Shown here piece after piece: positions 1 to 64,000 of a DNA stretch of 64,000 nucleotides. Positions within the stretch are counted from its first letter, which is position 1. Every line of letters begins with the position of its first letter. The notes beneath the pieces were generated by a model. That model did no database searches and had not been told where the DNA came from. It worked only from the letters and a program-made list of their open reading frames with translations. The position numbers and the translations under genes were made by a program. Source of the stretch: a virus; IMG/VR virus record IMGVR_UViG_3300017991_000072, positions 35,865-99,864 of that record, one strand, 5' to 3'.

Positions 1-328
1 CCGCCACCTGGCTGAAGGCCGAACAGGCCCCACAGCTTCCCTGTTGTTTGACGGAAGTCATCCACGGGGACCAGTCCCAGTAGGGAGGAAGAAGGGAGAA
101 GGCCGTGGCTGGCGGATCGTCTCCGGCTGACGTGTCATGGGGTGGTTCCGACGCCGGGAACATGGACTTCAGTTGGGCCGTTGACTTCTCTGACAGAGAT
201 GTGTGGCCCGCTGACCAGTTCAAGCCCTTGTCCTGGATCTCCTGTTGGATCGTGGTCATCTTGACCGCGTCCCCCAGAGCCCACACAGTCACCAAACACA
301 TCCACGTCCACAGGATGGACTTCTTCAT
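1..328 (-). CDS. Papain-family (C1A) cysteine protease with N-terminal signal peptide; runs off the window (3' truncated)
   Basis: Manual translation from ATG 328: MKKSILWTWMCLVTVWALG...LPPYWDWSPWMTSVKQQGSCGACSAFSQVA; matches the C1A motif LP..DW...VK.QG.CG.C.AF; GGAGG SD; ATGA overlap with the upstream stop. Not in the ORF track. Confidence 0.8.
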   Translation of the reverse strand, partial: MKKSILWTWMCLVTVWALGDAVKMTTIQQEIQDKGLNWSAGHTSLSEKSTAQLKSMFPASEPPHDTSAGDDPPATAFSLLPPYWDWSPWMTSVKQQGSCGACSAFSQVA

Positions 329-1095
329 CCGCTGTCCTCCGCTTCACCCCCTGGAACGGGGGTCTCTGGTTCGCTGGTTCCGTTCGTGTTCCCGCCTTCT
401 TCGTCCTCCCCCTCTTCTTCCTTTGGACGTTCCTTCCCGTTCAAGAGACAGTCAAAGGAAGTCCACAGCTCCGCGTTGATCTTGATGAACGCCTGTTCCT
501 CTTCCCTGGTGGTCTTCTCTTCCTCCACCAGCTCCGCCATCCTCCTGGACAGGATGGCGTTCTGGGCCGTCATGGTCTTGGCCGCGAAGGGAACACAGCC
601 GGTCAGAGTCAGCGCCAAGAGAAGGAGGCCCGTGGCCTGGGCCGCGAAGGCTGACGCCTTGGCCAGCTTCCTCTTCAGCCTTCTCTTCACCTTCGCCTCC
701 TCCTTCTTCTTCAGCTTCTTGACCATCTCCCTGGTCAAGTCTCTGTATTCGTCGGGGGTTGAAACGTAGACTTCCTCCGGCGGAGAGTGATATTCACACC
801 AGCCGTCTGACCCGTATTCTCTACAGATGTGGGTTCGTCGCTGTCTATGAATTGAACAGCGTCCCCGTTCAAGATACTGGCAAGGGATTCTGACGTAGAG
901 CGTCCAGGCTCCTTCTTCTGGTCTTCCTCCATCAGTCTCCGGAGTGAATCCAATGACTGTCTGTCCGTTTCTATACAGATACCAGAGGCCATATTCCCAT
1001 TCCTCCAAGGTGGTGGGCTTGTCCAGCTCCATTCCGAAATACTCACAACACCGTCCGCCACATTCAGGGGGACATCCACGGGGGTTCTGGGCCAT
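325..1095 (-). CDS. YkgJ-like Cys-cluster (Fe/Zn) domain protein with an internal lipobox-like segment and acidic tail
   Basis: CPPECGGRCC...CQYL...RCSIH...ICREY pattern; GGAGG SD before ATG 1095; LLLLALTLTGC mid-protein. Confidence 0.6.
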   Translation of the reverse strand: MAQNPRGCPPECGGRCCEYFGMELDKPTTLEEWEYGLWYLYRNGQTVIGFTPETDGGRPEEGAWTLYVRIPCQYLERGRCSIHRQRRTHICREYGSDGWCEYHSPPEEVYVSTPDEYRDLTREMVKKLKKKEEAKVKRRLKRKLAKASAFAAQATGLLLLALTLTGCVPFAAKTMTAQNAILSRRMAELVEEEKTTREEEQAFIKINAELWTSFDCLLNGKERPKEEEGEDEEGGNTNGTSEPETPVPGGEAEDSG

Positions 1096-1226
1096 CGTCT
1101 CCTCCTTGTCTTCGTGTAGGGATAGGTCTGGGGAAGTCTGTCAGGATCCATAATACCCCAGAACAGTCCGGACCATCAAGCCGGGTTTGTCAAGGGGGTC
1201 CGGTTTCGCGTGTGGGATCCGGGGCC

Positions 1227-1252
1227 ATGCTCCCCTCCCCTACCGTCCCGGA
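1227..1252 (+). repeat. Bipartite motif ATGC-N12-CCGTCCCGGA (copy 1 of 8)
   Basis: Other copies start at 3910, 6883, 8251, 9157 (GTGC), 10969 (GCGTCCCGGA) and 17930, with an inverted copy at 9260-9285; spacer is 12 nt in all. Confidence 0.85.
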
Positions 1253-1300
1253 CACACTATACTGTAGGCCGCGCCCACGGACGCCCCCACATCTTGGGCC

Positions 1301-1378
1301 TGAAAAAAAGTTCTCCCTGGGTCATTTTTTCTTCATTTTTCTCTTGACAAATGGACGGGGATGGTTTAGACTATAGCC
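1301..1378 (+). promoter_or_regulatory. Early promoter cassette 1
   Basis: T-rich UP tract, TTGACA 1344-1349, 17 nt, TAGACT 1367-1372, ATG 1379. Confidence 0.85.
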
Positions 1379-1672
1379 ATGATGAACGAAGAAACAAACC
1401 CCAAACCCCAGGAGGCCAAGATGATCACCCTGACAGACGAACAGATAGCCGTAGTGGCGGAAGCGGACAGCGTTCATGACTACGCCTGGTCCTACATCAC
1501 CATCAGGAAACAGACCGCGTCCTTCCAGCGGGCCTTCTACCTGGTGGAGACGATGGTTCACAAGGCTGAACACATGGAACTGGCGGAGGACCAGGTGTCA
1601 GGGCTCCAGGTGGCCACGGAATGGCTGAAACATGAGATCAAGAACGCGGGCCACCCAGTAGCCGGACTGTAG
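1379..1672 (+). CDS. Early hypothetical protein (+1 ATG 1379; SD-led ATG 1421 in frame)
   Basis: ORF after promoter, GGAGG SD. Confidence 0.75.
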   Translation: MMNEETNPKPQEAKMITLTDEQIAVVAEADSVHDYAWSYITIRKQTASFQRAFYLVETMVHKAEHMELAEDQVSGLQVATEWLKHEIKNAGHPVAGL

Positions 1673-1731
1673 AACCCCACGGGCTCCCTGGGGATCACCC
1701 AGGGAGCCCAGAACCCCAGAAGGAGGACCCC

Positions 1732-1923
1732 ATGATACGGACGAAGAAAGCCAAGAAGGTTCTGACGAAGAAGGAACAGCGCCACCTGACAGAGTCCAAC
1801 ATACACACCATGGCCGCCATGGAGCGCCAGGTGGCCTTCCTGAAGACCTACGAAGGGAACCCCACCATCTATCCCTGTTGGGAGTGTAGGGCCATAGCCC
1901 GGAAGCTTGGTCTGATGGACTGA
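1732..1923 (+). CDS. Small early protein with CxxC
   Basis: AGGAGG SD; PCWECRAIARKLGL. Confidence 0.7.
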   Translation: MIRTKKAKKVLTKKEQRHLTESNIHTMAAMERQVAFLKTYEGNPTIYPCWECRAIARKLGLMD

Positions 1924-1938
1924 CGCCCAGGACCCCCG

Positions 1939-2025
1939 TGACCCCTGGAGAAAAAAATTCTCCAGGGGTCATTTTTTCTTCATTTTTCTCTTGACTTTTC
2001 TGGCTCCCTGGGTTACAATAAGATC
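1939..2025 (+). promoter_or_regulatory. Terminator-promoter cassette 2
   Basis: 14-bp perfect stem 1939-1971 with A5 loop and T tract; TTGACT 1991-1996, 17 nt, TACAAT 2014-2019. Confidence 0.9.
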
Positions 2026-2460
2026 ATGGAAACACAGAAAACACCCCAAACCCCCAAGGAGGAGACGATGAACTGGACCAAAGAAATCAGCCAAGAGGCC
2101 GCTGACAAGGTGAAGAAGGCTGGCTACGTGGACCCCACAGCCAACCATCACCTGATCTCTGAAGCCGCCGCTGAAGCCCACACGATCCTGGGCCAGGAGA
2201 TCTTCCTGGCGAAGGACCACGCCTGTGAAGTCAGCGTCCAGATCCCCAAGACGATCACGGATGAATTCCAGGCCACCTATGACGCCTACAAGCTGATCAT
2301 GATGGAGATGGAAGCCATCCACCCGGCCAACAAACCAGAACTGACGCCCCAAGGCTATGACCGCCTGATGGCTGGCCTTCAGGAAAAGGCCGCGCCCCTT
2401 CGTTCCAAGCTTTACTCCCTGGAGATGGTCCTGGTGTCCATCGTCCAGGCCCAGATCTGA
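2026..2460 (+). CDS. Early hypothetical protein (SD-led ATG 2068)
   Basis: ORF track plus SD. Confidence 0.75.
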   Translation: METQKTPQTPKEETMNWTKEISQEAADKVKKAGYVDPTANHHLISEAAAEAHTILGQEIFLAKDHACEVSVQIPKTITDEFQATYDAYKLIMMEMEAIHPANKPELTPQGYDRLMAGLQEKAAPLRSKLYSLEMVLVSIVQAQI

Positions 2461-2527
2461 CGAACCACGGGGGAGGGACCACGGGGGTCCCTCCCCTTCC
2501 CCCAACCCCACAGAGGAGGACAAGAAG

Positions 2528-2962
2528 ATGAAAGCCACCAAGGACCAGATCAGAGGAATAGTAGGAGTCTTCCAGGACATCCTGGCCAAGGCGGAAGACA
2601 AGCTGAACACCAAGGAGATGGAGATGACAGAGCCCTACGCCCACTACACTCCCGCCAAGGACGGAGGGACCTACAGGGCTGTCTGTCTGAATGACCTTCC
2701 CAGTGAAGCCTTCCAGGCCATGGACTCCGCCACGGAGGCCGTCTCCCGCGCCAAGATGGTCATCAGGGAAGGACTCCGCTTCTGGGAATTGGGTCAGATC
2801 TCTGATGAAGACCTGGTCTTCAAGGCCGCCCAGGCCAACGTCAACCTGGCCATGGAGGCCGTGGACAAGGCCCTGGAAGCCCCCAACCCCAGGCCCAAGA
2901 CCAGGCCCAGGCCCATCAAGGCCAGGTTTGGGGAGACCAGGCCAGCGTTCCCCGTGTCATAG
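2528..2962 (+). CDS. Early hypothetical protein
   Basis: GGAGG SD after a GC hairpin. Confidence 0.7.
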   Translation: MKATKDQIRGIVGVFQDILAKAEDKLNTKEMEMTEPYAHYTPAKDGGTYRAVCLNDLPSEAFQAMDSATEAVSRAKMVIREGLRFWELGQISDEDLVFKAAQANVNLAMEAVDKALEAPNPRPKTRPRPIKARFGETRPAFPVS

Positions 2963-2970
2963 TTGACACA

Positions 2971-3057
2971 GCCCCCTGGTGAAAAAAAATTCGCCAGGGG
3001 GTCTTTTTTCTTCACTTTTCTCTTGACAAATGGGGGACCATGGTTTATAATAGAGCC
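2971..3057 (+). promoter_or_regulatory. Terminator-promoter cassette 3
   Basis: Hairpin and T tract; TTGACA 3023-3028, 17 nt, TATAAT 3046-3051. Confidence 0.9.
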
Positions 3058-3519
3058 ATGATGAAGGAAGGAAACAAACCCCAAACCCCCCAAAAGGAGG
3101 AGGACCTGATGATGACCCTTCAAGAAGCTACCGCTGGACTGATCGCTGGAACCGTGACCACGGATGACCTGAAGGTCCAAGGGTTCACGGCTGATGAACT
3201 GATCGCTGTGGTGGAGGCCATCCCGCCGTTCACAGGCTGTCCCTGTTGTTCGGATGAAGAGCCCGGCGCTGACTACGCGGACTTCAACATGTCCCTGTCC
3301 CGTCAGTTGGCCTTGGCTGACGTGAAGGTCTGTGGGTCCTGTGGAGCCATCCACGGAACCGTGGAGACCTGGGAAGCGGCCCACATGGTCTACCACCCCA
3401 CGATGGTGGCCAAGGCCACGGGGGAGGAGATCTACGTGGACCTGACGATCCGTTCAGAGAATGAACGGTTCCATGGCTGGATGGACTCCGCCACCAAGAA
3501 CCTGACCCAGGTTGGCTAG
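3058..3519 (+). CDS. Early protein with CxxC pairs (SD-led ATG 3109/3112)
   Basis: CPCC...CGSCGAIHG; SD. Confidence 0.75.
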   Translation: MMKEGNKPQTPQKEEDLMMTLQEATAGLIAGTVTTDDLKVQGFTADELIAVVEAIPPFTGCPCCSDEEPGADYADFNMSLSRQLALADVKVCGSCGAIHGTVETWEAAHMVYHPTMVAKATGEEIYVDLTIRSENERFHGWMDSATKNLTQVG

Positions 3520-3593
3520 GACCTGGGAGGAAGCCAGGGAGGGACCCGTGGGTCCCTCCCTTCTTCGTTCAACCCCAAACCCAGGAGGAGACG

Positions 3594-3800
3594 ATGACCA
3601 GAGAAGAGGCCCAACGGATGGACCCAGAGGAGGCCAAGCTGAAGGCCAAGAGACTGGCCCAGGAAGCTGATGAACTGATCTCCAAGATGGAACTGGCCCA
3701 CCCCCATTCCCAACGCTACACTGAACTGTGGAACGAACTGACAGCCGTGGAACAGGAACAGCTAGTTCTGACCTGGGCTCCAGGCTACGGAGCCTGGTGA
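3594..3800 (+). CDS. Small early hypothetical protein
   Basis: Leader ACCCCAAACCCAGGAGG before ATG. Confidence 0.7.
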   Translation: MTREEAQRMDPEEAKLKAKRLAQEADELISKMELAHPHSQRYTELWNELTAVEQEQLVLTWAPGYGAW

Positions 3801-3859
3801 CGGAATAGAGCCCAGGCCCTACCCCTGGCGAACGATCCAGGGGAGGGACCTGGGACGGG

Positions 3860-3891
3860 AGCCCCGGCGTTCAGACCGGGGCTCTTTTTTT
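3860..3891 (+). terminator. Rho-independent terminator
   Basis: AGCCCCGG...CCGGGGCT stem followed by a T run. Confidence 0.75.
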
Positions 3892-3970
3892 GTCTGGATC
3901 CCCTGGCCTATGCTCCGCCTCCGCACCGTCCCGGATGTGGTATTATCCCACCACAATGTCAAGAGAAGAG

Positions 3971-4049
3971 TGAAAAAAATTTCGTCTGGTGTCAAGATTT
4001 CTTCATTTTTCTCTTGACTTTTAGGATTGACCTGGGGTATAATAGGGCC
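3971..4049 (+). promoter_or_regulatory. Promoter cassette 4 (variant)
   Basis: TTGACT 4014-4019, 18 nt, TATAAT 4038-4043. Confidence 0.8.
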
Positions 4050-4050
4050 A

Positions 4051-4098
4051 CAGTCAAGATAGTTGACTGGTTGAATTCGGATCTTTGACAACTGAATA
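4051..4098 (+). promoter_or_regulatory. rrn-like boxB hairpin plus boxA antitermination element
   Basis: CAGTCAA-gatag-TTGACTG hairpin at 4051-4069, then GATCTTTGACAACTGAATA at 4080-4098. Confidence 0.55.
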
Positions 4099-4137
4099 AC
4101 GGACACAGAAACCCCCAAACCCCAAGGAGGGAAACCC

Positions 4138-4377
4138 ATGGACGTGTTCTCTGTTCTGATCATCGTGGCTGTGGTTCTGACCAAGGTGGAGGCCCTGGAG
4201 GACGCCCTGGAGGCTTCTGAAGCGGACTTCTTCCCCGCCCAGGTCCTTGTGGTCCTGGTGGCCAGGGACGCCCTGGTGGGAGCCCTGGCGGGCTTCCTGG
4301 AGACGGGAACGGGGCTCCAGGATCTCCTGGACGCGGCCCTGGACCTGGATGACGCCCTGGTCAAGCTGGCGAAGTAG
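4138..4377 (+). CDS. Small hydrophobic/acidic early protein
   Basis: AAGGAGG SD; ORF. Confidence 0.65.
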   Translation: MDVFSVLIIVAVVLTKVEALEDALEASEADFFPAQVLVVLVARDALVGALAGFLETGTGLQDLLDAALDLDDALVKLAK

Positions 4378-4382
4378 AAACA

Positions 4383-4468
4383 GACCCCCAGAGAAAAAAA
4401 TTCTCTGGGGGTCATTTTTTCTTCATTTTTCCCTTGACTTTTAGGAATGGGTGGTTTATAATAGGGTC
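4383..4468 (+). promoter_or_regulatory. Terminator-promoter cassette 5
   Basis: Hairpin 4383-4413; TTGACT 4434-4439, 17 nt, TATAAT 4457-4462. Confidence 0.9.
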
Positions 4469-4774
4469 ATGATGAACGAAGGAAACAAACCCCAAACCCC
4501 CAAGAAGGAGGAAACCATGAACCAGATGACAACGAAGAAGAACGCGGGAAGAGACATGGTCCGGAAGGTGAAGGCGGAACAGATGTCCTTTGTGACGGAG
4601 GACCAGTTGGCCGTTATCGCGGAGGACGATGAAACCAGGATGACCCCCATCCTTGTCCGCTGTGGGAATGGACGCTTCACGTGTCCCGCCCAGAACGCGG
4701 CCTGGTTCATTGACATCATCACCAAGGAAGGGACGGACTACGTCAGGGACGCCTCCATCTACTCCAGCTACTAG
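4469..4774 (+). CDS. Early hypothetical protein (SD-led ATG 4517)
   Basis: ORF plus SD. Confidence 0.75.
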   Translation: MMNEGNKPQTPKKEETMNQMTTKKNAGRDMVRKVKAEQMSFVTEDQLAVIAEDDETRMTPILVRCGNGRFTCPAQNAAWFIDIITKEGTDYVRDASIYSSY

Positions 4775-4788
4775 CCTGAACCCCTCCA

Positions 4789-4874
4789 GCCCCCCAGAGA
4801 AAAAAATTCTCTGGGGGGCCTTTTTTCTTCACTTTTCTCTTGACTTTCTTGACGGGGTGGGCTATAATAAGATC
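4789..4874 (+). promoter_or_regulatory. Terminator-promoter cassette 6
   Basis: Hairpin; TTGACT 4840-4845, 17 nt, TATAAT 4863-4868. Confidence 0.9.
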
Positions 4875-5327
4875 ATGGAAACAGCGAACAAACCCCAAAC
4901 CCCCAAACCCCAGGAGGACAGAATGTCAGTCACACAGTTCAGCGCGGAAGCCGTTTCCCAGATGGCCCACAGCATAGCCGCCCACGCCCGTCTTGATGAA
5001 GAGTTGGCGGAGATCATCCTGGAGTCCAAGGCGGCCCACCACGCTGGCCGCGTGGAGTTCAACCTGGACACGGATGACGTTTCCTTCAAGCTGGTCCACT
5101 ACATGAGGCTGTCCAACCTGGTGGCCTACTCCATCCAATACCAGGAGCCCATGGTTCCCGTCTACACCATTGATGACTACTACGGGGAACCCCTGGTGGC
5201 CAAGGAGCTGGCGGAGGAAATTGACCACTGGATCTACAACGTCCAGACCAACGCGGGGACCGCCCTGGTGGACCCGCTCTGGTTTGAACTGTTCCAGGCT
5301 GTCAGGGACCACCTGGCCGCGAAGTAG
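4875..5327 (+). CDS. Early hypothetical protein (SD-led ATG 4923)
   Basis: ORF plus SD. Confidence 0.75.
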   Translation: METANKPQTPKPQEDRMSVTQFSAEAVSQMAHSIAAHARLDEELAEIILESKAAHHAGRVEFNLDTDDVSFKLVHYMRLSNLVAYSIQYQEPMVPVYTIDDYYGEPLVAKELAEEIDHWIYNVQTNAGTALVDPLWFELFQAVRDHLAAK

Positions 5328-5340
5328 CCCACGGCCTCCA

Positions 5341-5426
5341 GACCCCCAGAGAAAAAAATTCTCTGGGGGTCATTTTTTCTTCATTTTTCTCTTGACTTTT
5401 CCCCGGGGATGGGTTACAATAAGATC
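5341..5426 (+). promoter_or_regulatory. Terminator-promoter cassette 7
   Basis: Hairpin 5341-5371; TTGACT 5392-5397, 17 nt, TACAAT 5415-5420. Confidence 0.9.
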
Positions 5427-5699
5427 ATGGAAACAGGAAATCAACCCCAAACCCCGAAGGAGCCCAAGATGAAGATGAACCCCAACGGATCAGTCAGTTT
5501 CAGCTATGAAGAGATCGTGGCGGCGGCGGAAGAGACCAAGAAGGCGGAAGCGGCCCGCGCCAACGCGCCCATGATGGCCGTCAGCTATGAAACCCCCGTA
5601 GGGACCTTCAAGGACTGGATCAAGGCGGCGGAGCGCGTGGAGGCTTTGGACATGGACCCCGTGGAGGTCATCAAGGTAGTCAGAACCCCTATCAGCTAA
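5427..5699 (+). CDS. Early hypothetical protein (SD-led ATG 5469)
   Basis: ORF plus SD. Confidence 0.75.
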   Translation: METGNQPQTPKEPKMKMNPNGSVSFSYEEIVAAAEETKKAEAARANAPMMAVSYETPVGTFKDWIKAAERVEALDMDPVEVIKVVRTPIS

Positions 5700-5766
5700 G
5701 GACAGGAACCACGCCCCCCCAGGATCCCCTGGGGGGCCAACCCCAACCCCAACGAAGGAGGACACG

Positions 5767-6165
5767 ATGAACAGACAAGCCAAGATCCCCCAGGAGATGG
5801 CCACCTACCTGGTGGACGCGGAGGACAAAGGCTGGACCGGTGGCCAGGTGACCAGGTGGGTCCGGAACTGGATGAAGGACCTAGTCTGGGATGACAAGGA
5901 CCCCCTGGGGGAGTCCGTGGCCGTGACCGTCCCCTGTTCCCTGGTGGACCAATACGGGAAGCTGATGGCCAAGGAGGACGAAGTCAGGACCTTGATGGAG
6001 ACCAGAGCCCAGACCCTTGGCCTGGTGTCCTGTGACCCCAGGTCTGAAGAGTACAGGGAGACCAGGAGGAAACACCTGAACCTAGTCAACGCCCTGGACA
6101 TGGTCAGGGAGTCCAGGAGGAACCTGGAAGACGCCATGACCTGGGTCCTGTTGGCCCAACTGTAG
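5767..6165 (+). CDS. Early hypothetical protein
   Basis: AAGGAGG SD. Confidence 0.7.
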   Translation: MNRQAKIPQEMATYLVDAEDKGWTGGQVTRWVRNWMKDLVWDDKDPLGESVAVTVPCSLVDQYGKLMAKEDEVRTLMETRAQTLGLVSCDPRSEEYRETRRKHLNLVNALDMVRESRRNLEDAMTWVLLAQL

Positions 6166-6216
6166 ACGAACCCAACGCGGCCCCCTGGGGAGACCTGGGG
6201 GGCCAAGGAGGACCCC

Positions 6217-6522
6217 ATGGAAGGACAAGAACCCAAGATGGTCTCCGTCATGGTGGCGGAGAAGCTTCTACAGGATTATGACACGGCCTTGATGGGAGCC
6301 AGGAACATGGAGGGACGCCTATTGAACGCTGAACAGTGTCTTCTCCAGTCCGTCCTGGACTGTGACCAGGAAGCCTATGAAGAGGCCCTGGCCCAGAGGG
6401 ACAGGGTCCAGGCTTCTCTGGACCTGGCCAAGAACCAGGCGGCGGCCCTGTCCGTCACGATAGCCAAGAAGGCCCTTCAAGACTGGATGACCCCAGGGAC
6501 TCCAGTCTTCCCAGAGGATTGA
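6217..6522 (+). CDS. Early hypothetical protein
   Basis: AAGGAGG SD. Confidence 0.7.
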   Translation: MEGQEPKMVSVMVAEKLLQDYDTALMGARNMEGRLLNAEQCLLQSVLDCDQEAYEEALAQRDRVQASLDLAKNQAAALSVTIAKKALQDWMTPGTPVFPED

Positions 6523-6583
6523 ACCACGGGTCCTCCCGTGGGTTTGGGGTGGGGCTCCCCCAGGGGTGGGGGAGCCCCTTTCT
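6522..6583 (+). terminator. Anti-leader element plus terminator (copy A, 3'UTR)
   Basis: GTCCTCCCGTGGGTTTGGGGT 6530-6550, then 12-bp stem with GGGG loop 6551-6578 and T tract. Confidence 0.75.
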
Positions 6584-6584
6584 A

Positions 6585-6613
6585 TTGACTTCAGGCGGAC
6601 CATGGTCTACACT
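6585..6613 (+). promoter_or_regulatory. Sigma70 promoter for a putative sRNA
   Basis: TTGACT 6585-6590, 17 nt, TACACT 6608-6613; no SD-led ORF downstream. Confidence 0.75.
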
Positions 6614-6619
6614 GAAGCC

Positions 6620-6702
6620 TGATCCACAGGGAACGGCGGGGCTTCCCCGTCCTCCTTGGGGTTTGGGGTAGGGGTCCAGGAGGGGTCCTGGACCCCTCTT
6701 TA
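6620..6702 (+). ncRNA. Putative ~80-nt sRNA antisense to the shared early-gene leader/SD (copy B)
   Basis: GTCCTCCTTGGGGTTTGGGGT 6649-6669 is the reverse complement of ACCCCAAACCCCAAGGAGGAC; 12-bp terminator stem 6670-6697. Confidence 0.65.
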
Positions 6703-6742
6703 TATTGTGGTTCTTCTTGAACAGCTCCCCCACATGTGGTAT
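6696..6742. promoter_or_regulatory. NrdR-box-like pair (32 bp apart)
   Basis: CTCTTTATATTGTGG at 6696 and CCCCACATGTGGTAT at 6728. Confidence 0.5.
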
Positions 6743-6843
6743 GGTGGAACCTGCTAGGGCTGACTTGGTGTCCGTACCAGCGCCGGGTCACTCTGTTTCC
6801 TCCTTTGGGCTCCCCACGCGCCACGGGGAGCCCTTCCCTTCTA

Positions 6844-6859
6844 TGTTCCACGTGAAACC
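6844..6859. promoter_or_regulatory. parS-like site
   Basis: TGTTCCACGTGAAACC, 15/16 match to TGTTNCACGTGAAACA. Confidence 0.65.
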
Positions 6860-7000
6860 CTGACTCCCTGGACCCCCGGGCCATGCTCCGGCCGGAGACC
6901 GTCCCGGATGTGGTATTCATCCACCACAACGTCAAGTCCCCACTTGACACGCCCCCCTTCCTCCTCCCCCCTGGTTATGCTCCCCCCAGGAAATCCGGGA

Positions 7001-7047
7001 CACCACATGTGGTATACCCACGGCCACGGACCCCCTACATTTTGTGG
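7001..7047. promoter_or_regulatory. NrdR-box-like pair (32 bp apart)
   Basis: CACCACATGTGGTAT at 7001 and CCCTACATTTTGTGG at 7033. Confidence 0.55.
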
Positions 7048-7079
7048 TGTCATATAGCGAATTTTTCTACACTGAACCC

Positions 7080-7109
7080 TTGACAACAGGGGGTCCCCTG
7101 GTGTATATT
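7080..7109 (+). promoter_or_regulatory. Promoter 8
   Basis: TTGACA 7080-7085, 18 nt, TATATT 7104-7109. Confidence 0.75.
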
Positions 7110-7126
7110 AGGGGTAGATAGTGAGA

Positions 7127-7552
7127 ATGAAACGGACCCCAGAACCCCAAACCAAGGAGGACAGGATGAACGCAAGAACCAACGATGACTTCAGGAAGGA
7201 AGGAACCAGGAAGGCCACGCTGGCGTTCCTTTCCGCCCTGACAGAACAGGAGGAAAGCGGAGAACCCCCGGCCATGTTCATGATCTGTCAACAGAAGAAC
7301 CCCATCACGGGACGGAGGAATGAAGTCAGGTTGACGGCCGGTGTTCAGGCCATGGGAGCCATAGCGGCCGGTCACGTCCTGAAAGCCGTTCATGACTTTG
7401 ACACCTTCACAGAGGATAATGACCCCTACGGGGAACATGACTTTGGGATCGTCAGGATGGAAGGGGAAACCCTGAACTGGAAGATTGATGACTACCAGGG
7501 CTATGATGGGATTGAATTGGTCCTGACCATCATGACGGCCATGGAATACTAG
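7127..7552 (+). CDS. DUF3768-family protein (SD-led ATG 7166)
   Basis: FDTFTEDNDPYGEHDFG...WKIDDY...VLTIMTAMEY signature. Confidence 0.8.
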   Translation: MKRTPEPQTKEDRMNARTNDDFRKEGTRKATLAFLSALTEQEESGEPPAMFMICQQKNPITGRRNEVRLTAGVQAMGAIAAGHVLKAVHDFDTFTEDNDPYGEHDFGIVRMEGETLNWKIDDYQGYDGIELVLTIMTAMEY

Positions 7553-7613
7553 AAACCCCAGGGAGCCCGGCCACGGCCGGGCTCCCACCACCCCCCAAAC
7601 CAAGGAGGACAGA

Positions 7614-7877
7614 ATGGACCCCATCACGAACCCAAGACCCACCACCCACCAATGGAAGGAAGGGGACAGGGTAGCCTTTTCTAAAGCCTTCCTCCGCAAC
7701 ACTGGCCAGTGTGACTATGAAACGGCCAGAGGCCGGGGGACCATCATCAGCGTGGCCCCCGTGGGGGACCTGACCATAGCGTCTATCAGATGGGACGGGA
7801 TAGGTCTGGTCACTAACGTCAACGTGTTGAACCTGTCCCTGGTCACCAGGGACGGGGTAGTTCAGGACAGGGACTAG
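7614..7877 (+). CDS. Small early protein (possible SH3-like fold)
   Basis: SD; WKEGDRVAF...GTIISV...IRW. Confidence 0.65.
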   Translation: MDPITNPRPTTHQWKEGDRVAFSKAFLRNTGQCDYETARGRGTIISVAPVGDLTIASIRWDGIGLVTNVNVLNLSLVTRDGVVQDRD

Positions 7878-7937
7878 GAAGTCACCAGGGAGCCCTGGCG
7901 CTGGCCGGGGCTCCCACCCCCACCCAAGGAGGACAGG

Positions 7938-8177
7938 ATGGATCTGGAACGCTACAGGGTCTTCACAGCCCAGAAATTCATGGCCATGACCACGGGGGAA
8001 CGCCAGAGGACAAAGCCCACCATGATGTTCAGCCGGGAATACCTGGCCCTGGCCCTGGCGCTGGCCTCTGAAAAGGTCATCATCTATGACGCCCAGGAAG
8101 ACCTGGCGTGGCATTGTGGGGACCTGGTCACGAAGGCGGGATGGTACGATGGGAGCGGACAGCTAGTCAACCCGTAG
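7938..8177 (+). CDS. Early hypothetical protein
   Basis: AAGGAGG SD. Confidence 0.65.
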   Translation: MDLERYRVFTAQKFMAMTTGERQRTKPTMMFSREYLALALALASEKVIIYDAQEDLAWHCGDLVTKAGWYDGSGQLVNP

Positions 8178-8351
8178 CCCTTCACCGGGGACCTGGTGAA
8201 GGGGTCCCCTTGGTTAGCCGGTCCCGGGGAAACCCGGGGCCGGTCTTTTTATGCTCCCCTCTGGCCCCGTCCCGGATTGTGGTATACTGTATCCACAATG
8301 TCAAGCCCTGGCTTGACGGGCCGTCTGCTAATCCACGAAAAGCCGGGACGG

Positions 8352-8395
8352 CCCCACATGTGGTAGGCCCCGTCCACCACCCCTATATTTTGTGG
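8352..8395. promoter_or_regulatory. NrdR-box-like pair (29 bp apart)
   Basis: CCCCACATGTGGTAG at 8352 and CCCTATATTTTGTGG at 8381. Confidence 0.5.
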
Positions 8396-8407
8396 TGTCC
8401 GTGGGCG

Positions 8408-8457
8408 TCTTTTTCTTCACTTTTCTCTTGACAAAAGGGGAACGCCGGGCGTATAAT
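8408..8457 (+). promoter_or_regulatory. Promoter cassette 9
   Basis: TTGACA 8428-8433, 18 nt, TATAAT 8452-8457; GCTGAAC-N5-GTTCAGC hairpin just after the TSS. Confidence 0.85.
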
Positions 8458-8518
8458 AGACCTGTAAGCTGAACAAAGGGTTCAGCGAAACCCCAACCCC
8501 CAACCAAGGGAGGACAGA

Positions 8519-8716
8519 ATGTTGGTAGCGTGTTACAAGACCAAGAAGGCTTTGAAGGAAGCCGTGGGACAGGCTCTTCTATATGAAGAGACTTCCTTGT
8601 TCGGGGAGGAATACCGCCCGGACGGGACGTTCCCAGTGGTAGGCCCCGGGGCCTATGAGCGTAAATGGTACGCGGAAGTTACCATGAAGGGAGGGAAGAT
8701 CCACAAGGTCAAGTAG
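8519..8716 (+). CDS. Small phage hypothetical protein
   Basis: SD; YKTKKALKEAVGQ.L.Y.ETSLFG.EY...KWYAEVTM. Confidence 0.75.
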   Translation: MLVACYKTKKALKEAVGQALLYEETSLFGEEYRPDGTFPVVGPGAYERKWYAEVTMKGGKIHKVK

Positions 8717-8775
8717 GAACCTGAACCGGCCCGGGGCTCCGGCCCCGGGCCATTCTTCCAACCAAGGGAGGAACC

Positions 8776-9060
8776 ATGAACACACAAGAGACCCTAGAAT
8801 TCACTGGACACCAGATGGCCCGGGCCAATACGGTCCTGTCAAGCCTTGACGGAGCTGGCCCTATGTCCGTCTGTAAAGCCGCCGCCGTGGCCCAGAAGGC
8901 CAACCAAATAGCGGAAAGCCTACCAGCCCTTGACAAGCTGGCCGGACACCTTGAAAGCCATCCTGATGACCCCGTGGCCCTTCTGGCCGTTCAAGCCTAT
9001 ACCGTGGCCGTGGGCGTCCACCTTGACCTTCTGGAACTGACCCTTCAAATGACCCTATAG
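8776..9060 (+). CDS. Early hypothetical protein
   Basis: GGAGG SD. Confidence 0.65.
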   Translation: MNTQETLEFTGHQMARANTVLSSLDGAGPMSVCKAAAVAQKANQIAESLPALDKLAGHLESHPDDPVALLAVQAYTVAVGVHLDLLELTLQMTL

Positions 9061-9324
9061 CCTCCCCCCAGGGGGGAGGAATTCCCCCTTGGTTGGCCCC
9101 GGTCCCTTCTGGGACCGGGGCCTTTCTTTTGTCAACCCCAGACTTGACATAGTGGTGTGCAAATGTCATTTTCCGTCCCGGACGTTGACCGTTTCCCAGG
9201 GCTCCCAGAGCGGAGCGGAGCGGAGCGGGTCCCCGTAGGGGACCACGGCCCCCGTCCCATCCGGGACGGGGGCCGGGAACCGCATAGAGAGAAGAGACCG
9301 GAACCGGACCCGGCCGGACCCACC

Positions 9325-9396
9325 TGAAAAAAAATTCGCGGGAGGACGTTTTTTCTTCACTTTTCCCTTGACTTTCGTTCTGGGATGGTTTAGAAT
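9325..9396 (+). promoter_or_regulatory. Promoter cassette 10
   Basis: TTGACT 9368-9373, 17 nt, TAGAAT 9391-9396. Confidence 0.85.
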
Positions 9397-9405
9397 AGGG
9401 GTGTA

Positions 9406-10362
9406 ATGAGGAAACGAAACACACCCCAAACCCCGAAGGAGGCCAAGATGGCAACACAGAGCGGACAGGACAAGGTTTTCCAGATCTTCACAGACCAGAT
9501 CATGGACATGTTGGAAGAGGGGACGGTCCCCTGGCGTCAACCTTGGAAGGGCGGGAAGATCCCCATGTCCTTCCAGACCAAGCGGCCCTACCGTGGGATG
9601 AACGTCTGGTTCCTGAACAGCGTGGCCATTCATCGCGGCTACACATCCAACTGGTGGGTGTCCCTGAAGTCAGTGAAGAAGGCCAAGGGCTGGATCAAGG
9701 ACGATGAATTCAAGAAGTCAGTGACCGTGATCTTCTGTAGGCCCAAGCGGTACGAAGTGGAGACGGACGAAGTGGACGAACAGGGCCAGCCGGTCAAGGA
9801 AGAGCGGATGTCCTTCATCTACTTCTACCACACGGTATGGAACATGGACCAGGTGGAAGGGATGACGGCCCCTGACGCGGACCAGGACGCGGAGGAGCGG
9901 ACCCCCAACCAGATCCTTGAAGAGGCCCAGGCCATCATTGACGGCTACCAGAACGGCCCAGAGATCAGCCACGGCGGGACCAGGGCTTTCTATCGTCCCT
10001 CTGATGACTCCGTGACGGTCCCAGAGATGGAACTGTTCCAGGACAGCGAGAACTACTACCACGTGATGTATCATGAACTGGCACACTCCACGGGTCACGG
10101 TTCCCGCCTTGGGCGGAAGGGAGTCATGGACCTGACCATGTTTGGATCCCATGACTACTCCAAGGAGGAACTGGTGGCGGAGATGGGAGCGGGCTTCCTG
10201 GGAGCCCTGGTGGGACTGACCCCCAGGACCATTGACAACACGGCGGCCTACATCCAGTCCTGGCTGAAGGCCCTGAACGATGACAAGCGGCTCCTGGTCT
10301 ACGCGGCCAGCAAAGGCCAGGCGGCGGCGGAACACATCCTGGGCGTGACCTGGGAAGGATAA
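9406..10362 (+). CDS. ardC: ArdC-family antirestriction ssDNA-binding/zincin protein (SD-led ATG 9448)
   Basis: GTVPWRQPW, PYRGMN, AFYRPSDD, HELAHSTGH..RL.R, YSKEELVAE, AAYIQSWL motifs. Confidence 0.92.
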   Translation: MRKRNTPQTPKEAKMATQSGQDKVFQIFTDQIMDMLEEGTVPWRQPWKGGKIPMSFQTKRPYRGMNVWFLNSVAIHRGYTSNWWVSLKSVKKAKGWIKDDEFKKSVTVIFCRPKRYEVETDEVDEQGQPVKEERMSFIYFYHTVWNMDQVEGMTAPDADQDAEERTPNQILEEAQAIIDGYQNGPEISHGGTRAFYRPSDDSVTVPEMELFQDSENYYHVMYHELAHSTGHGSRLGRKGVMDLTMFGSHDYSKEELVAEMGAGFLGALVGLTPRTIDNTAAYIQSWLKALNDDKRLLVYAASKGQAAAEHILGVTWEG

Positions 10363-10437
10363 CAGGGAGGAAGCCTGGGAGTCCCACAGTGGGGCTCCCA
10401 GGCCCTTCAAACCCCAAACCAGAAGGAGGACAGAACG

Positions 10438-10911
10438 ATGGAACAGACAGACTACACAGCGGACAGAGAACTGGCGGTCAAGGCCCTGGAACAGATGGAC
10501 TACATCCACCTGGAACGCGGACAGGTGGCGGCCCTGGTGGACACCTACCGGGTCATCACCACCCATAACCCTGGCGCGGTCCCAGGCCATGAAGAGGAAC
10601 TAGGGACCCTGGCCGGGCTCCTGGTCATGAGCGTAGGAACTGGCGTCAAGCTGATCCCAGAGGACGGACCCCCCAACGTCCGGGTGGGAGTCCCCAGGCT
10701 CCTGGTGGAAGCCATCAAGGACATCAACATCCAGAGGGACAAACTGGCGGCCTACAAGGAGGAACACAAGGACGGAGGAGGACCAATAGACCCCAAGTCC
10801 ATGGAAGTCCTGGAGGCCCAACAGGCTACCCACAGGGCGGCCCTTTCCACGGCCCTGGTCAACGTCATCATCACGGACTTGGCTGGAATGGCGGACGCTG
10901 GAAGCTACTAG
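10438..10911 (+). CDS. Early hypothetical protein
   Basis: Shared leader plus SD. Confidence 0.7.
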   Translation: MEQTDYTADRELAVKALEQMDYIHLERGQVAALVDTYRVITTHNPGAVPGHEEELGTLAGLLVMSVGTGVKLIPEDGPPNVRVGVPRLLVEAIKDINIQRDKLAAYKEEHKDGGGPIDPKSMEVLEAQQATHRAALSTALVNVIITDLAGMADAGSY

Positions 10912-11052
10912 ACTGACCCTCCCCCACAGAGCCCCGGCCCGGTTCGTCCGGTCCGGGGCTCTTCTTTTATGCGGGCCGGGACTAGCGTCCCGGATATACG
11001 CCATTTCCCACGGTCCCCATCACGTGGTAGACTATGGATGAAAGGAGATCCC

Positions 11053-11355
11053 ATGACCTACACTCTATCCCAGGCGGGGACGGCCTACGCTGAAGCGGCG
11101 GCCACGTGGGCCAGGGCTATGGAAGCGGAGGAGGCGGTCAGACAAGAAGGCCCTGACCTGAAGGTTGACAAGTTCCTCCACGTGACGGCCTTGTCCACAG
11201 TGATCCGCCAGGCTATGAACGGCCTGTCCCAGGCTGTCATGATCTTCATCTGGCGAAACAACGAAGGGAACCACGCGGTCCTGGAAGCGGCCATGGCGGA
11301 GACTATCCGCGTGACGGCGGACGCCAACGCCCTTATGGACTCCTACGGATACTGA
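11053..11355 (+). CDS. Early hypothetical protein
   Basis: AAGGAG SD; upstream TAGACT -10 at 11028-11033. Confidence 0.65.
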   Translation: MTYTLSQAGTAYAEAAATWARAMEAEEAVRQEGPDLKVDKFLHVTALSTVIRQAMNGLSQAVMIFIWRNNEGNHAVLEAAMAETIRVTADANALMDSYGY

Positions 11356-11503
11356 ACCCCCTGGACCCCTGGGCCACCAATGACTGTTTATTAACCCTGA
11401 ACTGTCATTCTGTTGTTACCGGTTATCAGGCCCAGGGGTCTTTTCTTTCCCCCACGCGGGCGCGGGCGGGCGCGTGGGCGCGTATACGCGGGCGCGGGGC
11501 TCC

Positions 11504-11581
11504 TGAAAAAAGTTCTCCCAGGGCGTTTTTTTCTTCACTTTTCTCTTGACATCCGTGGACGGGTCCCCTATAATAAGGACC
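11504..11581 (+). promoter_or_regulatory. Promoter cassette 11
   Basis: TTGACA 11546-11551, 17 nt, TATAAT 11569-11574. Confidence 0.9.
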
Positions 11582-11965
11582 ATGGACACAGCGACAAACC
11601 CCAAACCCCAAACCACGGAGGACAACATGTCCACACTGAACGCCCTTGGAACCCTTCTCTACAGCCTCCCCGTTCCCACCCGTCACGCCTACACCATCAC
11701 CATCTGTGACCAATACCAGGACACAGAGCCTACCACCTGTGTGGTCAACGCGGAGACCCAGGGCGCGGCCCTGGCCAAGGCTGTGGAGGTCTACTCCACA
11801 GAATTCTACGGCCACGCGGTCACCCTGGACCCCCAGGTCCTTCATGACGCTGTCACCGTCATCTTCCATCCTGACGGCGGCGTGAACCCCGTGGGGTTCT
11901 TCGCCAGTGACCCCCAACCCATCCGCCTTCAGCGCCTTGGGGACCCTGTCCCCTTGTCCGCGTAA
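11582..11965 (+). CDS. Early hypothetical protein (SD-led ATG 11627)
   Basis: ORF plus SD. Confidence 0.7.
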   Translation: MDTATNPKPQTTEDNMSTLNALGTLLYSLPVPTRHAYTITICDQYQDTEPTTCVVNAETQGAALAKAVEVYSTEFYGHAVTLDPQVLHDAVTVIFHPDGGVNPVGFFASDPQPIRLQRLGDPVPLSA

Positions 11966-12031
11966 GCGGACCCCCTGGGGGGTGGGAATTCTCCCACCCC
12001 CCGGCTGGAACCCCAAACCCAGGAGGACATC

Positions 12032-12232
12032 ATGGACCAAGTCAAGAAGAGCCTGACCAAGAAAGCCCTGAAGGCCAAGCTGAACCAAGCCAGGGAAGAG
12101 CTGACCTACCTGGAGGACTTCCTGGCGGGACCCTGTTGTGTGTCCCACGCGGAGATTGACGCGGCCGGGGATGACACCTACAGGCTTCAGAAGGAGATCA
12201 GGGAGCTGAAGGAGGCCCTGGCGGCCCTGTGA
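12032..12232 (+). CDS. Small coiled-coil early protein
   Basis: Shared leader plus SD. Confidence 0.7.
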   Translation: MDQVKKSLTKKALKAKLNQAREELTYLEDFLAGPCCVSHAEIDAAGDDTYRLQKEIRELKEALAAL

Positions 12233-12253
12233 TCTTTTTTTCGTCAGGCGGCG

Positions 12254-12307
12254 TTTTTTCTTCACTTTTCTCTTGACAAAGCCTGAAGGATGGTTTACAC
12301 TTACACC
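12254..12307 (+). promoter_or_regulatory. Promoter cassette 12
   Basis: TTGACA 12273-12278, 17 nt, TACACT 12296-12301. Confidence 0.85.
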
Positions 12308-12955
12308 ATGGACACAGACCGCAAACCCCAGACCCAGGAGGACACGATGAACGAAGATCACATCACCCAAGAGGCCACGCGGCGGCTGGAAGCCCTTCAC
12401 CCCTACCTGACCAGGGAGATCAAGCTGGCTCCCCCGTCTCCCCCAGAGAAGACGGCTGAAGAGTACAGGGAAGAAGCGGCCCGTCACGCGGCGGAGCGCC
12501 TACGGTCCCAACAGGAGTCAGACACGGACGGGTTCCTGTCCCAGTGGGCCAGCGGCCTGAACAGTTCCCTGGCGTCCAGGCGGGCGGAGATCAAGGAGAA
12601 CGGCGGGAACTGGGAGTTCTGGGGACTCTACCGTAGGGCGGACGGGAAGCGGATCAGGGCCAAGATGATAGACGGGAAGTATGGCCTCTGTTGGGCCATC
12701 TGTGACGAACATTCCACCTTCACGGGTCAGTTCTTCTCCGTGGACGGGACGGGCTCCAAGAGGACCAAGCTGTGGAAGGCTGGCCTGGAAGAGCGGCGTG
12801 AAATGGCCCCGGCTTGGGCCAAGATGGACGGGAAGGGAACGGGCCTGTCAGGTCAGGCTTGGGTGTCCACCTACAGGATAGACGGCGGCTACCCCTTGGA
12901 CGCGGTCAACCTGGACTCCCCCGTGGAGGACCCTGACCCCACGCCGGACCCATAG
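12308..12955 (+). CDS. Early hypothetical protein (SD-led ATG 12347)
   Basis: ORF plus SD; SDTDGFLSQWA motif. Confidence 0.75.
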   Translation: MDTDRKPQTQEDTMNEDHITQEATRRLEALHPYLTREIKLAPPSPPEKTAEEYREEAARHAAERLRSQQESDTDGFLSQWASGLNSSLASRRAEIKENGGNWEFWGLYRRADGKRIRAKMIDGKYGLCWAICDEHSTFTGQFFSVDGTGSKRTKLWKAGLEERREMAPAWAKMDGKGTGLSGQAWVSTYRIDGGYPLDAVNLDSPVEDPDPTPDP

Positions 12956-13177
12956 CCTTCCCCCAAGAAGGCCAAGAGGACGGAAGCGGAACTACGGCGG
13001 GACCTTTCCGCCATCATGAGGGGTCACAGAGTATGTCAGGACTGTGGCCAGGTCAGGCCCACGGCTGAAGTCCACGTCCCTGGACGTGGGATGGCTAGGG
13101 TCTGTCAGGACTGCTATGACGTGGCTGTCTATGAACTGACGGCCTAACCCCAACCCCCAGGACAGGAGGAAGGAACG

Positions 13178-14479
13178 ATGGACAAGGAGAAGATCAAGGA
13201 GCTGTGTGACAAGGTGGAACACCTGACTGAATGGGCTGAAATAGGCGCGGCCTGGACAAGGGACCAGGCCACGTCAGAGTCCACGGAGAAGGACGCCAGG
13301 GTCAACCTGGAACTGGCCCACCAGGAGGAGAAGGAACTGTTGGACTTCCTGACGGGCCTGATCAAGGAGGAGGACACCAGGTCCCCGGAGATGGTGTCCC
13401 TGGATTGGATGTTTGACGCGGCGGAGGAACACCTTCTGGACGAAGACGGAGAAGTCACCTGTGAAGTGGAGGAACTACGGACCCACTACCAGGTAGTCCT
13501 GAACAACTTGAAGGAGCTGGCCCTTCTTCGTGAACGCTACCAGTCCTTGAAGATCAGGGCCTTCTCCGCCATGTATGGAACCTTCATTCCCGCCAGGGAG
13601 GACGGGCTGAACCACTACTTCCAGTCCATCACGGCGGAGCGGGAGGCCAAGGAAATGACGGAGGCCCTGGACGCCCTGGAACACCTGAACAAGGAGGCCA
13701 GGGAAGGGAACATAGCTGTCTACGATGGGGAAGAGAACTGTGAAGCCCTTCTTCAGGACATCAAGGACGCCTACAGGATCCTGTGGGACTTCATCACGGG
13801 CTCCAACACCAGGAACATTCAGAACCTTCCCAGGACGGTCACAGGACGGTTCACGGACTCCCCCAATTTCCAGGAGGTCCCCAAGACGGAGTCCACGGCG
13901 CGGCCCATCGTGAAGGCCCCTGGTCCCTCCCCCTACGCCCAGATCTTCCAGGTCATTGGGAACGTGGTTCCCCAGGAAGCGGCGGAAGCTGTGGACCTGG
14001 CCATCCGTCAGTATGACGGATCCTTCAGCGGGACTCCCCTGAAGGACCTAGTGATGAAGACCTGGGGAGCCCTGGACGGGGACGCCAGGATGGCCCATGA
14101 CAGGCTGTCAGGCCACATCCAGACCAGCGCGGACCCAGACATCAGGGAGGACAGGCTGAAGGACCTGGTGACCCTGGTGGGCTCCCTGAACGCTGAAGAG
14201 AAGGCCAGCTACTCCGTGGCTGTGGACATGTTCCTGAAGGCCAGGATCATCTCCACGTTTGAACGGGCCTTTGACATCAACCATACGGAAGCGGCGGAGA
14301 TCTTTGACAGGGTCCAGGACGGGGAGCCCTTGGAGGCCATCCTGGTGGACATCCTGACCGTGGCGGAACGCCATGACCCCAACCAGTTCAGGGCGGGGAT
14401 CTTGGCCATCCTGAAGAAGGGACATGGGATCTCCAACGCCCAGAACAAGATTGGGGGTGATCCCAGTGATAAAGAGTGA
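13178..14479 (+). CDS. Large helical hypothetical protein
   Basis: 433-aa ORF, SD. Confidence 0.75.
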   Translation: MDKEKIKELCDKVEHLTEWAEIGAAWTRDQATSESTEKDARVNLELAHQEEKELLDFLTGLIKEEDTRSPEMVSLDWMFDAAEEHLLDEDGEVTCEVEELRTHYQVVLNNLKELALLRERYQSLKIRAFSAMYGTFIPAREDGLNHYFQSITAEREAKEMTEALDALEHLNKEAREGNIAVYDGEENCEALLQDIKDAYRILWDFITGSNTRNIQNLPRTVTGRFTDSPNFQEVPKTESTARPIVKAPGPSPYAQIFQVIGNVVPQEAAEAVDLAIRQYDGSFSGTPLKDLVMKTWGALDGDARMAHDRLSGHIQTSADPDIREDRLKDLVTLVGSLNAEEKASYSVAVDMFLKARIISTFERAFDINHTEAAEIFDRVQDGEPLEAILVDILTVAERHDPNQFRAGILAILKKGHGISNAQNKIGGDPSDKE

Positions 14480-15398
14480 CATCCTGGACATGGTGGACAA
14501 GATGGTCCAGGCGGGCCAGCTACACACGGAAGTCCTGGAGGCCCTGGGACACCTGGCGGACGAACACACGGACCACATCCTGAAGGAGAAGCTGGACCAC
14601 CAGGCGGCGGAACACGCCCGGCGCTGTGACCAGTTTGTTGACCAGATCGTTCAGACAGATCAGCGGTTCATGGACTTCCTGAAGATGGCCTACGCCATGG
14701 ACGCGGACACGGCCAAGGAGACCCTGAAGCTGATCAAGCGGGGACTGTTCCCAAGCCAGATCCTACGGGACGCCCTGTCTGAAGGAGAACGCCAGAAGGC
14801 GGCCCTGGAACACGCGGGCCTGGGGGACGCCATGAAGGCGGCCGGGGATGTCTTCAGGGAGCTGGAAAGTGAGAAGCCCAAGCTGAAGGTCACCCTTCCT
14901 GACGGGTCCACGCGGGAGTCCGTCCCAGACAAACCCTGGGACCCTGACGGCTCCAGGCCAAACCACCAGCCCAAGTCTCCGTTCCCTCTGGTGGTGGATG
15001 TCAAGGTGGACCCAGAGAACGAAGAACACAGGGACTATGTGATGGGCCTGATCTGTGAACATCTCCCTGACGGCCAGCTACAGGTCAGATGTGACCTGGA
15101 CCCGGACACGGAGGACCTGGCCTTCATCTGGAGGATTGAATGGTCCTTCCAGGAGAAGCGGACGGACGGGGAGATCCCTGTGACCCGTGGCGTGGCCCTG
15201 GAAATAGGCCACAAGGAAGGGACCCTGGTCAAGGATCTCCCTGGGGTAGCCATGGGACTGGCCAGGACCCTGAAGGCCAAGAGGAAGCGGGCCTATGGAG
15301 ACATAGAAGCCCCCTGTCTGGAATGTGAAGGAGCCTACGCGGACGGAAACCCATGTCAAGACTGTGACGAAGGAGAAGGAAATGGCCATCAAGGATAG
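14466..15398 (+). CDS. Hypothetical protein with C-terminal CxxC...CxxC
   Basis: ORF; start uncertain (GTG 14466 or ATG 14490). Confidence 0.7.
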   Translation: MIKSDILDMVDKMVQAGQLHTEVLEALGHLADEHTDHILKEKLDHQAAEHARRCDQFVDQIVQTDQRFMDFLKMAYAMDADTAKETLKLIKRGLFPSQILRDALSEGERQKAALEHAGLGDAMKAAGDVFRELESEKPKLKVTLPDGSTRESVPDKPWDPDGSRPNHQPKSPFPLVVDVKVDPENEEHRDYVMGLICEHLPDGQLQVRCDLDPDTEDLAFIWRIEWSFQEKRTDGEIPVTRGVALEIGHKEGTLVKDLPGVAMGLARTLKAKRKRAYGDIEAPCLECEGAYADGNPCQDCDEGEGNGHQG

Positions 15399-15606
15399 AG
15401 GAGAACTGGAAGAGCGCGGGATTGAAATTGATCTGTCAGGTCCCCAGGGGAACGGGTTTGTCCTGATTGGGTACGCCAGGAAATGGGCCAAACAGTTGGG
15501 GAAGGACGCGGACGCCATCACCAAGGACATGGAGTCAGGAGACTATGACCACCTGGTTGAAGTCCTGGAACGGGAGTTTGGGGACTACGTCACCATCTAC
15601 AGGTAG
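15382..15606 (+). CDS. Small phage hypothetical protein
   Basis: IEIDLSGPQGNGFVLIG...MESGDYDHLVEV...FGDYV. Confidence 0.75.
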   Translation: MAIKDRGELEERGIEIDLSGPQGNGFVLIGYARKWAKQLGKDADAITKDMESGDYDHLVEVLEREFGDYVTIYR

Positions 15607-15615
15607 GAGCCCAAG

Positions 15616-15825
15616 ATGAAACACATCAGACTGGGAAGACCCCAGGTCTTCAACGTCCAGACAGGTGACGAAAGATGCTACTTCTGTGACAAGCCACCCA
15701 CGGGGGCCTGTAGGAGCTGTGGAGCCCACGTCTGTGACGATCATGACGAACACCAGGGACAGGACGGGAAGCCCTGTCCCACGGGGAGCGTCCACGGAGC
15801 CCCGAAGGAGGACGCTGATGGCTAA
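15616..15825 (+). CDS. Small Zn-finger protein
   Basis: CYFC...CRSC...VCDDH. Confidence 0.65.
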   Translation: MKHIRLGRPQVFNVQTGDERCYFCDKPPTGACRSCGAHVCDDHDEHQGQDGKPCPTGSVHGAPKEDADG

Positions 15826-16246
15826 GTTCACACGGCCACGGATCCATTGGGAGAAGTCAGGGGTGGAAGTGTGCTACTTTTGCCTGACTGAACTACCTGA
15901 ACACGTCTGTCCACGATGTAGAGCCCACGTGTGTGACCTACACTGGAAGAAGCGGCCCAAGATGTGTTCCCAGTGTCACCTTGGACACTACCCTGACCAA
16001 TACACCAAGGAAAGGCTTCTGAAGAACCTGGACACCCTGGTGGCGGTCACGGCCAAGACGTGGGCGGAACAGACCCCCAACTGGCAAACCATACAGAGGA
16101 AGGAACGGATCACGGATGTCAGGCTGATGGGGGAGGCCATCCGCCACTACATCCTGTCAAGTGAAAAATGTTCCCAGGAAGAGGCCCAGAAGCCCCCAGA
16201 AGAAGAGCGGAGCGGGGGAAGGATACTACGGAGCCCGAAGAACTGA
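15818..16246 (+). CDS. Zn-finger protein
   Basis: CYFC...CPRC..HVCDLH...CSQC; GGAGG SD. Confidence 0.7.
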   Translation: MAKFTRPRIHWEKSGVEVCYFCLTELPEHVCPRCRAHVCDLHWKKRPKMCSQCHLGHYPDQYTKERLLKNLDTLVAVTAKTWAEQTPNWQTIQRKERITDVRLMGEAIRHYILSSEKCSQEEAQKPPEEERSGGRILRSPKN

Positions 16247-16261
16247 AGAGTCTACATGAAG

Positions 16262-16324
16262 CCCACAGGTCCTCCTGTGGGGTTTGGGGTGGGGAGCCCG
16301 GAGGGGTCCGGGCTCCCCTTTTCT
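16262..16324 (+). terminator. Anti-leader element plus terminator (copy C, 3'UTR)
   Basis: GTCCTCCTGTGGGGTTTGGGGT 16269-16290; 12-bp stem with GGGG loop 16291-16318; T tract. Confidence 0.75.
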
Positions 16325-16439
16325 ATGGGGGCGGGGGTCTTGACGCTGGTGGCGTGAAGTGGATAGGCTGTCAACATTGGCGGGAAGACTGGGCCTGGCG
16401 GGGACATACTACCTGTGGGGGGTAGTGAAGGAGGACAGG

Positions 16440-16850
16440 ATGAAGAAGATCCTGACTCTGGCCCTGTTGGCTGTCTTGGTGTGGAGCCTTGGCGGCTGTT
16501 CAACCATTGGCCAGGCTATGGTCCAGAAGAGCATGAACGGCGCGGAGATAGCCAAAGCCTACTATGACCAAGGGAAGGACGGGAGGACCTACAACCCCGT
16601 CATCCTGGAGGCGGCGGAAGGGGAAACCATGTCCATCACCATCAACGGGTTGGCCAAGGTGGCCCTGACTACGCCACATGAACCCCTTAGCGTATACCCA
16701 AGGGATCCTTCCACCCTGGGCCAACTGTTGGACGGTCTGTGGAAGATAGGGACCGTCATTGGGTCCACCATCGTAGGGGAGAAGATGGTGGAAGGTCTGT
16801 CACGCGGGCCTACCATCGTGGAGCCCAAGGTGGTCACCGTCCCCAGATAG
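16440..16850 (+). CDS. Lipoprotein
   Basis: MKKILTLALLAVLVWSLGGC lipobox; AAGGAGG SD. Confidence 0.75.
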   Translation: MKKILTLALLAVLVWSLGGCSTIGQAMVQKSMNGAEIAKAYYDQGKDGRTYNPVILEAAEGETMSITINGLAKVALTTPHEPLSVYPRDPSTLGQLLDGLWKIGTVIGSTIVGEKMVEGLSRGPTIVEPKVVTVPR

Positions 16851-17110
16851 AAAAGAGGAGCCCCTGGGGACATGTGCGAAACCCCAGGGACTCTACCATG
16901 GCTGGCGTGATGGGAAAAGAAATGGAGCCTCATGTCAGAGCCCCTAAAGAAACCCATCACAGGACCTATGATACGCGGCCCCTGGGGCTCCTGTCAAGAG
17001 AAAAATGTTCCCTGTGTTTCTTCCTGGGGACCCCCGGGCGCGGCGTAGCCAGGCGAACAGGCCAACGGGGGTCCAGACCCCCGTGGTCTACGTCTGTTCC
17101 TACCGTGCTA

Positions 17111-18808
17111 CTACTCCCAGAACGATTGAAGGTCAACTTCATCCTGTGGCTCCTGTTCCTGTGGGGTAGCTGTCTTCAGATCCGTCAGCCCATCGTTCCC
17201 ATCACTACCGTCCGTCAAGTCTTCATTGTCAAGTGAAGAATGTTCTTGGTCACCTTGGTCACTCACCAGTCCTCCAGAGGTCATTTCAGAGCCAGCGCCA
17301 AGATGTGAACGGTATGAGTCTTCGTGAAGTCTCCGTGAAGCCTCCTGGGGAGACATCCCTGGAAGGACTGACATGGAAGGTAGGAGGCCCCGCTTGGCCT
17401 TCTCTATCAGGACGGCCACCTGGCCGGTCCCATCTGATAGGGTCAGGCTCCTCTTGACTTCCCCGCTGTCAGGGTCCAACAATTTCACCAGGTCCTTCAG
17501 CCTTTTGTGGACTTCCCCTACTAGAATGTCTGTTCTCTCTTCTGGAACCCCAGTGATAGCCTCCCTCAATAGGGCTTCTTCTATCCTGGCCAGATCCTTG
17601 GTAGCCAGGCCAGCCATGGCGGCCAGGGCGTCAAGGTGTGAGCCTATGACATGTCTGTCCAGTAGCCCCTGGTGTTTACAGTCATGGCCCTGGTCATAGT
17701 CTGGACACTTCCCCTTCAGAGGACACCTGTCACAGGTACGCTTCACAGCCCCACCAAATAGGCCACCCTCCAGTTGGATAGGCCCCATCTGTGTCCCTGG
17801 TGACCCACAGGTTCCGATAATATCAGTTATGTTAACTTTTCCAGGGACCCCTGACCCCACAGGGACCCCTTCCTGACCCCCTTCTGTCAAGGTCCCACAT
17901 GACAGGGGGTCCCCAGGAGCCCCCTGGCTATGCTCTTCTCCATCTCCGTCCCGGATCTCGCTTATATCTAGCCCATTCGTCAAGTTATTACTTGACAAAG
18001 TCTCCTTCACAACATCTTGTGGCGCTCCATCTTGTGGTACATTCCCTTGTGGTACTACATCTTGTGGCCCTAGATCTTGTGGCCCCTCTGCTAATCGTCG
18101 AAGATCCGGGACGGGAGAATGCGGCGGGACAGGAGAAACAGCCCCAATATCTTGTAGCACTACATCTTGTGGTACTACATCTGGCCCCCTACCGCTTGTA
18201 CCACTAGATCTTGTACTACTAGATGTGGTGGCGTCCAGAAAACGCTCCAAGAGGGACCGGCGGACAGGAGGCCCTTGGGGTTCTTCCTTATTGACCCCTG
18301 TTTTCACCTGGGGTCCTTCCTCTGTAGGGTCCAATGTATCCCTGGCTTTCCCCTTTGTATTCTGGGGAACTTCCTTCTCTGTGTTCTGTTCTTCCGCTTT
18401 GGCTGACCCTCCACCCCGCGCCCTGGGTTTCCCCGTTCCCTGTTCTTGTCTGGACTCCAGTTCCTCCATCCCCTTCTTGGCTCTGTCCAATGGATCGTCT
18501 GACTGGTCTTCCTTGTAGCCTGTCAGGGCCTTCATCATAGCTGTAGCCATGTCTGGACCCTTGGCTGGACCCTTCCCCGCCGCCTGGGGTTCCCCCTTCT
18601 CCGCCTTCTGACCCTGTACTGTGGGGACCTTCAGGAGCCTCTTCTTCTTGGCTCCCCCCTTTGTCCGCCGTGAAGTCCCATTTTCTGGGGTCTTTCCGCT
18701 GAAATCTTCGTTTTTGGGTGGGGGTGTTTCCGCTTTCAGCTTTCTTTTCTTGACAACAGGGGGTTCCCCACGCCCTGTCTTTTCCGCTGAATTCCGCTTC
18801 TTGGCCAT
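17111..18808 (-). CDS. Large low-complexity protein with a C-terminal Cys4 motif; contains the 15-bp DNA array
   Basis: GGAGG SD before ATG 18808; CDRC..KCPDY..GHDC. Confidence 0.6.
   Translation of the reverse strand: MAKKRNSAEKTGRGEPPVVKKRKLKAETPPPKNEDFSGKTPENGTSRRTKGGAKKKRLLKVPTVQGQKAEKGEPQAAGKGPAKGPDMATAMMKALTGYKEDQSDDPLDRAKKGMEELESRQEQGTGKPRARGGGSAKAEEQNTEKEVPQNTKGKARDTLDPTEEGPQVKTGVNKEEPQGPPVRRSLLERFLDATTSSSTRSSGTSGRGPDVVPQDVVLQDIGAVSPVPPHSPVPDLRRLAEGPQDLGPQDVVPQGNVPQDGAPQDVVKETLSSNNLTNGLDISEIRDGDGEEHSQGAPGDPLSCGTLTEGGQEGVPVGSGVPGKVNITDIIGTCGSPGTQMGPIQLEGGLFGGAVKRTCDRCPLKGKCPDYDQGHDCKHQGLLDRHVIGSHLDALAAMAGLATKDLARIEEALLREAITGVPEERTDILVGEVHKRLKDLVKLLDPDSGEVKRSLTLSDGTGQVAVLIEKAKRGLLPSMSVLPGMSPQEASRRLHEDSYRSHLGAGSEMTSGGLVSDQGDQEHSSLDNEDLTDGSDGNDGLTDLKTATPQEQEPQDEVDLQSFWE
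18008..18231. repeat. Tandem 15-bp array of NrdR-box-like units (5+6 copies)
   Basis: Units such as CACAACATCTTGTGG, TACTACATCTTGTGG, CCCTAGATCTTGTGG, CACTACATCTTGTGG at 18008-18082 and 18143-18231. Confidence 0.8.
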
Positions 18809-18964
18809 GGTGGCCTCCTTCCTTGACATTCAGTGAAGAGCCCCTTCTGGAGCCCGCGCCGTTTCTTGACTACCCCTCCATCATAGACCAAAAAAGAAGG
18901 GCTGACCAGGGGAGGACAGGAGCCCCCAGTCAGCCCATGGACGGACCAGACAGGAATTGGTCCG

Positions 18965-19423
18965 CTATATGTTCAGGGTCCCTCCTTCAACCTTTTCTCC
19001 GGCGTCAATCATGGACTCCACGCCAAGGTTCAGGTCCTCCACGTCAAAGGGCTCCACCTTCTCCAAGGCGCTTTCTGGGATGGCCAGGTTTTCCTTGTGG
19101 GACAGGATGTAGACCTTCCCGTCATTATGGGTTCTGAAGGCCAGACAAGGGACGAAGGCCGCCCCCATGGGATCAGTCATGAAATGGATGACCCCATAGT
19201 AGGAAACCCGCCGTCCAGTCTCCTTCTCCCAGGAGCGTAGGAACTCCGCCGCCAGTTCCGTCACTGTGGCCGCGTCTTCATAGAAGCCGCCCAGTTCGTG
19301 GTCTGGATTGTTGTTCTTCGCCATTCTACGTCCAAAACACAGGTCAGGTTCAAGGCCGCCGAAGAAGGCTACCTTGACTTTCAGAGCGTACAAATACAGG
19401 GTCTTGATCATCATGTTCTCCAA
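18965..19423 (-). CDS. Hypothetical protein
   Basis: ORF track. Confidence 0.6.
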   Translation of the reverse strand: MENMMIKTLYLYALKVKVAFFGGLEPDLCFGRRMAKNNNPDHELGGFYEDAATVTELAAEFLRSWEKETGRRVSYYGVIHFMTDPMGAAFVPCLAFRTHNDGKVYILSHKENLAIPESALEKVEPFDVEDLNLGVESMIDAGEKVEGGTLNI

Positions 19424-19903
19424 TTCAGGTTCCAGGTTTCAGTTCTTGGTCACAGTCCGCCGTGTGTCAACTCCTCCTTCCGCCAAACATCCAGACCAAG
19501 AACTGGGTGATCAGGGCCGTGAAGGCCACCATCAGGACCGCTTGTAGCCTCCAATCCATCCCTGACTCCTTCCTAGTCATCCTTCCTTGGTTTCGCCTTC
19601 GCTTCCTCCGGTCCTTCTTCTCTCCAGCGCCGCCACCATGTTCTGATCATGTCCAGGGCCAGGAGGACCAGGATGATGATCTTGATGATGATGGCCAGGA
19701 GAAGGTTCTTCACTGATCCAGCCCCTTGAACTTGGTGGGGGAGATCTCCAGGTCCAATTCTTCAGGGCTCTGTTCGTTCTTGGTGACCAGGATGGCCTCC
19801 AGGGCCTTCAGCCGTTCTTCATGATCGGAGATGACCTCTTCCGCCTTGGTCAGCCTGGCCACGTATTCCTTGGCCTTTTCCATCAAGGCCGCCTTCACTC
19901 CGT

Positions 19904-20173
19904 TCAACATGTCAGTCCCCTCTGTTCCGCTATGGCCTCCAGGACCATGATGGCGTCTTTGGCCGTCTGGGCCGGGGCTCTGTTGATGGGGGCCAGGAGG
20001 ACGGACACAGACGCCCTTTTCACGGAGGGGTTCCCTTTGGGGGTCTTCCACCCGCTGATGGTGACGTAGATCTTGGGGACCTTCGTCTTGGGTGGGTCCA
20101 ATTCGTGGAACTCCACCCTGTCATCCCCAAAATGGTCCATGATCCTGTTCTTGAAGATCCCTAGCCTGTCCAT
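19904..20173 (-). CDS. Hypothetical protein
   Basis: ORF track. Confidence 0.6.
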   Translation of the reverse strand: MDRLGIFKNRIMDHFGDDRVEFHELDPPKTKVPKIYVTISGWKTPKGNPSVKRASVSVLLAPINRAPAQTAKDAIMVLEAIAEQRGLTC

Positions 20174-20299
20174 GTCCTACATTCTACCTTAATTTCACAG
20201 GGAACCTGACCGCTATGACCAGCCTGATGAAGGTTATGGCCGCCAGGGCCACCAGGAGAACCAGCTTCAGGTTGGGTCCCACATCCAAGGTGACGTTCA

Positions 20300-20560
20300 T
20301 CATGTCTTCCTCTTTTCTAGCCTTCTTCTGACCCGCCTGGTCAGCCATTTCCTGGCCGCCGCCATGGAGATCAGGGCCTCCATCTTGGCCTTGGCTTCAT
20401 TGGCCTCCGCTACCGTGGGGAACCTGTCAAACAGGGGAGGGATAGGCTTCATCCTCTTGGCCGCCTCTTCCAGGGCCTCCCAGGAAGGCTCCTCCAGATG
20501 GCCTCCAGCTTCACCCAAGATCCACCCCATGTCCTTGGTGTTCCACACATGGTCAGCCAT
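20300..20560 (-). CDS. Hypothetical protein
   Basis: ORF, SD. Confidence 0.6.
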   Translation of the reverse strand: MADHVWNTKDMGWILGEAGGHLEEPSWEALEEAAKRMKPIPPLFDRFPTVAEANEAKAKMEALISMAAARKWLTRRVRRRLEKRKT

Positions 20561-20891
20561 TCATCATCCTCCCAAAGGAGTCCCTGACGATCCTGGCCGC
20601 TTCATAGGCCGCTTCCATGACTCCAGAGCATAGTGGGCCGTATCTGGGGTCATCTTCAGTCATCCCTTGGAGACAGGTGGCGTGAACCGCTATGTCCACT
20701 GACATCCCATATCCTTCCCCATCCGTTTCAGGATAGCCCACGGAGACCTTGACCTTGGCCTTGTCCCGAAGAACCCGCCCCCCACACAGGGGACAGTTCA
20801 GGATAGACCCGGCCAGGGCCTCCGCTTCTTCCATGATGATCTGGGGATCCCTGGGGGTGACTTCTGGGAAATCCTGGCTTTCCATCTTCAC
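20553..20891 (-). CDS. Hypothetical protein with CxxC
   Basis: ORF, coupled overlap. Confidence 0.6.
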   Translation of the reverse strand: MKMESQDFPEVTPRDPQIIMEEAEALAGSILNCPLCGGRVLRDKAKVKVSVGYPETDGEGYGMSVDIAVHATCLQGMTEDDPRYGPLCSGVMEAAYEAARIVRDSFGRMMNG

Positions 20892-21181
20892 CTGTTGTCC
20901 CTCCTCCAGTCACAGTGAAGATAGTGTGACAGTTGGTCCAGTTTGTTGTGTAGCTCCTCTACACTGACCGCCAGCTCCGCCAGAGCCTCCCTGTCAGACA
21001 GGGGATCCTGTAGCCTACGGATCCAGTCCTTCTTGATGGCTTCCCGCTGTTCGTCCGTGAAGATACGCCTTCCTGGCTGACCATATCTAGGGTGAATTGG
21101 AAGCGTGACCACCCCGTTGGTCCAGTTCTGTCCTGTGAATTGGTGTTTCCTCAGTTTCTCCGCCTGGTCCGTTTCCGCCAT
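20888..21181 (-). CDS. Hypothetical protein
   Basis: GGAGG-type SD. Confidence 0.6.
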   Translation of the reverse strand: MAETDQAEKLRKHQFTGQNWTNGVVTLPIHPRYGQPGRRIFTDEQREAIKKDWIRRLQDPLSDREALAELAVSVEELHNKLDQLSHYLHCDWRRDNR

Positions 21182-21452
21182 CCGTTTCCTCCTCTTCTTC
21201 TATCCATTCCTGTTCACGCCACTTCCCATCAGGCCCCTTTTCATACCAGACCCCTTCCACCCAGATCATGGATGGGCCAGGGCCAGGGGATGGCTTGGTC
21301 AACTCTTCCACCATGTCCTTCAACATGTCCGTGGTGATCCCTTCAGCCTCCAGGTCCTCCTGGGTCATCTGTTTCACGTCAATCCTGTGTTCCTTCCCTT
21401 CGTGTTCAAAGGTGAAGAAGGAATGATGGCCGTGGGACCCTATCTTCTTCAT
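21087..21452 (-). CDS. Hypothetical protein
   Basis: ATGA-coupled start at 21452. Confidence 0.6.
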   Translation of the reverse strand: MKKIGSHGHHSFFTFEHEGKEHRIDVKQMTQEDLEAEGITTDMLKDMVEELTKPSPGPGPSMIWVEGVWYEKGPDGKWREQEWIEEEEETDGGNGPGGETEETPIHRTELDQRGGHASNSP

Positions 21453-21874
21453 GACTTCTCCCTGGCCTTCTTGTAGTCCTTGTAGGAGTCCCAGGAGGCT
21501 TGAATTGGGGCCTCTGGTTTCAGCCCCCTGTCCATAGGGAGACATCCCAAAATGGGGACAGGAACGGGCTTGGAAGTAGGCCAGAAACAGACCATGGCCA
21601 CGGGGACCGTGTTCTTGACCTCCATGTAGCCAGGGTCATAGTCATAGCCTGACCCTGTGGACATGTGGCTGAAGCCTTCCTGGAGCCACCTGACCCCACA
21701 GAACCAGCCCACCCTGGGACGATACTTCCCGCCCCATCCCTTCAGATCTACCTGTTCCCAGGTGACCCTGTGACCCCGTTTCCCGGAGTCCCAGACCTGT
21801 TTCCTCTTCAGGATGAACTCCACCTTGACCTTCCGCCCCATGAACGGAAGTAGCGCCTTCAGATCAATCTTCAT
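21449..21874 (-). CDS. Hypothetical protein
   Basis: AAGGAGG SD before ATG 21874. Confidence 0.6.
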   Translation of the reverse strand: MKIDLKALLPFMGRKVKVEFILKRKQVWDSGKRGHRVTWEQVDLKGWGGKYRPRVGWFCGVRWLQEGFSHMSTGSGYDYDPGYMEVKNTVPVAMVCFWPTSKPVPVPILGCLPMDRGLKPEAPIQASWDSYKDYKKAREKS

Positions 21875-22256
21875 CTGTCCTGTCCTCCTTGAAGGCCCGT
21901 CTCCCGTGTTCTTGGGCTCCCCACCTACAACCGGCCCAGGACTCCCTTGGGTTCTGAACGTAGATCCCACAGGTCTCCCAGGACCCACATTCACATGGGG
22001 GCTCCTTCAGGGGTTTCTGGTAGCCTCCGTCAGCGTGATAGTAGCAGGGCCGCCGGGGGAATAGGACCACGCCAAAGGTGGAACTTCCAATGGTCCCTGA
22101 CTCCAGGTGGGCCTTCAGGTCTATGTCCCTGGCGTCAATCCAGACAGCCTTGGCCTTCTTCAGCCTGACCCTGGCTATGGCCAGGGCTTCATCCAGGTCA
22201 TTGGTGACCCCCTGGTCCATGATGTCATTAGCCAGTTCATGTTCCTGGAACGTCAT
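21864..22256 (-). CDS. Hypothetical protein
   Basis: ATGA-coupled start. Confidence 0.55.
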   Translation of the reverse strand: MTFQEHELANDIMDQGVTNDLDEALAIARVRLKKAKAVWIDARDIDLKAHLESGTIGSSTFGVVLFPRRPCYYHADGGYQKPLKEPPCECGSWETCGIYVQNPRESWAGCRWGAQEHGRRAFKEDRTDED

Positions 22257-22522
22257 AGACCGCCCGCTTCTGACCACCTTGATGGATCCAGCTTGTCCTG
22301 AAGCCTCTTGATCAGGTCCTTGACCTCCGCCCTGGCTTCAGGAGTCCTGACGCTGTCCAGGGCCTCCACAGCCTCCTGAAGGGTACAGACAGAACAGACC
22401 ATGAAGCATTCATGGCCAACTATGTGTTCTTCACAGGTTGGCCTCCCACAGCGCCCTTCACAGTTTCCGTCTCCGTAGCCTTCGCCTTCCTTCCCACAGA
22501 TCCAACAGGTGACCTTCTTCAT
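22253..22522 (-). CDS. Small Zn-finger protein
   Basis: CWIC...CEGRCGRPTCEEH...CSVC. Confidence 0.65.
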   Translation of the reverse strand: MKKVTCWICGKEGEGYGDGNCEGRCGRPTCEEHIVGHECFMVCSVCTLQEAVEALDSVRTPEARAEVKDLIKRLQDKLDPSRWSEAGGL

Positions 22523-22724
22523 GTCCCGTGTTTCCCTTCTTCCTCCGCCATCCACTTCTGTTCCTGGTAGTAGTCATTGACCGCCTGACAGATGTCCTCT
22601 TCTGGGCCAAGAGTCAGGAACAGCTCTTCATCCATCAGAGCCCGCTGACAGTTGGCCTTCTCTGGACATCCTGGCCTACAGGATTTCATGGCCTCCTTGA
22701 CAGCCGCCTCCATCTCCACTCTGT

Positions 22725-23036
22725 TCACTTCTTCCCTCCGTGGGTGTTCTTGGGGAACGGGATGATCCACAGCCAGCCGTTTGGGGCCTTGTGGCGTCTG
22801 TTCTTCCAAGCCTTGATCATGTCTTGGGCCGTCTTTGCCAGGGCGTCTTGGTCCTTGGTGTCCCAGGCCGCCCTGTAGCTGTCCAAGAGCGCCTTGAACT
22901 TGGGGTCCCAGGTAGTAGCCCACATGAAATGTATTTCCCCGTATAGGGGACCGTTGAAACACAGTTCCCCACGTTCCTGGTGAATACACTTCTCTATGTG
23001 GTCCCTGTTGACGCCCTGGCAAGGAACAAACCGCAT
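22725..23036 (-). CDS. Hypothetical protein
   Basis: ORF track. Confidence 0.55.
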   Translation of the reverse strand: MRFVPCQGVNRDHIEKCIHQERGELCFNGPLYGEIHFMWATTWDPKFKALLDSYRAAWDTKDQDALAKTAQDMIKAWKNRRHKAPNGWLWIIPFPKNTHGGKK

Positions 23037-23037
23037 A

Positions 23038-23967
23038 TCAGGCCCCCGCCTCCTTCTTCTTCTTCCGCCTCTTGTTCTCCATGGATTTCTTGTAGCTGGC
23101 CTCCAACTCCGCCAACATCTGTCCTTCCATCCTTGCTCTGGTTTCTTCGTCAGGCCACTGGACGGGGGGCCAGTCCTCTTCCTCCAACTGTTTCTTGAAC
23201 TGTTCTATCCCTGACTTGATGAATAGCCGCCCCATTTCACCCTGGTAGAGCGTTCTGGGAAAGTCTCCTTCATCCAGGTAGGCTTGGAGGATGTTGAAGT
23301 CCAGCATATCAGAGACCCCTACCCTGGCCGTGATAGTACAGAACTCCGTGGGGGCCTTTTCTGATGTGTCCACGGGAAACCCGTTGACGTGGCCAGGTCT
23401 AGGTGGGGCCTCCTTCGTCTCCTTGGGCCGCCTGGGAAGCAAGGATACAGGGTTCTCCTCCAGCGTGGTGATCCTGGCTTCCAGCCTGTTCAGGGCTCCA
23501 AGGATCTGGGCCAGGGCTCCTTCTTCTTGTTCTCCTGGATCGTCCAGTTCGTCCTCCTGTGTGTCAAGGTCCCCGTGTTCGTGTTCCATCGTGTTCTCCT
23601 TTCGTGGTTTCAGTGTGTCCATGAACCTATCAAAGGCCGCTTCTAGGTCTTCTTCTTCGTTCTGTTCGTCAAAGAAGACCTGTCTGAACCTGTCTATCAT
23701 GTCATCTTCCACCATATACAAGGTCCTGTCCCCGTCATATTCCACGGAAATGAAGCCGCGTTCCTTGTTCAATTCTTCGTAGGGAATGGCTTCTGTTCTC
23801 TCCAGGAAGTCCCCGTAGGCCAGCTCATACTTCATGATCTCCTTGATGACCGCGTCAGACCCCAGACGGGTCAAGGTCATGTCTGGGATCCACCTGGCTA
23901 TGGCCCTGAAGATCTTGTGACAGTGAATAGGGATCCGGATGGACAAGGATGTGTGTGTTCTTGGCAT
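23038..23967 (-). CDS. Hypothetical protein, possible N-terminal ribbon-helix-helix
   Basis: AGGAG SD before ATG 23967; TSLSIRIP...AIARW. Confidence 0.6.
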   Translation of the reverse strand: MPRTHTSLSIRIPIHCHKIFRAIARWIPDMTLTRLGSDAVIKEIMKYELAYGDFLERTEAIPYEELNKERGFISVEYDGDRTLYMVEDDMIDRFRQVFFDEQNEEEDLEAAFDRFMDTLKPRKENTMEHEHGDLDTQEDELDDPGEQEEGALAQILGALNRLEARITTLEENPVSLLPRRPKETKEAPPRPGHVNGFPVDTSEKAPTEFCTITARVGVSDMLDFNILQAYLDEGDFPRTLYQGEMGRLFIKSGIEQFKKQLEEEDWPPVQWPDEETRARMEGQMLAELEASYKKSMENKRRKKKKEAGA

Positions 23968-24002
23968 TGTATAGGCTCCTTTCGTGTGTTCGTGTTTTCG
24001 TG

Positions 24003-24575
24003 TCAGGGAGTCATAGCCTGGGCCTTGTCCCTCCACTTCTTGGCTTCGTCTTCCCTGAAGAAATTGTAGTCTTCGTCTGGATCCAAGGTCAGGACAGCCA
24101 CCACCAGCTTGGCCAAACAGGACGGACACAGCCCCATGGGATGGTGTCTGTCCTGGATGTTCCAGTGTGCCACTGGATGGTAGGAACAGTGTTCTCTACA
24201 GACAGCCGTGTAGCAGACCTGACAGGCCCGGATGGCCTTCTGGTTACAGTAGACCGTGGGAGACCCTATGGAAGGCTTTCTGGCGTATTGACAGTTGGTC
24301 CCGCCGCTGTTGACCATCTGGCTCTTCACCATCCAGGGCTCCAACTGGCCTTCCCCAAGACGGACGGAGCCTGGCCTGGGTTGGGGTGACAGCTCCATGG
24401 TGGACATCCTGGTCAGGGCCGCTATCCGCTGGATCTGGCTGTTGAACTCCCTGGTGGTCCTGGCCGCCTCTACCAGAGCGCCAGTCATGGTCTTTCCAAT
24501 CTCCACCAGACCACCACCCTTCTTCTTCATGTTGGCCCTTCCTCCTCTGATGATCCCATTCCTGGCCCGCGCCAT
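24003..24575 (-). CDS. Zn-finger protein
   Basis: CQVCYTAVCREH...CPSC. Confidence 0.65.
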   Translation of the reverse strand: MARARNGIIRGGRANMKKKGGGLVEIGKTMTGALVEAARTTREFNSQIQRIAALTRMSTMELSPQPRPGSVRLGEGQLEPWMVKSQMVNSGGTNCQYARKPSIGSPTVYCNQKAIRACQVCYTAVCREHCSYHPVAHWNIQDRHHPMGLCPSCLAKLVVAVLTLDPDEDYNFFREDEAKKWRDKAQAMTP

Positions 24576-24576
24576 T

Positions 24577-25137
24577 TTAGCCCCTTAGATATGGATAGAT
24601 CTTCTCCAGCCTGGACATGGCCTCCTGGGCCACCTGGAACTCCCTGGCCTCCTTCTCCGCCTTCTTGGTCCAGGCCCCTATCTCCTCCATGACCCTCTTG
24701 TCCAAGACCCCTTCAATGGCCCTGATCAAGATCAGCCGCCAGAACTCCTTCAACCAACAGTCCCTACAGACGATCCACCAGAGCGTGATTTCAGGATCCA
24801 TGACCTGGTAGGCCGGGTGTTCAACCTTGTGGAAGGACATCATCTGGCAGAATTCACAGACTGGCTTCTGACAGGTCACACAAAGCTTGAAGGACCTGGC
24901 CTTCCCACAGCCCTGACACAGACCACGATCCTGGCCGCCCAGAACGGAGTCCATAGCGTAGACTCCGTTCTTGGGCTTGATGGCGTTCTTGGACAGGAAG
25001 TAGATGGCGTCCTTGATCTCCTTGGCCAACAGGTTGGCGTTGGACTTCCCCGCCTGTCTGGGGGCCAGGGTCTTGAACGTCACTGGCTTGTGGCCAGGGC
25101 CGTGGATCTGGATGGTGATGGGATCCTTGGGGCTCAC
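24577..25137 (-). CDS. Zn-finger protein
   Basis: CQGC...CVTCQKPVCEFC...CRDC. Confidence 0.65.
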   Translation of the reverse strand: MSPKDPITIQIHGPGHKPVTFKTLAPRQAGKSNANLLAKEIKDAIYFLSKNAIKPKNGVYAMDSVLGGQDRGLCQGCGKARSFKLCVTCQKPVCEFCQMMSFHKVEHPAYQVMDPEITLWWIVCRDCWLKEFWRLILIRAIEGVLDKRVMEEIGAWTKKAEKEAREFQVAQEAMSRLEKIYPYLRG

Positions 25138-25409
25138 AAGGAAACGTCCTTCAGCTTACCTTCACAGGCCGGACACAGGCCATCTTCTTCCACACAGTCT
25201 TCACAGAAGAACATCCGACAGGACAAACACAGGAAATGATAGTCATCTACCCCACAGGTGAAACAGGGAAGATGTGGTCTTTCCCCCGTGTCCATCATCT
25301 CTTCCAGCTCTTCATCCTCCAGCGTGTCAGCCAGGGCGTCAGGATCTACCCATTCATCTTCATAGGAGGAGTCATCATCATAGAACTCTTCCATGTCAGT
25401 CCCTTTCAC
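25134..25409 (-). CDS. Acidic Zn-finger protein
   Basis: CFTC...CLSC..FCEDC...CPAC. Confidence 0.65.
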   Translation of the reverse strand: MKGTDMEEFYDDDSSYEDEWVDPDALADTLEDEELEEMMDTGERPHLPCFTCGVDDYHFLCLSCRMFFCEDCVEEDGLCPACEGKLKDVSL

Positions 25410-25713
25410 TGACTTCCAGGGCGTGGTCCTTCCGCCACGCCAAGTCAGCCTCCACTTCTTCCAGTTTCCGCTTCAGCTCCTTGATCTCCAGCTTCAGCTC
25501 CCCGTTGACCCGCTCCTGGTGATGTAGGGCTGACTCCAGCTCTTGGATCCGCCGGGCCTGTTGTTTGGTCCCGCCGTCCCCTCCCAGGAAGTCAAAGGTG
25601 GCCTTCTTCAGGTCCTTGATCTGGCCTACCACCAACTGGCCGCTGGACGCCAGGTCTTCCGCCTGGTCCCAGAGGACATCCAGGTGGCCGTCATTGATGG
25701 CTTCATCCATCAT
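25396..25713 (-). CDS. Coiled-coil protein, paralog of its upstream neighbour
   Basis: FLGGDGGTK motif shared with 25703-26119. Confidence 0.6.
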   Translation of the reverse strand: MMDEAINDGHLDVLWDQAEDLASSGQLVVGQIKDLKKATFDFLGGDGGTKQQARRIQELESALHHQERVNGELKLEIKELKRKLEEVEADLAWRKDHALEVSERD

Positions 25714-26119
25714 CTTCATCTTCCTCCTCTGGATCCTCCCCCAATTCCTCCTCCAGTTCTGCCACTTTGGCCACCAGCTCCCCGGAGACCTTCTCCAGCT
25801 CTGAAGCCCTGGCGTCCGCTTCGTTGGCCTTGGTGACCTGTTGTTCAAGGGCTCCCTCCAGGTTCTCTACCCTTTCCTTCAGGGTCTTGTTCTCTTCCAT
25901 GACCTTCTCCAGGGCCTCCTGGCCTTCCTCCAGCTTGGCCGTCAGGTCCACGATCTGGTCAGACTGGGCCTTGGTTCCGCCGTCTCCGCCAAGGAACTCC
26001 ACAGTCTCCGCTTTCAGGGCTCCCAATTCAGCCGCCACGGAAGCCCCGCCTCCCTTGGCTACCTTCTTCACGATGGCCGCCCACTTCCCTTCCAGTGTTG
26101 CGTCAGTGATCTCTACCAT
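25703..26119 (-). CDS. Coiled-coil protein
   Basis: SD; FLGGDGGTK. Confidence 0.65.
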   Translation of the reverse strand: MVEITDATLEGKWAAIVKKVAKGGGASVAAELGALKAETVEFLGGDGGTKAQSDQIVDLTAKLEEGQEALEKVMEENKTLKERVENLEGALEQQVTKANEADARASELEKVSGELVAKVAELEEELGEDPEEEDEDDG

Positions 26120-26142
26120 TTCCTTCTCCTTTCATGGGTCTC

Positions 26143-27045
26143 CTACGGACGTTCAATGTCCATCCCACCATAGCCGTCAGGCTTGATGATCTGGACGGTT
26201 CTTCCTTCCTGGGTGATGTGAACCGTCTTTCCCTTGGCCACTTCCCGCCGGACTCTGGCCATGATGTCCATCATGGGGTCACCAGCGTCCTTCAGGCCCT
26301 TCAATAGCTCTGTGTCTGGTAGTTTGTACTGTTCCAGCTCTGGCGTCCCCTGGGGGCCGTCAGGGGGCTCTGGTGGCGTTTCTCCAAGGGCCAGGGCCTC
26401 CAGCCGCTTCTTCTCCTCTTCTTCCTTCCTGAAGATCTCCAGAAGCGTCTTGTCCCGCTCCTTGGCCATGTGTTGTCCCAGTTCCGCCGCCTTGTTCAGA
26501 AGGTCAGCCTCTTCTGGTGTGACCGTCCGCCCACCAGGGAACAGGGGAAGCCTCTTCAGCCCGCCAGCCCCGTCCTGTTGGATGGGGATTGACATCTGTT
26601 TGATCATGTTGGCCATGGCCGTCTGTTTCAGGACCTCCATGATCATGTCATTCAATTCCTGAAGGTCCTGGCTGGTCTGGATGGCCGCCCTGGCCGTCTG
26701 GATCGTGGACAACATCTGAAGGACTTCAATGGACAGCTCCTCCCCGTCCAGAAGCCCCTTCAGTTGGAGCATGAAACAGTCAGGACAGACCCTAGCTTCC
26801 CATTCATTGGGCTGACGGTAGCTCACCAAGGAGCCAAAGGAGCAATCATGACAGAAGGACTGAAGACAGCCAGGACAGACTTCACCGTAGGCCCATTCAC
26901 GGTCCATAGGGCTGGTTCCCGCTACCTGAATGACTCCGCCCTTCCTCTTGTCTACGCTGAACCCACAGCTCCTACAATGGGCCGCCTTCTTCGTCTGTCT
27001 CCACTTCTCTTCTGGGGTTTGGACGTTGGCCGCTGTCCCATTCAT
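26143..27045 (-). CDS. Zn-finger protein with helical C-terminus
   Basis: CRSC...CPGCLQSFCHDC...CPDC. Confidence 0.7.
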   Translation of the reverse strand: MNGTAANVQTPEEKWRQTKKAAHCRSCGFSVDKRKGGVIQVAGTSPMDREWAYGEVCPGCLQSFCHDCSFGSLVSYRQPNEWEARVCPDCFMLQLKGLLDGEELSIEVLQMLSTIQTARAAIQTSQDLQELNDMIMEVLKQTAMANMIKQMSIPIQQDGAGGLKRLPLFPGGRTVTPEEADLLNKAAELGQHMAKERDKTLLEIFRKEEEEKKRLEALALGETPPEPPDGPQGTPELEQYKLPDTELLKGLKDAGDPMMDIMARVRREVAKGKTVHITQEGRTVQIIKPDGYGGMDIERP

Positions 27046-27380
27046 CCCAGGGTCCTCCTTAGTATCCCCGTGTCCTTGGGTTCACTCCTGGCCAGCTTCC
27101 GCTGGATCCGAACAAACCAGCCATTCAGGGCTGACAGGGCGTCAGGGTCTCCGTTCAGGGCCAACATGACCTCCCCGCACCAACAGGAGGAACAAATATA
27201 CTGACTAGACCACAGGGAATTCATCCTGTGGGCCGGACACACCTTCTTCCCACAGGCTCCACAGGATGTCATGTCTGACTGTCTGAACTCCCCGCAAACT
27301 ACACAGCCTCCCCAAGGATCTCCCCTGGTAGCCGTGGCCGTGTAGCGCGTAGATGGTCCGCGTGGTGTTCGTGTTCTCAT
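27042..27380 (-). CDS. Zn-finger protein
   Basis: CVVC...CGACGKKVCPAH...CSSC. Confidence 0.65.
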   Translation of the reverse strand: MRTRTPRGPSTRYTATATRGDPWGGCVVCGEFRQSDMTSCGACGKKVCPAHRMNSLWSSQYICSSCWCGEVMLALNGDPDALSALNGWFVRIQRKLARSEPKDTGILRRTLG

Positions 27381-27751
27381 TTGAACCGCTCCAGATCCGT
27401 GAAGTAGGTGTAGGTGACCAAGGGCTCCCCTGTGGCCCAGTCCACGCCCTGGGTGACTGTGACCTCCGCTATTTCTCCCTTCAGGATGGAGACCACTTCT
27501 TCCACCAGACAGGCTTGACACTGGGAGTGAATGATGTCAACCATGGGCCTGAAGAGAACTGGCCCCCTGTGTTCAGGACAGGTCAGCTTCCCACAGAAGT
27601 CACAGGTCATCATCAGTGACTTGGGTTCGTCAGGGCCTTTCCGGCCGTAGCCCACGCCACAGAAGTCACAGGGGTAGTTCTTCTGAACCATTTCCGCCTT
27701 GGCCAGGACCTTCTGTAGGCCCGTGGCTCTTCTTGGCCTAACTGGTGACAT
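27377..27751 (-). CDS. Zn-finger protein
   Basis: CDFC...CDFCGKLTCPEH...CQAC. Confidence 0.65.
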   Translation of the reverse strand: MSPVRPRRATGLQKVLAKAEMVQKNYPCDFCGVGYGRKGPDEPKSLMMTCDFCGKLTCPEHRGPVLFRPMVDIIHSQCQACLVEEVVSILKGEIAEVTVTQGVDWATGEPLVTYTYFTDLERFK

Positions 27752-28286
27752 TGGCCTGTCTTTTCATCTTGTTCAACATTTGTCTGGTCAGCGTGTAGCT
27801 TCTAGCCTGGACCATCTCTTCTCCCGTGATCTCCACAGACCCGTTCATCAGAATGACCTTGATCTCCAAGACCAAACAGTCAGGACAGATCCTCTTCATG
27901 ACGCTGAACTGGGCCAGAGACGGGGCCACGTGGCTCCCACAGACTACCCTATGACACCTGGGACAGTTGGCCGTCCTGGGGTTCTTGTAGTAAACGTCAG
28001 CCCCACAGAAACAACAGGAGCCCTTCCCTGGGCCTGGTGGGTTCTGTAGCTGTGTCTTTAGGTTCTGGAGCCGTGGTGTCATCATAGCCGCGTCCGTGAC
28101 GTGGTAGTCCGCCGTCATCATGATGGGGGTGTTGATCGTGTCTCCTGTAGCCAAGATCCTGGACGCCAGCTCCCGGACCTCCGCCTGGGCCTCTTCAGCT
28201 TCCTGTTTGGCCTTGGCCTCCCTTCTGTCTTCAAAGGCCCTTCCTGACAGGACCTTCCAAACACTATTCAGCCACTTGATGTCCAT
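27738..28286 (-). CDS. Zn-finger protein
   Basis: CCFC...CPRCHRVVCGSH...CPDC. Confidence 0.65.
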   Translation of the reverse strand: MDIKWLNSVWKVLSGRAFEDRREAKAKQEAEEAQAEVRELASRILATGDTINTPIMMTADYHVTDAAMMTPRLQNLKTQLQNPPGPGKGSCCFCGADVYYKNPRTANCPRCHRVVCGSHVAPSLAQFSVMKRICPDCLVLEIKVILMNGSVEITGEEMVQARSYTLTRQMLNKMKRQANVTS

Positions 28287-28722
28287 GGTTCGCCAATACC
28301 TTGACCAGCTCCTTGATGTCCTGGATGGCCCTGAAGCGTTCATCAGCCTGGGTCCTGGTCTCCACGCCCTGGGCTCTGGCTGTCTCCAGCTCCTTGGTCA
28401 GGTAGCCTATTCTGTCCTTCAGCTCCCGCTTCTCCCTGGCGTTGTTCTCCGCCTGGGACTTCAGCGTGTCAATCTGGACTTCCTTTTCATGGGCCACGTT
28501 GACCATCTGTTGTTCTGTCTTCTTGGCCTGGTCCTCCACCTTCTCCAGATCCTTGATCCTGGCCCTGTAGCGTTCGTTCTCCTCCACAATGGACTCCAAC
28601 TGGGCCTTGGTGGAGTCCAACTGATCCTGGACCGCTTTTCTGGTCTCCTCCGCCCTGATGGCCCGCTGGTCCAGTTCAAACTTCGTCTGTTCATCCTTCG
28701 TCTTTGGTTTCTCTGACTCCAT
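28264..28722 (-). CDS. Coiled-coil protein
   Basis: ORF, GGAGG SD. Confidence 0.65.
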   Translation of the reverse strand: MESEKPKTKDEQTKFELDQRAIRAEETRKAVQDQLDSTKAQLESIVEENERYRARIKDLEKVEDQAKKTEQQMVNVAHEKEVQIDTLKSQAENNAREKRELKDRIGYLTKELETARAQGVETRTQADERFRAIQDIKELVKVLANHGHQVAE

Positions 28723-29176
28723 AGCCCGCCTCCGCCAAGATCTCCGTCCTGACTTCTTCGTCAGGTTCCGTGAACGCCCTGGTCAGCTCCAGAAGCCTGG
28801 GGTCAGCGTCCTTGTCAAGAGCCTGAAGGAAGACCTCCATGACGTACTGACCAAACCTGTCCCCTTCCGCTTCGTCCGTGATCCCCAGGAAGACAGCGCC
28901 AAGGGAGGCCGCGCCGAAGATACACCCTACCTTCATCAGGGCGTCCGCCTTGGTACTGACCCCCGTGGTGTTGATCACGTCAGCAAAATTGACCACATGG
29001 ATCTCTATGGCCTCTATGACCCTTTCCTTCCACTCTTCCCCCTCCCTGATGTCCACAGGGATGGGCCTGGTCTGGGCCTTCTTCTTCGTGGCTTTCTTCG
29101 TGGCCTTCTTCGTGGGGGGCTTGGCCGGTCCGTTGACTTTTCCCGCTGTCTTCCGCCTGGGGGCTTTCTTCGCCAT
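28691..29176 (-). CDS. Hypothetical protein with histone H1-like Lys/Ala N-terminus
   Basis: TKKATKKATKKKA. Confidence 0.65.
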   Translation of the reverse strand: MAKKAPRRKTAGKVNGPAKPPTKKATKKATKKKAQTRPIPVDIREGEEWKERVIEAIEIHVVNFADVINTTGVSTKADALMKVGCIFGAASLGAVFLGITDEAEGDRFGQYVMEVFLQALDKDADPRLLELTRAFTEPDEEVRTEILAEAGYGVRETKDEG

Positions 29177-29187
29177 GACTGTTCCTT

Positions 29188-29622
29188 TCAGTTGGGTGGT
29201 CCCGTTGGGATCGTGATGGGGACAGGGATCAGATCACTGACCGTGTGTCCCGTCAGCCTCTTGACCTGGCTTTCCACAGCCCGCTCCAGGTGGACCTCCG
29301 CTTCCTCTGGAGTCTCCGCCATGTAGGCCCTGGAGTAGTGGACCAGGGGTTCATGTTTCACTGGGTCAAGGTGTTCCAGGAAGATCCTGTAGGCGAACAG
29401 AACCAGCCCGTCCAGCTCCTCCGCCGTCTTCAGGTCCAATCTGAAGGCCATGAACTTGACCACGCCCATCAGTTGGCCGGAGACCCTTGGGTAGTCCAGG
29501 GGAGCGTCTATCCCGTTCAGGGCCGTGGCCTCCATCTTCGCAAAGTCCGCCAACATCTGAAGAAGGATCTCCTTCAGGGCCTTCCGCGTGGCTTCCTTGT
29601 CCTGGTCTTTCATACTGAACAT
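29188..29622 (-). CDS. Hypothetical protein
   Basis: AAGGAGG SD. Confidence 0.65.
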   Translation of the reverse strand: MFSMKDQDKEATRKALKEILLQMLADFAKMEATALNGIDAPLDYPRVSGQLMGVVKFMAFRLDLKTAEELDGLVLFAYRIFLEHLDPVKHEPLVHYSRAYMAETPEEAEVHLERAVESQVKRLTGHTVSDLIPVPITIPTGPPN

Positions 29623-29635
29623 CCTGTCCTCCTTT

Positions 29636-30115
29636 TCAGTTCAGGCTTGGCTCCAAGACCCGCCTGATGATCTCTTGTGTGACTTTCTGTGTGGGCTCTG
29701 ATGGCTTGGGGTAGTCCGTCTGTTCTTTGATGGCTCCAGCTTCGTTCATCAGATACCAGATAGCGTCCTGGATGGCTATCTGGCTGTCCTTTGGGTTTCC
29801 CTTGAACATGGAGTCAGCGTATTGAAACAGGATGGGGACCAGCTCATGAACAGGGGGTCCCTCCCCCGCGTAGCCGTCACAGGCCACCCTGACCAAGTCT
29901 CCAGGGTCACCGTTCTTCTGGTCTGACTGGTCCTCCTTCCACCTGATGAAGGCCAGGAAGATGGCCGCGCCAATAAGCGTCCCAACTTCGTAGAACCAGG
30001 TGGCGGGGTGGACAGACTCCCCTGGCCCCGCGCTGTCTACATACTGGTGGTGGCTCTTGGCGACAGCCGCGCCAAAATTCTCCAGCTCTTGGGTCAAGTA
30101 TTCAATCATGGTCAT
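29636..30115 (-). CDS. Hypothetical protein
   Basis: ORF. Confidence 0.6.
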   Translation of the reverse strand: MTMIEYLTQELENFGAAVAKSHHQYVDSAGPGESVHPATWFYEVGTLIGAAIFLAFIRWKEDQSDQKNGDPGDLVRVACDGYAGEGPPVHELVPILFQYADSMFKGNPKDSQIAIQDAIWYLMNEAGAIKEQTDYPKPSEPTQKVTQEIIRRVLEPSLN

Positions 30116-30572
30116 CTTCCCGTTCCTCCGCCAAACAGTTCAGACAGATCAGCTTTCCGTCCGTTGGAGCGTGGCCGCCCCTGGGTTCCTTCCTGAAGAG
30201 CGCGTTGAACCGTAGCGCCCGTCCGTTGGGAAGCTTCACCTTCAGGGCCTTCTCTGTCCCATCGTATCCGCAAACACTACAGGCCCCGCCCAACATGTCC
30301 ACCAGCGCCATCCATCTCCTGGTCTTGGCGTCCTTGATGGACTTGACATGACAGGACCTACATTCAGAGAAGAACCGTTTTCCCCTCTTGAACAGTTGGA
30401 GCGCCTTGGTCTCCCCACAGACAGCGCATACTCTGACCGTTTCCCCCATTCTGGGGTCCTTCTCCCCTCTGACGTTGGGGGAGTAGGGTTTACAGTCAAA
30501 ACAGACCTTCCTTGGGTAGCCTACCAGGTCAAACTCCTGGCCACAGCGTTCACAGACGCCCTTCTTCTTCAT
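30102..30572 (-). CDS. Multi-CxxC protein resembling a degenerate HNH homing endonuclease
   Basis: CAVCGETK..F...SECRSC...LGGACSVCGY...LICLNC; catalytic His not evident. Confidence 0.55.
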   Translation of the reverse strand: MKKKGVCERCGQEFDLVGYPRKVCFDCKPYSPNVRGEKDPRMGETVRVCAVCGETKALQLFKRGKRFFSECRSCHVKSIKDAKTRRWMALVDMLGGACSVCGYDGTEKALKVKLPNGRALRFNALFRKEPRGGHAPTDGKLICLNCLAEEREDDHD

Positions 30573-30935
30573 CTAGTCCTCCTCTACCATCTCTGGCTCC
30601 TGGTCCTCCTCTTCATCGTCATCCTCTTCCAGGGGGACGTAGGCCGTCTCCACCCTGGAGTCAGACGGAAGGAACCAGACACCTGGGTAGTCCTGGCTGT
30701 GTGTGATGTCCTCCGGAAGACACCCAAAGACCAACAGGATCTTCTCCTTGGGCTCCAGCTCTACCGCTTCACCGTCCTGGTTCACAAACAGCTCCCCAAC
30801 TTCCAGTTCCACCTTCCTGGGCTGTGGCCGCTGGAAGAGAACCGCTATCATGACCATGATCAGGACGATCCCCAGGACCGCTATGGCCACTACCGCCGGG
30901 GTCAGGGCTCCGTTGATGACCTCCATCAGTTCCAT
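30573..30935 (-). CDS. Membrane protein
   Basis: N-terminal TM helix. Confidence 0.6.
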   Translation of the reverse strand: MELMEVINGALTPAVVAIAVLGIVLIMVMIAVLFQRPQPRKVELEVGELFVNQDGEAVELEPKEKILLVFGCLPEDITHSQDYPGVWFLPSDSRVETAYVPLEEDDDEEEDQEPEMVEED

Positions 30936-31072
30936 CCGTTTCTCCTTCCGTGTGTTGGGCCGTGGCCCGTGTCAGTGTTTGCGTGTGAAGTCAATGTGTA
31001 TCAGCCATCCTGTGAAAACCGCCAGCGCCAGTAGCGCCAGAATTAGGGGTAGATCTCCAAGGTTGAACATAA

Positions 31073-31145
31073 TGACCCTGGGGGGAATTGAACCCTCCGC
31101 CGCTGGTGTGAAAGACCAGTGTCCTGACCATTAGACCACAGGGCC
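31073..31145 (-). tRNA. tRNA-Glu (TTC), CCA not encoded
   Basis: Reverse complement folds as a cloverleaf: acceptor GGCCCTG/CAGGGTC, D arm GTC/GAC, anticodon stem CTGGT/ACCAG with loop CT-TTC-AC, T loop TTCAATT. Confidence 0.85.
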
Positions 31146-31158
31146 GCCGCTTCATATT

Positions 31159-31701
31159 CTAGCTCCTGACCTCTACATCCACAAAGGATCCAGGAGTCCC
31201 GCCAAACCAGACAGCCCCTTCTTCTATACAGGGGGAATAGATCATGAACTTCCGCCGCTTTTCATCGTAGGTGAAAACCTGGACCCGTCCGTCAGCCGCC
31301 TGTTCCCAGACGCCCACGTCTCCCGCCAGATCGTTCACTTCCCTGACAGCCGTGGAGCCGTCATGGTAGACCAGTAGGAACCATGTTTCTCCCATAGCCT
31401 TCTCCTTCTCTGGTTGGCCCCCTTCAAACCAGTCAATCCAAGACTGGTCCCCGGAGTCCGCCGCTTCCAGACGCCGTAGCTCCCCCGTCAGAACCATGAC
31501 CTGGGCCGTGGTCCCCCCAATATCAGCCTGGACCTGGGCCATCTCCCGTTCCAGCTTGGCTTCAGCTTCCTTGATCTCCGCCCTGGAAACCGCCAGGGAA
31601 CCCAACTTCTCCTCCAGGCCAGCCGCCGTCAGCCGCTTGGCCAGGATTTCATCTTCAACTTCCCTGATCCGCTCCCTGATGTCCGTCCTGTCCTTTGTCA
31701 T
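31159..31701 (-). CDS. Coiled-coil hypothetical protein
   Basis: ORF. Confidence 0.65.
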   Translation of the reverse strand: MTKDRTDIRERIREVEDEILAKRLTAAGLEEKLGSLAVSRAEIKEAEAKLEREMAQVQADIGGTTAQVMVLTGELRRLEAADSGDQSWIDWFEGGQPEKEKAMGETWFLLVYHDGSTAVREVNDLAGDVGVWEQAADGRVQVFTYDEKRRKFMIYSPCIEEGAVWFGGTPGSFVDVEVRS

Positions 31702-31855
31702 GTTTCCTGTCCTTCACCCTGGGGGTCCTGTAGTCCCCTGGGTAGATCTTGCCCTGTGTGTCTCTGGCCACCATGGTCAGGAAGATCAGGGCCAGGAGCC
31801 CGAAGGCTCCAAGCCCCAATCCGACCTTGACCAATATGATGATCCAGTTAGCCAT
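31655..31855 (-). CDS. Small membrane protein
   Basis: TM helix. Confidence 0.5.
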   Translation of the reverse strand: MANWIIILVKVGLGLGAFGLLALIFLTMVARDTQGKIYPGDYRTPRVKDRKHDKGQDGHQGADQGS

Positions 31856-32160
31856 TATCTAGCGTTGATCTCCAGGTCCTTCTTCTTGTTCACGTCCTGA
31901 ATGGGCTTCAGATGGAAGGGGAATTCTCCGCCCGCCAACATCCGCGCCAGCCACCTGTATTCCTGAATGACCCTTTCAGCCGCCGTCTTCTGGGCCTCCA
32001 GGATCTTGGCGTTCTGGTTCTCTGACTTCAGAACATTCATGACCGCCTGGTTGGCTTCCATAGCCTTGTCCGCGCCGTCTTCCAGCGCGTCCACCTGGCT
32101 CTTCAGGTCTTCAATCTCCTGAAGTAGGTCCGCCTTCGTCCGCCTGTCCTTGTTCGCCAT
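31855..32160 (-). CDS. Coiled-coil hypothetical protein
   Basis: GGAGG SD before ATG 32160. Confidence 0.6.
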   Translation of the reverse strand: MANKDRRTKADLLQEIEDLKSQVDALEDGADKAMEANQAVMNVLKSENQNAKILEAQKTAAERVIQEYRWLARMLAGGEFPFHLKPIQDVNKKKDLEINAR

Positions 32161-32338
32161 CTTTGTCCTCCATGTGTTGGGCCGCCTCCGCCATCTTGGC
32201 CAACCTGGCCATCCAGAGACGGGCCTTCGTTTCATCGTGGAACTCCACTGTCCGTTCAGCCTTGTCTATGGGGTCCTTCCCGTGAAGGACCCTGGCTGTG
32301 AACTGGAGTCTATACGTCTTCTTGGGGTTCTCCTCCAT
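32111..32338 (-). CDS. Hypothetical protein
   Basis: GGAG SD. Confidence 0.55.
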   Translation of the reverse strand: MEENPKKTYRLQFTARVLHGKDPIDKAERTVEFHDETKARLWMARLAKMAEAAQHMEDKDGEQGQADEGGPTSGD

Positions 32339-32762
32339 CCGTCAGCTCCTCCTGACTCTGGGCCGTGGCCGCCCCTTGGAAGTCATCCTGAAGGGGTCCC
32401 TCCACCCTGGCGTTGGCCTTTGGAACCTCCGTGGGCTCCCCCAACTCCGCGTCCTTGTCCAGCCATTCCTGGATCACGCCAATGATGAACTCCAGGATGT
32501 CCTTCAGGACTTCAATGTCCAGAACGTCCCCGATAGACAGGGACAACATCTTGGCTTCCAATGGCGTAGCGTTGGGAAGGTCCCGAACGTCCACAGAGAT
32601 GTGGCCAGCGTCCGCTGGTAGCGTGACGTTCAGTTGAAGGTTCTTGGTGGGGGACTCCGCCATGATCTGGGCTTTGATAGGGCCGCCTCTTCCAACAGCC
32701 TCAAATTCAAAGACCACATCCCGGCCGCCAACAGTCCGCTTGAATGATACCAGTTCCGCCAT
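32310..32762 (-). CDS. Hypothetical protein
   Basis: ORF. Confidence 0.6.
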   Translation of the reverse strand: MAELVSFKRTVGGRDVVFEFEAVGRGGPIKAQIMAESPTKNLQLNVTLPADAGHISVDVRDLPNATPLEAKMLSLSIGDVLDIEVLKDILEFIIGVIQEWLDKDAELGEPTEVPKANARVEGPLQDDFQGAATAQSQEELTDGGEPQEDV

Positions 32763-33180
32763 GTTCCATCCTTTCCGTGTAGGGTTTCAGTGACTTGGAC
32801 TATGTGTTCAGAACTCTATTCTGTTTCCTGGTGTGGATCCAGTTCTTTCAGCGCCTCCTGGAGTATGTCACTAATTTCTGGGTTTGGGACCTTCTCTCCG
32901 TTGAAGTCAATCCCATAGTCATCCCAGATCGTTCCGGCCACCCACGAAGCCTTGACCTCTTCAACCGTTGGTAGCGCCAAGACAGCCCCTTTCAGTTCTC
33001 TGGTCTACAGGTAGATCACATCTTTCATCATACCTCTTGACCTTGACGAAGGGAAGACAGGATGGGTCCGTCCACGCCAGGACTTCTTGGATGTGTTGGT
33101 GGCGTGTGGGGACGTTGGCGTTGACCTTCGCCACACAGAGCCCTTCAGCCGTCCTACATCCAGCGCGTTCACACATCATC

Positions 33181-33552
33181 CTACTCCTTGGGTGGTTTCA
33201 ACAGCCGCCTCCGCGTTGGGGGCTTCTCCTTCTTAGCCTTCAACATCTGAGCCCTTGAAATGGTCCTGGAGAACTTCTTGGGTGGGGTCACTTCAGGGGC
33301 CTGGTCTACGGGTATTCCAAACAGGTCATCCAGTGAGATCTCCAGGGCGTCCGCTATCCGGAGCGCCGTGTGGATGTTCATCAGGGACCCAGTCTTCATT
33401 CCCTTGGTGATGGCTTCGTAGCTGACGCCCGCTATCCTGGCCAGGTCCACCTTCTTCCTGATCCCCACGTCCAACATGGCCTCTTCCAGCCTGTTGGTGT
33501 AGCGTCCGTTCAGTTCCGCCCTGATCTCCTTGAAGCTTGGTGTGTCAGCCAT
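33181..33552 (-). CDS. XRE-family HTH transcriptional regulator
   Basis: LARIAGVSYEAIT...ALRIADALEISLDDLF. Confidence 0.8.
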   Translation of the reverse strand: MADTPSFKEIRAELNGRYTNRLEEAMLDVGIRKKVDLARIAGVSYEAITKGMKTGSLMNIHTALRIADALEISLDDLFGIPVDQAPEVTPPKKFSRTISRAQMLKAKKEKPPTRRRLLKPPKE

Positions 33553-33590
33553 GAATGTTCCTTCAGTATATTTTTTCGTGTTATGTCACT

Positions 33591-33619
33591 ACTATAGCCC
33601 GTCCGCCGGTTCTTGTCAA
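33591..33619 (-). promoter_or_regulatory. Sigma70 promoter (minus strand)
   Basis: TTGACA-17-TATAGT. Confidence 0.75.
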
Positions 33620-33648
33620 GTGAAAACACAACATTAGGGTCACTTTTT

Positions 33649-34935
33649 TCACATTTTTCTGGCTACCAGGACCAGCTCTGTGGGGTAGGCTGTCTTGACT
33701 CCTGGCCCCGCCTTGGAGAACCGCCCTGTCTTGGGATCCCTGGTTGACGGGAGAAGCTTGGAAGGGATCTCCCGCTTGAAGACCTTGTGAAGGTTGAACT
33801 TCAGGTCCTCCAACATCTCACAGAAGACCCCTCCGTTCTCTATGGGGACTCCCTTCAACTGGGTGTCCCCTATCACTATGACCATGTAGCCGCCCTTGGC
33901 CAGGACCCGCTTCATCTCCCCCCACGTCCGCTCCATGTCCGCGTAGTAGGCGTTCACAGCGCCCGCCGTCTTGACTGACTTCTCCTTCAACCTGGCCACT
34001 GTCTGGAGCGCCAGTTGGCTGGTGGGCTTCTCATGAAACCCCGCCCGACAGTTGGACCCAATGTAGAAGGACTTGACCTTGGCGTCCACGCCGCCCAGGT
34101 TCAGCCAGCCAATGGACAGTTGGTGGATTGACAGGTATTCGTAGGACGTACAGTAGGGAGGAGATGTGACGATCATTCCCGCCTTCCCCGCCCCAAGCTT
34201 GGTCAGCCAGGGGTGTCTTGGGATCGTCTGATAGGGAATGTGGCTCCGCCGAAGGATCAGAGGGACAGCGTCCCAGTAGGCCGCGTTCCCGTCCGCCATG
34301 ACATCCAGGTGGGCCAGGAACAGCTCTTCAGCGTTCCGTGGCTTCTTGTCCTTCTGTTTCTGTGGCTTGGTGGACTGATCATTCCACCAGGACGATGGCT
34401 TCAGGATGTGGCTGAAGGCCACCTTCAGGAACATCTGGATCTCCGGATCCTGGACCGCCATGATGTGACCCAGGATGTGGCCTAGCCTGTAGATGTTCTC
34501 TTGGGGAAACCACTTCAGGATCAGATCTTCATGGACCTCTGGGATAATGGGGGACGGGGACGGACTCCCCACAAGTCCTCTGACAGACTTCAACCTATGT
34601 TCCAGTTTTTCAGGATCTATTGGCCGCGCCTTGACTTCCGTGATCAGCGTGGCCAAGGGGTTGATGTCCGCCCCCGCCGCCCTATGGCCCCGGAGGAGAC
34701 TACAGACCAAGGTGGTTCCAGACCCACAGAATGGGTCCAGAACAAGGGCCTCCTGACTTGGCCCGTAGTCTTCCAGGGCTTTGTCCACCAGTTGGGGAAT
34801 GAACTTGGCCGGGTATCTATGATAGCCGTGGGTGTAGGCCGCCCGCTCCGCCCTTGACACGTCCGCAAAGGACCAGTCAGGATCCACGAAGGCCCGGGCC
34901 GCCAGGTCAGAATAAAAGGCCGCCTTATTCCCCAT
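33649..34935 (-). CDS. DNA N4-cytosine methyltransferase (motif I before SPPY)
   Basis: THGYHRYPAKF, VLDPFCGSGTT, IVTSPPY; start ATG 34935. Confidence 0.88.
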   Translation of the reverse strand: MGNKAAFYSDLAARAFVDPDWSFADVSRAERAAYTHGYHRYPAKFIPQLVDKALEDYGPSQEALVLDPFCGSGTTLVCSLLRGHRAAGADINPLATLITEVKARPIDPEKLEHRLKSVRGLVGSPSPSPIIPEVHEDLILKWFPQENIYRLGHILGHIMAVQDPEIQMFLKVAFSHILKPSSWWNDQSTKPQKQKDKKPRNAEELFLAHLDVMADGNAAYWDAVPLILRRSHIPYQTIPRHPWLTKLGAGKAGMIVTSPPYCTSYEYLSIHQLSIGWLNLGGVDAKVKSFYIGSNCRAGFHEKPTSQLALQTVARLKEKSVKTAGAVNAYYADMERTWGEMKRVLAKGGYMVIVIGDTQLKGVPIENGGVFCEMLEDLKFNLHKVFKREIPSKLLPSTRDPKTGRFSKAGPGVKTAYPTELVLVARKM

Positions 34936-35269
34936 TGGTGTCTCCACGTGTTGGTGTTGGCCCTGTCCCTTCCAGCTCCGCCGGATAGGTGATGTCATCC
35001 AGCTCTTCATCCAGAAGGTCCTGGGCCGTGTATTGGTCTTTGATCTGGATTTCACAGCCTCCGCCCTTGACCGCGTTGACCAAGAGCGCCGTGGACAGTT
35101 GGACCTGGTCCCAGGGCTCCAGCTCCCAGGGGAGTAGGATCTGGGTGTGTAGGGCCTTCCTGGCCGCGTATTTCGTCCCACAATAGAACCCCATGGAGAA
35201 GATGGCCACCAGCGTCAGCGTGATGGCCACCCCTAGCCACAGCCCTGGGGGCCGCCTGTCCTCTGTCAT
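34925..35269 (-). CDS. Membrane protein
   Basis: TM helix, SD. Confidence 0.6.
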   Translation of the reverse strand: MTEDRRPPGLWLGVAITLTLVAIFSMGFYCGTKYAARKALHTQILLPWELEPWDQVQLSTALLVNAVKGGGCEIQIKDQYTAQDLLDEELDDITYPAELEGTGPTPTRGDTNGE

Positions 35270-35280
35270 CCTGTCCTCCT

Positions 35281-35469
35281 TCAGTTTCTCCGTTTTTGGA
35301 TGTAGTCTTCCACGTCTTCTTGTGACACCCGGAGGGACTTCTGGCCTATGCGGAAGGAAGGGATGTCCCCCCGCTGGACCATTCTGTAGACGGTCATCCT
35401 GTGGACTCCCATCTGGTCCGCCGCCTCCTTCAGCTTTATCAGCTTGGGTCCTTTGGGTTCGTTTTCCAT
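35281..35469 (-). CDS. Excisionase-type HTH DNA-binding protein
   Basis: EAADQMGVHRMTVYRMVQRGDIPSFRIG..LRV. Confidence 0.8.
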   Translation of the reverse strand: MENEPKGPKLIKLKEAADQMGVHRMTVYRMVQRGDIPSFRIGQKSLRVSQEDVEDYIQKRRN

Positions 35470-35479
35470 GGTAGCCTTC

Positions 35480-36289
35480 CTATACCGTCACAGCTTCCTG
35501 TAGCTGTTTTGTATCTTCAAAGGTCAGCGTCCTCCGGAACTCATTTGTGGGCGTGACCACGTCAGGTCCCGTGAACCTGTAGACCTGGTCCGTGTCAACG
35601 TCCACGAAGTAACAGCGTTCCGCCGTCCAGGACCCTGGGTTCATCATCCTCTGACCCTGGGGGAACACGAAGTCCCAGACATCATGTGTGTGGCCGCAGA
35701 TGTAACCAAAGTAGTCCTGGTTGAACTTGTCCATGGCCACCTTGGCGTAGTGTTTCCACCCTAGCCGCTTCCCTTCAGGGAAGACCTTGTCCACCATCCA
35801 GTTGGCCACCTGGACAGCCCGTTGGTCCAACTGTGGGAACAGCTTTTCCAAAGTCACCGCCGTAGCCAAGAACGTCTGGGCCGCCTTCAGGCCCTTGGGG
35901 GAGGAGACATCAAAGACGCCTCCTTCCCCCCAAACTGGGTCCTGTTCGTGGCCGTGTTCCCTCCACCATCTCCGCCCCTGGGAGTCAATGAACTCCCCTG
36001 GTTTGAAGATGTCCCAGGTGAACATGTGGTTCAGGTAGGTGATCCCATAGTCATGGTTCCCCGGTATGAATTGGATGTCCTGGGTGGACAGGCGTGAAAA
36101 GGTCTCTTCATAGACCTGTAGCGTCTTGACGTAGGTGTGGGGGTAAAGGTCAAATGTGTCCCCCAAAAGGGACAGCGTGTGTTCATCACCATGAACATAG
36201 AACCACTGACAGAATTCCAGGGCCACGGGGTTCTGGTCATTGGCCCGCTTGAAGCCCTGGAAATGAAAGTCAGCGCCGTGAATGTTCAT
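35480..36289 (-). CDS. Calcineurin-like metallophosphoesterase (LpxH-like)
   Basis: ADFH, LGDTFD, PGNHD, EHGH, CGHTH, NPGSW. Confidence 0.85.
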   Translation of the reverse strand: MNIHGADFHFQGFKRANDQNPVALEFCQWFYVHGDEHTLSLLGDTFDLYPHTYVKTLQVYEETFSRLSTQDIQFIPGNHDYGITYLNHMFTWDIFKPGEFIDSQGRRWWREHGHEQDPVWGEGGVFDVSSPKGLKAAQTFLATAVTLEKLFPQLDQRAVQVANWMVDKVFPEGKRLGWKHYAKVAMDKFNQDYFGYICGHTHDVWDFVFPQGQRMMNPGSWTAERCYFVDVDTDQVYRFTGPDVVTPTNEFRRTLTFEDTKQLQEAVTV

Positions 36290-36298
36290 GTGTTCTCC

Positions 36299-37039
36299 TT
36301 AGCTGTTGAAAGTGAAGGTCCCCAGTTGGATCTCCGGGGAAGCCCCCGTGTCTCCGCGTTGGTTCCACTTCCAGACCTTGACCTTCAGCGTTCCGCCTTC
36401 CTTGTAGACGATACAGGGGAAGGCCGTTCCTCTGTTGTTCGTGGCCCGCCACTTGATGTAGACGTTCCAGGAACCAGCGTGGGGTAGGGGAGCCCAGACG
36501 AACCCGCGCCTGGTCCCGTCCGCGCCAGTTTCCTTCTCTGGGTAGCCCGTGGCGTACAGATAGGGCTTGGCGTTGGGGTTCCCGTGGTCATCCGCCCGCG
36601 TCCAGTTCCTAGCGTCCCCAGGACAGTCACAGTAGGGAAGACTGGGGTCCTTTGGTTCGTTCCTGGGCTCCAGGTCTCCGTAGGAATACTTGACCTCCTG
36701 GCCCGTCTCCGCGTTCACAAACCTGACATGGATGAAACAGATACAGGATCCCCTGTCCTGGCCTCCAATGTATTGGGCCACATAGTTCTCCGTGGCCAGG
36801 ACAAACCCCGTATGGGCTCCGCTGGCCGCCGCGCCGTCATAGACAGGTCCTTCAGGAAGCCTGAACTCTATGGGGTCAGGTGGGTGGTCTTTCGTCTTGT
36901 GGTCATAGGACCCACAGACTTCACAAGGTTCATACTTCTCCATCTGTTTGTCCAGGATCTTCTGGAGCCAAGATGGGAGACTTTCCCTGATTGACTGGTA
37001 GATCTTGTAGAACCACTTCTTCTCATTTGATCCAGGCAT
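36299..37039 (-). CDS. Hypothetical protein
   Basis: 246-aa ORF. Confidence 0.65.
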   Translation of the reverse strand: MPGSNEKKWFYKIYQSIRESLPSWLQKILDKQMEKYEPCEVCGSYDHKTKDHPPDPIEFRLPEGPVYDGAAASGAHTGFVLATENYVAQYIGGQDRGSCICFIHVRFVNAETGQEVKYSYGDLEPRNEPKDPSLPYCDCPGDARNWTRADDHGNPNAKPYLYATGYPEKETGADGTRRGFVWAPLPHAGSWNVYIKWRATNNRGTAFPCIVYKEGGTLKVKVWKWNQRGDTGASPEIQLGTFTFNS

Positions 37040-37041
37040 GA

Positions 37042-38217
37042 TCAGCCCTCCAATTCGTCCCAGGTGGTCATGGTGACCTCCCTGGTCTCTGGCTCCTTGT
37101 CCTTGATCGTTGGGACCAGAAGCCGCTTCCGTAGTTTGGGCATTAAAGCCGCGTTCATTCTCATGATCACCCCAGGGGTGACCTCCTCTATGACCTCCTC
37201 TTGTAGGATCCAGGCCACTACAGAACAGACATCAGAGTCATCCCACTCCCGTAGCTTCCGCCCATTCTGTAGCGCCTGGATGATTTCCACGTAAGCCCGC
37301 CGCTGTTCCAAGTCCTTGACCGCGTACCATCTGAACTTCTTGACCCAGTCATTGACATCTTGATCAGACAGGGGTCCAGGGGGAACTCTGAAATCCCAGT
37401 AGGGGGTGGTGGTCTTCCGTTCATCCAGCCAATGTTGAAGCCGCGTGTAGGCTATCAGCGCCGTTCTGGACAGCTCCGCCTTCTCCCTCTTGGCTATCTT
37501 GGACCAGTCAAGCCCCTCCGCTTCAAAGTCCTCCTTCATCTGGACCCAGTCATCTTGTCTGTGGCGTGACAGCGTCTTCACCTTCTCTTCAGCGTCATCC
37601 CAGTAGTATAGACAGCCCCACCTTTCCGTGGTCTTCCAGGTGGTGGAGTCCGTGGTGTAGTAGATCCCCTTCTTCATGGACCAGTCATCAGTTATTCCAA
37701 AGCCGTGGACCCGGCACAGATAGGCCCTGGCCAGTGTTGTCAGATCCTCTACCACTTCCCTGTTCAGCCCCTTGGTGATCCCCACGTAGGGAAACCGCTG
37801 ACACATGGTCTCCCACACCTGTGGCCCCATCTCTGGGTGGAAGACCCTGATCACAGGGACCCGTAGCTGGTCAAACAGGTCCCACCATTCCATGACCTGT
37901 TCCAGCCCAACCCATTCATCCACGTCCAGCTCCACAGCCGCCCAGATGTAGTCCTGGTAGATCTCCAGCCAGGACAGGTATTCATCCAGGTAGGCTTTGA
38001 AGTCATCCGTGTCCAGCTCCCGCCCCTTCTTCTGGAACGTGTAGGCTCCACTGTCAACCATGAAGTCCACGTCTGGGTTGGCCTCCTTCCTCTGGATGAT
38101 TATGTCCGGTCTTTCCCTCATTTTCCAATAGGATACCAGGACCGCGTCCACCTTGTATTCCGTGGCCAGGTTGAAGTAGAACCGTTCGTCACATCCGCCA
38201 AAGAAGATCCTAGTCAC
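37042..38217 (-). CDS. DpdA-like (TGT-fold) DNA guanine transglycosylase
   Basis: VDSGAYT, ELDV, VFH, YVGI, VHGFG, TDSTTW motifs typical of phage DpdA/TGT-like proteins; queC/queD nearby. Confidence 0.7.
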   Translation of the reverse strand: MTRIFFGGCDERFYFNLATEYKVDAVLVSYWKMRERPDIIIQRKEANPDVDFMVDSGAYTFQKKGRELDTDDFKAYLDEYLSWLEIYQDYIWAAVELDVDEWVGLEQVMEWWDLFDQLRVPVIRVFHPEMGPQVWETMCQRFPYVGITKGLNREVVEDLTTLARAYLCRVHGFGITDDWSMKKGIYYTTDSTTWKTTERWGCLYYWDDAEEKVKTLSRHRQDDWVQMKEDFEAEGLDWSKIAKREKAELSRTALIAYTRLQHWLDERKTTTPYWDFRVPPGPLSDQDVNDWVKKFRWYAVKDLEQRRAYVEIIQALQNGRKLREWDDSDVCSVVAWILQEEVIEEVTPGVIMRMNAALMPKLRKRLLVPTIKDKEPETREVTMTTWDELEG

Positions 38218-38405
38218 TTCTTCTTCCTATCTGACCAGGACTCCTTCCAGCCCTGTTCTTCAGGTGGGGTGTCTATGTCTATGTCCGCCATCTTCGCCAG
38301 AAGCTTGACCAGCCCCACAGCTCCAGTCAGACAGAACAAGATCACCAGCCCCGTGATGGAGATGGCCGCCGCACATTTACAAACCAACAGGATAGTCTCC
38401 GCCAT
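38214..38405 (-). CDS. Small membrane protein
   Basis: TM helix, SD. Confidence 0.55.
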   Translation of the reverse strand: MAETILLVCKCAAAISITGLVILFCLTGAVGLVKLLAKMADIDIDTPPEEQGWKESWSDRKKK

Positions 38406-38667
38406 TCAGTCCTCCTTGAAATGGTAGGTCACTAGCCCCAACCCACGCCTTGATGTGACCCGTGGCCAGGCTGTCATCCTCCTTGACACCGGTGTCATCC
38501 TGGCCGCCCTGGATTTCACTTCCTCTTCCTCCGCTTCTCCGTGAACCAGTCAAAGATAGCCCAGGTCAGCCACCCTGACGCCAGAACCAACAGAATGGTC
38601 AGGGTCAGGAAGAAGAAGAACCCACAGACCAAAAACATGGTCATGGTGACCTCTTCCAAAAACGTCA

Positions 38668-39027
38668 TCAGTCATCATCTCCTTCATCCAGGTAGCCGCC
38701 CATCTTCTCCAGACGCCTGGCACACCTGGCCCGACAGACCAAGAAATGGGTGGGCTTCCAATCCACGCCCGCCCTTTCCAGCCTCTTCTCCTTGATGTTC
38801 CACGTGTTGACCCAGATCCGCTCCTGGGGTGTGGTAGGAACTCCGCACAGCTCACAGGCTATGATGGGTCCTTCTCCCTTGGTGGTCTTCTTCTGGGTCT
38901 TGATGGCCCAGGGGAAGGTCCGCCCGTAGGTCTCCGCCGCCCTGGCTGGCCCCGTCCTCTTGGGGGGCTCCTTCGCCTTGGTGGCCGCCTTCTCCTTGAC
39001 CTTGTCCATCCACAACAGAGCCGTCAT
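38668..39027 (-). CDS. Hypothetical protein with CxxC
   Basis: ORF. Confidence 0.55.
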   Translation of the reverse strand: MTALLWMDKVKEKAATKAKEPPKRTGPARAAETYGRTFPWAIKTQKKTTKGEGPIIACELCGVPTTPQERIWVNTWNIKEKRLERAGVDWKPTHFLVCRARCARRLEKMGGYLDEGDDD

Positions 39028-39986
39028 GACTTTCTAGCCTCCCTGACTTCTGTTCCTGTCTTGTGTAGGACTTCCCTGAATTCATTGAACTCCTGGGGGG
39101 TCAGCCCGCGTGTCAGCTTGACCAGTTCCTCCTCCTTGTCCTTGGACTGTCCGTCCACTACCAGGGAGATGGCCGCCTCCATGACCTCCTTGACCTTGGG
39201 TGACATCTTCATCCCGTTCAAGGTGGATGTCCTGATGTCTGGTGGCGTGGCCGCTTTCCCCGCTGGTCCCGCGTTCTTCTTCTCCTTCTTGGGTGGGGGC
39301 TTTGGCTTCTCCTTCTCTACCTTGGGCCGTTCCTTGATCTGACCAGGTCTCCGTCTCCTCCGCCTGGACGGGAAAGCGTGGGCCTGGGTGACCCCCTCCA
39401 CTGTCTTCCAGTAGAAGGCCGCCAGCTCTTCAGGGCTGTCAAAGACTTCAGAAGGAGCCTCTGACAAGACATACATGAAGGAGTCAAAGTCCACATCAGT
39501 GTCCAGGTTGAACAGCGTGGTGGCCGTGAACTCCTTGGCTTCTGGGACCCCGTCCAAGATCATCCGCCGCCTGTTGGGGTTGTAGAAATCCAGGACCAGC
39601 CCGTTGGTGTCCACGATCTTGACCAGGGCCTCCCCGCTTTCTTCGTCCTTCCCTAGCCAGTTCTTCCCCGCGTTGGTCCTTCGCCAGTTCTTGTCAATCT
39701 TCCACCCTTTGGCCATCCCGCCCAGGGACAGCGTGTCTCCCATAGCCATCAGAAGGTCCCGTTCACAGAAGATCAGATCCACCATGAACAGCCTGTCATC
39801 CATGGCCGCGTTCTTCCCTGGGTAGAAGACGTGGGTCCCTGTCTTGGAGTAGGAGGCCCAGACTTCCGTCAAGCCCGTGGCCACCACAGCCCGCCTGACT
39901 TCCTTCTTGTCAGCCAGGTAGGCCGCCGCCACACAGAAGAGCGCCGCGCCCTGGTCAGTCCTGATCTTGGACAGCGTGAACAACAT
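39024..39986 (-). CDS. Hypothetical protein
   Basis: 320-aa ORF. Confidence 0.7.
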   Translation of the reverse strand: MLFTLSKIRTDQGAALFCVAAAYLADKKEVRRAVVATGLTEVWASYSKTGTHVFYPGKNAAMDDRLFMVDLIFCERDLLMAMGDTLSLGGMAKGWKIDKNWRRTNAGKNWLGKDEESGEALVKIVDTNGLVLDFYNPNRRRMILDGVPEAKEFTATTLFNLDTDVDFDSFMYVLSEAPSEVFDSPEELAAFYWKTVEGVTQAHAFPSRRRRRRPGQIKERPKVEKEKPKPPPKKEKKNAGPAGKAATPPDIRTSTLNGMKMSPKVKEVMEAAISLVVDGQSKDKEEELVKLTRGLTPQEFNEFREVLHKTGTEVREARKS

Positions 39987-39987
39987 G

Positions 39988-41592
39988 TCAGTCCCTCCCC
40001 TTCACCGTGGTCACGATGTCCGCCAGGTCAGCCGTGGCTGAATTCATGATGGAGTAGCTGGTGGCCGCGTTGTAGAGCGTGTCATCAGTCCAGTCCTCCG
40101 TGTTCATGTAGTAGGTGGCGTCAGACATCTGGATCACGTGTAGCTCCGTGTCCTGGAAATTGGGAAGGTGTTCTGGCTTTAGGCCCTGTTCAGCGTCCGT
40201 CAGGAGAAGGATCTTGGCCCGCCCAAGATCAGAGTCCTGGGCCGCCCTGGCTTTCCTGATGTCCTTGACCGCCTGTTTCAGCGCCACGTCTATGGCCGTG
40301 GAGCCTCCGTTGAAGTCCGCCAGCCCTATGATCCGCCCAATGTGGGCAAAGCCCGCGTCAGTCTTCGCCGTGTATAGCTTCCCCGGCCTCCCCGCGAAGG
40401 AACGGAAGTAGGCCACCCCGTTCTTGGCGTTGATGTCATTCAGGAAGGCCAGGGAGAAGGCGGAAGCAAAGCCGCCCTTAGACAGCGTCCATCCGCCCCT
40501 CTTCTGGGCCGCCCTGACGGAGATCTGGTCCATCATGGACCCTGACACGTCCACCAGGATGTAGAGTAGGGGCCGCCCCACGTGTTCCTGGTGTTCGTTC
40601 ACCATCAGCGTCCCGTCAGCTATCTTCTGGAAGAAGACATCATCATCCATAGCCTGTTCCCTGGGGAGCGCGTCCACAGCCTGGGAAATATCGTGGATGG
40701 TGGTGACATCTTCGTCATCCGCTGGCGTAGGGGTCCTGTTCTTCTGGCTGTCTTCGTGGGTGTTCAAGGCCCCTTCAATGAAGGTGACGATGTCCAGAAT
40801 GGTCAAGATCCTGGGGTCCAGCCGTCCCGCTACCTGTTCCACAGCGCCCAGGAAGGCGGATCCTGTGAACGTGGACTGGGACTTCCCCTTTCCACCGGGG
40901 CCTCCGCCGCCGAAGACCCGCCCGCCTCCGCCGTCTTCATCGTTCTCTCCATCTGTCCCGCCAGCGCCAAGGATCTTCTTCAGCTCTTCCTCCACCTGGG
41001 GGTCTATGGGAACATTGATCCCCTGGGGAAGGATGGCCTCCAGGAACTTCCCTTCTGGAAGCTTGGCCGCGCCGCCCAGGAACCCTCCCTGGACCACGTT
41101 GGAGAACAGCTTGTTCAGGTAGTCAGCGCCGTAGCCCACCAAGGAGATCAGCCCGCTGGACGGGGGGTCAGGACAGTCTTCATGAACCAGCTTGTCCGGA
41201 TAGGTAGTGTCATCCAGCCGCGCCACAGCTATGTGGGCTCCGAACAGACAGTGATGTTGAAGATTGCACTTCTGACAGGTCTGGATCCGCCTGATCTTGG
41301 ACAAGGTCAGGAGGACTCCCACCAACTGTTCAGCCTCCTCCATGAAGGAGTCCGCCTTGACCTGTCCCCAGTAGGGCGTCTGTTCCAAGGAGGAGATCAG
41401 CTCCCGCCTCTGACAGTATTCCGTGAACTGGGGTCCCATGAAGATCCCCAATTCCTGGCTTGACTTGACCCGCCCGCCGCGCCTGTACTTCAGAAGGTCA
41501 AGAAACAAAGAACCTTCCACGCCGTACTGAACGCCGTGTTCTTCCGCCGCCTTTTGTTCTTCCTGTGTGGTCTGTCCGTCCACTATCTCCAT
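39988..41592 (-). CDS. vWA-domain protein (partner of the MoxR ATPase)
   Basis: YILVDVSGSM MIDAS, GGSTAI, ILLLTD. Confidence 0.85.
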   Translation of the reverse strand: MEIVDGQTTQEEQKAAEEHGVQYGVEGSLFLDLLKYRRGGRVKSSQELGIFMGPQFTEYCQRRELISSLEQTPYWGQVKADSFMEEAEQLVGVLLTLSKIRRIQTCQKCNLQHHCLFGAHIAVARLDDTTYPDKLVHEDCPDPPSSGLISLVGYGADYLNKLFSNVVQGGFLGGAAKLPEGKFLEAILPQGINVPIDPQVEEELKKILGAGGTDGENDEDGGGGRVFGGGGPGGKGKSQSTFTGSAFLGAVEQVAGRLDPRILTILDIVTFIEGALNTHEDSQKNRTPTPADDEDVTTIHDISQAVDALPREQAMDDDVFFQKIADGTLMVNEHQEHVGRPLLYILVDVSGSMMDQISVRAAQKRGGWTLSKGGFASAFSLAFLNDINAKNGVAYFRSFAGRPGKLYTAKTDAGFAHIGRIIGLADFNGGSTAIDVALKQAVKDIRKARAAQDSDLGRAKILLLTDAEQGLKPEHLPNFQDTELHVIQMSDATYYMNTEDWTDDTLYNAATSYSIMNSATADLADIVTTVKGRD

Positions 41593-42718
41593 CTGTAGCC
41601 CTTTCCCGGAGCGCGTCCGTGGCCTGGCCCCGGAGCGTTTCTATGGTGTCCGCTATTCCCTTGACCCGTTCGTCCAGCTCTGGTCCCAGGGACTTGGTGG
41701 CCAGGCCCGTGTAGTAGGCGTCAAGACGTAGAAGGTTCTGGCTGACCTCCGTCAGCCACCTGGGGTCAGCCTTCTTCCGCGTGAACGCCCGCCTGAACTT
41801 CCCCAGAAGGTTCTCCGCCGCCCTGACATTGTTGTAGATGGCGTCTTCCGCGCCCATCTTCTTGGACACGTTCTCCAGCTTCTTCCAGAAGTCCGCCGGG
41901 TTTCCGCCCATGGGGACGATGGCCCAACACAGGGCCGCCAGATCTATGGCCGTGACCACGTTGTCCCCGCGTAGCCAAGCGTGGGCCTTCATCAGGTCCA
42001 GACACCAGACCCGCCTCCTGGGGGAGATCACGGAGTAGGCGTCCTGACAACTGTCCAAGAACTCCGCCACGTAGGACAGCGTGAACGTGGACACGTGGAC
42101 CTTCTTGACGGAGTCCCGCGCCGCCCTGAACTGTTTGAAGGACATCCGCTTCATGGGCTTCTTGTCCATGGACTGTTGGAACATCTTGACCTGGTCCGCC
42201 TGGGACATCTGGCCGTTCACTTCCATCCTGACCAAGAACCTGTCCATGACCGCGTCCGTGGCCAGCTCTGGCTTGTAGTAGTTCGTGGTGGCCAGGACAG
42301 AGATCAGAGGACAGCGTTGAACGTGGCCCGTGTTCCTGGAGAAGGTCCGTTCATTCAGGACTTCCAGGATGGACCGAAGGAGCCCAGGATGGGCGTCAAA
42401 CAGTTCATCCAAGAACCCAAAATGACAGTCCACCAGGGAGCCTTGGGTGTTATGCTCCACTATCGCCTGGGTCCTGTACTTCTGAAGGTTCATGGGTCCA
42501 AAGATGTAGTCAGGGGACATGTCCCTGGCCAACTGGATCTTGAAGACGCTGGCCCCCTTGATCCCCCCAAGGAGAAGGGACGCCAACATGGACTTCCCTA
42601 TCCCTGGGGGGCCTTTCAAGAGGACGTGTTGGCCAGCCAGCATAGCCAGCCCTGTCTGGTTGACTATTTCCTGTCTGTTGACCAGCCTATTGGATACTTC
42701 CGCCAGTAGCCTCTTCAT
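41498..42718 (-). CDS. MoxR/RavA-family AAA+ ATPase
   Basis: GPPGIGKS, FLDELFDA, ILEVLNER, AVMDRF, ISPRR. Confidence 0.9.
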   Translation of the reverse strand: MKRLLAEVSNRLVNRQEIVNQTGLAMLAGQHVLLKGPPGIGKSMLASLLLGGIKGASVFKIQLARDMSPDYIFGPMNLQKYRTQAIVEHNTQGSLVDCHFGFLDELFDAHPGLLRSILEVLNERTFSRNTGHVQRCPLISVLATTNYYKPELATDAVMDRFLVRMEVNGQMSQADQVKMFQQSMDKKPMKRMSFKQFRAARDSVKKVHVSTFTLSYVAEFLDSCQDAYSVISPRRRVWCLDLMKAHAWLRGDNVVTAIDLAALCWAIVPMGGNPADFWKKLENVSKKMGAEDAIYNNVRAAENLLGKFRRAFTRKKADPRWLTEVSQNLLRLDAYYTGLATKSLGPELDERVKGIADTIETLRGQATDALRERATDGDSGRTDHTGRTKGGGRTRRSVRRGRFFVS

Positions 42719-42721
42719 TCT

Positions 42722-43834
42722 CTACTCCGCCTTGATGACCTCTACCACGTCCCCGTTGGGGAAGATCATGAAATACTGGACCCCGTCAGGTCCCTCCGTC
42801 TGTCCCACAAACTCCGTGTCCACGGGGCCTTCCTCCGCGCCGTCCTTCCAGGTGAAGGTGTCATCCCCTTCATAGGTGTCCAGGGGGAGCCCGTTGGCGA
42901 ACCCACAGCCGTTGTGAAGGTATCCTTCACCCCAGTCATGACGGAGCCCGCTGTCATCGTAGAAGGCCGCTTCAAACCTGATGACCACGTCCTTGTCAGA
43001 CATCCCGTTCAGCTCTTCCTGAACCACAGCCGGAAGCTTGGGGACCCACCATTCCCTGGCCTCTTCCAGGGAGTCCTTGTAGTCATCCCCCACCATGGCC
43101 TTGGCCAGGTCCAGGAAGGAGGACCAGTCAAAGGCTAGTCTGACATCGTCCTCTTCATCATCCTCTTCTTCCTCTTCTTCAGGGTCCTCTTCTTCATCGG
43201 ACTGGTCATCCCCTGACCCCGCTTTTTCCGGATCTTCCTCTTCTTCGTCATCCTGGCCTGGATCTCCGTCTTCTTCGTCATCCTGACCATCCGCTTCCGG
43301 TTCCCCGTCTTCTTCGTCCTCCTGGTCTTCTTCCTCTTCTTCTGACCCGGCTGGAACGTCTCCGCTATCCTGTCCAGTAGGCTCTTCCTCTTCATCATCC
43401 TGGTCATCCTCCTCTTCTGGCTTCTCCACTACGCGCCCGTCAGCCAGGATCTCCCCCACCCTGGCGGAGATTTCGGAAAGAAGGAACGTCAGGTCAGCGT
43501 TCTCCAGCTCCACGCCAATCAGCTTCCCCGCTTCCTCCGCTTCTTCCAGCGTGGGGTCATAGTCCAGATCCGCTTCATAGGCCCCGATCAAGACGCCCAA
43601 CATCTTCCGCATCATGGGGACCCTGGTCTTGGGCTCAAACTTGAACCCTAGCGCCGCCGCCTGTTCCAACAGCTCCGCCTTCTTCATCTTGTTCAGCTCT
43701 GACAGAAGGGGGAGGACCCGTAGCTTGTCCCCTATAGCCTTTTCAGGGGAGACCGCCTCCCCAGTCAGGAGCGCCTGGGCCTTCTTCAACATCCCCATGG
43801 CGTCTTCAATCAGTCCAACAGCTTCCTGGCTCAT
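42722..43834 (-). CDS. Protein with a long D/E-rich linker
   Basis: GGAGG SD before ATG 43834; own promoter. Confidence 0.7.
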   Translation of the reverse strand: MSQEAVGLIEDAMGMLKKAQALLTGEAVSPEKAIGDKLRVLPLLSELNKMKKAELLEQAAALGFKFEPKTRVPMMRKMLGVLIGAYEADLDYDPTLEEAEEAGKLIGVELENADLTFLLSEISARVGEILADGRVVEKPEEEDDQDDEEEEPTGQDSGDVPAGSEEEEEDQEDEEDGEPEADGQDDEEDGDPGQDDEEEEDPEKAGSGDDQSDEEEDPEEEEEEDDEEDDVRLAFDWSSFLDLAKAMVGDDYKDSLEEAREWWVPKLPAVVQEELNGMSDKDVVIRFEAAFYDDSGLRHDWGEGYLHNGCGFANGLPLDTYEGDDTFTWKDGAEEGPVDTEFVGQTEGPDGVQYFMIFPNGDVVEVIKAE

Positions 43835-43883
43835 GTTTCCTCCTTGTCTCTTGGAGACCTCCATTTTGGAACTTTTGTCCCAT

Positions 43884-43912
43884 ACGTTAACACGTGACTA
43901 CAAACCTGTCAA
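43884..43912 (-). promoter_or_regulatory. Sigma70 promoter (minus strand)
   Basis: TTGACA-17-TAACGT with upstream T tract. Confidence 0.65.
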
Positions 43913-43951
43913 GAAAAAAATGCTCATAGGGACCCACCCCGGGAGAAAAAT

Positions 43952-44452
43952 TCAGTCTGGGGGGTCCTCTGGATGGAACCAAGAACGGAACCCGTGGACC
44001 ATCCCTTCCGCCTCCTCCCTGAACTTCTGGTCCTCTGGATCCTGTCCGCTGAAGACCGCCCCCGCGCCTGGTGACTCTGTGATCTGGACCGTGTGGCCCA
44101 GGGCGTCATGAAGCCCCAGAGCCCTGAAAGCGTACCAGAAGAACCTGGCCAGGTTCTCCACAGTAGGAGGACCAGGGATCAGGAACAGGTCATACTCCTC
44201 CCCGTCCAAGGCTGTCTCCAGCTTCTCCACGATGGGATCCGCGTAGTCCAGGACCAGCCTGTGGTCCATGGCCCACTGGGAGAACCTGTCAAAGTCCCTG
44301 AAGTCAGAGAAGTCCATGACCATCTCCGTGTCAGGGTCCCCGTAGACCGTGACGTTGATCTGGTAGGTGTGGCCGTGGATCATCTGACAGCTCCGGACAT
44401 CCTTCAGCCTGTGGGCCGCCGCCAGGGGTTTCAGGTGTCTGAAGATCTTCAT
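43952..44452 (-). CDS. queD: 6-carboxy-5,6,7,8-tetrahydropterin synthase
   Basis: AAHRL, CQMIHGHTY, MVMDFSD, DHR, PTVENLA, ITES. Confidence 0.9.
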   Translation of the reverse strand: MKIFRHLKPLAAAHRLKDVRSCQMIHGHTYQINVTVYGDPDTEMVMDFSDFRDFDRFSQWAMDHRLVLDYADPIVEKLETALDGEEYDLFLIPGPPTVENLARFFWYAFRALGLHDALGHTVQITESPGAGAVFSGQDPEDQKFREEAEGMVHGFRSWFHPEDPPD

Positions 44453-45162
44453 AGGTCCCTCCGCTTGTCATCTTCCAACATCCCCTGAAAGACCCGCCAT
44501 CCCTCCGCCCTGACTTCACAGGACGAACAAGCCCCACAGCCCCGTCCCCAGTCATGTTTCTTCAGGTCCAACTTCCTCTTCCTGAAGTAGGTCATACAGG
44601 AGACCGTCTCCAGGGCCAGGTCCAGGATGTCCATCTTGTGGGCCGCGTAGAACAGCTCCGCCTCCGAACAGCCCCAGATGGGTGTGGTGACGTTGACGTT
44701 CATCCCTATCCCCTGGCTGATGGCCTTGTGGGCCGCCATGATGAACTCCTCTGACTGATCAGGGTAGACCGCGCCTGGTTCATCTCCGTCCTCCATGTGG
44801 ACGGAGAAGGCTATGTCCGTGGCCTGGTATCTGGCCGCGAAGGTGGCCGCTATTGACAGGTAGACCAGGTTCCTACCAAACATCACGTCAGGAGCCTGGC
44901 CCAACATCCGCCCCGCCCGCTTCCACAGATCAGAGATCCTGACCGTCTCCAGCTTCACCAGCCTGGTCTTCCACATGGCCTCTGACAGCTTCTTAGCTTC
45001 CCTGACCAGCTTGGTGGAGATCTTCCTGAATTCCCCCATGGCTTGGCCGTGTTCAATGTAGACACAGACCACGCCATGACCAGAGACCACCAGTTCAAAC
45101 AGCGTGACCGCGCTGTCTAGCCCCCCAGATAGAAGTAGAACCGTGTCCGCCTGTTTCTTCAT
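44449..45162 (-). CDS. queC: 7-cyano-7-deazaguanine synthase
   Basis: LLSGGLDS, GRN, YPD, TVSC...GCGACSSC..R. Confidence 0.9.
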   Translation of the reverse strand: MKKQADTVLLLSGGLDSAVTLFELVVSGHGVVCVYIEHGQAMGEFRKISTKLVREAKKLSEAMWKTRLVKLETVRISDLWKRAGRMLGQAPDVMFGRNLVYLSIAATFAARYQATDIAFSVHMEDGDEPGAVYPDQSEEFIMAAHKAISQGIGMNVNVTTPIWGCSEAELFYAAHKMDILDLALETVSCMTYFRKRKLDLKKHDWGRGCGACSSCEVRAEGWRVFQGMLEDDKRRDL

Positions 45163-45245
45163 CGTCCTGTCCTTCCGTGACTTCGTGTGGTGGAAGGGGA
45201 GGGACGCCGGGAACGCCCCTCCCCGCCCTGTTGGAGTGAACACTG

Positions 45246-45749
45246 TTAGGACTTCTTAGCCTTGGCCCGCCTTTCCCGCTGTAGCCTCATTTTCCGCCGC
45301 TTGGCTGGTTCCTTCTTAGGGTTGGCCTTGTAGTAGCTGTCCCATCTCTTGACAGCCGCTTTCCTGGCCTGGGACTTCCGCTGTTTCGCTGACTTCTTCT
45401 TGGCCTTCTGTTTCCTGATCTGTTCTCTGACAGCCCGCTTGACCGCCGCCTGTCTGGCCCTGGCCGCCACGTTCCCAACAGGTGGAAGGCCCCTGACCGC
45501 TCTGGCCTTGTTCTCCCGCCTGATGGCCCAAGCGTGTTTCCCGCGCTGACTTGGAGTCATGTGGCCCATGGCCATGACTGTGACCAGCCTGGCCTTCTCC
45601 ACTTTCTTGATCACGTCCAGCGCCGCCCGTGTCACGTCTTCAGGGTAGATAGCGTCCCCCATTCCTGACGCTATCTTGGCCGCCTGTATCGCGCCCACCA
45701 TCCCTCTGAAGAGCGTGGACGGGAGGAACTTCTTCTTCCCTCTACCCAT
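45246..45749 (-). CDS. Highly basic (K/R-rich) protein
   Basis: Composition; SD. Confidence 0.65.
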   Translation of the reverse strand: MGRGKKKFLPSTLFRGMVGAIQAAKIASGMGDAIYPEDVTRAALDVIKKVEKARLVTVMAMGHMTPSQRGKHAWAIRRENKARAVRGLPPVGNVAARARQAAVKRAVREQIRKQKAKKKSAKQRKSQARKAAVKRWDSYYKANPKKEPAKRRKMRLQRERRAKAKKS

Positions 45750-46101
45750 CGTCCACTCCTTCCTTTAGCGGAATAGCCCGCCAGACAAAAGCGTCCTTGA
45801 TGTGGGTCTTCCCGTTTTCGTCTGGCTCCGTCTTGACCATAACCCGCATAGGGACAAACCCCACTATGATGTTGAAAAGCTTGGCCAGCTCCATCATCAT
45901 GGCGTGGGCCGCCTTGTCCGCCTGTTGGCCAGCGTTCCCTCCCAAATACACAAAGTCCACAGGCCGCTTCCCTGACCTCCAAAGGTTGGCCGCGTAGCGT
46001 CCCGCTGAATGTGACTTGGTCTTCCCGCTGATCTTGAGGGATCCTGGGTGGAACTGATACAGTTCATCATCCGTCACGTTGGCTTCCTGGTCCTGGGTCA
46101 T
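45742..46101 (-). CDS. SpoVS-like (Alba-fold) protein
   Basis: LKISGKT..HSAG..A...V.F..LGGNAGQQA.KA...FVP resembles SpoVS LKVS..S.P.SVAGA...IGAGA.NQAVKA..P. Confidence 0.55.
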   Translation of the reverse strand: MTQDQEANVTDDELYQFHPGSLKISGKTKSHSAGRYAANLWRSGKRPVDFVYLGGNAGQQADKAAHAMMMELAKLFNIIVGFVPMRVMVKTEPDENGKTHIKDAFVWRAIPLKEGVDDG

Positions 46102-46498
46102 GGTGGTTCGCCTCCTCTTCCGTGTCTTCGTCCTGAAGGAAGGTCTCCTGGTCAGAGATCAGAGAAGACAGCCGCGCCAGCCGTAGTTCTATGACCTTCT
46201 TGATCAGGATGTCCAAGTCCTTCTGGCGGAGTACCAGGAAGAAGCCGGGTTTGTTCTTTTCCACCAGCGCCAGAACAGGAAGCTTCTTCTCCTTCTTCGC
46301 CTTCCGTATAACATCGTGGAACAGCGTCAGGACGCTGAACCTTTGTCTGTATTTTACTTCAATATAGAATTCTTCGCTATCCGTGTCAGAACTTGTCTGG
46401 GCCTGTTGGTTATTGGACCCTGACAGACTGATCCTGATGGCGTCAAAGTAGGCCGCCACCCTACGCTCCGCCGCCTTCCACGTGGACCTATGTGTCAT
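46067..46498 (-). CDS. PD-(D/E)XK nuclease, Holliday junction resolvase-like
   Basis: WKAAERRVA...SGS...D...IEVKYR. Confidence 0.7.
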   Translation of the reverse strand: MTHRSTWKAAERRVAAYFDAIRISLSGSNNQQAQTSSDTDSEEFYIEVKYRQRFSVLTLFHDVIRKAKKEKKLPVLALVEKNKPGFFLVLRQKDLDILIKKVIELRLARLSSLISDQETFLQDEDTEEEANHHDPGPGSQRDG

Positions 46499-46869
46499 CT
46501 TGAACTCCAGAAGACCCGGGGGCCTGGCCTGATGTCCACGTGGGTGTGGGTCAGGTAGTATCCCAGGCCCGTGAACCTGGGTTCCAGAAGACAGATCCGC
46601 CAGGTGGTGACCACGTCCAGACCCTCTATGGTGATGTCCGCCGCCTTGGCGTTCAAGTGTTGGGAGCGTGGGGACGATAGCCGGAGGGAAGCGTTATAGA
46701 CAGAACACCTGACCCCGCCCCCTTCAGAGATGTAGATGGGCCTCCCCACCTGGTCCCGTAGGTCCTGAAGGACCATGACCAGGTCTATGGAGATCATCCC
46801 GCCCCCACAGTCCCCACAGGGACACAGGAACTCTTCCACTGTGAAATTGGGTGTCAGGTAAGTAGCCAT
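46495..46869 (-). CDS. Peptidase M15A family (endolysin-like)
   Basis: NFTVEEFLCPCG, GVRC..YN, SQHL..KAADI, HVDIR. Confidence 0.88.
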   Translation of the reverse strand: MATYLTPNFTVEEFLCPCGDCGGGMISIDLVMVLQDLRDQVGRPIYISEGGGVRCSVYNASLRLSSPRSQHLNAKAADITIEGLDVVTTWRICLLEPRFTGLGYYLTHTHVDIRPGPRVFWSSR

Positions 46870-47381
46870 CAGTCTCCCGGTGTTCCAGTATAGACCGCTT
46901 TGGACCTCCGTGTCATCTCCCTGGAGATGGCCCCGTAGCCCTTTTCAAACTTCTTCAACATCCTGGTGGTCATGGCCAAGTAGGCTTCCGCCACGTCCAG
47001 GTTGAACTTCCTGGCCGCCCAGACTTTGTCATTGGGGAGAAGCCGGTCAAACTTCCATTTGTCCTTGGCGTCCGCCTCTTCCAGTAGGGACGCCTCCCTT
47101 TCCTTCAGGGCCTTGGTGGCGTCCGTGACCTTCAGCTCCGCTACGCCCACCCTGGACTCCGCGAATTCCAGCCAGCCAGTGATGTAGGCCATCCTGTCCC
47201 CCAGTTCCTTGTAGGAGATGTCCGTCAGGTCCATGGGGGTATCTTGCCAAGCGTCATTTCCGCTTGGCTTTGTTGGCAAACAGAAGCCGTCTTTTCCTAC
47301 CAGGTCCAGAACCTTTTCCTGAACTGGGCCGCTTGGGGGTGGCGTGTCTTTTCCGCTGACTGGTCTTTTCAGGTAGGCCAT
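46869..47381 (-). CDS. Helical protein, possibly a UvsY-like recombination mediator
   Basis: Helical ORF ending ISREMTRR, near RecA. Confidence 0.45.
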   Translation of the reverse strand: MAYLKRPVSGKDTPPPSGPVQEKVLDLVGKDGFCLPTKPSGNDAWQDTPMDLTDISYKELGDRMAYITGWLEFAESRVGVAELKVTDATKALKEREASLLEEADAKDKWKFDRLLPNDKVWAARKFNLDVAEAYLAMTTRMLKKFEKGYGAISREMTRRSKAVYTGTPGD

Positions 47382-48222
47382 CCATGAACTCCTTCAGCCT
47401 GGCTCCACCTTTACACAGGGACTCGTATTCACAGGTGTAGCAGTAGGCTTTCTTGGGTTTGTCTGGGAACCGCCGCTTCCCTATCATCCTGTTGAACCGC
47501 CTGGCCAGCTCCACGCCAGCCTCCAGCTCCACGGGGTCATAGGTGATCAGTTCATCATGGGGGTTCTGGTTGTCCTTGTTTTCGTATAGAAGGATGGCCT
47601 CTTCCAGGCCAAGGATGTGAAGGTAGATCTGGATCTGAAGCCTGTGGAATTCGTCAGGGGTCCCGCCAGCCTTCAAACAGAAATTCTTGTTATTCGCTGA
47701 CTTGATCTCCAGAAGATACCGCTTCCCGTGTTCTCCCCTGAAGGATGGCCAGGTTCCCTTCCTGACCCTGATGATCCCATCGTAGCGCCCGGAGAAGGCC
47801 ACGTCATCCACATAGCCCTGGGCTCTGTCTTCAAAGGACTCCAAGATCCCCATCCTATACATGATGGACTGGAGCCTGATGTGGGTGAACGTCCCGTTCT
47901 CCATCCTCATAAGCCCAAGCCCCGCCTGTTTTGACCTCTTCAGCTTCTCCACGTCTATGGGAGCGTTGAAAGCGTCAAAGAAGATAGCTCTTGGACAGCC
48001 TCCCAACCTGGAAGGATGGAAGCCGTCCACTGTCTTCTTGGACATGTTCTCTTCAGCCTCCAAGATGGCCCTGATGGCCGCCAGCTTCTCCTGTTCGTTC
48101 TGGTGTCTGGAGATCTCCCCAGTCTTGACCGCTATGTCATTGTCCACCATGAACTGAAGGATGACAGGTGACAGTAGGCTTTCTGGGGCCGTGGCCACAG
48201 CCAGCTTTTCCCGTAGTGACAT
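47254..48222 (-). CDS. Cas4-like/PD-(D/E)XK exonuclease
   Basis: HPSRLGGCPR, G..H, GRYDG, LEIKS, Q.QIY, CYTCEYESLC. Confidence 0.82.
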   Translation of the reverse strand: MSLREKLAVATAPESLLSPVILQFMVDNDIAVKTGEISRHQNEQEKLAAIRAILEAEENMSKKTVDGFHPSRLGGCPRAIFFDAFNAPIDVEKLKRSKQAGLGLMRMENGTFTHIRLQSIMYRMGILESFEDRAQGYVDDVAFSGRYDGIIRVRKGTWPSFRGEHGKRYLLEIKSANNKNFCLKAGGTPDEFHRLQIQIYLHILGLEEAILLYENKDNQNPHDELITYDPVELEAGVELARRFNRMIGKRRFPDKPKKAYCYTCEYESLCKGGARLKEFMDGLPEKTSQRKRHATPKRPSSGKGSGPGRKRRLLFANKAKRK

Positions 48223-48231
48223 CGTTTCTCC

Positions 48232-48486
48232 TTACATCTTGACAGGGAAGAGGGGTTTGGCCTTGGTGGGCGTAACCACAGCCGCCACTATCCGCCGCCT
48301 GATCAGTGACTTGGTTTGACCATGATGGTCTACCCATATCTTCCCCGCTTTGTCTTCGTATACGGAGACCTTCCGCCTGACCGTCCTGGCGGATCCAGCC
48401 TTCCCTTTCACGCCCTTCTTCTTGTATGTGATGGTGACCTGTTTCCCTTGTCTAGCCGCTTTTCTGATTTCACGAATTCCCGCCAT
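48232..48486 (-). CDS. Small basic WYL-like protein
   Basis: A...KQVTITY.K...RRKVSVYE...TKS...RI. Confidence 0.45.
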   Translation of the reverse strand: MAGIREIRKAARQGKQVTITYKKKGVKGKAGSARTVRRKVSVYEDKAGKIWVDHHGQTKSLIRRRIVAAVVTPTKAKPLFPVKM

Positions 48487-48784
48487 CTCTCAACTCCAGG
48501 AAATCCCCTTCAGGGATGATGATGTAGGTGAACTCCCGCTTCCCATCGTAGAAGGTCAGCGCCAGGGCTGGATCCTTCTTGTGGGCCAGGGCCTCCTTCT
48601 CCAGCTTCCGAAGGGTAGCCAACTTCAGGATGAACTGTCCTTTGTCAGTATACTTGATTTCATACAGGTGGTCTTCCGTCTGGCCGTCTCCCTTCCACCC
48701 TGGGATGGACCCGCTGGCCGGGTTCCTCCGGCCTCCGTGGCGTTTCATGGTCTTGTGTTCGTGGATGGTTGATCTGGCTTTCAT
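48470..48784 (-). CDS. Holliday junction resolvase-like PD-(D/E)XK nuclease
   Basis: HE...GGRRNPASGS..GWKGDG...YEIKYT. Confidence 0.7.
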   Translation of the reverse strand: MKARSTIHEHKTMKRHGGRRNPASGSIPGWKGDGQTEDHLYEIKYTDKGQFILKLATLRKLEKEALAHKKDPALALTFYDGKREFTYIIIPEGDFLELRDGGNS

Positions 48785-49857
48785 GACTGAAACCTGTCAA
48801 TGGCTATCTTGACCAGAGCGTCCCTGACCGCCTGGAACAGCTTGGGGTCCGTCCGTAGCCCTTCCTTGAACGCCTTCTGGGTGAACTTCTTCCCGCCCCA
48901 CTCCAGGCTGGAGCCCACCTTGGTCAGAACTCCGTAGTGAAGGCCGTAGTCCACCAGGTCCGTGACGTTATCTATGGACCCGCTTGGGTTCCCGTCCTTT
49001 GGCTTGGTGTGGAACCTGAAGGATCCCTGTTCATCCTGGGGTCCGCCCGCTTTGTTCTTCTGGACCCTGAACTTGATCTTCAGACCAATGGTCTCCTGGA
49101 TGTCCTTTCCCTGGGGGGTCTTCACCTTCTTCCTGACGAAGGACTCCCGCGACAGACGGACCTGTTGGCTGACAAAGAACTCCCGCGCCCTTCCGCCCGT
49201 CCCTGTCTCCGGGTTTCCAAACATGATCCCCACCTTCTCCCTGATCTGGTTGATCAGGATCAGCGTGAACTGGGGGGACTCCTCCAGGAGATCCTGGCGT
49301 AGCTCCACCAGGACCTTCCGTAGGAACTTGGTGACCAGCTTGGCGTGGAGCCCTGGCTGGTTCCAGTCCATGTCCTCCTCCGTCTCCTTCGTTGGGATCA
49401 TGGCCGCTATGGAGTCAAGGACCACCAACACAGGGACATCCGTCTGGCGTAGCTGGCGTAGGTTTTCAATCAGCGCGTCCCCCGCCTCCTCCCCGCCTGT
49501 GGGCCTGGACAGGACGAACCGCCGAAGGTCCCCGCCCAACCGCTTGATCCACTGTTTGTCACAGGACCCTTCCAGGTCCAGGTAGAGCGCGAACCCGTCA
49601 GGATGGGCCTTCATGAACTCCACACAGGCCAGCGTGGCCAGCGTGGACTTACAGGCTGAAAACTGGCCTATCAGCTCTATCATCCGCCCTTCAGCCCATC
49701 CGCCACACAGCGCAAAGTCCAGCGCCACACAGCCGGAGGAGAACCGCCTGATCTCCAGGTTCTTGGCCTCTGAAGCTTGGACCAGAACGCCCTTCCCGTA
49801 TTTCTTCTCCGTGGCCGCCAGAAGGCTGGCTATGGCGTCTTCAGTTGACTTTTTCAT
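48781..49857 (-). CDS. recA: RecA recombinase
   Basis: SSGCVALDFAL.GG..EGRMIELIGQFSACKST, VLDSIAAM, INQIREKVG.MFGNPET..GG.A, KNK. Confidence 0.92.
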   Translation of the reverse strand: MKKSTEDAIASLLAATEKKYGKGVLVQASEAKNLEIRRFSSGCVALDFALCGGWAEGRMIELIGQFSACKSTLATLACVEFMKAHPDGFALYLDLEGSCDKQWIKRLGGDLRRFVLSRPTGGEEAGDALIENLRQLRQTDVPVLVVLDSIAAMIPTKETEEDMDWNQPGLHAKLVTKFLRKVLVELRQDLLEESPQFTLILINQIREKVGIMFGNPETGTGGRAREFFVSQQVRLSRESFVRKKVKTPQGKDIQETIGLKIKFRVQKNKAGGPQDEQGSFRFHTKPKDGNPSGSIDNVTDLVDYGLHYGVLTKVGSSLEWGGKKFTQKAFKEGLRTDPKLFQAVRDALVKIAIDRFQS

Positions 49858-50179
49858 ACAGGTCATCCAGTGAACAGCCAAAGATTTCAGACAGGATCAA
49901 GGCCATGGGGGAGGACAGGAAGGTCTGTTGTTCCTCCAACTGGTGGATGAACTGACGCCGGACTCCTACCATCCTGGCCAGGTCCACCTGTTTCATGATC
50001 CCCGCCTTCTCCCGCTCTTCCCTGACTCTGGACCTGTAGCGTTCCTTGACTTCCGTGGTGGGCCTGGAGTCTATGGAGACTCCCTGACGCTGGCCAGTCA
50101 CCCGCCTGGTCCTCTTCTTGTCAGGCCGCTTCAGAGCCCTCTTCTTCTTGCCCTTCTTCACGTCCTTCAGCTTCAACAT
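49841..50179 (-). CDS. XRE-family HTH protein
   Basis: MKQVDLARMVGVRRQFIHQLE...FGCSLDDLY. Confidence 0.8.
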   Translation of the reverse strand: MLKLKDVKKGKKKRALKRPDKKRTRRVTGQRQGVSIDSRPTTEVKERYRSRVREEREKAGIMKQVDLARMVGVRRQFIHQLEEQQTFLSSPMALILSEIFGCSLDDLYEKVN

Positions 50180-52145
50180 CGTCTTTCAGCTCCTTCCAGT
50201 TAGGTCCTATGACCGCGTTCACCCTGATGGGGACCACCAGCTCTTGTGTCAGGCCGTCAGGTGGCTGGATCATCAGGTCCGTGATGATGTCTTTGGCCTC
50301 CACAGCCAGGGGTTCAGGTACTTCAAACAGTAGTTCATCATGGACCTGTAGAAGTAGGTGGGCGTCCATCTTCCGTAGCCGCCTATCATGGTGACAGCGG
50401 ATCATGGCCTGTTTGATCCAGTCTCCAACAGAGCCCTGGATGGTATTGTTGATCAGCTCCCGCTCCGCGCCAAGCCTCTTCTCCTTGGAGCCTGATATGA
50501 TGTCAGGAATACACCTGATCCTTCCCGTGATAAGCTTGACACCAAAGCCCCAAGGCTTGGGCCTCTTGTGTTCCGCTATCCACTTCCCGCGCCAGTCACG
50601 GACGCCGCTGTAGGTGTTGAAGAAGGCTTCTATGTATTGCTTGGCCACCATCTCTTCCGTGGGCTCCCCCTCCACAGTCAACGTCATGGCCAGGTTGGAG
50701 GGACCAAGGCCGTAGAGGAGACCAAAATTCAGAGTCTTGGCCACTGACCTGGTGACGTGACATTCATCCGCCGTCATCTGGTGAACGTCCCCGTCAGTCT
50801 GGTAGACCTCCATCAGCCTCCTGTCCTTGGAGAAGATGGCCATCATCCGTAGTTCAAATTGGGAATAGTCCACGTCTATAAGGACGTATCCTGGCCGCGC
50901 CCTGAAACAGGACCGGATGGAGACCGCCCCCACGTCCGCCCGCTTGGGGATGTTCTGTAGGTTTGGCTGACTGGAACTGAACCGCCCAGTCACCGTCCCC
51001 ACAGGGTTGAAGGACGTGTGGAGAATGTTGGCTTCATCCGTGTAGGACAGGAGCCCTGTCTTGGTGTTCACATAGGTGTCATAAAGCTTCGTCAAGGACG
51101 AATGGCGGAGGACCAGGGGAACTATGGGGTGGTAGTGTTGAACCAGCGCCAGCGTCTTCTTGTCTACGGACGCCTGGCCCGTCTTCGTCCTACTGGTACA
51201 GGGGATCCCCAGGCCAACCTTCAGCCCCTCCACGGGCTCCCACGGCTTCCTGAAGTCCCCGAACAGGACCCGCCCCAACTGTTTGTTGGACGCCACGTTG
51301 AAATGACCGCCCGCCGTGACCAGGATCTCCCCGTGGATCTTCTCCAGCTCTTGTTCAATACTCCACGCCGCCCGCCTGATCTTGACTTCGTCCAACATGA
51401 TCCCACGCCGTTCCATGGCCAGGACCACGTCAAGCATAGACTGTTCCTGTGTCCTGAAGAACTTTTCCCGCCTGGACATAGTTGGGTCCCACCCGTAGTC
51501 AGGCTTCTCTGGCTTTCCGTCTTCGTCCGTGGACAGGATTTCAGGCTGGAACTTGGCCGGTGTCAGCCTCATGTGTTCCACTGGCTTGACAGGGGACTTC
51601 CCTTCTTCCAGGGCCAGGTATAGCTCCCAGGTGACCACAGCGTCCCGCTCCGCGTATTCAGACAGGACATCCACGTTCTTGAAGTCCACAGCCCGCGTCT
51701 GGGTCTGGTAGCGCCCAATCAAGGGGGCCATGGCCTTCAGACCCTTGGGTCTGTTTTCGTCCTGGCACCAACAGGCCACCATGGTGTCATACACTCTCAC
51801 CATGGGGACCCTGTGGTTCTCCAGGACATACCGGTCATAGTTGGAGTTATGAAGGACTTTCAGAACCGTGGGGTCTTCAAGGAACGGCTGAAGGACGCGG
51901 ACCACATCAGGGGTAGAAAGGAACCCTGGAAACTTGACAGCTAGGGGGATGGCGTAGCTGTCATAGTCTGGTGGTTCTCCCCAACACAGGGACACCATCT
52001 GAAGCCTGGCCCGTGGAAGCATTCTGGCGTCAGTCCGCTTCCCTGGGATCAGGATGGCGTAGGTCTCCGTGTCAATGGAGAAGGCCCGCTGTTCCTCCAG
52101 CCGCCCTTGGAGATCTTCTAGTTCATCAAGGGTCTTGATGATCAT
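50121..52145 (-). CDS. polA: Family A DNA polymerase with 3'-5' exonuclease
   Basis: IDTET, HNSNYD, YAERD, TGRFSSSQPNLQNIP, DYSQFELR, AKTLNFGLLYG, IQGS, QVHDEL. Confidence 0.95.
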   Translation of the reverse strand: MIIKTLDELEDLQGRLEEQRAFSIDTETYAILIPGKRTDARMLPRARLQMVSLCWGEPPDYDSYAIPLAVKFPGFLSTPDVVRVLQPFLEDPTVLKVLHNSNYDRYVLENHRVPMVRVYDTMVACWCQDENRPKGLKAMAPLIGRYQTQTRAVDFKNVDVLSEYAERDAVVTWELYLALEEGKSPVKPVEHMRLTPAKFQPEILSTDEDGKPEKPDYGWDPTMSRREKFFRTQEQSMLDVVLAMERRGIMLDEVKIRRAAWSIEQELEKIHGEILVTAGGHFNVASNKQLGRVLFGDFRKPWEPVEGLKVGLGIPCTSRTKTGQASVDKKTLALVQHYHPIVPLVLRHSSLTKLYDTYVNTKTGLLSYTDEANILHTSFNPVGTVTGRFSSSQPNLQNIPKRADVGAVSIRSCFRARPGYVLIDVDYSQFELRMMAIFSKDRRLMEVYQTDGDVHQMTADECHVTRSVAKTLNFGLLYGLGPSNLAMTLTVEGEPTEEMVAKQYIEAFFNTYSGVRDWRGKWIAEHKRPKPWGFGVKLITGRIRCIPDIISGSKEKRLGAERELINNTIQGSVGDWIKQAMIRCHHDRRLRKMDAHLLLQVHDELLFEVPEPLAVEAKDIITDLMIQPPDGLTQELVVPIRVNAVIGPNWKELKDDVEAEGREEGQEEEGSEAA

Positions 52146-52420
52146 GGCTTCCCTTTGTGAACCTTCAGGCCAGGAATGGCCCCTGTCACAGGGATGACCT
52201 TTGAAGGCTTCTGGGCTTGTCCCTCCCCTTTGGCCTTCTGGATGACCATCATGTCCTTCCCAAGGTCCAGGAGGAGGCCAAGGTGGCCCAGGTCTCCAAT
52301 GTTGGACCTGAACCCTGTCCCGCCTTTGTTGTCCTGGAAGGCTACCACGAAGGCTTCCGCGCCCTTCGCTATGACCTCCACCTGGCCGTGGTCATGAACT
52401 ATCTGGATGGTGAACGCCAT
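52142..52420 (-). CDS. Hypothetical protein
   Basis: ORF, SD. Confidence 0.6.
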   Translation of the reverse strand: MAFTIQIVHDHGQVEVIAKGAEAFVVAFQDNKGGTGFRSNIGDLGHLGLLLDLGKDMMVIQKAKGEGQAQKPSKVIPVTGAIPGLKVHKGKP

Positions 52421-52422
52421 GG

Positions 52423-53343
52423 CTAGACATCCTCCTGTTCCGCCACATTCCCATTCACGCCTGACTGGGCTATGGCCGCCTGTTGTTCCGCCTTCGACAG
52501 CGGAGTGTAGAAGTCAGCCAGCTTGTCACGGAGCCGTGGGGGAACGTCTACCCCGTTGGGAACCTCTGGCGTGGGCTCCGGGTCAGGGAGGACGATATAC
52601 TGGGCCTGTTGAACGCCGTTCCTGGTGATCTCCACGTCACGATCCGTCAACATCCCCTTCTTGGCTATGTGTTGGATGTTGGCGTGAAGCTTCTGGGTGA
52701 CTTCAAACAGCCTGGGGGTGTGGCTGTGGGTGACCCCCTGTTTGTCCGTCCACTCTTCCCTGTCAATGACTTCATAGACAGCCCTGACAGAGCGCCCGAT
52801 ACCAGCCGCACAGAACGCACAGTTGACGGGCCTGTCTTCAGGGATCTCCGTTCCCTCTGAACAGACGAAGTAGCGCCAGCGCCCTTCAATCTTCAAGCTG
52901 TGGTAGTAGATCCCAGTGATCTGGGTGTTGTCCCTGAACCTGACCAGCTTGGTCTGGCCGTCCTTGATGAAGAGCCTGGGAACATTTCCAGTAGACTGGG
53001 CCGCCGCCTGGTTGTCCAAAGCCCTCTTCAGGTCCGCCGCGTTCAGGAGATGGCGTGGAAGTCCAGAAGGGGCCGCCGCGCTTCCAGGGGCCTCCCCGTC
53101 CACTTCATCGTCATCTTCCTCTTCCTCCAGGACTTCAAACCCGATAGCTTCAGCCAGCTCCTTCAGGTCTTCAGACAGCCCTTCGTAGGCCCCCGCGTCC
53201 TCCGCCATGGCCTTCAGAACAGCCTCCGCCAACATGGTGGCGTCCTGGCTCTTGTAGACCGTCAGCCCCAGAGACTTGGCCAGCCTTTTGATCTGACCGC
53301 GTGTCTTCCCCTGGAACGTGGTCTGGGTGACATCCTGTGACAT
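52423..53343 (-). CDS. Phage ssDNA-binding protein (gp32-like)
   Basis: RLFIKDGQTKLVRF, YHS...FVC...CAFC, DVEITRNG..Y; own promoter; replication context. Confidence 0.6.
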   Translation of the reverse strand: MSQDVTQTTFQGKTRGQIKRLAKSLGLTVYKSQDATMLAEAVLKAMAEDAGAYEGLSEDLKELAEAIGFEVLEEEEDDDEVDGEAPGSAAAPSGLPRHLLNAADLKRALDNQAAAQSTGNVPRLFIKDGQTKLVRFRDNTQITGIYYHSLKIEGRWRYFVCSEGTEIPEDRPVNCAFCAAGIGRSVRAVYEVIDREEWTDKQGVTHSHTPRLFEVTQKLHANIQHIAKKGMLTDRDVEITRNGVQQAQYIVLPDPEPTPEVPNGVDVPPRLRDKLADFYTPLSKAEQQAAIAQSGVNGNVAEQEDV

Positions 53344-53389
53344 CGTGTTCTCCTTTCGTGTAGGAACGTGTGATGGGACAGTTTCCTAC

Positions 53390-53418
53390 AGTGTAAACCT
53401 ATCCCTTGACGCTGTCAA
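53390..53418 (-). promoter_or_regulatory. Sigma70 promoter (minus strand)
   Basis: TTGACA-17-TACACT. Confidence 0.75.
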
Positions 53419-53429
53419 GTGAAAAATGC

Positions 53430-54353
53430 TCATAGACCCACCAGCCGGACGGATTTCAGGGACGTGTGGAATTCGTCCTTGGTCATGTCCGCCGGGTCCT
53501 TCTTTCCGCCGTAGTAGTCCACCCTGAACAGCCGTGTCCTCCTTCCTATCCAGCCGTCCACTGTGGAGATCATCTGTTCTCCTCCTTCGTCATTGTCAAA
53601 CATCAGGATGATCCGCTGGCCGTATTCAACCAACAGCTCCGCCTGTCTCCTACTGGGAGCCCCGCCCGTGGAAACCACGTTGGGGTAGCCGTGGGCCGCC
53701 GCCGCCAGGGCGTCCAGCTCCCCTTCCACTACCACCAGGGGCTCCTTGGATCGTGGCTCACAGGTCAGGGGCCTGAAGAGCGCCAGCCCCCGCTTGAAGC
53801 CAAAGTAGGGAAGCGTCTTGGGGCCGTAGCCTGACCGGAGTCTCCCCGTCATCCCATAAAGCTTCTTCCCGCCTTCCGCCCACCAGGGAAAGATGACCCT
53901 GTTCTGTTTCGGATCGTAACCCAACCCACAGTCCTCCGCCACAGACAAAGGGATCCCCCGCTTGACCAGCCAAAGGGCCACCCTTTTCCTGTTGACTTCA
54001 AATGGCTTGAAGAGGGACGGGGGTGTGACCTGGATCTCTTCATTCTTCCAGCGCCGTTCAAACTCTGGGACTTCCCCGTTGAACTCCGGAACCCTACAAG
54101 ACCCAAACTTCCCAATGAACTCCAGCGCCCTGTCCTTGGTGACCGCCATGACCTTCTGAACCAGCCAGGGGAGCGTCCCCTTGGCTCCACAGGAATAACA
54201 GTTCCATGGGTGGTATTCCTTCGTGAAGGAAATCCCCCAGGATGGCCTCCGCTCCATGTGGACAGGACACAGGCCCGTGATGTTGGTGGTCCGCTGGTGT
54301 AGCCCTTCAATTCCCAGGGCTTCACACAGGTTCATCAGTTGGGCCGCCGTCAT
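53430..54353 (-). CDS. dnaG: DnaG-type primase
   Basis: CPVH..R.PS...CYSC zinc finger; VVEGELDA, FDNDEGG, KDP Toprim. Confidence 0.9.
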   Translation of the reverse strand: MTAAQLMNLCEALGIEGLHQRTTNITGLCPVHMERRPSWGISFTKEYHPWNCYSCGAKGTLPWLVQKVMAVTKDRALEFIGKFGSCRVPEFNGEVPEFERRWKNEEIQVTPPSLFKPFEVNRKRVALWLVKRGIPLSVAEDCGLGYDPKQNRVIFPWWAEGGKKLYGMTGRLRSGYGPKTLPYFGFKRGLALFRPLTCEPRSKEPLVVVEGELDALAAAAHGYPNVVSTGGAPSRRQAELLVEYGQRIILMFDNDEGGEQMISTVDGWIGRRTRLFRVDYYGGKKDPADMTKDEFHTSLKSVRLVGL

Positions 54354-55672
54354 GCCTTCTCCCGTAGCTTCTTGAATTGGTTCTCTATCTGGACCTCTAC
54401 TTTGTCCGTCCTCCGCTTCTCTTCTGGCTTGATCTCCCCTGGCGGGATTTCGTCAAAACATGGGGGATCAAACAGGAACCTGATGTGGAACTCCCCCAGT
54501 CCACTGTTCCGCGCCTTCTCCACCTTGAAGACCCTGGCTGGATCCTTCCTGACTCCGCCCAGTTCAAAGATCCAGTCTGAATGGTGGGTGATGGCGTCAG
54601 CGTAGTAGACTGTCCCCAGTCCTCCTCCTGTCTTCCCGTCCTCCTTCTCCCCGCCTTCCCTCCGCTCCTGGAAGGTCTGGAAGATGAAGATGTTCATGGC
54701 CTTGGCCACCCGCTTCATCATCCTGGCTACCTTGACGCCCGTCTCCGCCAGCCCCGCCTTGTCCGCCCCAATCAGGAGATCAGCGCCGTCAATGATGACC
54801 ACGTCTGGCCTGTATTCCTGGATCTTGGCTATGACAGACTGGACCCCAACTGACTCCTCCAGGTCTTCGTCATCCACGATGATGAAGTCAGGCTTGTTCC
54901 CGCTCTTCAGCCTCCTGATCCCCGCCTTGAACTTCCGTTCCTCCTCCGCCGTCAGAGTCCCCCTGGTGTAGCGCGTGTAGGACAGGCCGAACATCATACA
55001 GTCCGCCCGTTGGGCTATCTCCTCCGCGCCCATCTCCTTGGAGATGTAGACCACCTTGGCCCCCTGGTTCCACCAGTGAAGACCGAAGACCAGAGTCATC
55101 CAGGTCTTCCCCACTGATGTCCTGGCTATGATCGTGGCCAACTGTTTGGGCCTGAACCTGGGGATCAGCTTTTCCAGGGTCTTCCAAGGAGCCGTCAGCC
55201 CGTCCCGCTTCAGCTCCTCCTGAAGCCGCGTGTAGCTGTCCCATTTCTCCGCCTCCTGGTCTGACCAGTTCACGTCACGCCTCTGGTCCCAGACGTGTTG
55301 AAGGCTGGCCACAGCGTCAAAGACTTTCTGGGTGGCGTTGGTGGCCGCGTTTTCATCCAAGGACTCCAGGTCCGTCCTGACCTCCCCTATCAGGTCCTTC
55401 AGCCTGTTGAACTTCTCCCGTTCAAACAGCCGTTCAGCCCAGTAGGACAGGGGGTCAGTCTCCGCCGGGAACTTGATGGAAGGGAAGCTATTCAGGAAGA
55501 GCCGCCTGGAAGGGATCGTCCCGTGGTCCTTGAAGAAGTTACTGATCCAGGTCCATTCCGTGATCCGTCCCTTGAACAGGTCCATCCCCTGGGACATCTT
55601 CAGGAAGTCAGCCCGCTCCGCCTGTGAACTGTCATAGAAACTAGCTAGGGCTTCCACTTCCATGTCAGCCAT
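54350..55672 (-). CDS. dnaB: DnaB-like replicative helicase
   Basis: ARTSVGKT, ISKEM, VIID, KARN; start ATG 55672. Confidence 0.88.
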   Translation of the reverse strand: MADMEVEALASFYDSSQAERADFLKMSQGMDLFKGRITEWTWISNFFKDHGTIPSRRLFLNSFPSIKFPAETDPLSYWAERLFEREKFNRLKDLIGEVRTDLESLDENAATNATQKVFDAVASLQHVWDQRRDVNWSDQEAEKWDSYTRLQEELKRDGLTAPWKTLEKLIPRFRPKQLATIIARTSVGKTWMTLVFGLHWWNQGAKVVYISKEMGAEEIAQRADCMMFGLSYTRYTRGTLTAEEERKFKAGIRRLKSGNKPDFIIVDDEDLEESVGVQSVIAKIQEYRPDVVIIDGADLLIGADKAGLAETGVKVARMMKRVAKAMNIFIFQTFQERREGGEKEDGKTGGGLGTVYYADAITHHSDWIFELGGVRKDPARVFKVEKARNSGLGEFHIRFLFDPPCFDEIPPGEIKPEEKRRTDKVEVQIENQFKKLREKA

Positions 55673-56345
55673 TGGACGCCTCCTTTCTTGCGTGAAGAAG
55701 TAGTGGAAGCGTGTAGGTTGACCTGGGCCTCTTGGCTCCAGCCGCCACACAGTCCGTCAGATCCTTGGCTATCTGTGTCCACAGCTCCAGGTCTTTGTCC
55801 ATGGACTTGGTGTTCCGAAGGTAGGCCGCCGGGTGGGTCACTTCGTAGACCACCAGGTTCCCCATGACCATGGGGTAGGCGAACCCACGCCGCCCAATGA
55901 TGGCCGCTTCAGAGATCCGCCCAATCATGACCAGGATGTTGGGATTGATCATCCGTAGGGTCTCTTCAAGCCATGGCCTACAGGCTAGGATTTCGTCAGG
56001 CTTTGGGGCTCTGTTCCTCTGTCCGTCCCGTGGCCTACATCTGACCACGTTGGTCAGGAAGACCCGCCTGTCCTCTGGGACGTTCTTTCCCTTGTACTTC
56101 AGCCCAAGCCCCTTCAGGATCTTGTCCAGGACCACACCTGAAGGACCCACGAAGGGAAGACCGGCCGCGTCTTCATGGGCTCCAGGAGCCTCCCCCACCA
56201 GGACCATCCTGGCGTCCGTGAAGCCCTTTCCCATGACCACGTTGGTCCTACTCCCGCATAGAACGCAGTTGGAGCATGTAGACATCCGCTCCTTTAACTG
56301 TGGCCAACTTGTCCGCTGTCTTGATGGCGTCTTCAGTATCGCCAT
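55665..56345 (-). CDS. Family-4 uracil-DNA glycosylase-like protein
   Basis: CSNCVLC..RT..VMGKG, VGEAPG.HED..GLPFVGPSG, NVVRCRP, HPAA. Confidence 0.88.
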   Translation of the reverse strand: MAILKTPSRQRTSWPQLKERMSTCSNCVLCGSRTNVVMGKGFTDARMVLVGEAPGAHEDAAGLPFVGPSGVVLDKILKGLGLKYKGKNVPEDRRVFLTNVVRCRPRDGQRNRAPKPDEILACRPWLEETLRMINPNILVMIGRISEAAIIGRRGFAYPMVMGNLVVYEVTHPAAYLRNTKSMDKDLELWTQIAKDLTDCVAAGAKRPRSTYTLPLLLHARKEASNG

Positions 56346-56706
56346 AGGTGTTCACTCCTTTCACAGAAACGCCCCACTTCACGGGAAGGTTGGAGATGAC
56401 CAAACAGCCCCGGAACGTGGTCATCCATCTCTTCAGATCCTCCTGGTCTTTCACCACCAGGAAGTCCGTGAAGAAGACCGCTGGCCGTTGGCTCCCCTGG
56501 AGCCTGGCCTTCATCTTATCACTGTCCACCAACAGGTAGACGTAGTAGTAGCTGGTCACGTCAAACAGCCATTGACGGACGAACATGGGAACGTCATAGG
56601 TCACCTTCCGAAGGATCCGCGTCTTCCTTGGCGTGTAGACCACGCCAATGGCGTCCACCAGGATCACAGGTCTGGGGTGTATGGCGTCCCAAGGATCGTC
56701 AAACAT
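56248..56706 (-). CDS. Hypothetical protein
   Basis: ORF, GGAGG SD. Confidence 0.6.
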   Translation of the reverse strand: MFDDPWDAIHPRPVILVDAIGVVYTPRKTRILRKVTYDVPMFVRQWLFDVTSYYYVYLLVDSDKMKARLQGSQRPAVFFTDFLVVKDQEDLKRWMTTFRGCLVISNLPVKWGVSVKGVNTYGDTEDAIKTADKLATVKGADVYMLQLRSMRE

Positions 56707-57343
56707 TGGAGCCCTCCATGTTCTTGACCAGCCTGTCCCTGTAGCCCTTGGCGTCAGGACATTTGACGATCTTGAACAGGTCAGCTATGGCTGTCCCAAT
56801 TCTCTGGCCCATGTAGTCAGCCAGGGAAGGCTTGGCGTGTTCTAGGGCTACTGGGTCCAGATGGGACAGAATAGCCGTTGACCTCCCGTCTTCTATCCTA
56901 CGGAGGACCACCCTGTCCAAGACGTTCCAGCGCCAGTCCTTAGTTGAACCCGTGATCTCTATCAGGTCAAAGACCACCAGGTCCACGTCTTCGTAGTGTT
57001 TGACCACCATGTCATTGGGGACGAACTCTGAAGCCGTCACGTTCCCGAATACGTCCGACATCATGGACATGGGGGAGACGAACTTGGCCGTCAAACCAAA
57101 GGACAGGACAGCCTTGACCATGGTGGCTCCCAAGAGCCTGGTCTGGGCCAACAGTCCGCCCTTGAAGTAGATGTGTTGACCAACAGACGCCTCTGGCTCT
57201 TTCTGGAAGAGACCAACAAAGTCTCCCGCCGCCTTCTTGGCCTTCACCCCACCAGAAAAACTTTGCAATGACGCCGTGTAGAACTCCGCCGGAATTCCCG
57301 CTTCCCTTAGTTCAGCGAAGGTCACTACTCTGGCTTCCTCCAC
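56699..57343 (-). CDS. DnaC/IstB-like loader with a degenerate Walker A
   Basis: AGIP..F..ASL..F, DLVVFD, VVLRR....TAILS; GGAGG SD before GTG 57343. Confidence 0.6.
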   Translation of the reverse strand: MEEARVVTFAELREAGIPAEFYTASLQSFSGGVKAKKAAGDFVGLFQKEPEASVGQHIYFKGGLLAQTRLLGATMVKAVLSFGLTAKFVSPMSMMSDVFGNVTASEFVPNDMVVKHYEDVDLVVFDLIEITGSTKDWRWNVLDRVVLRRIEDGRSTAILSHLDPVALEHAKPSLADYMGQRIGTAIADLFKIVKCPDAKGYRDRLVKNMEGSNV

Positions 57344-57563
57344 TTGGTTTCCTCCTTTGCATTTTTTACTTGACAAGGCTGACTATAAACCCCATTCCCT
57401 CTTCCCCCTACTTCGTAGGGGGGAGTGAATGGGACTTGTATTAAAGTATGTCTGTGATGTGTTCTTTTCTTTTCCTTTCAAAGAAGTAGAGTCCTGATCA
57501 GGACCTATAGGTTCAGTATGTTCTATCGCGCCCGCGCCCGTGCGCGTACATATAGGGGGCCAG

Positions 57564-58223
57564 TTATCCATGGGGGTAGATCCTCTGTTCGTAGTGGTCA
57601 TCCAGACCGTGGAATAGACCCTGATGGTTCTTGAACATGTTCCACACCGTCAGGTCCACGATCTTCAGAACGTCCCTGTCCACGATGAAGGATCTGATCC
57701 CCTGGTAGACGATGAAGGGACTGAACTGGCGTGTCAGCGCCTTGATCCTGTTGTAGTCCCTTGGGTCCCCCTTGTAGGGCTCCCCTATCTCCTTGGAGTA
57801 CAGGGAGTAGAAGAACCCCAACAGCTCCCTGGGGGTCATCTTATTGGCTGGTTTCAGATAGGGCTTCTTCTTGTTCTGTGGGGGCTTCGTGGTCCCCGCG
57901 CCCTTCAGCTTCTCCAGGTCCACGTGATGGATCCCAGGGAACCCGTGGGCCGTGGCCAGCCCGTCTTCATGAAAACTGTAGGACAGCTTCTTCTTGGCCC
58001 CGTTGGTTGGGACCCTGACCAAGATGTTGGCCCTGACCAGTTCATTCATGTGGCTCTTGATCGTGTCCGCGTCCAGCTCCCGTAGGGTAGACAGCTCTGA
58101 CGTGGACGGGAGCCGCCCGTCAGTGAAATGGGGGACCAGCTCCAACAGCGTGACCTTGGCCCCGTCTGACAGCTCTGGGTTCCTGGCTATCAGGAGGAAG
58201 GCCGTGTAGGTTTCTGTGTTCAT
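57564..58223 (-). CDS. HTH replication-initiator-like protein
   Basis: NPELSDGAK...PSTSELS...TIKSHMNELVRANIL; adjacent to the loader. Confidence 0.6.
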   Translation of the reverse strand: MNTETYTAFLLIARNPELSDGAKVTLLELVPHFTDGRLPSTSELSTLRELDADTIKSHMNELVRANILVRVPTNGAKKKLSYSFHEDGLATAHGFPGIHHVDLEKLKGAGTTKPPQNKKKPYLKPANKMTPRELLGFFYSLYSKEIGEPYKGDPRDYNRIKALTRQFSPFIVYQGIRSFIVDRDVLKIVDLTVWNMFKNHQGLFHGLDDHYEQRIYPHG

Positions 58224-58227
58224 GTGA

Positions 58228-58506
58228 TCACCTGACCTGTAGTGTCTGGGCCAGTTCAGCCACTTCCTTCATCTTGGGGGCCAGCTCCCGTTCAACGTGT
58301 TCCCACGCCTGGGAGAAGGTGTCCGTGATTTCGTTCATTTCACAGGGGATCTGACAGGCCGCCGCCACCCCCGTTCCATACAACATCACGGAGATCTTCA
58401 CTTCAACAAACCCAAGATCTTGTTTCCCTTGTCCCGCCTTCATCTGGGTGTTCTTCGTCTTCTTCTGACCACTAGATTGGGGACGCAAGAGCCGCCGTTT
58501 TGCCAT
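58228..58506 (-). CDS. Hypothetical protein
   Basis: ORF, SD. Confidence 0.6.
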   Translation of the reverse strand: MAKRRLLRPQSSGQKKTKNTQMKAGQGKQDLGFVEVKISVMLYGTGVAAACQIPCEMNEITDTFSQAWEHVERELAPKMKEVAELAQTLQVR

Positions 58507-58885
58507 CTCTGACCTCCTTCTTCAACCGCTTAACTTCCAGGGACGCCCGCTTCTTGAAATTGGTACTGTCAATGGGCTTCCCCGCCTTCTTCAACCTACC
58601 GTCCGCGCCAAGACGGTTCAGTCCTTCCTGTTCCAGTAACATCTTGAAGATCCTGATTTCCTGGGCCGAATACCAGCGCCTCCCATCCCGTAGCTTGAAG
58701 ATGGGTTCAGGAAGGATCCCATTCTTGTCCCAAGCCCTGATGGTCCTGACCGTCCTTCCAAGGGCCTGGGCCACCATGAACCTGGAGAACACCTTGATCT
58801 GGGTCCCGTCAGGGAGCCTGACCAGCTTCTCCTTTCTTTTGTCTATCTTGCTTTCTGTGGGATCTCCATGGGAAGCGTTTTCCAT
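58472..58885 (-). CDS. MerR-type HTH protein
   Basis: VAQALGRTVRTIRAWDKNGILPEP...GRRWYS. Confidence 0.78.
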   Translation of the reverse strand: MENASHGDPTESKIDKRKEKLVRLPDGTQIKVFSRFMVAQALGRTVRTIRAWDKNGILPEPIFKLRDGRRWYSAQEIRIFKMLLEQEGLNRLGADGRLKKAGKPIDSTNFKKRASLEVKRLKKEVRDGKTAALASPI

Positions 58886-59448
58886 AGTTCCTCCGTCCTC
58901 TGTAGGTGGTCCGCGAACAGTTCAGCCGCCGCCGCGTCATCCCCGAATTCCAGGATGAAGGACGGACTCCTGATCACCATGAAGGGGGTCAGGTATCCGT
59001 CCACAGCGAAGTCATCAGGAAGGATGAACTGTCCCGCCAGTGTTCTGATGTCTGGAGGGGAAACCCCGTGGCCCAGTAGGGACTTGGCCGCGTCCTTCCC
59101 CACCACCACCACCAGCTTGGGCTTCATCGTGTTCAGGATGTCCATGAAGACAGGCTGACAGCTCCGAAGGTTCGCCACACGTGGGGGGTGGGGAAAGTCA
59201 CACAGAGGATAGGTGAAGGCCACCACATCCTTCCAGAACTCCCAGTCCATCTCCTCCTGGAGATGGTGGAAGAACCCGTAGTCATCCTTGAACACCATGG
59301 GGTCAAACACCATGAAGGTCTCCGGTTCGTCCGTGTGCCATTCTGGGACTGGGGCCGCCTTCTCCTCTGGACACAGACCACACGTTCCAGCTCCTTGGAT
59401 CAAGAATTTACTTCTTTTTTTCTGACGGATCCTTGACGTAAAGAGCAT
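58843..59448 (-). CDS. Divergent second UDG-family protein
   Basis: CGLC, LRSC..F...LNTMKPKLVVVVGKDAAKSLLG, SPSFI; lacks GEAPG. Confidence 0.6.
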   Translation of the reverse strand: MLFTSRIRQKKRSKFLIQGAGTCGLCPEEKAAPVPEWHTDEPETFMVFDPMVFKDDYGFFHHLQEEMDWEFWKDVVAFTYPLCDFPHPPRVANLRSCQPVFMDILNTMKPKLVVVVGKDAAKSLLGHGVSPPDIRTLAGQFILPDDFAVDGYLTPFMVIRSPSFILEFGDDAAAAELFADHLQRTEELWKTLPMEIPQKAR

Positions 59449-59896
59449 AGTTGATCTCCTTCTGGAGAAGCTTGGCCAGGTCCGCGTCAGAGATCTTCCC
59501 CAACTCGTGAAGGGCTTCAATCTTGGCGTCATCTATGACCCGCGTGGTGGCTTCCTTCCAGACACCAATGGACTTCAGGATGTCCTCCGCTTCCTCCACG
59601 TAGGAGATGGACGTTCTGGCCGTGTAGTCCACCTGGAAGCCGTCTCCAGTGACGTGAAAGGACCCCTTTTCATCCTTGGTCCCTTCCGCCATGACCCGCT
59701 CCACCAGCGCCTTCTTCAGGGAGGAGACACCGTCATTCAGGGCCTTGATCTGTTTCTTCAGGTCCATGTAGCGCCTGGCCATGAACCCCGTGGTGTCCTT
59801 CTCCTGGGGGGTCTCCGCTTCCTCCACTACTTCCTCCGCCGCCGCCGTAACCTCCGCCGCTTCAGCTTTCCTGTCCTTCAACCTTGACTTGGCCAC
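59408..59896 (-). CDS. Phage hypothetical protein
   Basis: GTG start with GGAGG SD. Confidence 0.65.
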   Translation of the reverse strand: MAKSRLKDRKAEAAEVTAAAEEVVEEAETPQEKDTTGFMARRYMDLKKQIKALNDGVSSLKKALVERVMAEGTKDEKGSFHVTGDGFQVDYTARTSISYVEEAEDILKSIGVWKEATTRVIDDAKIEALHELGKISDADLAKLLQKEINYALYVKDPSEKKK

Positions 59897-59907
59897 TTCT
59901 TCCTCCT

Positions 59908-61353
59908 TTACGTCAGAAACATGTTCTTGAACCTGTCCAACCCAAAGGAAGCATAGACCCGCCTCCTCCGCTTGAAATGGTTCCAGAGAACTGGGTTGGA
60001 GTCTACATAGTCATAGATCACCGCGTCCGTCTTTCCAGGGGCCGCCCTTCTGATCCGGCCAGCTATCTGTTCTGTGTCCTTCTTGTTTCCTACGGAGCCC
60101 GCCAGGAACAGCCGGTCCAGGGGGTTGATGGAAGCCCCAACCTTGGTCAGTTGGATGGTTCCTACCGCCACCTTGACGCGCCTGTCTATCAGGGCTTGTT
60201 CCGTAGCCGCTATCTGTTTCTTTGACCTCCTTCCCTCCAAGGGTTCAGCGTAGACGAAGGCCCGCCGAAGAAGGTCTATCAGCGTGTAGACATGGTCCCT
60301 CCGCTTACAGACCACCAGACAGGAATGACCCGCCATGGCCTCCCGCTTCACATCGTCCACTATCATCAGGTTCCGTTTCAGGTTCTTCTGGAGCGCCGCG
60401 TCAATGTCAGACATCTGGATCAGCGTGGCTCCGTATTTGTCCTCCAGCTCTATCCCCGTGTTCGTGACCACTACGTCCGTAATGGGTTGGGCCGTGTCAG
60501 ACTTGACGTTCCCCTTGATCTCCACGAAGGGATCCCCAAAGGTCAGGAAGATCACGCCGTCCAGGCCGTCCCCCCGCTCCGGTGTGGCCGTCAGTCCCAC
60601 CCTGAACTTGGCTGGCCAAGCGTCCACCACCTGATGGAAGGTCCGCGCCGGGGCCAGGTGACATTCATCAAAGATGACCGTCCCAAACTCCTCCTTCAGA
60701 TCGTCCAGAAGGGAAACCTTCTTCTTGAACATGGTCTGAAGGTAGGCCACAGTGAACTGTTCCCCTATCGTGGCCTTGGACCCCTGGATCAGCCCAATGT
60801 CAGCCTCCTTGAACCCGTAGGTCTTCACCAAGTCCCGCTTCCAGGAATTGGCCACCAGTTGACGATGGGTCAGGACAAGGGTCTTCTGGCCCATCAGGGA
60901 GGCCGCCATAGCCGCCAGGACCGTCTTTCCTGTGGCCGTGGGTAGAACAAGGAGGAAATTCTGGAAGGGCCGTGTGGGCCGCTGTAGCTCCTCCTGGAGC
61001 CTGTCAAGGACGGGGATCTGGAGATCATTGGGGGAGATCTTCCAGGAAGGGAACTCCACGGGAGCCGTGACCGTGTTGTCCACGATCTGGAAGCCGTGGG
61101 TCTGAAGCCCGCCCAGGCCGCCCAGGGCTCCAAAGCCGTAGCCTCTGGGGATGGTGATGGACCCGTCTTTCAGGACTTTGGACATCTGGATCTTGGGCTT
61201 GACCCAGAAGGGGATTTCATAGGGGGAATACTTCTTCAGGTCACGGTAGACGGGGTTCTTGACAGACGTTTCTTCAAGGATCCGCCGCGCCAATGGGGAG
61301 GAGACAGGCGTCAGCGTCAGCCTGTTCCTGACCGTGATCCTCTTGTCCGCCAT
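59908..61353 (-). CDS. SF2 DEAD/DEAH-box helicase
   Basis: LPTATGKT, DECH, GLTATPERGDG, QIAGRIRR, YDYVD. Confidence 0.92.
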   Translation of the reverse strand: MADKRITVRNRLTLTPVSSPLARRILEETSVKNPVYRDLKKYSPYEIPFWVKPKIQMSKVLKDGSITIPRGYGFGALGGLGGLQTHGFQIVDNTVTAPVEFPSWKISPNDLQIPVLDRLQEELQRPTRPFQNFLLVLPTATGKTVLAAMAASLMGQKTLVLTHRQLVANSWKRDLVKTYGFKEADIGLIQGSKATIGEQFTVAYLQTMFKKKVSLLDDLKEEFGTVIFDECHLAPARTFHQVVDAWPAKFRVGLTATPERGDGLDGVIFLTFGDPFVEIKGNVKSDTAQPITDVVVTNTGIELEDKYGATLIQMSDIDAALQKNLKRNLMIVDDVKREAMAGHSCLVVCKRRDHVYTLIDLLRRAFVYAEPLEGRRSKKQIAATEQALIDRRVKVAVGTIQLTKVGASINPLDRLFLAGSVGNKKDTEQIAGRIRRAAPGKTDAVIYDYVDSNPVLWNHFKRRRRVYASFGLDRFKNMFLT

Positions 61354-61516
61354 CCTGGGTTTCCTCCGTGATCTGTAGTTTGGGAAGAGCCGTTTTTAGA
61401 TCGTAGTCAACCCTGTCTCTGAACTCCGCCTGTTTTCCAGTGTTCCACTGTTGGACGGGCCTGTAGTAACCCACTACCCTGGAATAGACCTCTGTCTTCT
61501 GCCCACATTTGTTCAT
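61274..61516 (-). CDS. Stand-alone NrdD C-terminal glycyl-radical domain
   Basis: TEVYSRVVGYYRPVQQWNTGKQAEFRDR is the class III RNR C-terminal signature. Confidence 0.8.
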   Translation of the reverse strand: MNKCGQKTEVYSRVVGYYRPVQQWNTGKQAEFRDRVDYDLKTALPKLQITEETQDGGQEDHGQEQADADACLLPIGAADP

Positions 61517-61529
61517 CCATCGTCCTCCC

Positions 61530-61559
61530 ATATTACCATGGAAATTCCTAGCCCGTCAA
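61530..61559 (-). promoter_or_regulatory. Sigma70 promoter heading the replication block
   Basis: TTGACG-18-TAATAT with upstream T tract. Confidence 0.55.
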
Positions 61560-61579
61560 GGAAAAAATGAAGGCCCGTT

Positions 61580-62506
61580 TCACAGCTTCCTGATCCACTT
61601 CACGATCCCAACCGTTCCCCCCGCATCAAAGGCCGGAGCGTCCAACAGCTCCCAACCTGACGGAACAGGTTCAGCGTTCTGGATGAAGACTATGGCCATG
61701 GATGGAACCACCTGGCTGGCCTGTTCCGCGCCGCCAGCGTAGACCACAGGCCGCCTGTCAAAGATCTTGTCATCCTGAACTGGAAGGATGGTCCCCGCCG
61801 CGCCTGACCCGTCATCCTGAACGTGGATCTCCGCCAGAATGATGTGGTCATAGTATTGACCTTCAAAGCCTTCCGTGAAGACAAAGTCCTGTTCTGTGGC
61901 CGTCTGGGCTCCCTCCACCAGGACGAAGTCTCCAGCCTGGTTCATCATGACCAGAACCGCCATCCAATACGTGGGGGTGATGGCTGACAGAAGGTAGGGG
62001 AAGGCCGTGAAGTCCATGGCCGTGGGGGTCACGTCCACGGGGATCTTGGGCCTGATGTAGACCGCGCCTCCCTTGATCAGGACTCCCGCTGAAGGGGGAT
62101 CCGTCTGGGTGACGGAGCCCGCCAGCGTAGCCAGGGCCTTCAGGTCCCAGAACTGGGTCCGCTCTATGCTATCGTAGATCTGGTTGAAGTCATAAGCCCG
62201 AAGGGCTGACCCCAGGCCCAAGTAGGAGATGTTGACCGTTTTCCCCGTGTCCCCCGTGTAGAAATTGACCTGTCCCGTGTTGTAGTTCACGTAGAACTCC
62301 CCTCCCGTGACGGGGTCATAGTCCACTTCTGTGAACGTGATGGAGCCTGTGACCGCCACAGAGCCGGGTTCAGGGGCCTCTTCCAGGTAGACTTCTGGGT
62401 TCCCTCCCTCCCCCGCTGGAATGACGTGTTCCTCTACCTTGGAAACCGGGGAAGGCCGCTTGTCCACCTTGTCAATGAATTCATCTACGCTATCTGGAAA
62501 CGCCAT
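61580..62506 (-). CDS. Putative virion structural protein
   Basis: Beta-rich acidic composition; FYVNYNTGQVNF motif seen in tail-associated domains. Confidence 0.55.
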   Translation of the reverse strand: MAFPDSVDEFIDKVDKRPSPVSKVEEHVIPAGEGGNPEVYLEEAPEPGSVAVTGSITFTEVDYDPVTGGEFYVNYNTGQVNFYTGDTGKTVNISYLGLGSALRAYDFNQIYDSIERTQFWDLKALATLAGSVTQTDPPSAGVLIKGGAVYIRPKIPVDVTPTAMDFTAFPYLLSAITPTYWMAVLVMMNQAGDFVLVEGAQTATEQDFVFTEGFEGQYYDHIILAEIHVQDDGSGAAGTILPVQDDKIFDRRPVVYAGGAEQASQVVPSMAIVFIQNAEPVPSGWELLDAPAFDAGGTVGIVKWIRKL

Positions 62507-63320
62507 CGTCTAAACTCTCCCTCCATTCAATACGCCCCGCTTCCGTGGTCTCCTCCACGCCCGGGGGAACGTCATCTGGGTGGACCACGAACACAGGGAC
62601 CAGAAGGTCAAACCCGTTCAAGATCCGCTCCAGAGGAGAAACTGTCCATCCAAAATTGGCCCCTGTCCCAAGGAAGGCCCCGCCTATCATCGTGGGTCCA
62701 GCGTCAGCCGTGAAGGTCAGGACCAACATGGCCTGGCCCCTGGTCTCCGCCGTGACTGGAGCGTGGAAGCCTATGGTCACGTCCAGGTAGCTGTCCGCGT
62801 CCATGTAGCCAAGAGCCAGCCCCGTGGGGATGAAGTCCGTGGGTCCCACTCCCGCTATGAAATACTGGGCCATCTCTGACCCCTCTGGGGGTGTGGCCCC
62901 AGTTGGTTCACAGGCCATTGACAGGCCGTATAGGTCCTCCCCGTCTGGGAACCCCTTGTTCCACCACAGCCTGACCGTCAGCTCCCTCCGCGTTCCCAGG
63001 ATGTAGTAGTAGAACGGGATGGTAGGGACTATCGTGTTCCCGTTGTAAACTCCAAGGACCAAGGAGGAGTCATCAGGTTCAGGGAACAGGATGACCTCCA
63101 GCTCTTCCTCCTCCAACATCTGGAAGTAGCCGAATTCAAAGATGGGTTCAGTGTTGTGGCCGCCGCCCAATTCTGGGGGGTAGAGGACGAACTGGCCGAA
63201 CTTGAAGATGGGTTCCGCGTCAAACAGGCCAGGGGTCTCTGTCCATACGTTGAAGGACTCCCTGACGTGGACCTGGTAGGACCTGGCCACGTCAAAGGTG
63301 GATCTGATGGCCTTGATCAT
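62490..63320 (-). CDS. Putative virion structural protein
   Basis: ORF composition and context. Confidence 0.5.
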   Translation of the reverse strand: MIKAIRSTFDVARSYQVHVRESFNVWTETPGLFDAEPIFKFGQFVLYPPELGGGHNTEPIFEFGYFQMLEEEELEVILFPEPDDSSLVLGVYNGNTIVPTIPFYYYILGTRRELTVRLWWNKGFPDGEDLYGLSMACEPTGATPPEGSEMAQYFIAGVGPTDFIPTGLALGYMDADSYLDVTIGFHAPVTAETRGQAMLVLTFTADAGPTMIGGAFLGTGANFGWTVSPLERILNGFDLLVPVFVVHPDDVPPGVEETTEAGRIEWRESLDDGVSR

Positions 63321-63955
63321 AGGGCCTCCGCTACCATGTCAAAGTGTAGCTGGTTCGTTTGGGGGAACCCCGCCCAGATGTTCCGTCTGATCCAGATGGT
63401 GGCCACCTGGGTGTCAATGTCCACCACCAGCTCCAAGGGCTCCGCCTCCGTTGGGTGGAACAGATTGACGCCCAAGGGGGCCTGGTCCTCCGCTGGTATG
63501 GTGGACGCCGGGTAGCCTTCTGTCCCAAGGTCCACAGGGACATCATAGCCTATGACATCTGTCTTCATCCCGCCTCCTGGGGAGCCGCCAGGAACGTAGA
63601 ACCAGGTGTCTGACTTCTTGGTGTAGACCATCCTGTGGTTCCGCGTGATGTTCTTGATGATCCCCTTGGGTGGGTAGCCTTCTGTGGAGTCCACGTAGAC
63701 GTAGAAAGGACCCACTATAGGGTAGCCTTCCGTGTTATTGACTACCGTCTCTGGGACGTTGTGTTCAAACCAGATCCGGGCTTCCGTGATGTCCGTGTCT
63801 CCCACGTTCTTCAGGAAGAAACACCGATAGTCAAAGACGCCTTCTGTGGCCTCTATGGCCGTCACGTCATCAAAGATCACGTTAGTGGCCGAATGAAGAA
63901 GGATGGGGTAGTTCTGGCCAGCCGCCACAGGAAGAATGTCATGTCTGACTATCAC
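63317..63955 (-). CDS. Putative virion structural protein
   Basis: IFDDVT..EA..G..DYRCFFLKN...IWIRR pattern seen in phage structural proteins. Confidence 0.55.
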   Translation of the reverse strand: MIVRHDILPVAAGQNYPILLHSATNVIFDDVTAIEATEGVFDYRCFFLKNVGDTDITEARIWFEHNVPETVVNNTEGYPIVGPFYVYVDSTEGYPPKGIIKNITRNHRMVYTKKSDTWFYVPGGSPGGGMKTDVIGYDVPVDLGTEGYPASTIPAEDQAPLGVNLFHPTEAEPLELVVDIDTQVATIWIRRNIWAGFPQTNQLHFDMVAEAL

Positions 63956-64000
63956 CTTGACGTATTTGTTCAGGTCCTCCCCGTCCTCCAGCCGTAGGTG

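Follow-up and report, generated by a model that had tools for sequence, protein, structure and literature searches.

The classical leaderless phage mRNA is that of lambda cI from P_RM, where the A of the AUG is the first base transcribed, and lambda also provides a well-known dual-start motif, S105/S107, from which both holin and antiholin are made. For E. coli, a follow-up study of 2017 on the ptrB gene is said to have dealt further with AUGs placed at the 5' end of mRNAs that also carry an SD-led start (5'-uAUGs). Such E. coli 5'-uAUGs are bound by 70S ribosomes and serve as translation starts, and they can influence how the downstream gene is expressed (Beck, Fleming and Janssen 2016, PMC4965119). 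In M. tuberculosis, transcripts that start on an AUG or GUG within isoform ORFs give rise to N-terminally extended or truncated protein forms (PMC4633059, PMC9094748), and in-frame internal starts have been described for phage endolysins (PMC9430671). Knowledge of 5'-terminal AUGs on SD-led mRNAs comes from a few genes in E. coli and from genome-wide mapping in mycobacteria, which is noisy, and such AUGs may be either selected or accidental.

Here we describe an uncultured phage of ~100 kb in which most early operons open with a gene that carries an additional AUG, predicted to coincide with the very start of the mRNA, ahead of its SD-led start. The DNA analysed, referred to as the window, is a stretch of 64,000 nt corresponding to positions 35,865-99,864 of IMG/VR record IMGVR_UViG_3300017991_000072. 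As on the E. coli 5'-uAUG mRNAs, an AUG at the 5' end (0-1 nt from the end in E. coli, at a predicted end here) is combined with a normal leader, an SD and a downstream start. However, each E. coli 5'-uAUG begins a short upstream ORF of its own, which either ends ahead of the gene or runs into it in another frame, whereas in the phage the stretch from one start to the other is free of stops and every AUG is fused in frame. Moreover, the E. coli cases are scattered and single and their conservation has not been demonstrated, whereas the phage arrangement extends over a whole family of early promoters, and comparison of the lineages indicates that the frame is under selection. The leaderless isoform ORFs of M. 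tuberculosis (Shell 2015, PMC4633059; Smith 2022, PMC9094748) are similar in having a second start and a shared stop codon, the 5' end being predicted in our case. Many of those isoforms are thought to reflect mis-annotation or translational noise, in contrast to the modular and repeated cassettes of the phage, in which both starts are conserved and the second has a strong SD.

Like phage dual-start motifs, the cassettes have two in-frame starts per gene and are predicted to yield two forms of the protein. In the known motifs, however, both starts are internal, SD-dependent and gene-specific, and the two forms have distinct known functions, whereas here one start lies at the predicted 5' end of the mRNA and the added residues show no sign of sequence constraint. 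Nor do the genes resemble holin/antiholin pairs, as the starts are 13-17 codons apart with the first at the predicted mRNA end, and the genes are unrelated and soluble-looking, including that of ArdC. The predicted start of transcription on the A of the AUG is shared with lambda cI. There, however, the promoter determines whether the only start codon is used with or without a leader, and one transcript does not have two starts. The open-access literature searched did not describe any phage in which an in-frame 5' AUG and an SD start are combined across a regulon. Comparison of the lineages indicates that, in this natural modular system, compensating indels hold the frame of a 5'-end AUG beside a strong SD start on the same transcript.

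Results

Ten 5' ATGs are present in the window, all on the plus strand and each paired with a GGAG-led ATG. The first cassette spans 1344..1423, with the -35 of its early promoter at 1344, the -10 ending at 1372, the 5' ATG at 1379 and the SD-led ATG at 1421, giving an ATG-to-ATG gap of 42 nt. Promoters followed by the same pair of starts were found at 1991..2070 (ATGs at 2026 and 2068, gap 42), 3023..3111 (a tandem ATGATG at 3058 and the second start at 3109, gap 51), 4434..4519 (4469, again tandem, and 4517, gap 48), 4840..4925 (4875 and 4923, gap 48), 5392..5471 (5427 and 5469, gap 42), 11546..11629 (11582 and 11627, gap 45) and 12273..12349 (12308 and 12347, gap 39). The ArdC cassette (9368..9450; 9406 and 9448, gap 42) has a predicted leader of ~3 nt before its ATG, and the cassette at 7080..7168 (7127 and 7166, gap 39) is in frame but a doubtful member, its ATG not lying at the predicted +1. 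The positions and gaps listed in a preliminary description of this DNA were all reproduced, with the two ATGs in frame in 10/10 cases, and the leader peptides quoted there were likewise correct.

The preferred start of bacterial RNA polymerase is a purine at the 7th-8th nucleotide after the -10, preceded by a pyrimidine. In a consensus promoter scan, the 5' ATG began at the 7th nucleotide past the end of the -10 hexamer in seven cassettes of the window, at the 8th at 11582, at the 10th at 9406 and at the 18th at 7127. Eight ATGs had earlier been placed at the predicted +1 and two slightly further away; the placement of the eight holds, and that at 7127 is no +1 ATG. We then considered 25 different leaders, comprising nine from the window and 16 from relatives, which are contigs of two further lineages within this phage group. 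Here, the ATG was 6 nt past a near-consensus -10 box in 21/25, 7 nt in 1/25 and 9 nt in 3/25, and the base at -1 was C or T in 22/25. With support from the comparison, the 5' ATG is predicted to lie at the start point of a sigma-70-type promoter.

Five cassettes have no 5' ATG, which is therefore not essential. Among the control cassettes without one, that at 4014..4140 (plus strand) has a long, T-containing leader with an in-frame ACG at 4099, resembling a mutated ATG. This putative relic, which had been pointed out before, was confirmed to precede the 4138 ATG by 39 nt, with a flank that resembles the 5' ends of the 11582 and 12308 leaders. A further control cassette, at 8428..8521 (plus strand), has a leader that opens with a stem-loop, a design kept in L086.

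The 5' ATG and the SD-led start shared one frame in 25/25 leaders, which measured 39, 42, 45, 48 or 51 nt, a count that covers three phage lineages from one sample set and cassettes that are recombining paralogues (as seen, for example, in the L086 cassette at 648), so that the 25 leaders are not 25 independent trials. When the leaders were split at a C4-A3-C4-type motif, the phase pairs before and after the motif were (0,0) in 19 leaders, as in the 2026 leader, (2,1) in five, as in the 1379 and 11582 leaders, and (1,2) in one, and 0/25 were out of frame. The set thus contains five lengths, twelve distinct upstream/downstream splits and three phase classes. On a minimum spanning tree of the leaders, 16 of the 24 links bore indels, many of them 1, 2 or 4 nt long, whereas the 10 net length changes on the tree were multiples of 3 without exception. 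An intrinsic 3-nt periodicity of the leader was ruled out by 20 control leaders without a 5' ATG, in which the distance from motif to start, taken modulo 3, was distributed 8/6/6. Selection on the frame between the two ATGs, proposed earlier from leader lengths that are all multiples of 3, is supported by these compensatory length changes and by the relatives, where random leader frames were looked for and all leaders were in frame (25/25 together with those of the window).

Orthologous genes displayed the same behaviour. ArdC leaders had lengths of 42/48/48 across the three lineages, with the frame kept and the motif splits differing, and the ATG was off the predicted +1 in all three ArdC cassettes. 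For the gene after 3058, orthologous leaders measured 51/51/48 and were all in frame. For the gene at 7166, the L112 orthologue carries a true +1 ATG with a gap of 51, and the L086 orthologue lacks the counterpart of the 7127 ATG.

The leaders contain four T in 1020 nt outside the ATGs (0.4%), and because they are nearly free of T, two of the three frames are devoid of stop codons anyway. The absence of a stop between the starts had been presented together with the shared frame; the frame stands, whereas the absence of a stop, being a trivial consequence of composition, was discarded as uninformative. In 7/10 cassettes of the window a TGA overlaps the main ATG. A short upstream ORF that ends on such an overlapping TGA is a coupled layout that is normally tolerated. 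Leader lengths of 1 modulo 3, which generate this layout, were never seen, and their absence points to selection for the fusion itself, beyond mere avoidance of harm.

The sequence downstream of the 5' AUG, which is an AUG in 25/25 leaders, is 46% A, 34% C and 0.4% T, and the first 60 nt fold weakly (-1 to -7.5 kcal/mol). Leaderless starts require AUG, are enhanced by CA repeats and are inhibited by distance from the 5' end and by structure, as reviewed in PMC9031893, so that the AUG, the A/C-rich downstream sequence and the weak folding represent known enhancers of leaderless starts that are present in the leaders. The element shared by the leaders is a nucleotide motif of the C4-A3-C4 type followed by GGAGG. 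As the second start codon, ATG is used in 24/25 leaders and GTG in 1/25 (L112 at 6209), with GGAG(G) located 6 nt before it in 23/25 and 9 nt in 2/25, and the spacer and neighbouring codons are freely variable. With the second start conserved as well, along with its distance from the SD, both starts appear to be under selection.

In addition, a promoter followed by a small RNA, part of which is antisense to the leader and SD common to the cassettes, is predicted at 6585..6701 (plus strand). In silico, the duplexes cover leader nucleotides ~17-45 and mask both the SD and the second AUG, leaving the 5' AUG free in every case, a pattern that is compatible with isoform switching and proves nothing. 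A regulon-wide switch of this kind seems unlikely, though it can be spelled out: anti-leader RNAs pairing with leader nucleotides ~17-45 would shut the SD-led start of ~20 early cistrons and leave the 5' AUG and the next 12-22 nt free, and the promoter-proximal cistron would persist as the long form through SD-independent 70S initiation. If true, a single RNA would divide the early regulon into a silenced and a persistent class.

Finally, we searched for further relatives. An ArdC relative at 70% identity exists, and the ArdC relatives in IMG/VR had at most 37% identity and no leader motif. Contigs matched via the DNA polymerase (74-91% identity) carried no cassettes, and two other fragments stop exactly at the first cassette, indicating that assemblies break at the array. 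A promoter-word scan of genome contigs returned single chance matches only, with no prophage relative and no clue to the host, and a looser promoter word searched against viral contigs gave no added relatives among the matches listed. The 433-aa protein downstream of the array, used as a query, found no relatives, a helicase search of a protein atlas yielded viral clusters only and no host, and no Rfam family was found in window positions 1-17000.

Discussion

We consider it likely that these leaders combine leaderless-type initiation at the 5' AUG with SD-led initiation at the second AUG to produce one protein. Dual initiation had been put forward in the preliminary description, where robustness to a shut-off of host translation was raised as one conceivable gain, and it remains the best reading of the frame conservation, the predicted +1 position and the conserved SD-led start. 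Each early promoter would start transcription on the A of the AUG, and the conservation of frame suggests that this 5'-terminal AUG would act as a leaderless-type start. Ribosomes entering there would cross the T-free, A/C-rich and nearly unstructured leader, the SD and the second AUG and continue into the gene, adding a hydrophilic extension of 13-17 residues, while the strong GGAGG-N5-AUG site would also initiate, as on internal cistrons, to give the short form. Because selection has held both starts in the same frame despite repeated changes in length, any ribosome loading at the 5' end would make useful protein, and the extension, having no conserved amino-acid sequence, would be a tolerated by-product of the shared RNA motif rather than a tag. 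The likely benefits would be a second, early and SD-independent ribosome entry site, an mRNA whose 5' end is covered and, possibly, insensitivity to an anti-leader RNA that masks the SD. With a strong SD lying 40-50 nt further on, the 5' AUG may lose the competition for ribosomes, and the long form could then make up a small share of the protein.

If the 5' AUG were a loading or standby site only, at which ribosomes bind without translating and from which they slide to the SD-led AUG, the frame would be irrelevant, yet all leaders are in frame with compensated indels and the control leaders are non-periodic. We regard this explanation as improbable, even though binding without translation is what the E. 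coli ptrB model proposes (PMC4965119) and the 39-51 nt between the AUGs would probably be enough for simultaneous occupancy of both. An equally improbable alternative makes the first genes simply leaderless, with the 5' AUG as the sole start and the GGAGG and its AUG as an unused remnant of the internal-cistron module; frame conservation would then be trivial, and the GTG of L112 would be readily accommodated. However, an unused remnant does not explain why a second start codon is found in 25/25 leaders at a fixed SD spacing while the surrounding sequence drifts. The same SD layout is the sole start signal on internal cistrons, and the Pfam N-terminal domain of ArdC opens at residue 9 of the short form.

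The extension had also been suspected of being a common peptide tag on unrelated early proteins, which could act in targeting, degradation or partner binding, and its composition is indeed alike across these proteins (Pro, Gln, Thr, Lys, Glu). This idea is not supported, and we judge such a function highly improbable: the likeness comes from the nucleotide motif, which also lies ahead of internal cistrons that have no upstream ATG and is untranslated there, and of which the leaders with an ATG use all three reading frames. With T at 0.4%, only hydrophilic codons are possible in the extension, and between orthologous leaders there are many non-synonymous changes as well as differences of whole codons. 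Least probable of all is an ATG that is never translated, its in-frame pattern being inherited from one ancestral cassette or reflecting a role at the level of DNA or transcription, as part of the initial transcribed sequence or as a CATG site. Cassettes that are paralogous, recombining copies would suit such an origin, but not the range of lengths, splits and phase classes described above, in which indels that are not multiples of 3 are compensated and the controls are non-periodic, and to our knowledge no non-translational process counts in threes. The genome contains 488 CATG sites versus 369 expected, which makes the site neither avoided nor special; a methylation or restriction site at the start point was rejected, as CATG is not depleted and the frame would be left unexplained.

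With dual initiation as the preferred reading, parallel leaderless and SD-led initiation on one mRNA, and the reason for it, become approachable through short synthetic cassettes, and the leader, a compact T-free part, could serve as a dual-mode translation element. The arrangement also affects annotation, where gene callers choose either start: ArdC is 304 aa long in this phage versus 326 aa in a relative.

Conserved upstream ATGs in an early gene array

The source record, 99,864 bases in IMG/VR and rated complete, contributes its bases 35865-99864 as the window, which encodes a family A DNA polymerase, a DnaB-type helicase, a methylase and an ArdC-like protein. A terminator/T-rich/-35 word occurs eleven times on the + strand at 1300-12350 and nowhere else in the genome, and a consensus scan placed a near-consensus sigma-70-type promoter with a 17-18 nt spacer in each copy. 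Promoter-like sites numbered 19 against 2.5 expected in the promoter scan, with one to three small unrelated genes per promoter in the array. The coordinates, gaps and peptides of ten upstream ATGs in the preliminary description all agree with the sequence. These 5' ATGs, all on the + strand, follow the -10 hexamer of the scanned promoters by 6 nt at 1379, 2026, 3058, 4469, 4875, 5427 and 12308, by 7 nt at 11582 and by 9 nt at 9406 (the ArdC cassette), while at 7127 the ATG lies 17 nt after it; the predicted +1 is not occupied by ATG in the ArdC cassettes or at 7127. Two window cassettes, 4014 and 8428, are missing the 5' ATG, and cassettes without it number five. The long leader of the 4014 cassette carries a 15-nt inverted repeat (4053-4067; 5-nt arms, 5-nt centre) with a -35-like word, adjoined by a divergent promoter-like word at 3958-3977 (-), and the repeat may be an operator.

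For comparison we used contigs that matched the promoter word in one metagenome scan, from the same family of samples; only three lineages and one environment are spanned: near-identical copies (L026/L072, L036 and L005), an intermediate lineage (L086 and L137) and a more distant one (L112 and L004/L140). Two related ArdC proteins are 70% and 65% identical to that of the window, and polymerase identity is 74-91% in other fragments of the phage group. The array is under-represented in databases because repeated cassettes break short-read assemblies; related viral contigs either stop at the first cassette, exactly where G001 (28,916 nt) and G002 (16,066 nt) end, or are without the array (G003-G005).

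The leader reading frame is conserved

Once identical leaders were removed, 25 different ones remained; the ATG follows the -10 hexamer by 6 nt in 21, by 7 nt in 1 and by 9 nt in 3. All of them, whether 39, 42, 45, 48 or 51 nt long, keep the frame of the SD-led start, and the random leader frames in relatives that the preliminary description had named as speaking against its proposal are not found in this set from window and relatives. The core common to the leaders is a C4-A3-C4-type nucleotide motif followed by GGAGG. When leaders are split at this motif, upstream parts measure 17-21 nt and downstream parts 21-31 nt, and their phases combine as (0,0) in 19, (2,1) in 5 and (1,2) in 1, with 0/25 out-of-frame combinations; length covariation of this sort also serves to infer RNA pairing, and here its unit is the codon. 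Indels, many of 1, 2 or 4 nt, fall on 16 of the 24 links of the leaders' minimum spanning tree, and all 10 net length changes are multiples of three, against a neutral expectation of ~(1/3)^10, or 2 in 100,000, with only those ten changes taken as independent events. Twenty control leaders lacking a 5' ATG, from internal cistrons and ATG-less cassettes, gave motif-to-start distances of 8/6/6 modulo 3, and the leader therefore has no periodicity of its own. Among orthologous first genes, leader length varies across lineages and the frame is kept: ArdC leaders measure 42, 48 and 48 nt with three different splits, those of the gene after 3058 measure 51, 51 and 48 nt, and for the gene at 7166, the L112 orthologue carries an ATG properly placed at +1, with a gap of 51 nt.

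The cassettes are paralogous and recombine among themselves. One recombinant (L086:648-730) combines a promoter and 5' leader half matching those of the window 4840 cassette (4840-4925) with an SD and gene matching those of the 5392 cassette (5392-5471), and the junction lies at the C/A motif; crossing over at this shared motif appears to shuffle promoters between genes.

Selection on RNA and frame

Base content between the two ATGs is A 46%, C 34%, G 20% and T 0.4%. Without T, neither a stop nor a hydrophobic codon can arise, and the open frame and similar hydrophilic, Pro-rich peptides both result from this composition. The same motif precedes internal cistrons that have neither promoter nor upstream ATG (for example, starts 2528, 3594, 7614, 10438, 12032 and 13178), and ATG-bearing leaders read across it in three frames and encode different residues there; what is constrained is therefore the RNA and not the peptide. 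Together these features explain the likeness that had been taken for a shared N-terminal peptide tag, and we reject the tag.

An upstream ORF in the +2 phase would extend 6-85 codons into the gene, while one in the +1 phase would end on a TGA overlapping the main ATG in seven of ten window cassettes, the first gene there beginning with ATGA (1421, 2068, 3109, 4517, 5469, 7166 and 12347), whose TGA is in the +1 frame. An ATGA overlap is found in E. coli rhaB, and coupled stop/start layouts are usually tolerated. Since this tolerated +1-phase layout is entirely absent here, the leader sequences suggest that the fusion itself is selected for, beyond any selection against damage.

Both start signals are conserved and dual initiation is probable

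The first start is AUG in all 25 leaders, with a C or T just before it in 22. Bacterial RNA polymerase prefers to start at the 7th-8th nt after the -10 element, where the base at -1 is a pyrimidine and that at +1 a purine. As their second start, 24 leaders have ATG and one has GTG; it follows GGAG by 6 nt in 23 and by 9 nt in two, with variable spacer bases. In the short form of ArdC, the protein begun at this SD-led start, the Pfam N-terminal domain begins at residue 9. For leaderless initiation in E. coli, a review describes AUG as a requirement, CA repeats immediately downstream as enhancers, and 5' extensions and structure as inhibitory (PMC9031893). Predicted folding of the first 60 nt of the nine window transcripts reaches only -1 to -7.5 kcal/mol.

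Of the readings considered, dual initiation has the best support and is probable: transcription would begin on the first AUG, where 70S-type leaderless initiation would produce an extended protein, and SD-led initiation at the second start would produce the short one. Frame selection, conservation of both start signals and ATG placement support this proposal of the preliminary description. The arrangement might provide extra and earlier ribosome loading, escape from anti-leader RNA, or cover for the mRNA 5' end. The transcript of the ATG-less 8428 cassette opens instead with a conserved stem-loop (7-bp stem; window 8458-8490, L086:3923-3960), which may be an alternative means of shielding that end.

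A candidate anti-leader small RNA at 6585-6701 (+) has a promoter of its own, a segment antisense to the leader and SD that the cassettes share, and a terminator hairpin; it is also conserved in L112 (8841-8950, +), the most distant of the relatives found. Its predicted duplex with leader nt ~17-45 (-35 to -40 kcal/mol) would mask the SD and reach the second AUG, with the 5' AUG and the 12-22 nt that follow it left unpaired. This predicted pairing is compatible with, but does not argue for, the possible isoform switch by anti-leader RNA proposed earlier.

Among published cases, the nearest is the E. coli class of SD-led mRNAs with a 5'-uAUG; these mRNAs bind 70S ribosomes, and their uAUGs are translated (PMC4965119). 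Those uAUGs open short separate ORFs in isolated genes, whereas the predicted 5' AUG of the phage is in frame with the SD start across the early regulon. M. tuberculosis leaderless 'isoform' ORFs, mostly seen as noise or mis-annotation (PMC9094748), have the geometry predicted for the phage cassettes. Our searches of the open-access literature found no phage early regulon described as having an in-frame 5' AUG conserved together with an SD start.

Other genome features

The phage encodes a single tRNA-Glu (anticodon TTC; 31073-31145, -). Across the whole genome, several 4-nt palindromes are strongly rarer than base composition predicts (observed versus expected: TGCA 4 vs 369, TCGA 8 vs 369, TTAA 14 vs 205, GTAC 64 vs 369, CTAG 87 vs 369), while GATC, CATG and GGCC are enriched. 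The depletion looks like restriction-site avoidance and could offer a clue to the restriction systems of the host.

Follow-up and report, generated by a model that had tools for sequence, protein, structure and literature searches.

Three paralogous plus-strand elements, here called A, B and C, were found to carry the reverse complement of a leader shared by ~20 early genes of an uncultured phage, and the sequence and conservation of one of them, B, suggest a small RNA gene that is independent and under selection. Antisense action of the three elements on the leaders is plausible but unproven. The window analysed, 64,000 nucleotides in length, is part of a 99.9-kb phage genome known from sediment and seawater metagenomes. 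Early-gene shut-off is a central step of lytic infection, and in model phages it is known to be carried out by proteins, such as RNA polymerase modifiers, RegA and RegB. If the antisense reading were true, one small RNA family addressing ~20 mRNAs by their common leader would time a gene class in a compact and portable way and would constitute a new class of phage riboregulators, and the uniformity of the promoter/leader cassettes would gain a selective reason.

The early leader array and the elements that complement it

Within the early region on the plus strand, 12 promoter/leader cassettes were recognized. The leader core ACCCCAAACC occurs 14 times on the plus strand and 3 times on the minus strand of the 99.9-kb genome, and all plus-strand copies except one lie inside the window at 1398-12021, each immediately 5′ of a strong SD and a start codon. 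The motif is present at all eleven positions at which the first-pass annotation had placed it (11/11), and a relaxed form of the pattern gave 16 matches against 6.2 expected, a number reached by 0 of 100 shuffles. The shared leader proposed as the target (1398-12026, plus strand) consists of a C-rich block, 0-6 nt, the strong SD and the start, with consensus sigma-70-type promoters standing 5′ of it in twelve of the ~20 early genes. Three related genomes (L157, L158 and L159) were compared, and the leader core is identical in all of them. As in PeSL-like arrays, a terminator, a sigma-70-like promoter and an SD are repeated between small genes, and the indels between relatives are bounded by cassettes; 5435 is joined to 9421 in one related strain, and the gene content of L159 is mosaic. 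It had been suggested that anti-leader RNAs would explain why the leader is conserved. This explanation is not needed: each leader belongs to a repeated promoter cassette, and in 10 of the 12 cassettes an in-frame ATG further upstream probably also leads to translation of the leader itself.

The three reverse complements of the leader core were found on the plus strand where the first-pass annotation had put them, and directly behind each comes a stem of 12 pairs closed by a GGGG loop of 4 nt (6551-6578, 6670-6697 and 16291-16318), with a T tract after it. Together with the T tracts, these stem-loops make up intrinsic terminators, confined to the plus strand, at 6551-6584, 6670-6706 and 16291-16324. 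Element A (6524-6584), in which the complement stands before such a terminator, begins 2 nt past the stop of gene 6217-6522. Its hairpin 1 (6524-6541), recognized by sequence and fold, has a 7-bp stem and a TCCT loop, the anti-SD being made up of the loop and the 3′ arm. An unpaired G/T linker (6542-6550), which complements the leader C-rich block and is unchanged in 6/6 aligned copies, leads to the terminator (6551-6584; 12-bp stem, GGGG loop and T tract) that ends the operon of promoter 5392. In L159, hairpin 1 is retained with one extra C in the loop, and the terminator stem is shifted, with compensation. Element C (16262-16324, plus strand), which begins 16 nt past the stop of gene 15818-16246 and ends the operon of promoter 12273, comprises hairpin 1 (16262-16281, TCCT loop), a linker (16282-16290), a terminator (16291-16318) and a T tract. 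The earlier placement of A and C at operon 3′ ends therefore holds, and the TCCT hairpin loop ascribed to both appears likewise in the computed fold.

Element B (6620-6706, plus strand) is a candidate sRNA of ~85 nt, supported by the folds of three orthologues. Its promoter at 6585-6613 (TTGACT-17-TACACT, plus strand) is present as described before and is built like the 12 early promoters, and a start codon with an SD is absent from the RNA (~6620 to ~6706), in line with the claim that B lacks an ORF. In the fold, the anti-leader (6649-6669) is the pairing partner of a 5′ arm that resembles the leader (6621-6632), the two enclosing an inner hairpin (6635-6651), and the terminator (6670-6697) and its tail follow. 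The B fold contains four G-U pairs and reaches -53.7 kcal/mol on the plus strand and -43.2 kcal/mol on the minus strand. Given that the fold needs these G-U pairs and that the promoter and the U tracts face the plus strand, the assignment of A, B and C as plus-strand RNA features is supported.

Conservation, stem covariation and predicted pairing with the leaders

A and B are kept in L159, though the neighbouring protein is only 67% identical and the neighbouring gene shows 64% DNA identity over most of its length. Compared with L159, the hexamers of the B promoter are identical at 12/12 positions beside a spacer identical at 9/17 (8/17 bases differ), the B anti-leader and terminator are identical at 49/49 positions, and the inner hairpin is identical at 8/13 with its pairing retained. 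When A, B, C and their orthologues are aligned, all cells of the terminator stems are paired (72/72), with both-side changes in 7/12 pairs, whereas no change is seen in the anti-SD heptamer, the 11-nt G/T block or the loop. The invariant parts are exactly those that complement the two conserved blocks of the leader, and the stems co-vary; this is the pattern that would be expected if the unpaired bases were read by sequence.

Next to B lies a second unit, D, a candidate sRNA with its promoter (6717-6847, plus strand). The promoter TTGAAC-17-TATGGT with TG occupies 6717-6745, and an RNA of ~95 nt would start at ~6752; in its folds, a variable 5′ hairpin is followed by a stretch with CCUCC that stays unpaired (6791-6806) and then by a terminator (6807-6833) with a tail. 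Both relatives match the unpaired stretch at 16/16 positions, and the 5′ hairpin is 47-62% identical with its pairing kept. The G-U pairs and U tracts in this part of the genome agree with the plus strand only. Since this promoter and terminator unit with a conserved exposed CCUCC adjoins B, small RNA genes seem to be a feature of the locus. A search for a conserved ORF on both strands of 6520-7100 found none, and B, with a promoter and a terminator of its own and no conserved coding frame, is kept as far as can be judged from three related genomes. The preserved promoter hexamers, the 49/49 identity, the co-varying stems, the lack of a conserved ORF at 6520-7100 and the neighbour D together make it probable that B is a genuine small RNA of ~85 nt.

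The extended complementarity that had been claimed is real and specific for early genes: the stretch 6651-6668 complements 4113-4130 without a mismatch (18/18), and exact complements of at least 10 nt occur in 13-17 of 28 early start regions against 0 of 58 late ones. The median gain in two-molecule folding is -13 kcal/mol for early regions compared with -2 to -4.5 kcal/mol for late ones, and duplexes of the bare segments with the leaders reach -31 to -41 kcal/mol. Against dinucleotide-shuffled controls the elements do better, but only slightly, with a median net gain of -13 versus -10 kcal/mol. The fold leaves the TCCT loop and the 9-nt linker of A and C unpaired. In B, nearly the entire anti-leader is paired with the leader-like 5′ arm. 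A strain of 99% identity carries an A-to-C change at 6626 that pairs with a G inserted after 6657; because this co-change preserves the pairing, selection on B would appear to keep the anti-leader paired, not exposed. With the inserted G, the leader variant that is matched perfectly is also a different one.

A and C are copies of no leader now present, so recent copying does not explain their complementarity. Their own operons do not supply the best partners either, the own-operon leaders ranking 12-24 for A and 8-26 for C among the 28 early start regions, and any action of A or C would therefore be in trans. Own-operon leaders rank 1-5 only for two degenerate copies at terminators 8217 and 9095. 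Both of these are plus-strand terminators preceded by a hairpin, and each carries an inverted leader in degenerate form; the first (8197-8252) keeps a partial anti-leader with the anti-SD not intact, and the second (9064-9130) matches best the leader subtype of its own operon. Such degenerate copies point to inverted cassettes, in which the leader half can decay, as the origin.

A possible antisense brake weighed against other readings

The first-pass annotation had read the elements as multi-target antisense sRNAs. The part of this reading that stands is a conserved, structured and early-specific complement on the plus strand; the buried anti-leader of B and a pairing gain close to that of shuffles speak against an antisense role. 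In the mechanism we propose, B would be made as a separate and very stable RNA of ~85 nt from its own early-type promoter, and A and C would be the 3′ ends of two early operons, all three being modules of an anti-SD hairpin, an unpaired G/T linker and a GC-rich terminator with a GGGG loop. The invariant loop and linker bases would pair with the C-rich block and SD of the leader on ~20 early mRNAs, and the duplex, once nucleated, could lengthen to 18-21 bp and thereby mask the ribosome-binding site. With the accumulation of such stable anti-leader RNAs, early translation would be damped, and the leader/anti-leader duplexes may also be cut. Transcription of the elements, pairing in vivo and repression are what we infer here, and a role as a feedback timer is pure inference. 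As a whole explanation, the damping of early-gene translation by pairing of A, B and C with the shared leader is tentative, and we put it somewhat below an even chance. A point against such a brake is that A, B and C would be made together with their targets and would be outnumbered by them. A wider form of the idea is doubtful: that an RNA family, composed of the free sRNA B, the operon ends A and C, and the anti-SD RNA D, governs the whole early set through one leader that doubles as code for N-terminal extensions, its anti-leader masked in a hairpin until opened by target excess, an RNase or a helicase.

The same elements could instead be passengers, namely ordinary terminators from an inverted intergenic module (A-rich tract, GC hairpin and leader) of PeSL-like cassettes. 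The anti-leader would then have no function in trans, being kept as the 3′-end-stabilising hairpin 1 and perhaps by occasional copying from many leaders, and B would be a cassette remnant that lost its gene. The module exists in forward orientation, as hairpin plus leader, inside operons at ~7560-7610, 10380-10440 and 11985-12030, with the stem at 7560 almost equal to the terminator stem of C, and the inverted leaders on terminators 8217 and 9095 are decayed, with the anti-SD not intact. The mosaic region, with its joints at cassette boundaries, fits such an origin, as do the buried anti-leader of B, the compensating change that keeps it paired, and a net gain near that of shuffled controls. 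However, a purely structural loop and linker should drift, yet they are invariant in three paralogues in which 7/12 stem pairs have changed; a dead cassette would not require the B hexamers to be kept beside a diverged spacer, and no existing leader has A or C as its copy. We regard the passenger reading as unlikely, though of some weight; if true, it would show that shuffling cassettes can be inverted into terminators.

Other readings take up single features of the elements. B, and perhaps D, could be a short constitutive RNA that stops unless a phage antiterminator modifies RNA polymerase, gating read-through to the genes from 7166 on, with the anti-leader incidental; B would then resemble the Q-controlled 6S transcript of lambda pR'-tR'. 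The B promoter indeed runs into a strong terminator within 85 nt without an ORF, a second such unit follows, and between it and the next operon lie 230 nt of conserved non-coding sequence with palindromes. But that operon has its own consensus promoter at 7080, an antiterminator gene was not recognized among the ten early proteins scanned, and A, C and the invariant anti-leader bases are left unexplained; we regard this account as improbable. In each element, G also occurs in four runs of four, of which two lie in the linker block, the third opens the terminator stem and the fourth lies in the loop of that stem; a G-quadruplex in RNA or non-template DNA might compete with the terminator hairpin and tune termination or 3′-end stability. 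By sequence, the canonical motif (four runs of at least 3-4 G with short loops) is found on the plus strand at A, B and C only; these are the only plus-strand sites in the 99.9-kb genome with four such runs of four G at most 8 nt apart, and all four runs are unchanged in six aligned copies. The three sites nevertheless amount to a single observation, because all of them are copies of the same element; the invariance of the anti-SD heptamer is left unaccounted for, and the covarying 12-bp stem shows selection on the hairpin itself. We consider a G-quadruplex element very improbable. Finally, the minus strand could be the functional one, the elements being leaders of minus-strand mini-ORFs or hairpins that show the SD core to an RNA-binding protein. 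The minus-strand order of hairpin, C-rich block and SD is that of the forward internal leaders, and the DNA under a 16-codon frame after A is 97% identical in L159. The stop of this frame is missing in L159, however, no minus-strand promoter faces A or B, and the G-U pairs turn into mismatches on that strand. The frames behind the mirrored SDs are as short as had been stated (16 codons for A, 4 for C, and for B nothing but a GTG at 21 nt from the SD), and longer ones shift between relatives. To the earlier list of minus-strand frames we add one of 66 codons from GTG 6791, with a good SD, that crosses B; it was rejected as a conserved gene, because indels shift its frame in both relatives. A minus-strand function is scarcely credible.

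Relation to known systems

Rfam families, C4 included, gave only sub-threshold, chance-level matches over 1-18000, such as sX12 at C with 32.6 bits against a gathering score of 106. To our knowledge, a regulon-wide RNA brake is a kind of control without experimental description for any phage so far. The closest phage case is c4 (immI) of P1/P7, reportedly characterized by Citron and Schuster in 1990 as a folded phage RNA that blocks a ribosome-binding site by pairing in the mRNA leader. Like c4, the elements would be small, folded and phage-encoded RNAs, with bases, unpaired in the folds of A and C, that complement leader sites of phage mRNAs. Unlike c4, which acts on two sites in its own single operon, they fit a leader of ~20 genes in many operons and are present in three paralogous copies. 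The c4 antisense RNA is mentioned in PMC8198154.

In the 3′UTR of Staphylococcus aureus icaR, a C-rich anti-SD before the terminator complements the SD region, and the duplex is proposed to block ribosomes and to attract RNase III (PMC3868564). A and C likewise have an anti-SD motif in a 3′UTR just 5′ of the terminator. The icaR element pairs with its own 5′UTR, whereas here own-operon leaders are not the best partners (ranks 8-26 of 28), and B is predicted to be a separate transcript.

The PeSLs of T4-type phages, as far as they are outlined in two accounts (PMC2839356, PMC4122927), combine a terminator stem-loop, a strong sigma-70-like early promoter and an SD between small non-essential early genes, and recombination between these cassettes reshuffles the genes. 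Within that outline, the 12 cassettes and the mosaic relatives found here fit this kind; the PeSLs are described there as forward, and inverted leader-complement copies or gene-less promoter and terminator units fall outside the description. In the early shut-off of T4, RegB cuts inside the SD and RegA binds start regions (reviewed in PMC3014915). The likeness is that of a phage function aimed at a feature common to many early start regions; the T4 agents are proteins, whereas the agent proposed here, for a putative shut-off, is an RNA.

Structure and genomic setting of the anti-leader elements

Three plus-strand elements in the early region of the phage, A (6524-6584), B (6620-6706) and C (16262-16324), carry the reverse complement of the core of the early leader, a C-rich block and strong SD found before the start codons of about 20 early genes. 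All sequence and fold details described for these elements by the first-pass annotation were confirmed. Each comprises a first hairpin in which loop and 3′ arm together make up the anti-SD, an unpaired G/T linker of 9 nt, a terminator with a 12-bp stem and a GGGG loop, and a U tract. The first hairpin is longer in B. Its 5′ arm resembles the leader and pairs with the anti-leader, enclosing an inserted hairpin, so that B folds into an almost fully paired molecule. No Rfam family matches the elements.

The window spans bases 35865-99864 of a 99.9-kb IMG/VR record with a G+C content of 58%, and sediment and seawater metagenomes contain it. The early region (window 1340-17000) consists of small plus-strand genes and is flanked by minus-strand genes, structural on the left and replicative on the right. 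One early gene encodes an ArdC-like anti-restriction protein that includes a zincin peptidase domain (9448-10362, +), and another a DUF3768 protein (7166-7552, +). Twelve promoter cassettes share a T-rich upstream block, near-consensus -35 and -10 elements, about 25 nt, and the C-rich block with strong SD before the start. Because this block and SD also precede operon-internal genes, there behind GC-rich hairpins, the leader is associated with translation starts and not with promoters. An ATG lies 7-18 nt past the -10 element in 10 of the 12 cassettes (window 1379-12349, +). As it shares the frame of the SD-led start in every case and no stop codon intervenes, the leader is probably also read as part of an N-terminal extension of 13-17 aa, by leaderless translation. 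The nucleotide motif of the leader occurs in two different reading frames, thus the constraint on it lies at the nucleotide level.

Conservation of A and B in relatives

No close deposited phage was found, and neither the early region nor a neighbouring 572-aa protein had a DNA or protein match among GenBank phage records. None of the IMG/VR relatives identified via DNA polymerase (G001-G003) or a leader word (G004) covers the early region, their contigs ending at its edges. IMG/VR pattern scans with the linker-plus-stem word, the B core and the core of D, a candidate small RNA adjoining B, gave chance matches or none; protein-guided scans there with the genes flanking A and B gave no match, and a scan of GTDB genomes for the leader returned 31 isolated, unrelated matches and no relatives. 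Contigs of a more distant relative from run X7 leave 6503-7304 uncovered at 80% likeness, which is a coverage gap only. In JGI metagenome contigs, protein-guided scanning found L157 and L158, two contigs from a 99% identical strain, and one real relative, L159, in which the protein neighbouring A and B is 67% identical. A related strain present in two public runs has a leader-to-leader joint (5435-9421) that skips 3985 bp, together with several further cassette-bounded replacements, as expected from recombination between repeated cassettes.

Both A and B are kept in L159. The gene upstream of A (6217-6522) is 64% identical over its first 236 nt and 97% over its last 70 nt (6453-6522, +), where a 9-bp hairpin lies; this patch may reflect either RNA-level constraint extending upstream of A or a recombination boundary. 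The first hairpin and linker of A match at 28 of 28 positions, with one inserted base, and its terminator stem is shifted with compensation. For B, the -35 and -10 elements are identical (6/6 each) around a spacer matching at 9 of 17 positions; the 5′ arm matches at 21/22, the inner hairpin at 8/13 with pairing retained, and the anti-leader with terminator at 49/49. In the 99% strain only five bases differ within 6523-6716; one of these changes, A-to-C at 6626 in B, is base-paired to a G insertion that follows 6657. Across six aligned copies all terminator cells pair, with changes on both sides in 7 of 12 pairs, and no variation is seen in the anti-SD heptamer, the loop or an 11-nt G/T block. 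Element C is kept in the 99% strain up to 16292 and then diverges; no C orthologue was obtained. Judged by this pattern of substitution and pairing, the comparison shows A, B and C to be selected, structured, plus-strand features.

No ORF on either strand of 6520-7100 is conserved among the relatives compared; the minus-strand ORFs 6603-6319 and 6791-6591, and one of 16 codons at A, were set aside for lack of conservation. Since B bears the marks of a functional promoter and terminator that enclose no coding sequence, it is quite probably a real small RNA.

Neighbouring non-coding elements

D (6752-6847; 6717-6847 with its promoter, +) follows B directly and is a second candidate small RNA with promoter, 5′ hairpin and terminator. 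Its promoter (6717-6745) is of the extended -10 type. The 5′ hairpin is variable with pairing always kept, via G-U-rich changes, and a 16-nt unpaired, CCUCC-bearing stretch between hairpin and terminator is identical in all three genomes. The same hairpin is a local hotspot: its identity falls to 62% in the strain that elsewhere matches at 99%.

At the convergence of the early and late blocks, a minus-strand early-type promoter (TTGACA-18-TATCAT), preceded as usual by a T-rich block, stands before a predicted structured RNA, about 110 nt long, and a terminator (16997-16848, -; fold -51.8 kcal/mol, z = -4.4), the unit overlapping the stop codon of gene 16440-16850. A composite element, potentially an operator or a promoter of the extended -10 type, occurs in three copies (3926-3965, 6899-6940 and 8268-8310, +) in the order conserved 10-nt block, TGTGGTAT, short spacer, inverted CCACAA, TGTCAAG. 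Two copies of the perfect 10-bp palindrome CCACATGTGG lie in the non-coding stretch (6730-6739 and 7003-7012), each within a block 100% conserved in L159; block 6976-7045 is 85% identical compared with 38-49% in its flanks. The plus-strand terminators at 8197-8252 and 9064-9130, both conserved in L159, each carry a hairpin upstream and part of an inverted leader; the leader subtype that they resemble most is that of their own or the adjacent operon.

Proposed pairing with early leaders, rival readings and likely origin

The first-pass annotation had proposed that A, B and C are multi-target antisense RNAs silencing the early genes; the complementarity was borne out, and the silencing role found support in part. 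The invariant bases of the elements are exactly those mirroring the two invariant leader blocks, and complementarity is seen at 13-17 of the 28 early start regions and at none of the 58 late ones. Interaction gain was taken from two-molecule folding, as unrestricted duplex folding with opening energies forced over-long duplexes and was discarded. The median gain was -13 kcal/mol for early regions versus -2 to -4.5 kcal/mol for late ones; shuffled RNAs gave a median of -10 kcal/mol, nearly as large as that of the real elements. Consensus leaders belonging to other operons make the best partners, an indication of trans action, and cis pairing between A or C and the leaders of its own operon was rejected on this ground. 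Besides the figure for shuffled RNAs, further points count against antisense action: the anti-leader of B is masked in the predicted fold and selection keeps this masking, and production of the elements would coincide with that of their targets. We regard an antisense brake on the early leaders as a tentative proposal.

Several other readings were weighed. The elements may be passenger terminators with no brake role, a somewhat less likely reading. The terminators at 8217 and 9095 bear decayed inverted leaders, and the hairpin-plus-leader module is also present in forward orientation inside operons; both observations agree with this reading and count against the antisense brake. Alternatively, A, B and C could act as G-quadruplexes, since no other plus-strand site of the genome has a four-run G-quadruplex motif, but the three sites are one family. 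The 12-nt G/T block with two further G runs also occurs outside the window, in sense orientation within a late structural gene (C1:6079-6103, -); the minus strand has just one other four-run G motif. B could also be a promoter-proximal terminated transcript controlled by antitermination. The minus strand is unlikely to be the functional one, as both the want of a conserved ORF and the folds speak against it.

A cassette origin bears on how A, B and C arose and does not decide what they now do. With decayed inverted leaders at two terminators and forward modules inside operons, the elements likely arose when a PeSL-type shuffling cassette (PMC2839356, PMC4122927) became inverted.

Follow-up and report, generated by a model that had tools for sequence, protein, structure and literature searches.

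Candidate NrdR-box arrays inside the coding sequence of a phage gene

By sensing the levels of DNA precursors, the near-universal bacterial repressor NrdR couples the expression of ribonucleotide reductases (RNRs) to dNTP supply, and phages are the heaviest consumers of dNTPs. Certain phages carry cis-acting sites inside the gene for the very protein that uses them, such as the iterons of the lambda origin in gene O and the pac sites in P22 gene 3, SPP1 gene 1 and P1 pacA. Dense Spo0A boxes are present in the virulent phages phi29 and Nf, and datA is a titration locus for DnaA. The NrdR box is a 16-bp, partly palindromic site with a critical C4 and G13, eight bases apart; its conserved positions are C4, A6, A8, T9, T11 and G13, and the lower limit for the AT content between C4 and G13 is 63% (PMC13584703). 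Boxes occur in pairs with a spacer of 15-16 bp, those of 14-17 or 24-27 bp being tolerated (PMC12051234); in vitro binding with a 14-bp spacer is 2-5 times weaker than at the optimum (PMC12051234, Table 5).

The phage locus described here shares with the NrdR operators of Escherichia coli nrdAB, nrdHIEF and nrdDG and of Streptomyces coelicolor nrdAB and nrdRJ the same 16-bp box, with C4/A6/A8/T9/T11/G13 and an AT-rich centre, and its intergenic pairs have their canonical 16-bp spacer. In contrast to these operators, its array lies inside a coding sequence with neither an nrd gene nor a promoter, comprises eleven units rather than two, and has no two strong boxes at the preferred spacing. The phage boxes are contiguous with a 15-bp period, and the usually non-conserved linker is therefore itself a box. 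Like the lambda, P22, SPP1 and P1 sites, these are repeated quasi-palindromic DNA sites in a tolerant linker of a phage gene, and as in P1 pac two repeat clusters flank a spacer within the gene for a protein that here has a weak small-terminase (TerS)-like signal. Unlike in those phages, neither an initiator nor a terminase subunit is recognisable in this protein, boxes are found at several intergenic positions as well, and the motif matches the consensus of a host repressor. With the Spo0A boxes of phi29 and Nf and with datA the locus would share a clustering of host-regulator sites off the regulon of that regulator, for sequestration or for reading of the host state; it would differ from them in that the regulator is NrdR and the array lies inside a gene. 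Our literature search found no published phage-borne orphan NrdR array.

Two arrays of 15-bp units in a minus-strand ORF

The window, a stretch of 64,000 nucleotides from the genome of an uncultured phage, contains a minus-strand ORF of 572 aa (17111-18829), within which the initial annotation had reported an array of 15-bp units; we confirm two arrays with this period (they and the other DNA elements below are given without strand unless one is named). Array A (18007-18082) has five units, which as overlapping 16-bp boxes score 16.0, 7.6, 0.1, 15.9 and 14.4 bits, and array B (18142-18231) has six, scoring 14.5, 16.8, 9.1, 6.5, 14.8 and 15.2 bits. At period 15, Tandem Repeats Finder delimits 18008-18083 (5.1 copies, 74% matches) and 18149-18221 (4.9 copies, 69% matches). 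The eleven unit starts proposed earlier, from 18008 to 18217, are correct down to the single 14-bp step from 18173 to 18187. The accompanying claim that the ORF reads the units in two frames also stands: most encode PQDVV-type peptides and the last three TTSSS, TRSSG and TSGRG. Because the unit is a quasi-palindrome, these last three can be taken just as well for inverted copies, with arms of 35 nt that are 77% complementary, and in relatives a T-S-C/S-G reading goes with a unit that is turned round.

The units were scored with a matrix derived from ten validated boxes of E. coli and S. coelicolor, whose NrdR proteins also bind foreign boxes. This scoring, named as a check in the initial annotation, sets the units well clear of background and among the values of validated boxes: seven of them reach 14.4-16.8 bits, as against 8.7-18.0 bits for the validated boxes when each is left out in turn, and array units are identical to validated boxes at 12-13 of 16 positions (Table 1, PMC13584703). 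C4, G13 and T11 are present in all eleven units and A6, A8 and T9 in nine each; all six conserved positions are retained in 8/11, although the units duplicate one another and hence counts of matching units, like those of rare codons, are not independent. In the eight full-pattern units the AT content between C4 and G13 is 62.5-87.5%. Across the phage genome there are 18 sites of at least 12 bits, against 2.0 expected from simulated genomes, and the six-position pattern has 20 matches in the window, against 9.2 expected, with 8 of them within 18007-18231. The motif thus occurs more often than by chance. Six genomic box sites lie in early intergenic regions and include two pairs with the canonical 16-bp spacer; a pair at this spacer was present in just 1 of 300 simulated genomes. 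As other 15-bp host-factor motifs we considered the consensus sequences of Lrp, Fis, LexA and DnaA, and none of these fits the C-N8-G core.

The geometry of the arrays was compared with the spacing rules of the NrdR tetramer. The 14-bp spacer corresponds to the distance between alternate array units. The array is not a canonical NrdR operator, because its strong boxes are adjacent doublets, 15 bp apart, and its NrdR-compatible spacers (13-14 bp) always involve a weak box of 7.6 or 9.1 bits. Where both boxes of a pair are strong, the spacer is 28-29 bp long and falls beyond the optima that were tested, and the most distant relative has no box pair at all with a compatible spacer. The intergenic pairs 6695/6727 and 7000/7032, for their part, fit the 16-bp rule. 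Adjacent doublets suit a protein binding cooperatively to neighbouring sites better than the NrdR tetramer, and this speaks for the foremost competing explanation, taken up below, in which the units are sites of a DNA-binding protein encoded by the phage.

A composite module shared with intergenic control regions

The arrays belong to the gene copy (17929-18231) of a composite control-region module of about 320 bp that recurs between early genes. The intergenic copies have one or two boxes beside early promoters, as against eleven units in the gene copy, and the flanking motifs have the same order and spacing in both. First among these motifs is a bipartite one, TATGC-N14-GTCCCGGA (17929-17955), which includes part of the left arm (17946-17958) of a 13-bp inverted repeat. 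The right arm of this perfect repeat (18102-18114) lies between the arrays, and the two arms encode an invariant IRDG and an invariant PVPD, respectively. An 18-bp palindrome, GTCAAG-N6-CTTGAC (17979-17996), which encodes a conserved LSSNN, starts 31 bp after GTCCCGGA, a distance also found in the intergenic copies. The palindrome falls within the part of the gene that has the lowest GC content (17962-18041, 41% GC), a patch that adjoins array A. The segment 18081-18114 matches intergenic DNA at 8318-8351 (34 nt, 82%, E=5e-4). The islands of amino acid conservation in the linker thus coincide with DNA motifs that are common to the non-coding modules.

One of the intergenic box pairs (7000-7047; 16.9 and 13.4 bits, 16-bp spacer) is situated about 33 nt upstream of the -35 element of a consensus plus-strand promoter (7080-7109). 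A second (6695-6742; 10.3 and 14.2 bits) also has a 16-bp spacer, and a third (8351-8395; 12.2 and 13.5 bits, 13-bp spacer) is placed between a minus-strand promoter-like site (8304-8276) and a plus-strand consensus promoter (8428-8457). A single box of 12.0 bits (1284-1299) stands beside a further copy of the module. A scan of the gene-internal element for sigma-70-type promoters, the only type that it covered, gave none, and by inspection the gene copy has only a degenerate version of the part of the module that resembles a minus-strand promoter.

DNA of four relatives (L002, L003, L004 and L005), all recovered from one metagenome scan, allowed the module to be followed further; scans of viral contigs with the protein and its alignment, and blastn against GenBank phages, found no relatives. 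The initial annotation had called for conservation in relatives independent of protein frame, and the boxes are indeed kept in all four, down to 48% protein identity and whatever the peptide encoded. Array B is conserved throughout. Array A is inverted in our phage with respect to the four and expanded from 1-3 units to 5; owing to the inversion its peptide changes from T-S-C-G-T in the relatives to P-Q-D-V-V here, and the DNA motif persists. In one relative the boxes score 10.7-17 bits even though the surrounding linker is unalignable. Codon choice points the same way: the element uses rare codons compatible with the box, namely CAA (7/8), GAT (10/12) and GTA (6/12), whose genome-wide shares are 19%, 22% and 7%, though counts from duplicated units are not independent. 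Together, the motif in non-coding modules, the inversion of array A and the rare codons bear out the earlier suggestion that the constraint is on DNA. Identical codons at amino acid-invariant positions number 21/32 in the element and 106/201 in the comparison set, and this excess is not significant (p=0.19). We give an even chance to the reading that the 15-bp units are NrdR-box-type DNA sites written into a disordered linker that tolerates almost any peptide.

That synonymous-site result is in line with a quite different explanation, which we regard as improbable: slippage in a disordered linker would have expanded a normal pentapeptide-coding repeat, whose likeness to NrdR boxes would be a coincidence of a very large scan and whose DNA would have no separate function. 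The period is divisible by three and the frame is open, the region is predicted to be unstructured, and copy number varies among relatives, as slippage predicts. Moreover, an unrelated low-GC virus has a near-identical unit (14/15) as a plain coding repeat in an unrelated protein, with four copies of PQNVV, and many viral and cellular 15-bp coding repeats fit the six-position pattern by chance. However, a coding repeat does not account for the non-coding DNA of this genome that has the boxes together with the flanking motifs, equally ordered and spaced, for canonical box pairs in intergenic DNA, or for the rare codons of the units. Nor does it account for boxes that persist where the linker is unalignable, or for an array A whose DNA unit is kept while its peptides are unrelated between the phage and its relatives.

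Still less probable, in our estimate, is that the element serves a nucleic acid secondary structure, either in the mRNA or as a DNA cruciform, in which array B would form an extended, imperfect hairpin and a domain of about 170 nt, containing the GTCAAG/CTTGAC hairpin, would be closed by the 13-bp inverted repeats. The sense-strand RNA is predicted to fold stably at 18130-18240 (-40.5 kcal/mol, z=-3.2) and 17940-18120 (-64.3 kcal/mol, z=-4.8), and both changes to the long-range repeat in L005 are G-U compatible on this strand. Yet L005 lacks the internal hairpin and keeps the boxes, and the inversion of array A alters which segments could pair. Compensatory changes that could be counted are absent, good folding is to be expected of any array of quasi-palindromes, and no Rfam family matched within 1-20000.

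The protein encoded around the arrays and phage-encoded binders

The 572-aa protein falls into three parts: an N-terminal half that is basic and of low complexity, a linker of poor conservation in which the element lies, and a conserved C-terminal domain that contains long helices and a Cys cluster. Its homologs show 48-91% identity, and in the C-terminal domain 72 of 156 amino acid-invariant codons differ synonymously, which marks it as a real gene. Pfam yielded no match for the protein and nothing useful for its remote homologs, a profile search of PDB sequences gave nothing for the C-terminal domain, and Pfam and PHROG searches recovered no initiator family. The Atlas model of the protein (mean pLDDT 0.37) provides sub-threshold leads only.

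If the units were bound by a phage protein, they could be a pac site in a TerS-like gene, an iteron origin or the operators of a regulator; we hold this family of explanations to be a real possibility, though less likely than binding by NrdR. In the pac version, the most specific of these, the 572-aa protein would bind the two arrays flanking a spacer of about 60 bp in its own gene. The protein weakly matches phrog_6902, 'terminase small subunit' (E=0.05 for the whole protein, E=0.0086 for the C-terminal domain alone), and remote homologs of the C-terminal domain match the C-terminal part of phrog_887 and also TerS families. A low-confidence AlphaFold2 model of this domain (pLDDT 41, too poor for a structure search) predicts two long helices; TerS oligomerisation cores typically have such a helical hairpin. 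A search for another TerS, which took in the small ORFs just upstream of the large terminase subunit (TerL) gene, recognised none. Sites of a phage protein would also agree with two arrays flanking a spacer that has the perfect 13-bp inverted repeat, and with the AT-richer patch beside array A.

Against the pac version stand the weakness of the TerS match and the position of the gene, which closes the replication block and is 30 kb away from TerL. A unique site, whether pac or origin, moreover gives no reason to expect boxes in intergenic control regions at 6 or more further loci, two of which have pairs with the exact NrdR spacer. With regard to an origin, DnaA boxes are not clustered and the GC skew simply tracks gene orientation. 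Further evidence comes from an unrelated marine phage lineage, without RNR and NrdR and with no protein in common with our phage by blastp, that has 3-4 contiguous boxes of 15-20 bits with the 15-bp period in non-coding DNA. These boxes lie 0.4-1.7 kb upstream of TerL, a position favouring pac. On the other hand, that the NrdR consensus should have arisen independently, for some phage protein, in two unrelated lineages without a common protein would be an unlikely coincidence; a motif common to unrelated phages points instead to a conserved host factor.

A possible interplay with host NrdR

The initial annotation had stated that no nrd gene is adjacent to the arrays, and this extends to the whole genome of 99,864 bp: our searches of the 99.8-kb sequence for RNR, ATP-cone, NrdR and NrdR zinc-ribbon genes found none. 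A phage-encoded NrdR or NrdR zinc ribbon was accordingly discarded as the binder, there being no such gene in the genome. A scan of genome contigs with TerL, aimed at the host, found no relatives. The array site is not at any nrd promoter, an observation that counts against NrdR.

We infer from the sequence that NrdR is the binding protein, and likewise what its binding would do; the prospects that host NrdR binds the boxes appear to us evenly balanced. Under the NrdR reading, boxes would have been amplified to eleven in the gene copy of the composite module, and host NrdR loaded with dATP/ATP would bind them on incoming and replicating phage DNA. As there is no recognisable sigma-70-type promoter there to control, the gene-internal array would most plausibly be a sink that lowers free NrdR, favouring expression of the host ribonucleotide reductases that an RNR-less phage needs. 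The pairs in intergenic DNA may have another role, namely to make early control regions responsive to the dNTP state, and the boxes beside early promoters suggest sensing or regulation as much as titration. The repressor decoy proposed in the initial annotation has support in part. On this reading the phage probably soaks up or exploits host NrdR. Two points count against it: NrdR binds DNA only at high dATP, and so an infection that drains the dNTPs should free the repressor in any case, and infection by a pneumococcal phage already induces the NrdR regulon (PMC6755750).

Should arrays in phage DNA bind NrdR, they would represent a takeover mechanism without any protein, and would account for the way in which phages without an RNR obtain precursors or set the timing of their programme by the dNTP pool. 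They would also offer a natural set of non-canonical NrdR sites, contiguous and with a 15-bp period, on which the tetramer model can be tested. A scan of 185,579 prokaryotic genomes found no contiguous boxes with this period. A bolder proposal, which we think unlikely, is that such boxes are a phage-specific device in which several NrdR tetramers would occupy alternate helix faces. Acting at the level of DNA, this anti-repressor would sponge up dATP-loaded NrdR and thereby keep host RNRs on; it would have evolved independently in unrelated RNR-less phages, in the present one within coding sequence. The locus is also an example of regulatory DNA that is overprinted on a linker-coding sequence and in which relatives differ by an in-frame inversion.

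NrdR-type boxes in two period-15 arrays

Tandem Repeats Finder recovers two period-15 arrays (18008-18083 and 18149-18221), corresponding to the five units of array A (18007-18082) and the six of array B (18142-18231). This confirms the presence of 15-bp NrdR-box-like arrays within a coding sequence, as described in the initial annotation, and all eleven unit starts recorded there are correct. The box bound by NrdR, the bacterial repressor of ribonucleotide reductase (RNR) genes, is a 16-bp partial palindrome with critical C4 and G13, important A6 and T11 and usual A8/T9; it requires at least 63% AT between C4 and G13, and 15-16 bp separate two boxes (PMC13584703). When each unit is taken as one of a series of overlapping boxes, C4 and G13 are present in 11/11 units and all six box positions in 8/11. 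The units were scored with a matrix derived from ten boxes of E. coli and S. coelicolor (Table 1 of PMC13584703). Validated boxes, each left out in turn, score 8.7-18.0 bits; among the units, seven reach 14.4-16.8 bits and another 9.1, the remaining three being weak. Sites of at least 12 bits number 18 in the phage genome, as against 2.0 in Markov-simulated genomes (simulated maximum 5), and the units thus lie above background. As far as sequence can tell, their likeness to NrdR boxes is real and quantitative.

The host gene and a probable constraint on DNA

The virus record spans 99,864 bp, with the window covering 35865-99864. The minus strand codes for a DNA polymerase, DnaB-like and other helicases and a methyltransferase and, further along, for TerL (the large terminase), portal and tape-measure proteins. 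A plus-strand block of short early cassettes (~1300-16850) fits the AT skew and consensus promoters. Both arrays lie in the 572-aa ORF at 17111-18829, the final minus-strand gene ahead of the convergence point. Immediately downstream of it is a near-consensus minus-strand promoter-like site (16968-16997, TTGACA-18-TATCAT, 11/12) that points into the last plus-strand early gene at its 3' end and could give rise to an antisense transcript. Among the plus-strand early ORFs, one of 318 aa with an HExxH motif (9406-10362) is a candidate ArdC-type antirestriction or zincin protein. Two neighboring ORFs (15616-16246) each carry a CxxC...CxxC...C..H cluster in similar layouts and are possibly small zinc-binding proteins; neither matches the NrdR zinc-ribbon model.

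The 572-aa ORF is a genuine gene, with four homologs (48-91% identity) on hypersaline or sediment-type metagenome contigs and synonymous differences at 72/156 amino-acid-invariant codons of the C-terminal domain. Its N-terminal half and linker are low-complexity, hardly alignable and predicted to be unstructured, and the ORF has no match in Pfam. The C-terminal domain (17114-17839, minus strand), in which long helices follow a Cys cluster, is part of an unnamed family; by itself it matches phrog_6902, annotated as small terminase (TerS), weakly (E=0.0086). A full HMMER search gave remote homologs that match the C-terminal part of phrog_887 (DpdA-like) and several TerS families; remote family members are C-terminal parts of such DpdA-like phage proteins and of phrog_6902 proteins. 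A search of the phage for a further TerS, small ORFs upstream of TerL included, recognized none. In one ortholog (L004:1542-2381) a frameshift right after the GTCAAG/CTTGAC block interrupts the gene, reflecting either misassembly or, possibly, a genuine disruption.

The initial annotation had placed the constraint on DNA rather than peptide, and the relatives support this. In all four, the coding strand carries array A in the orientation opposite to that of the window, giving T-S-C/S-G where the window has P-Q-D-V-V; in blastn it aligns with the window on opposite strands only (22/22 and 33/37 nt), with the flanks aligning directly. Boxes nevertheless persist in every relative (7, 5 and 4-5 boxes), and in the most distant one, L005, they score 10.7-17 bits although the rest of its linker is unalignable. 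Rare box-compatible codons are also enriched in the element (CAA 7/8, GAT 10/12 and GTA 6/12, versus 19%, 22% and 7% in 59 other genes), with the reservation that the units arose by duplication and neither box nor codon counts are therefore independent; a general excess of identical codons in the element is not significant (p=0.19).

That the arrays are plain coding repeats is improbable, given that the peptide of array A differs between the window and its relatives while the boxes persist. Such repeats can nonetheless arise without NrdR: a perfect four-copy 15-bp repeat in an unrelated low-GC viral contig (L037:7139-7196) is 14/15 identical to a window unit and encodes PQNVV. It lies inside a DUF5764-family protein, adjoining a second pentapeptide repeat. 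A structural RNA or DNA element is more improbable still; the segment is predicted to fold well as RNA (z=-3.2 and -4.8), but the internal hairpin is lost in L005, which keeps the boxes.

A composite module shared with early intergenic regions

Early intergenic regions hold 6/18 of the strong sites. Box pairs at 6695/6727 and 7000/7032 have 16-bp spacers and the pair at 8351/8380 a 13-bp spacer; a canonical pair occurs in only 1/300 simulated genomes. Consensus plus-strand promoters at 7080-7109 and 8428-8457 have their -35 some 33 nt downstream of box pairs, and the 8351/8380 pair is flanked by the latter promoter and a minus-strand promoter-like site.

Within the gene, 17929-18231 comprises, in order, a bipartite motif TATGC-N14-GTCCCGGA, an 18-bp palindrome (GTCAAG/CTTGAC) 31 bp beyond it, array A, a block that includes the complementary arm of a 13-bp perfect inverted repeat, and array B. 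The bipartite motif recurs between early cassettes, often with the palindrome 31 bp on and then the complementary CCGGGAC arm. The copy at 8250-8395 has the blocks in identical order and spacing, without array A and with two boxes only, while those at 1227-1299, 3905-3965, 6876-7050, 9157-9290 and 10969-10995 are partial. The top local match between gene and intergenic copies is 18081-18114 versus 8318-8351 (E=5e-4), and the invariant linker residues PVPD, LSSNN, IRDG and EEHSQ are translations of shared module blocks. On these sequence comparisons, the best reading of the element is an amplified copy of a control-region module, embedded in a gene, in which a putative NrdR-type box forms the repeated part. 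At 9253-9270 and 10976-10994 the arms are near enough for a short hairpin, and 8250-8320 carries TTGACA-17-CACAAT on the minus strand.

Contiguous boxes in other phages and the candidate binding factor

Viral contigs were scanned for three boxes matching at all six positions and spaced at 15-bp period, which gave at least 119 loci. Most among the matches listed are low-scoring plain coding repeats; about 26 of those listed are from marine phages of 35-38% GC, with 3-4 contiguous non-identical boxes of 15-20 bits (L146:9635-9680, L145:12886-12931 and about 24 more among L009-L123). In the first two, nearly complete genomes (G001 and G002; 37 and 39 kb, GC 35-36%), the array occupies a non-coding gap between a leftward P-loop-kinase-like (Zeta_toxin/AAA_33-like) gene and TerL. 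The marine phages yielded no RNR, ATP-cone or NrdR zinc-ribbon gene when searched, and no protein shared with the present phage by blastp. A stricter pattern in 596 Gb of prokaryotic genomes gave 17 loci only, each a simple repeat of identical units scoring 7-13 bits; in the collections scanned, contiguous boxes of high score thus look phage-specific. We found no description of phage orphan NrdR-box arrays in the literature searched.

That unrelated phages share a motif speaks for a conserved factor in the host, and binding by host NrdR is predicted with about even confidence. A site for a phage protein (pac, the packaging site, ori or a regulator) is less probable; packaging would suit the weak TerS-like signal of the host ORF, the layout of a spacer between two arrays and the fact that the marine arrays lie upstream of TerL.

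If NrdR does bind, the array inside the gene, which lacks a promoter, would more probably be a sink, and the intergenic pairs a sensor. Several points count against NrdR or the titrating decoy proposed in the initial annotation. The strong boxes of the window arrays are adjacent doublets, strong-strong spacers are 28-29 bp, and each pair at an NrdR-tolerated spacer (13-14 bp) includes a weak box; NrdR binds 2-5-fold more weakly at a 14-bp spacer and has a second optimum at 24-27 bp (PMC12051234). L005 lacks any box pair with a compatible spacer. As for the decoy, NrdR needs dATP plus ATP to bind DNA, and a dNTP drain should therefore release it anyway, and the NrdR regulon is already induced upon pneumococcal phage infection (PMC6755750).
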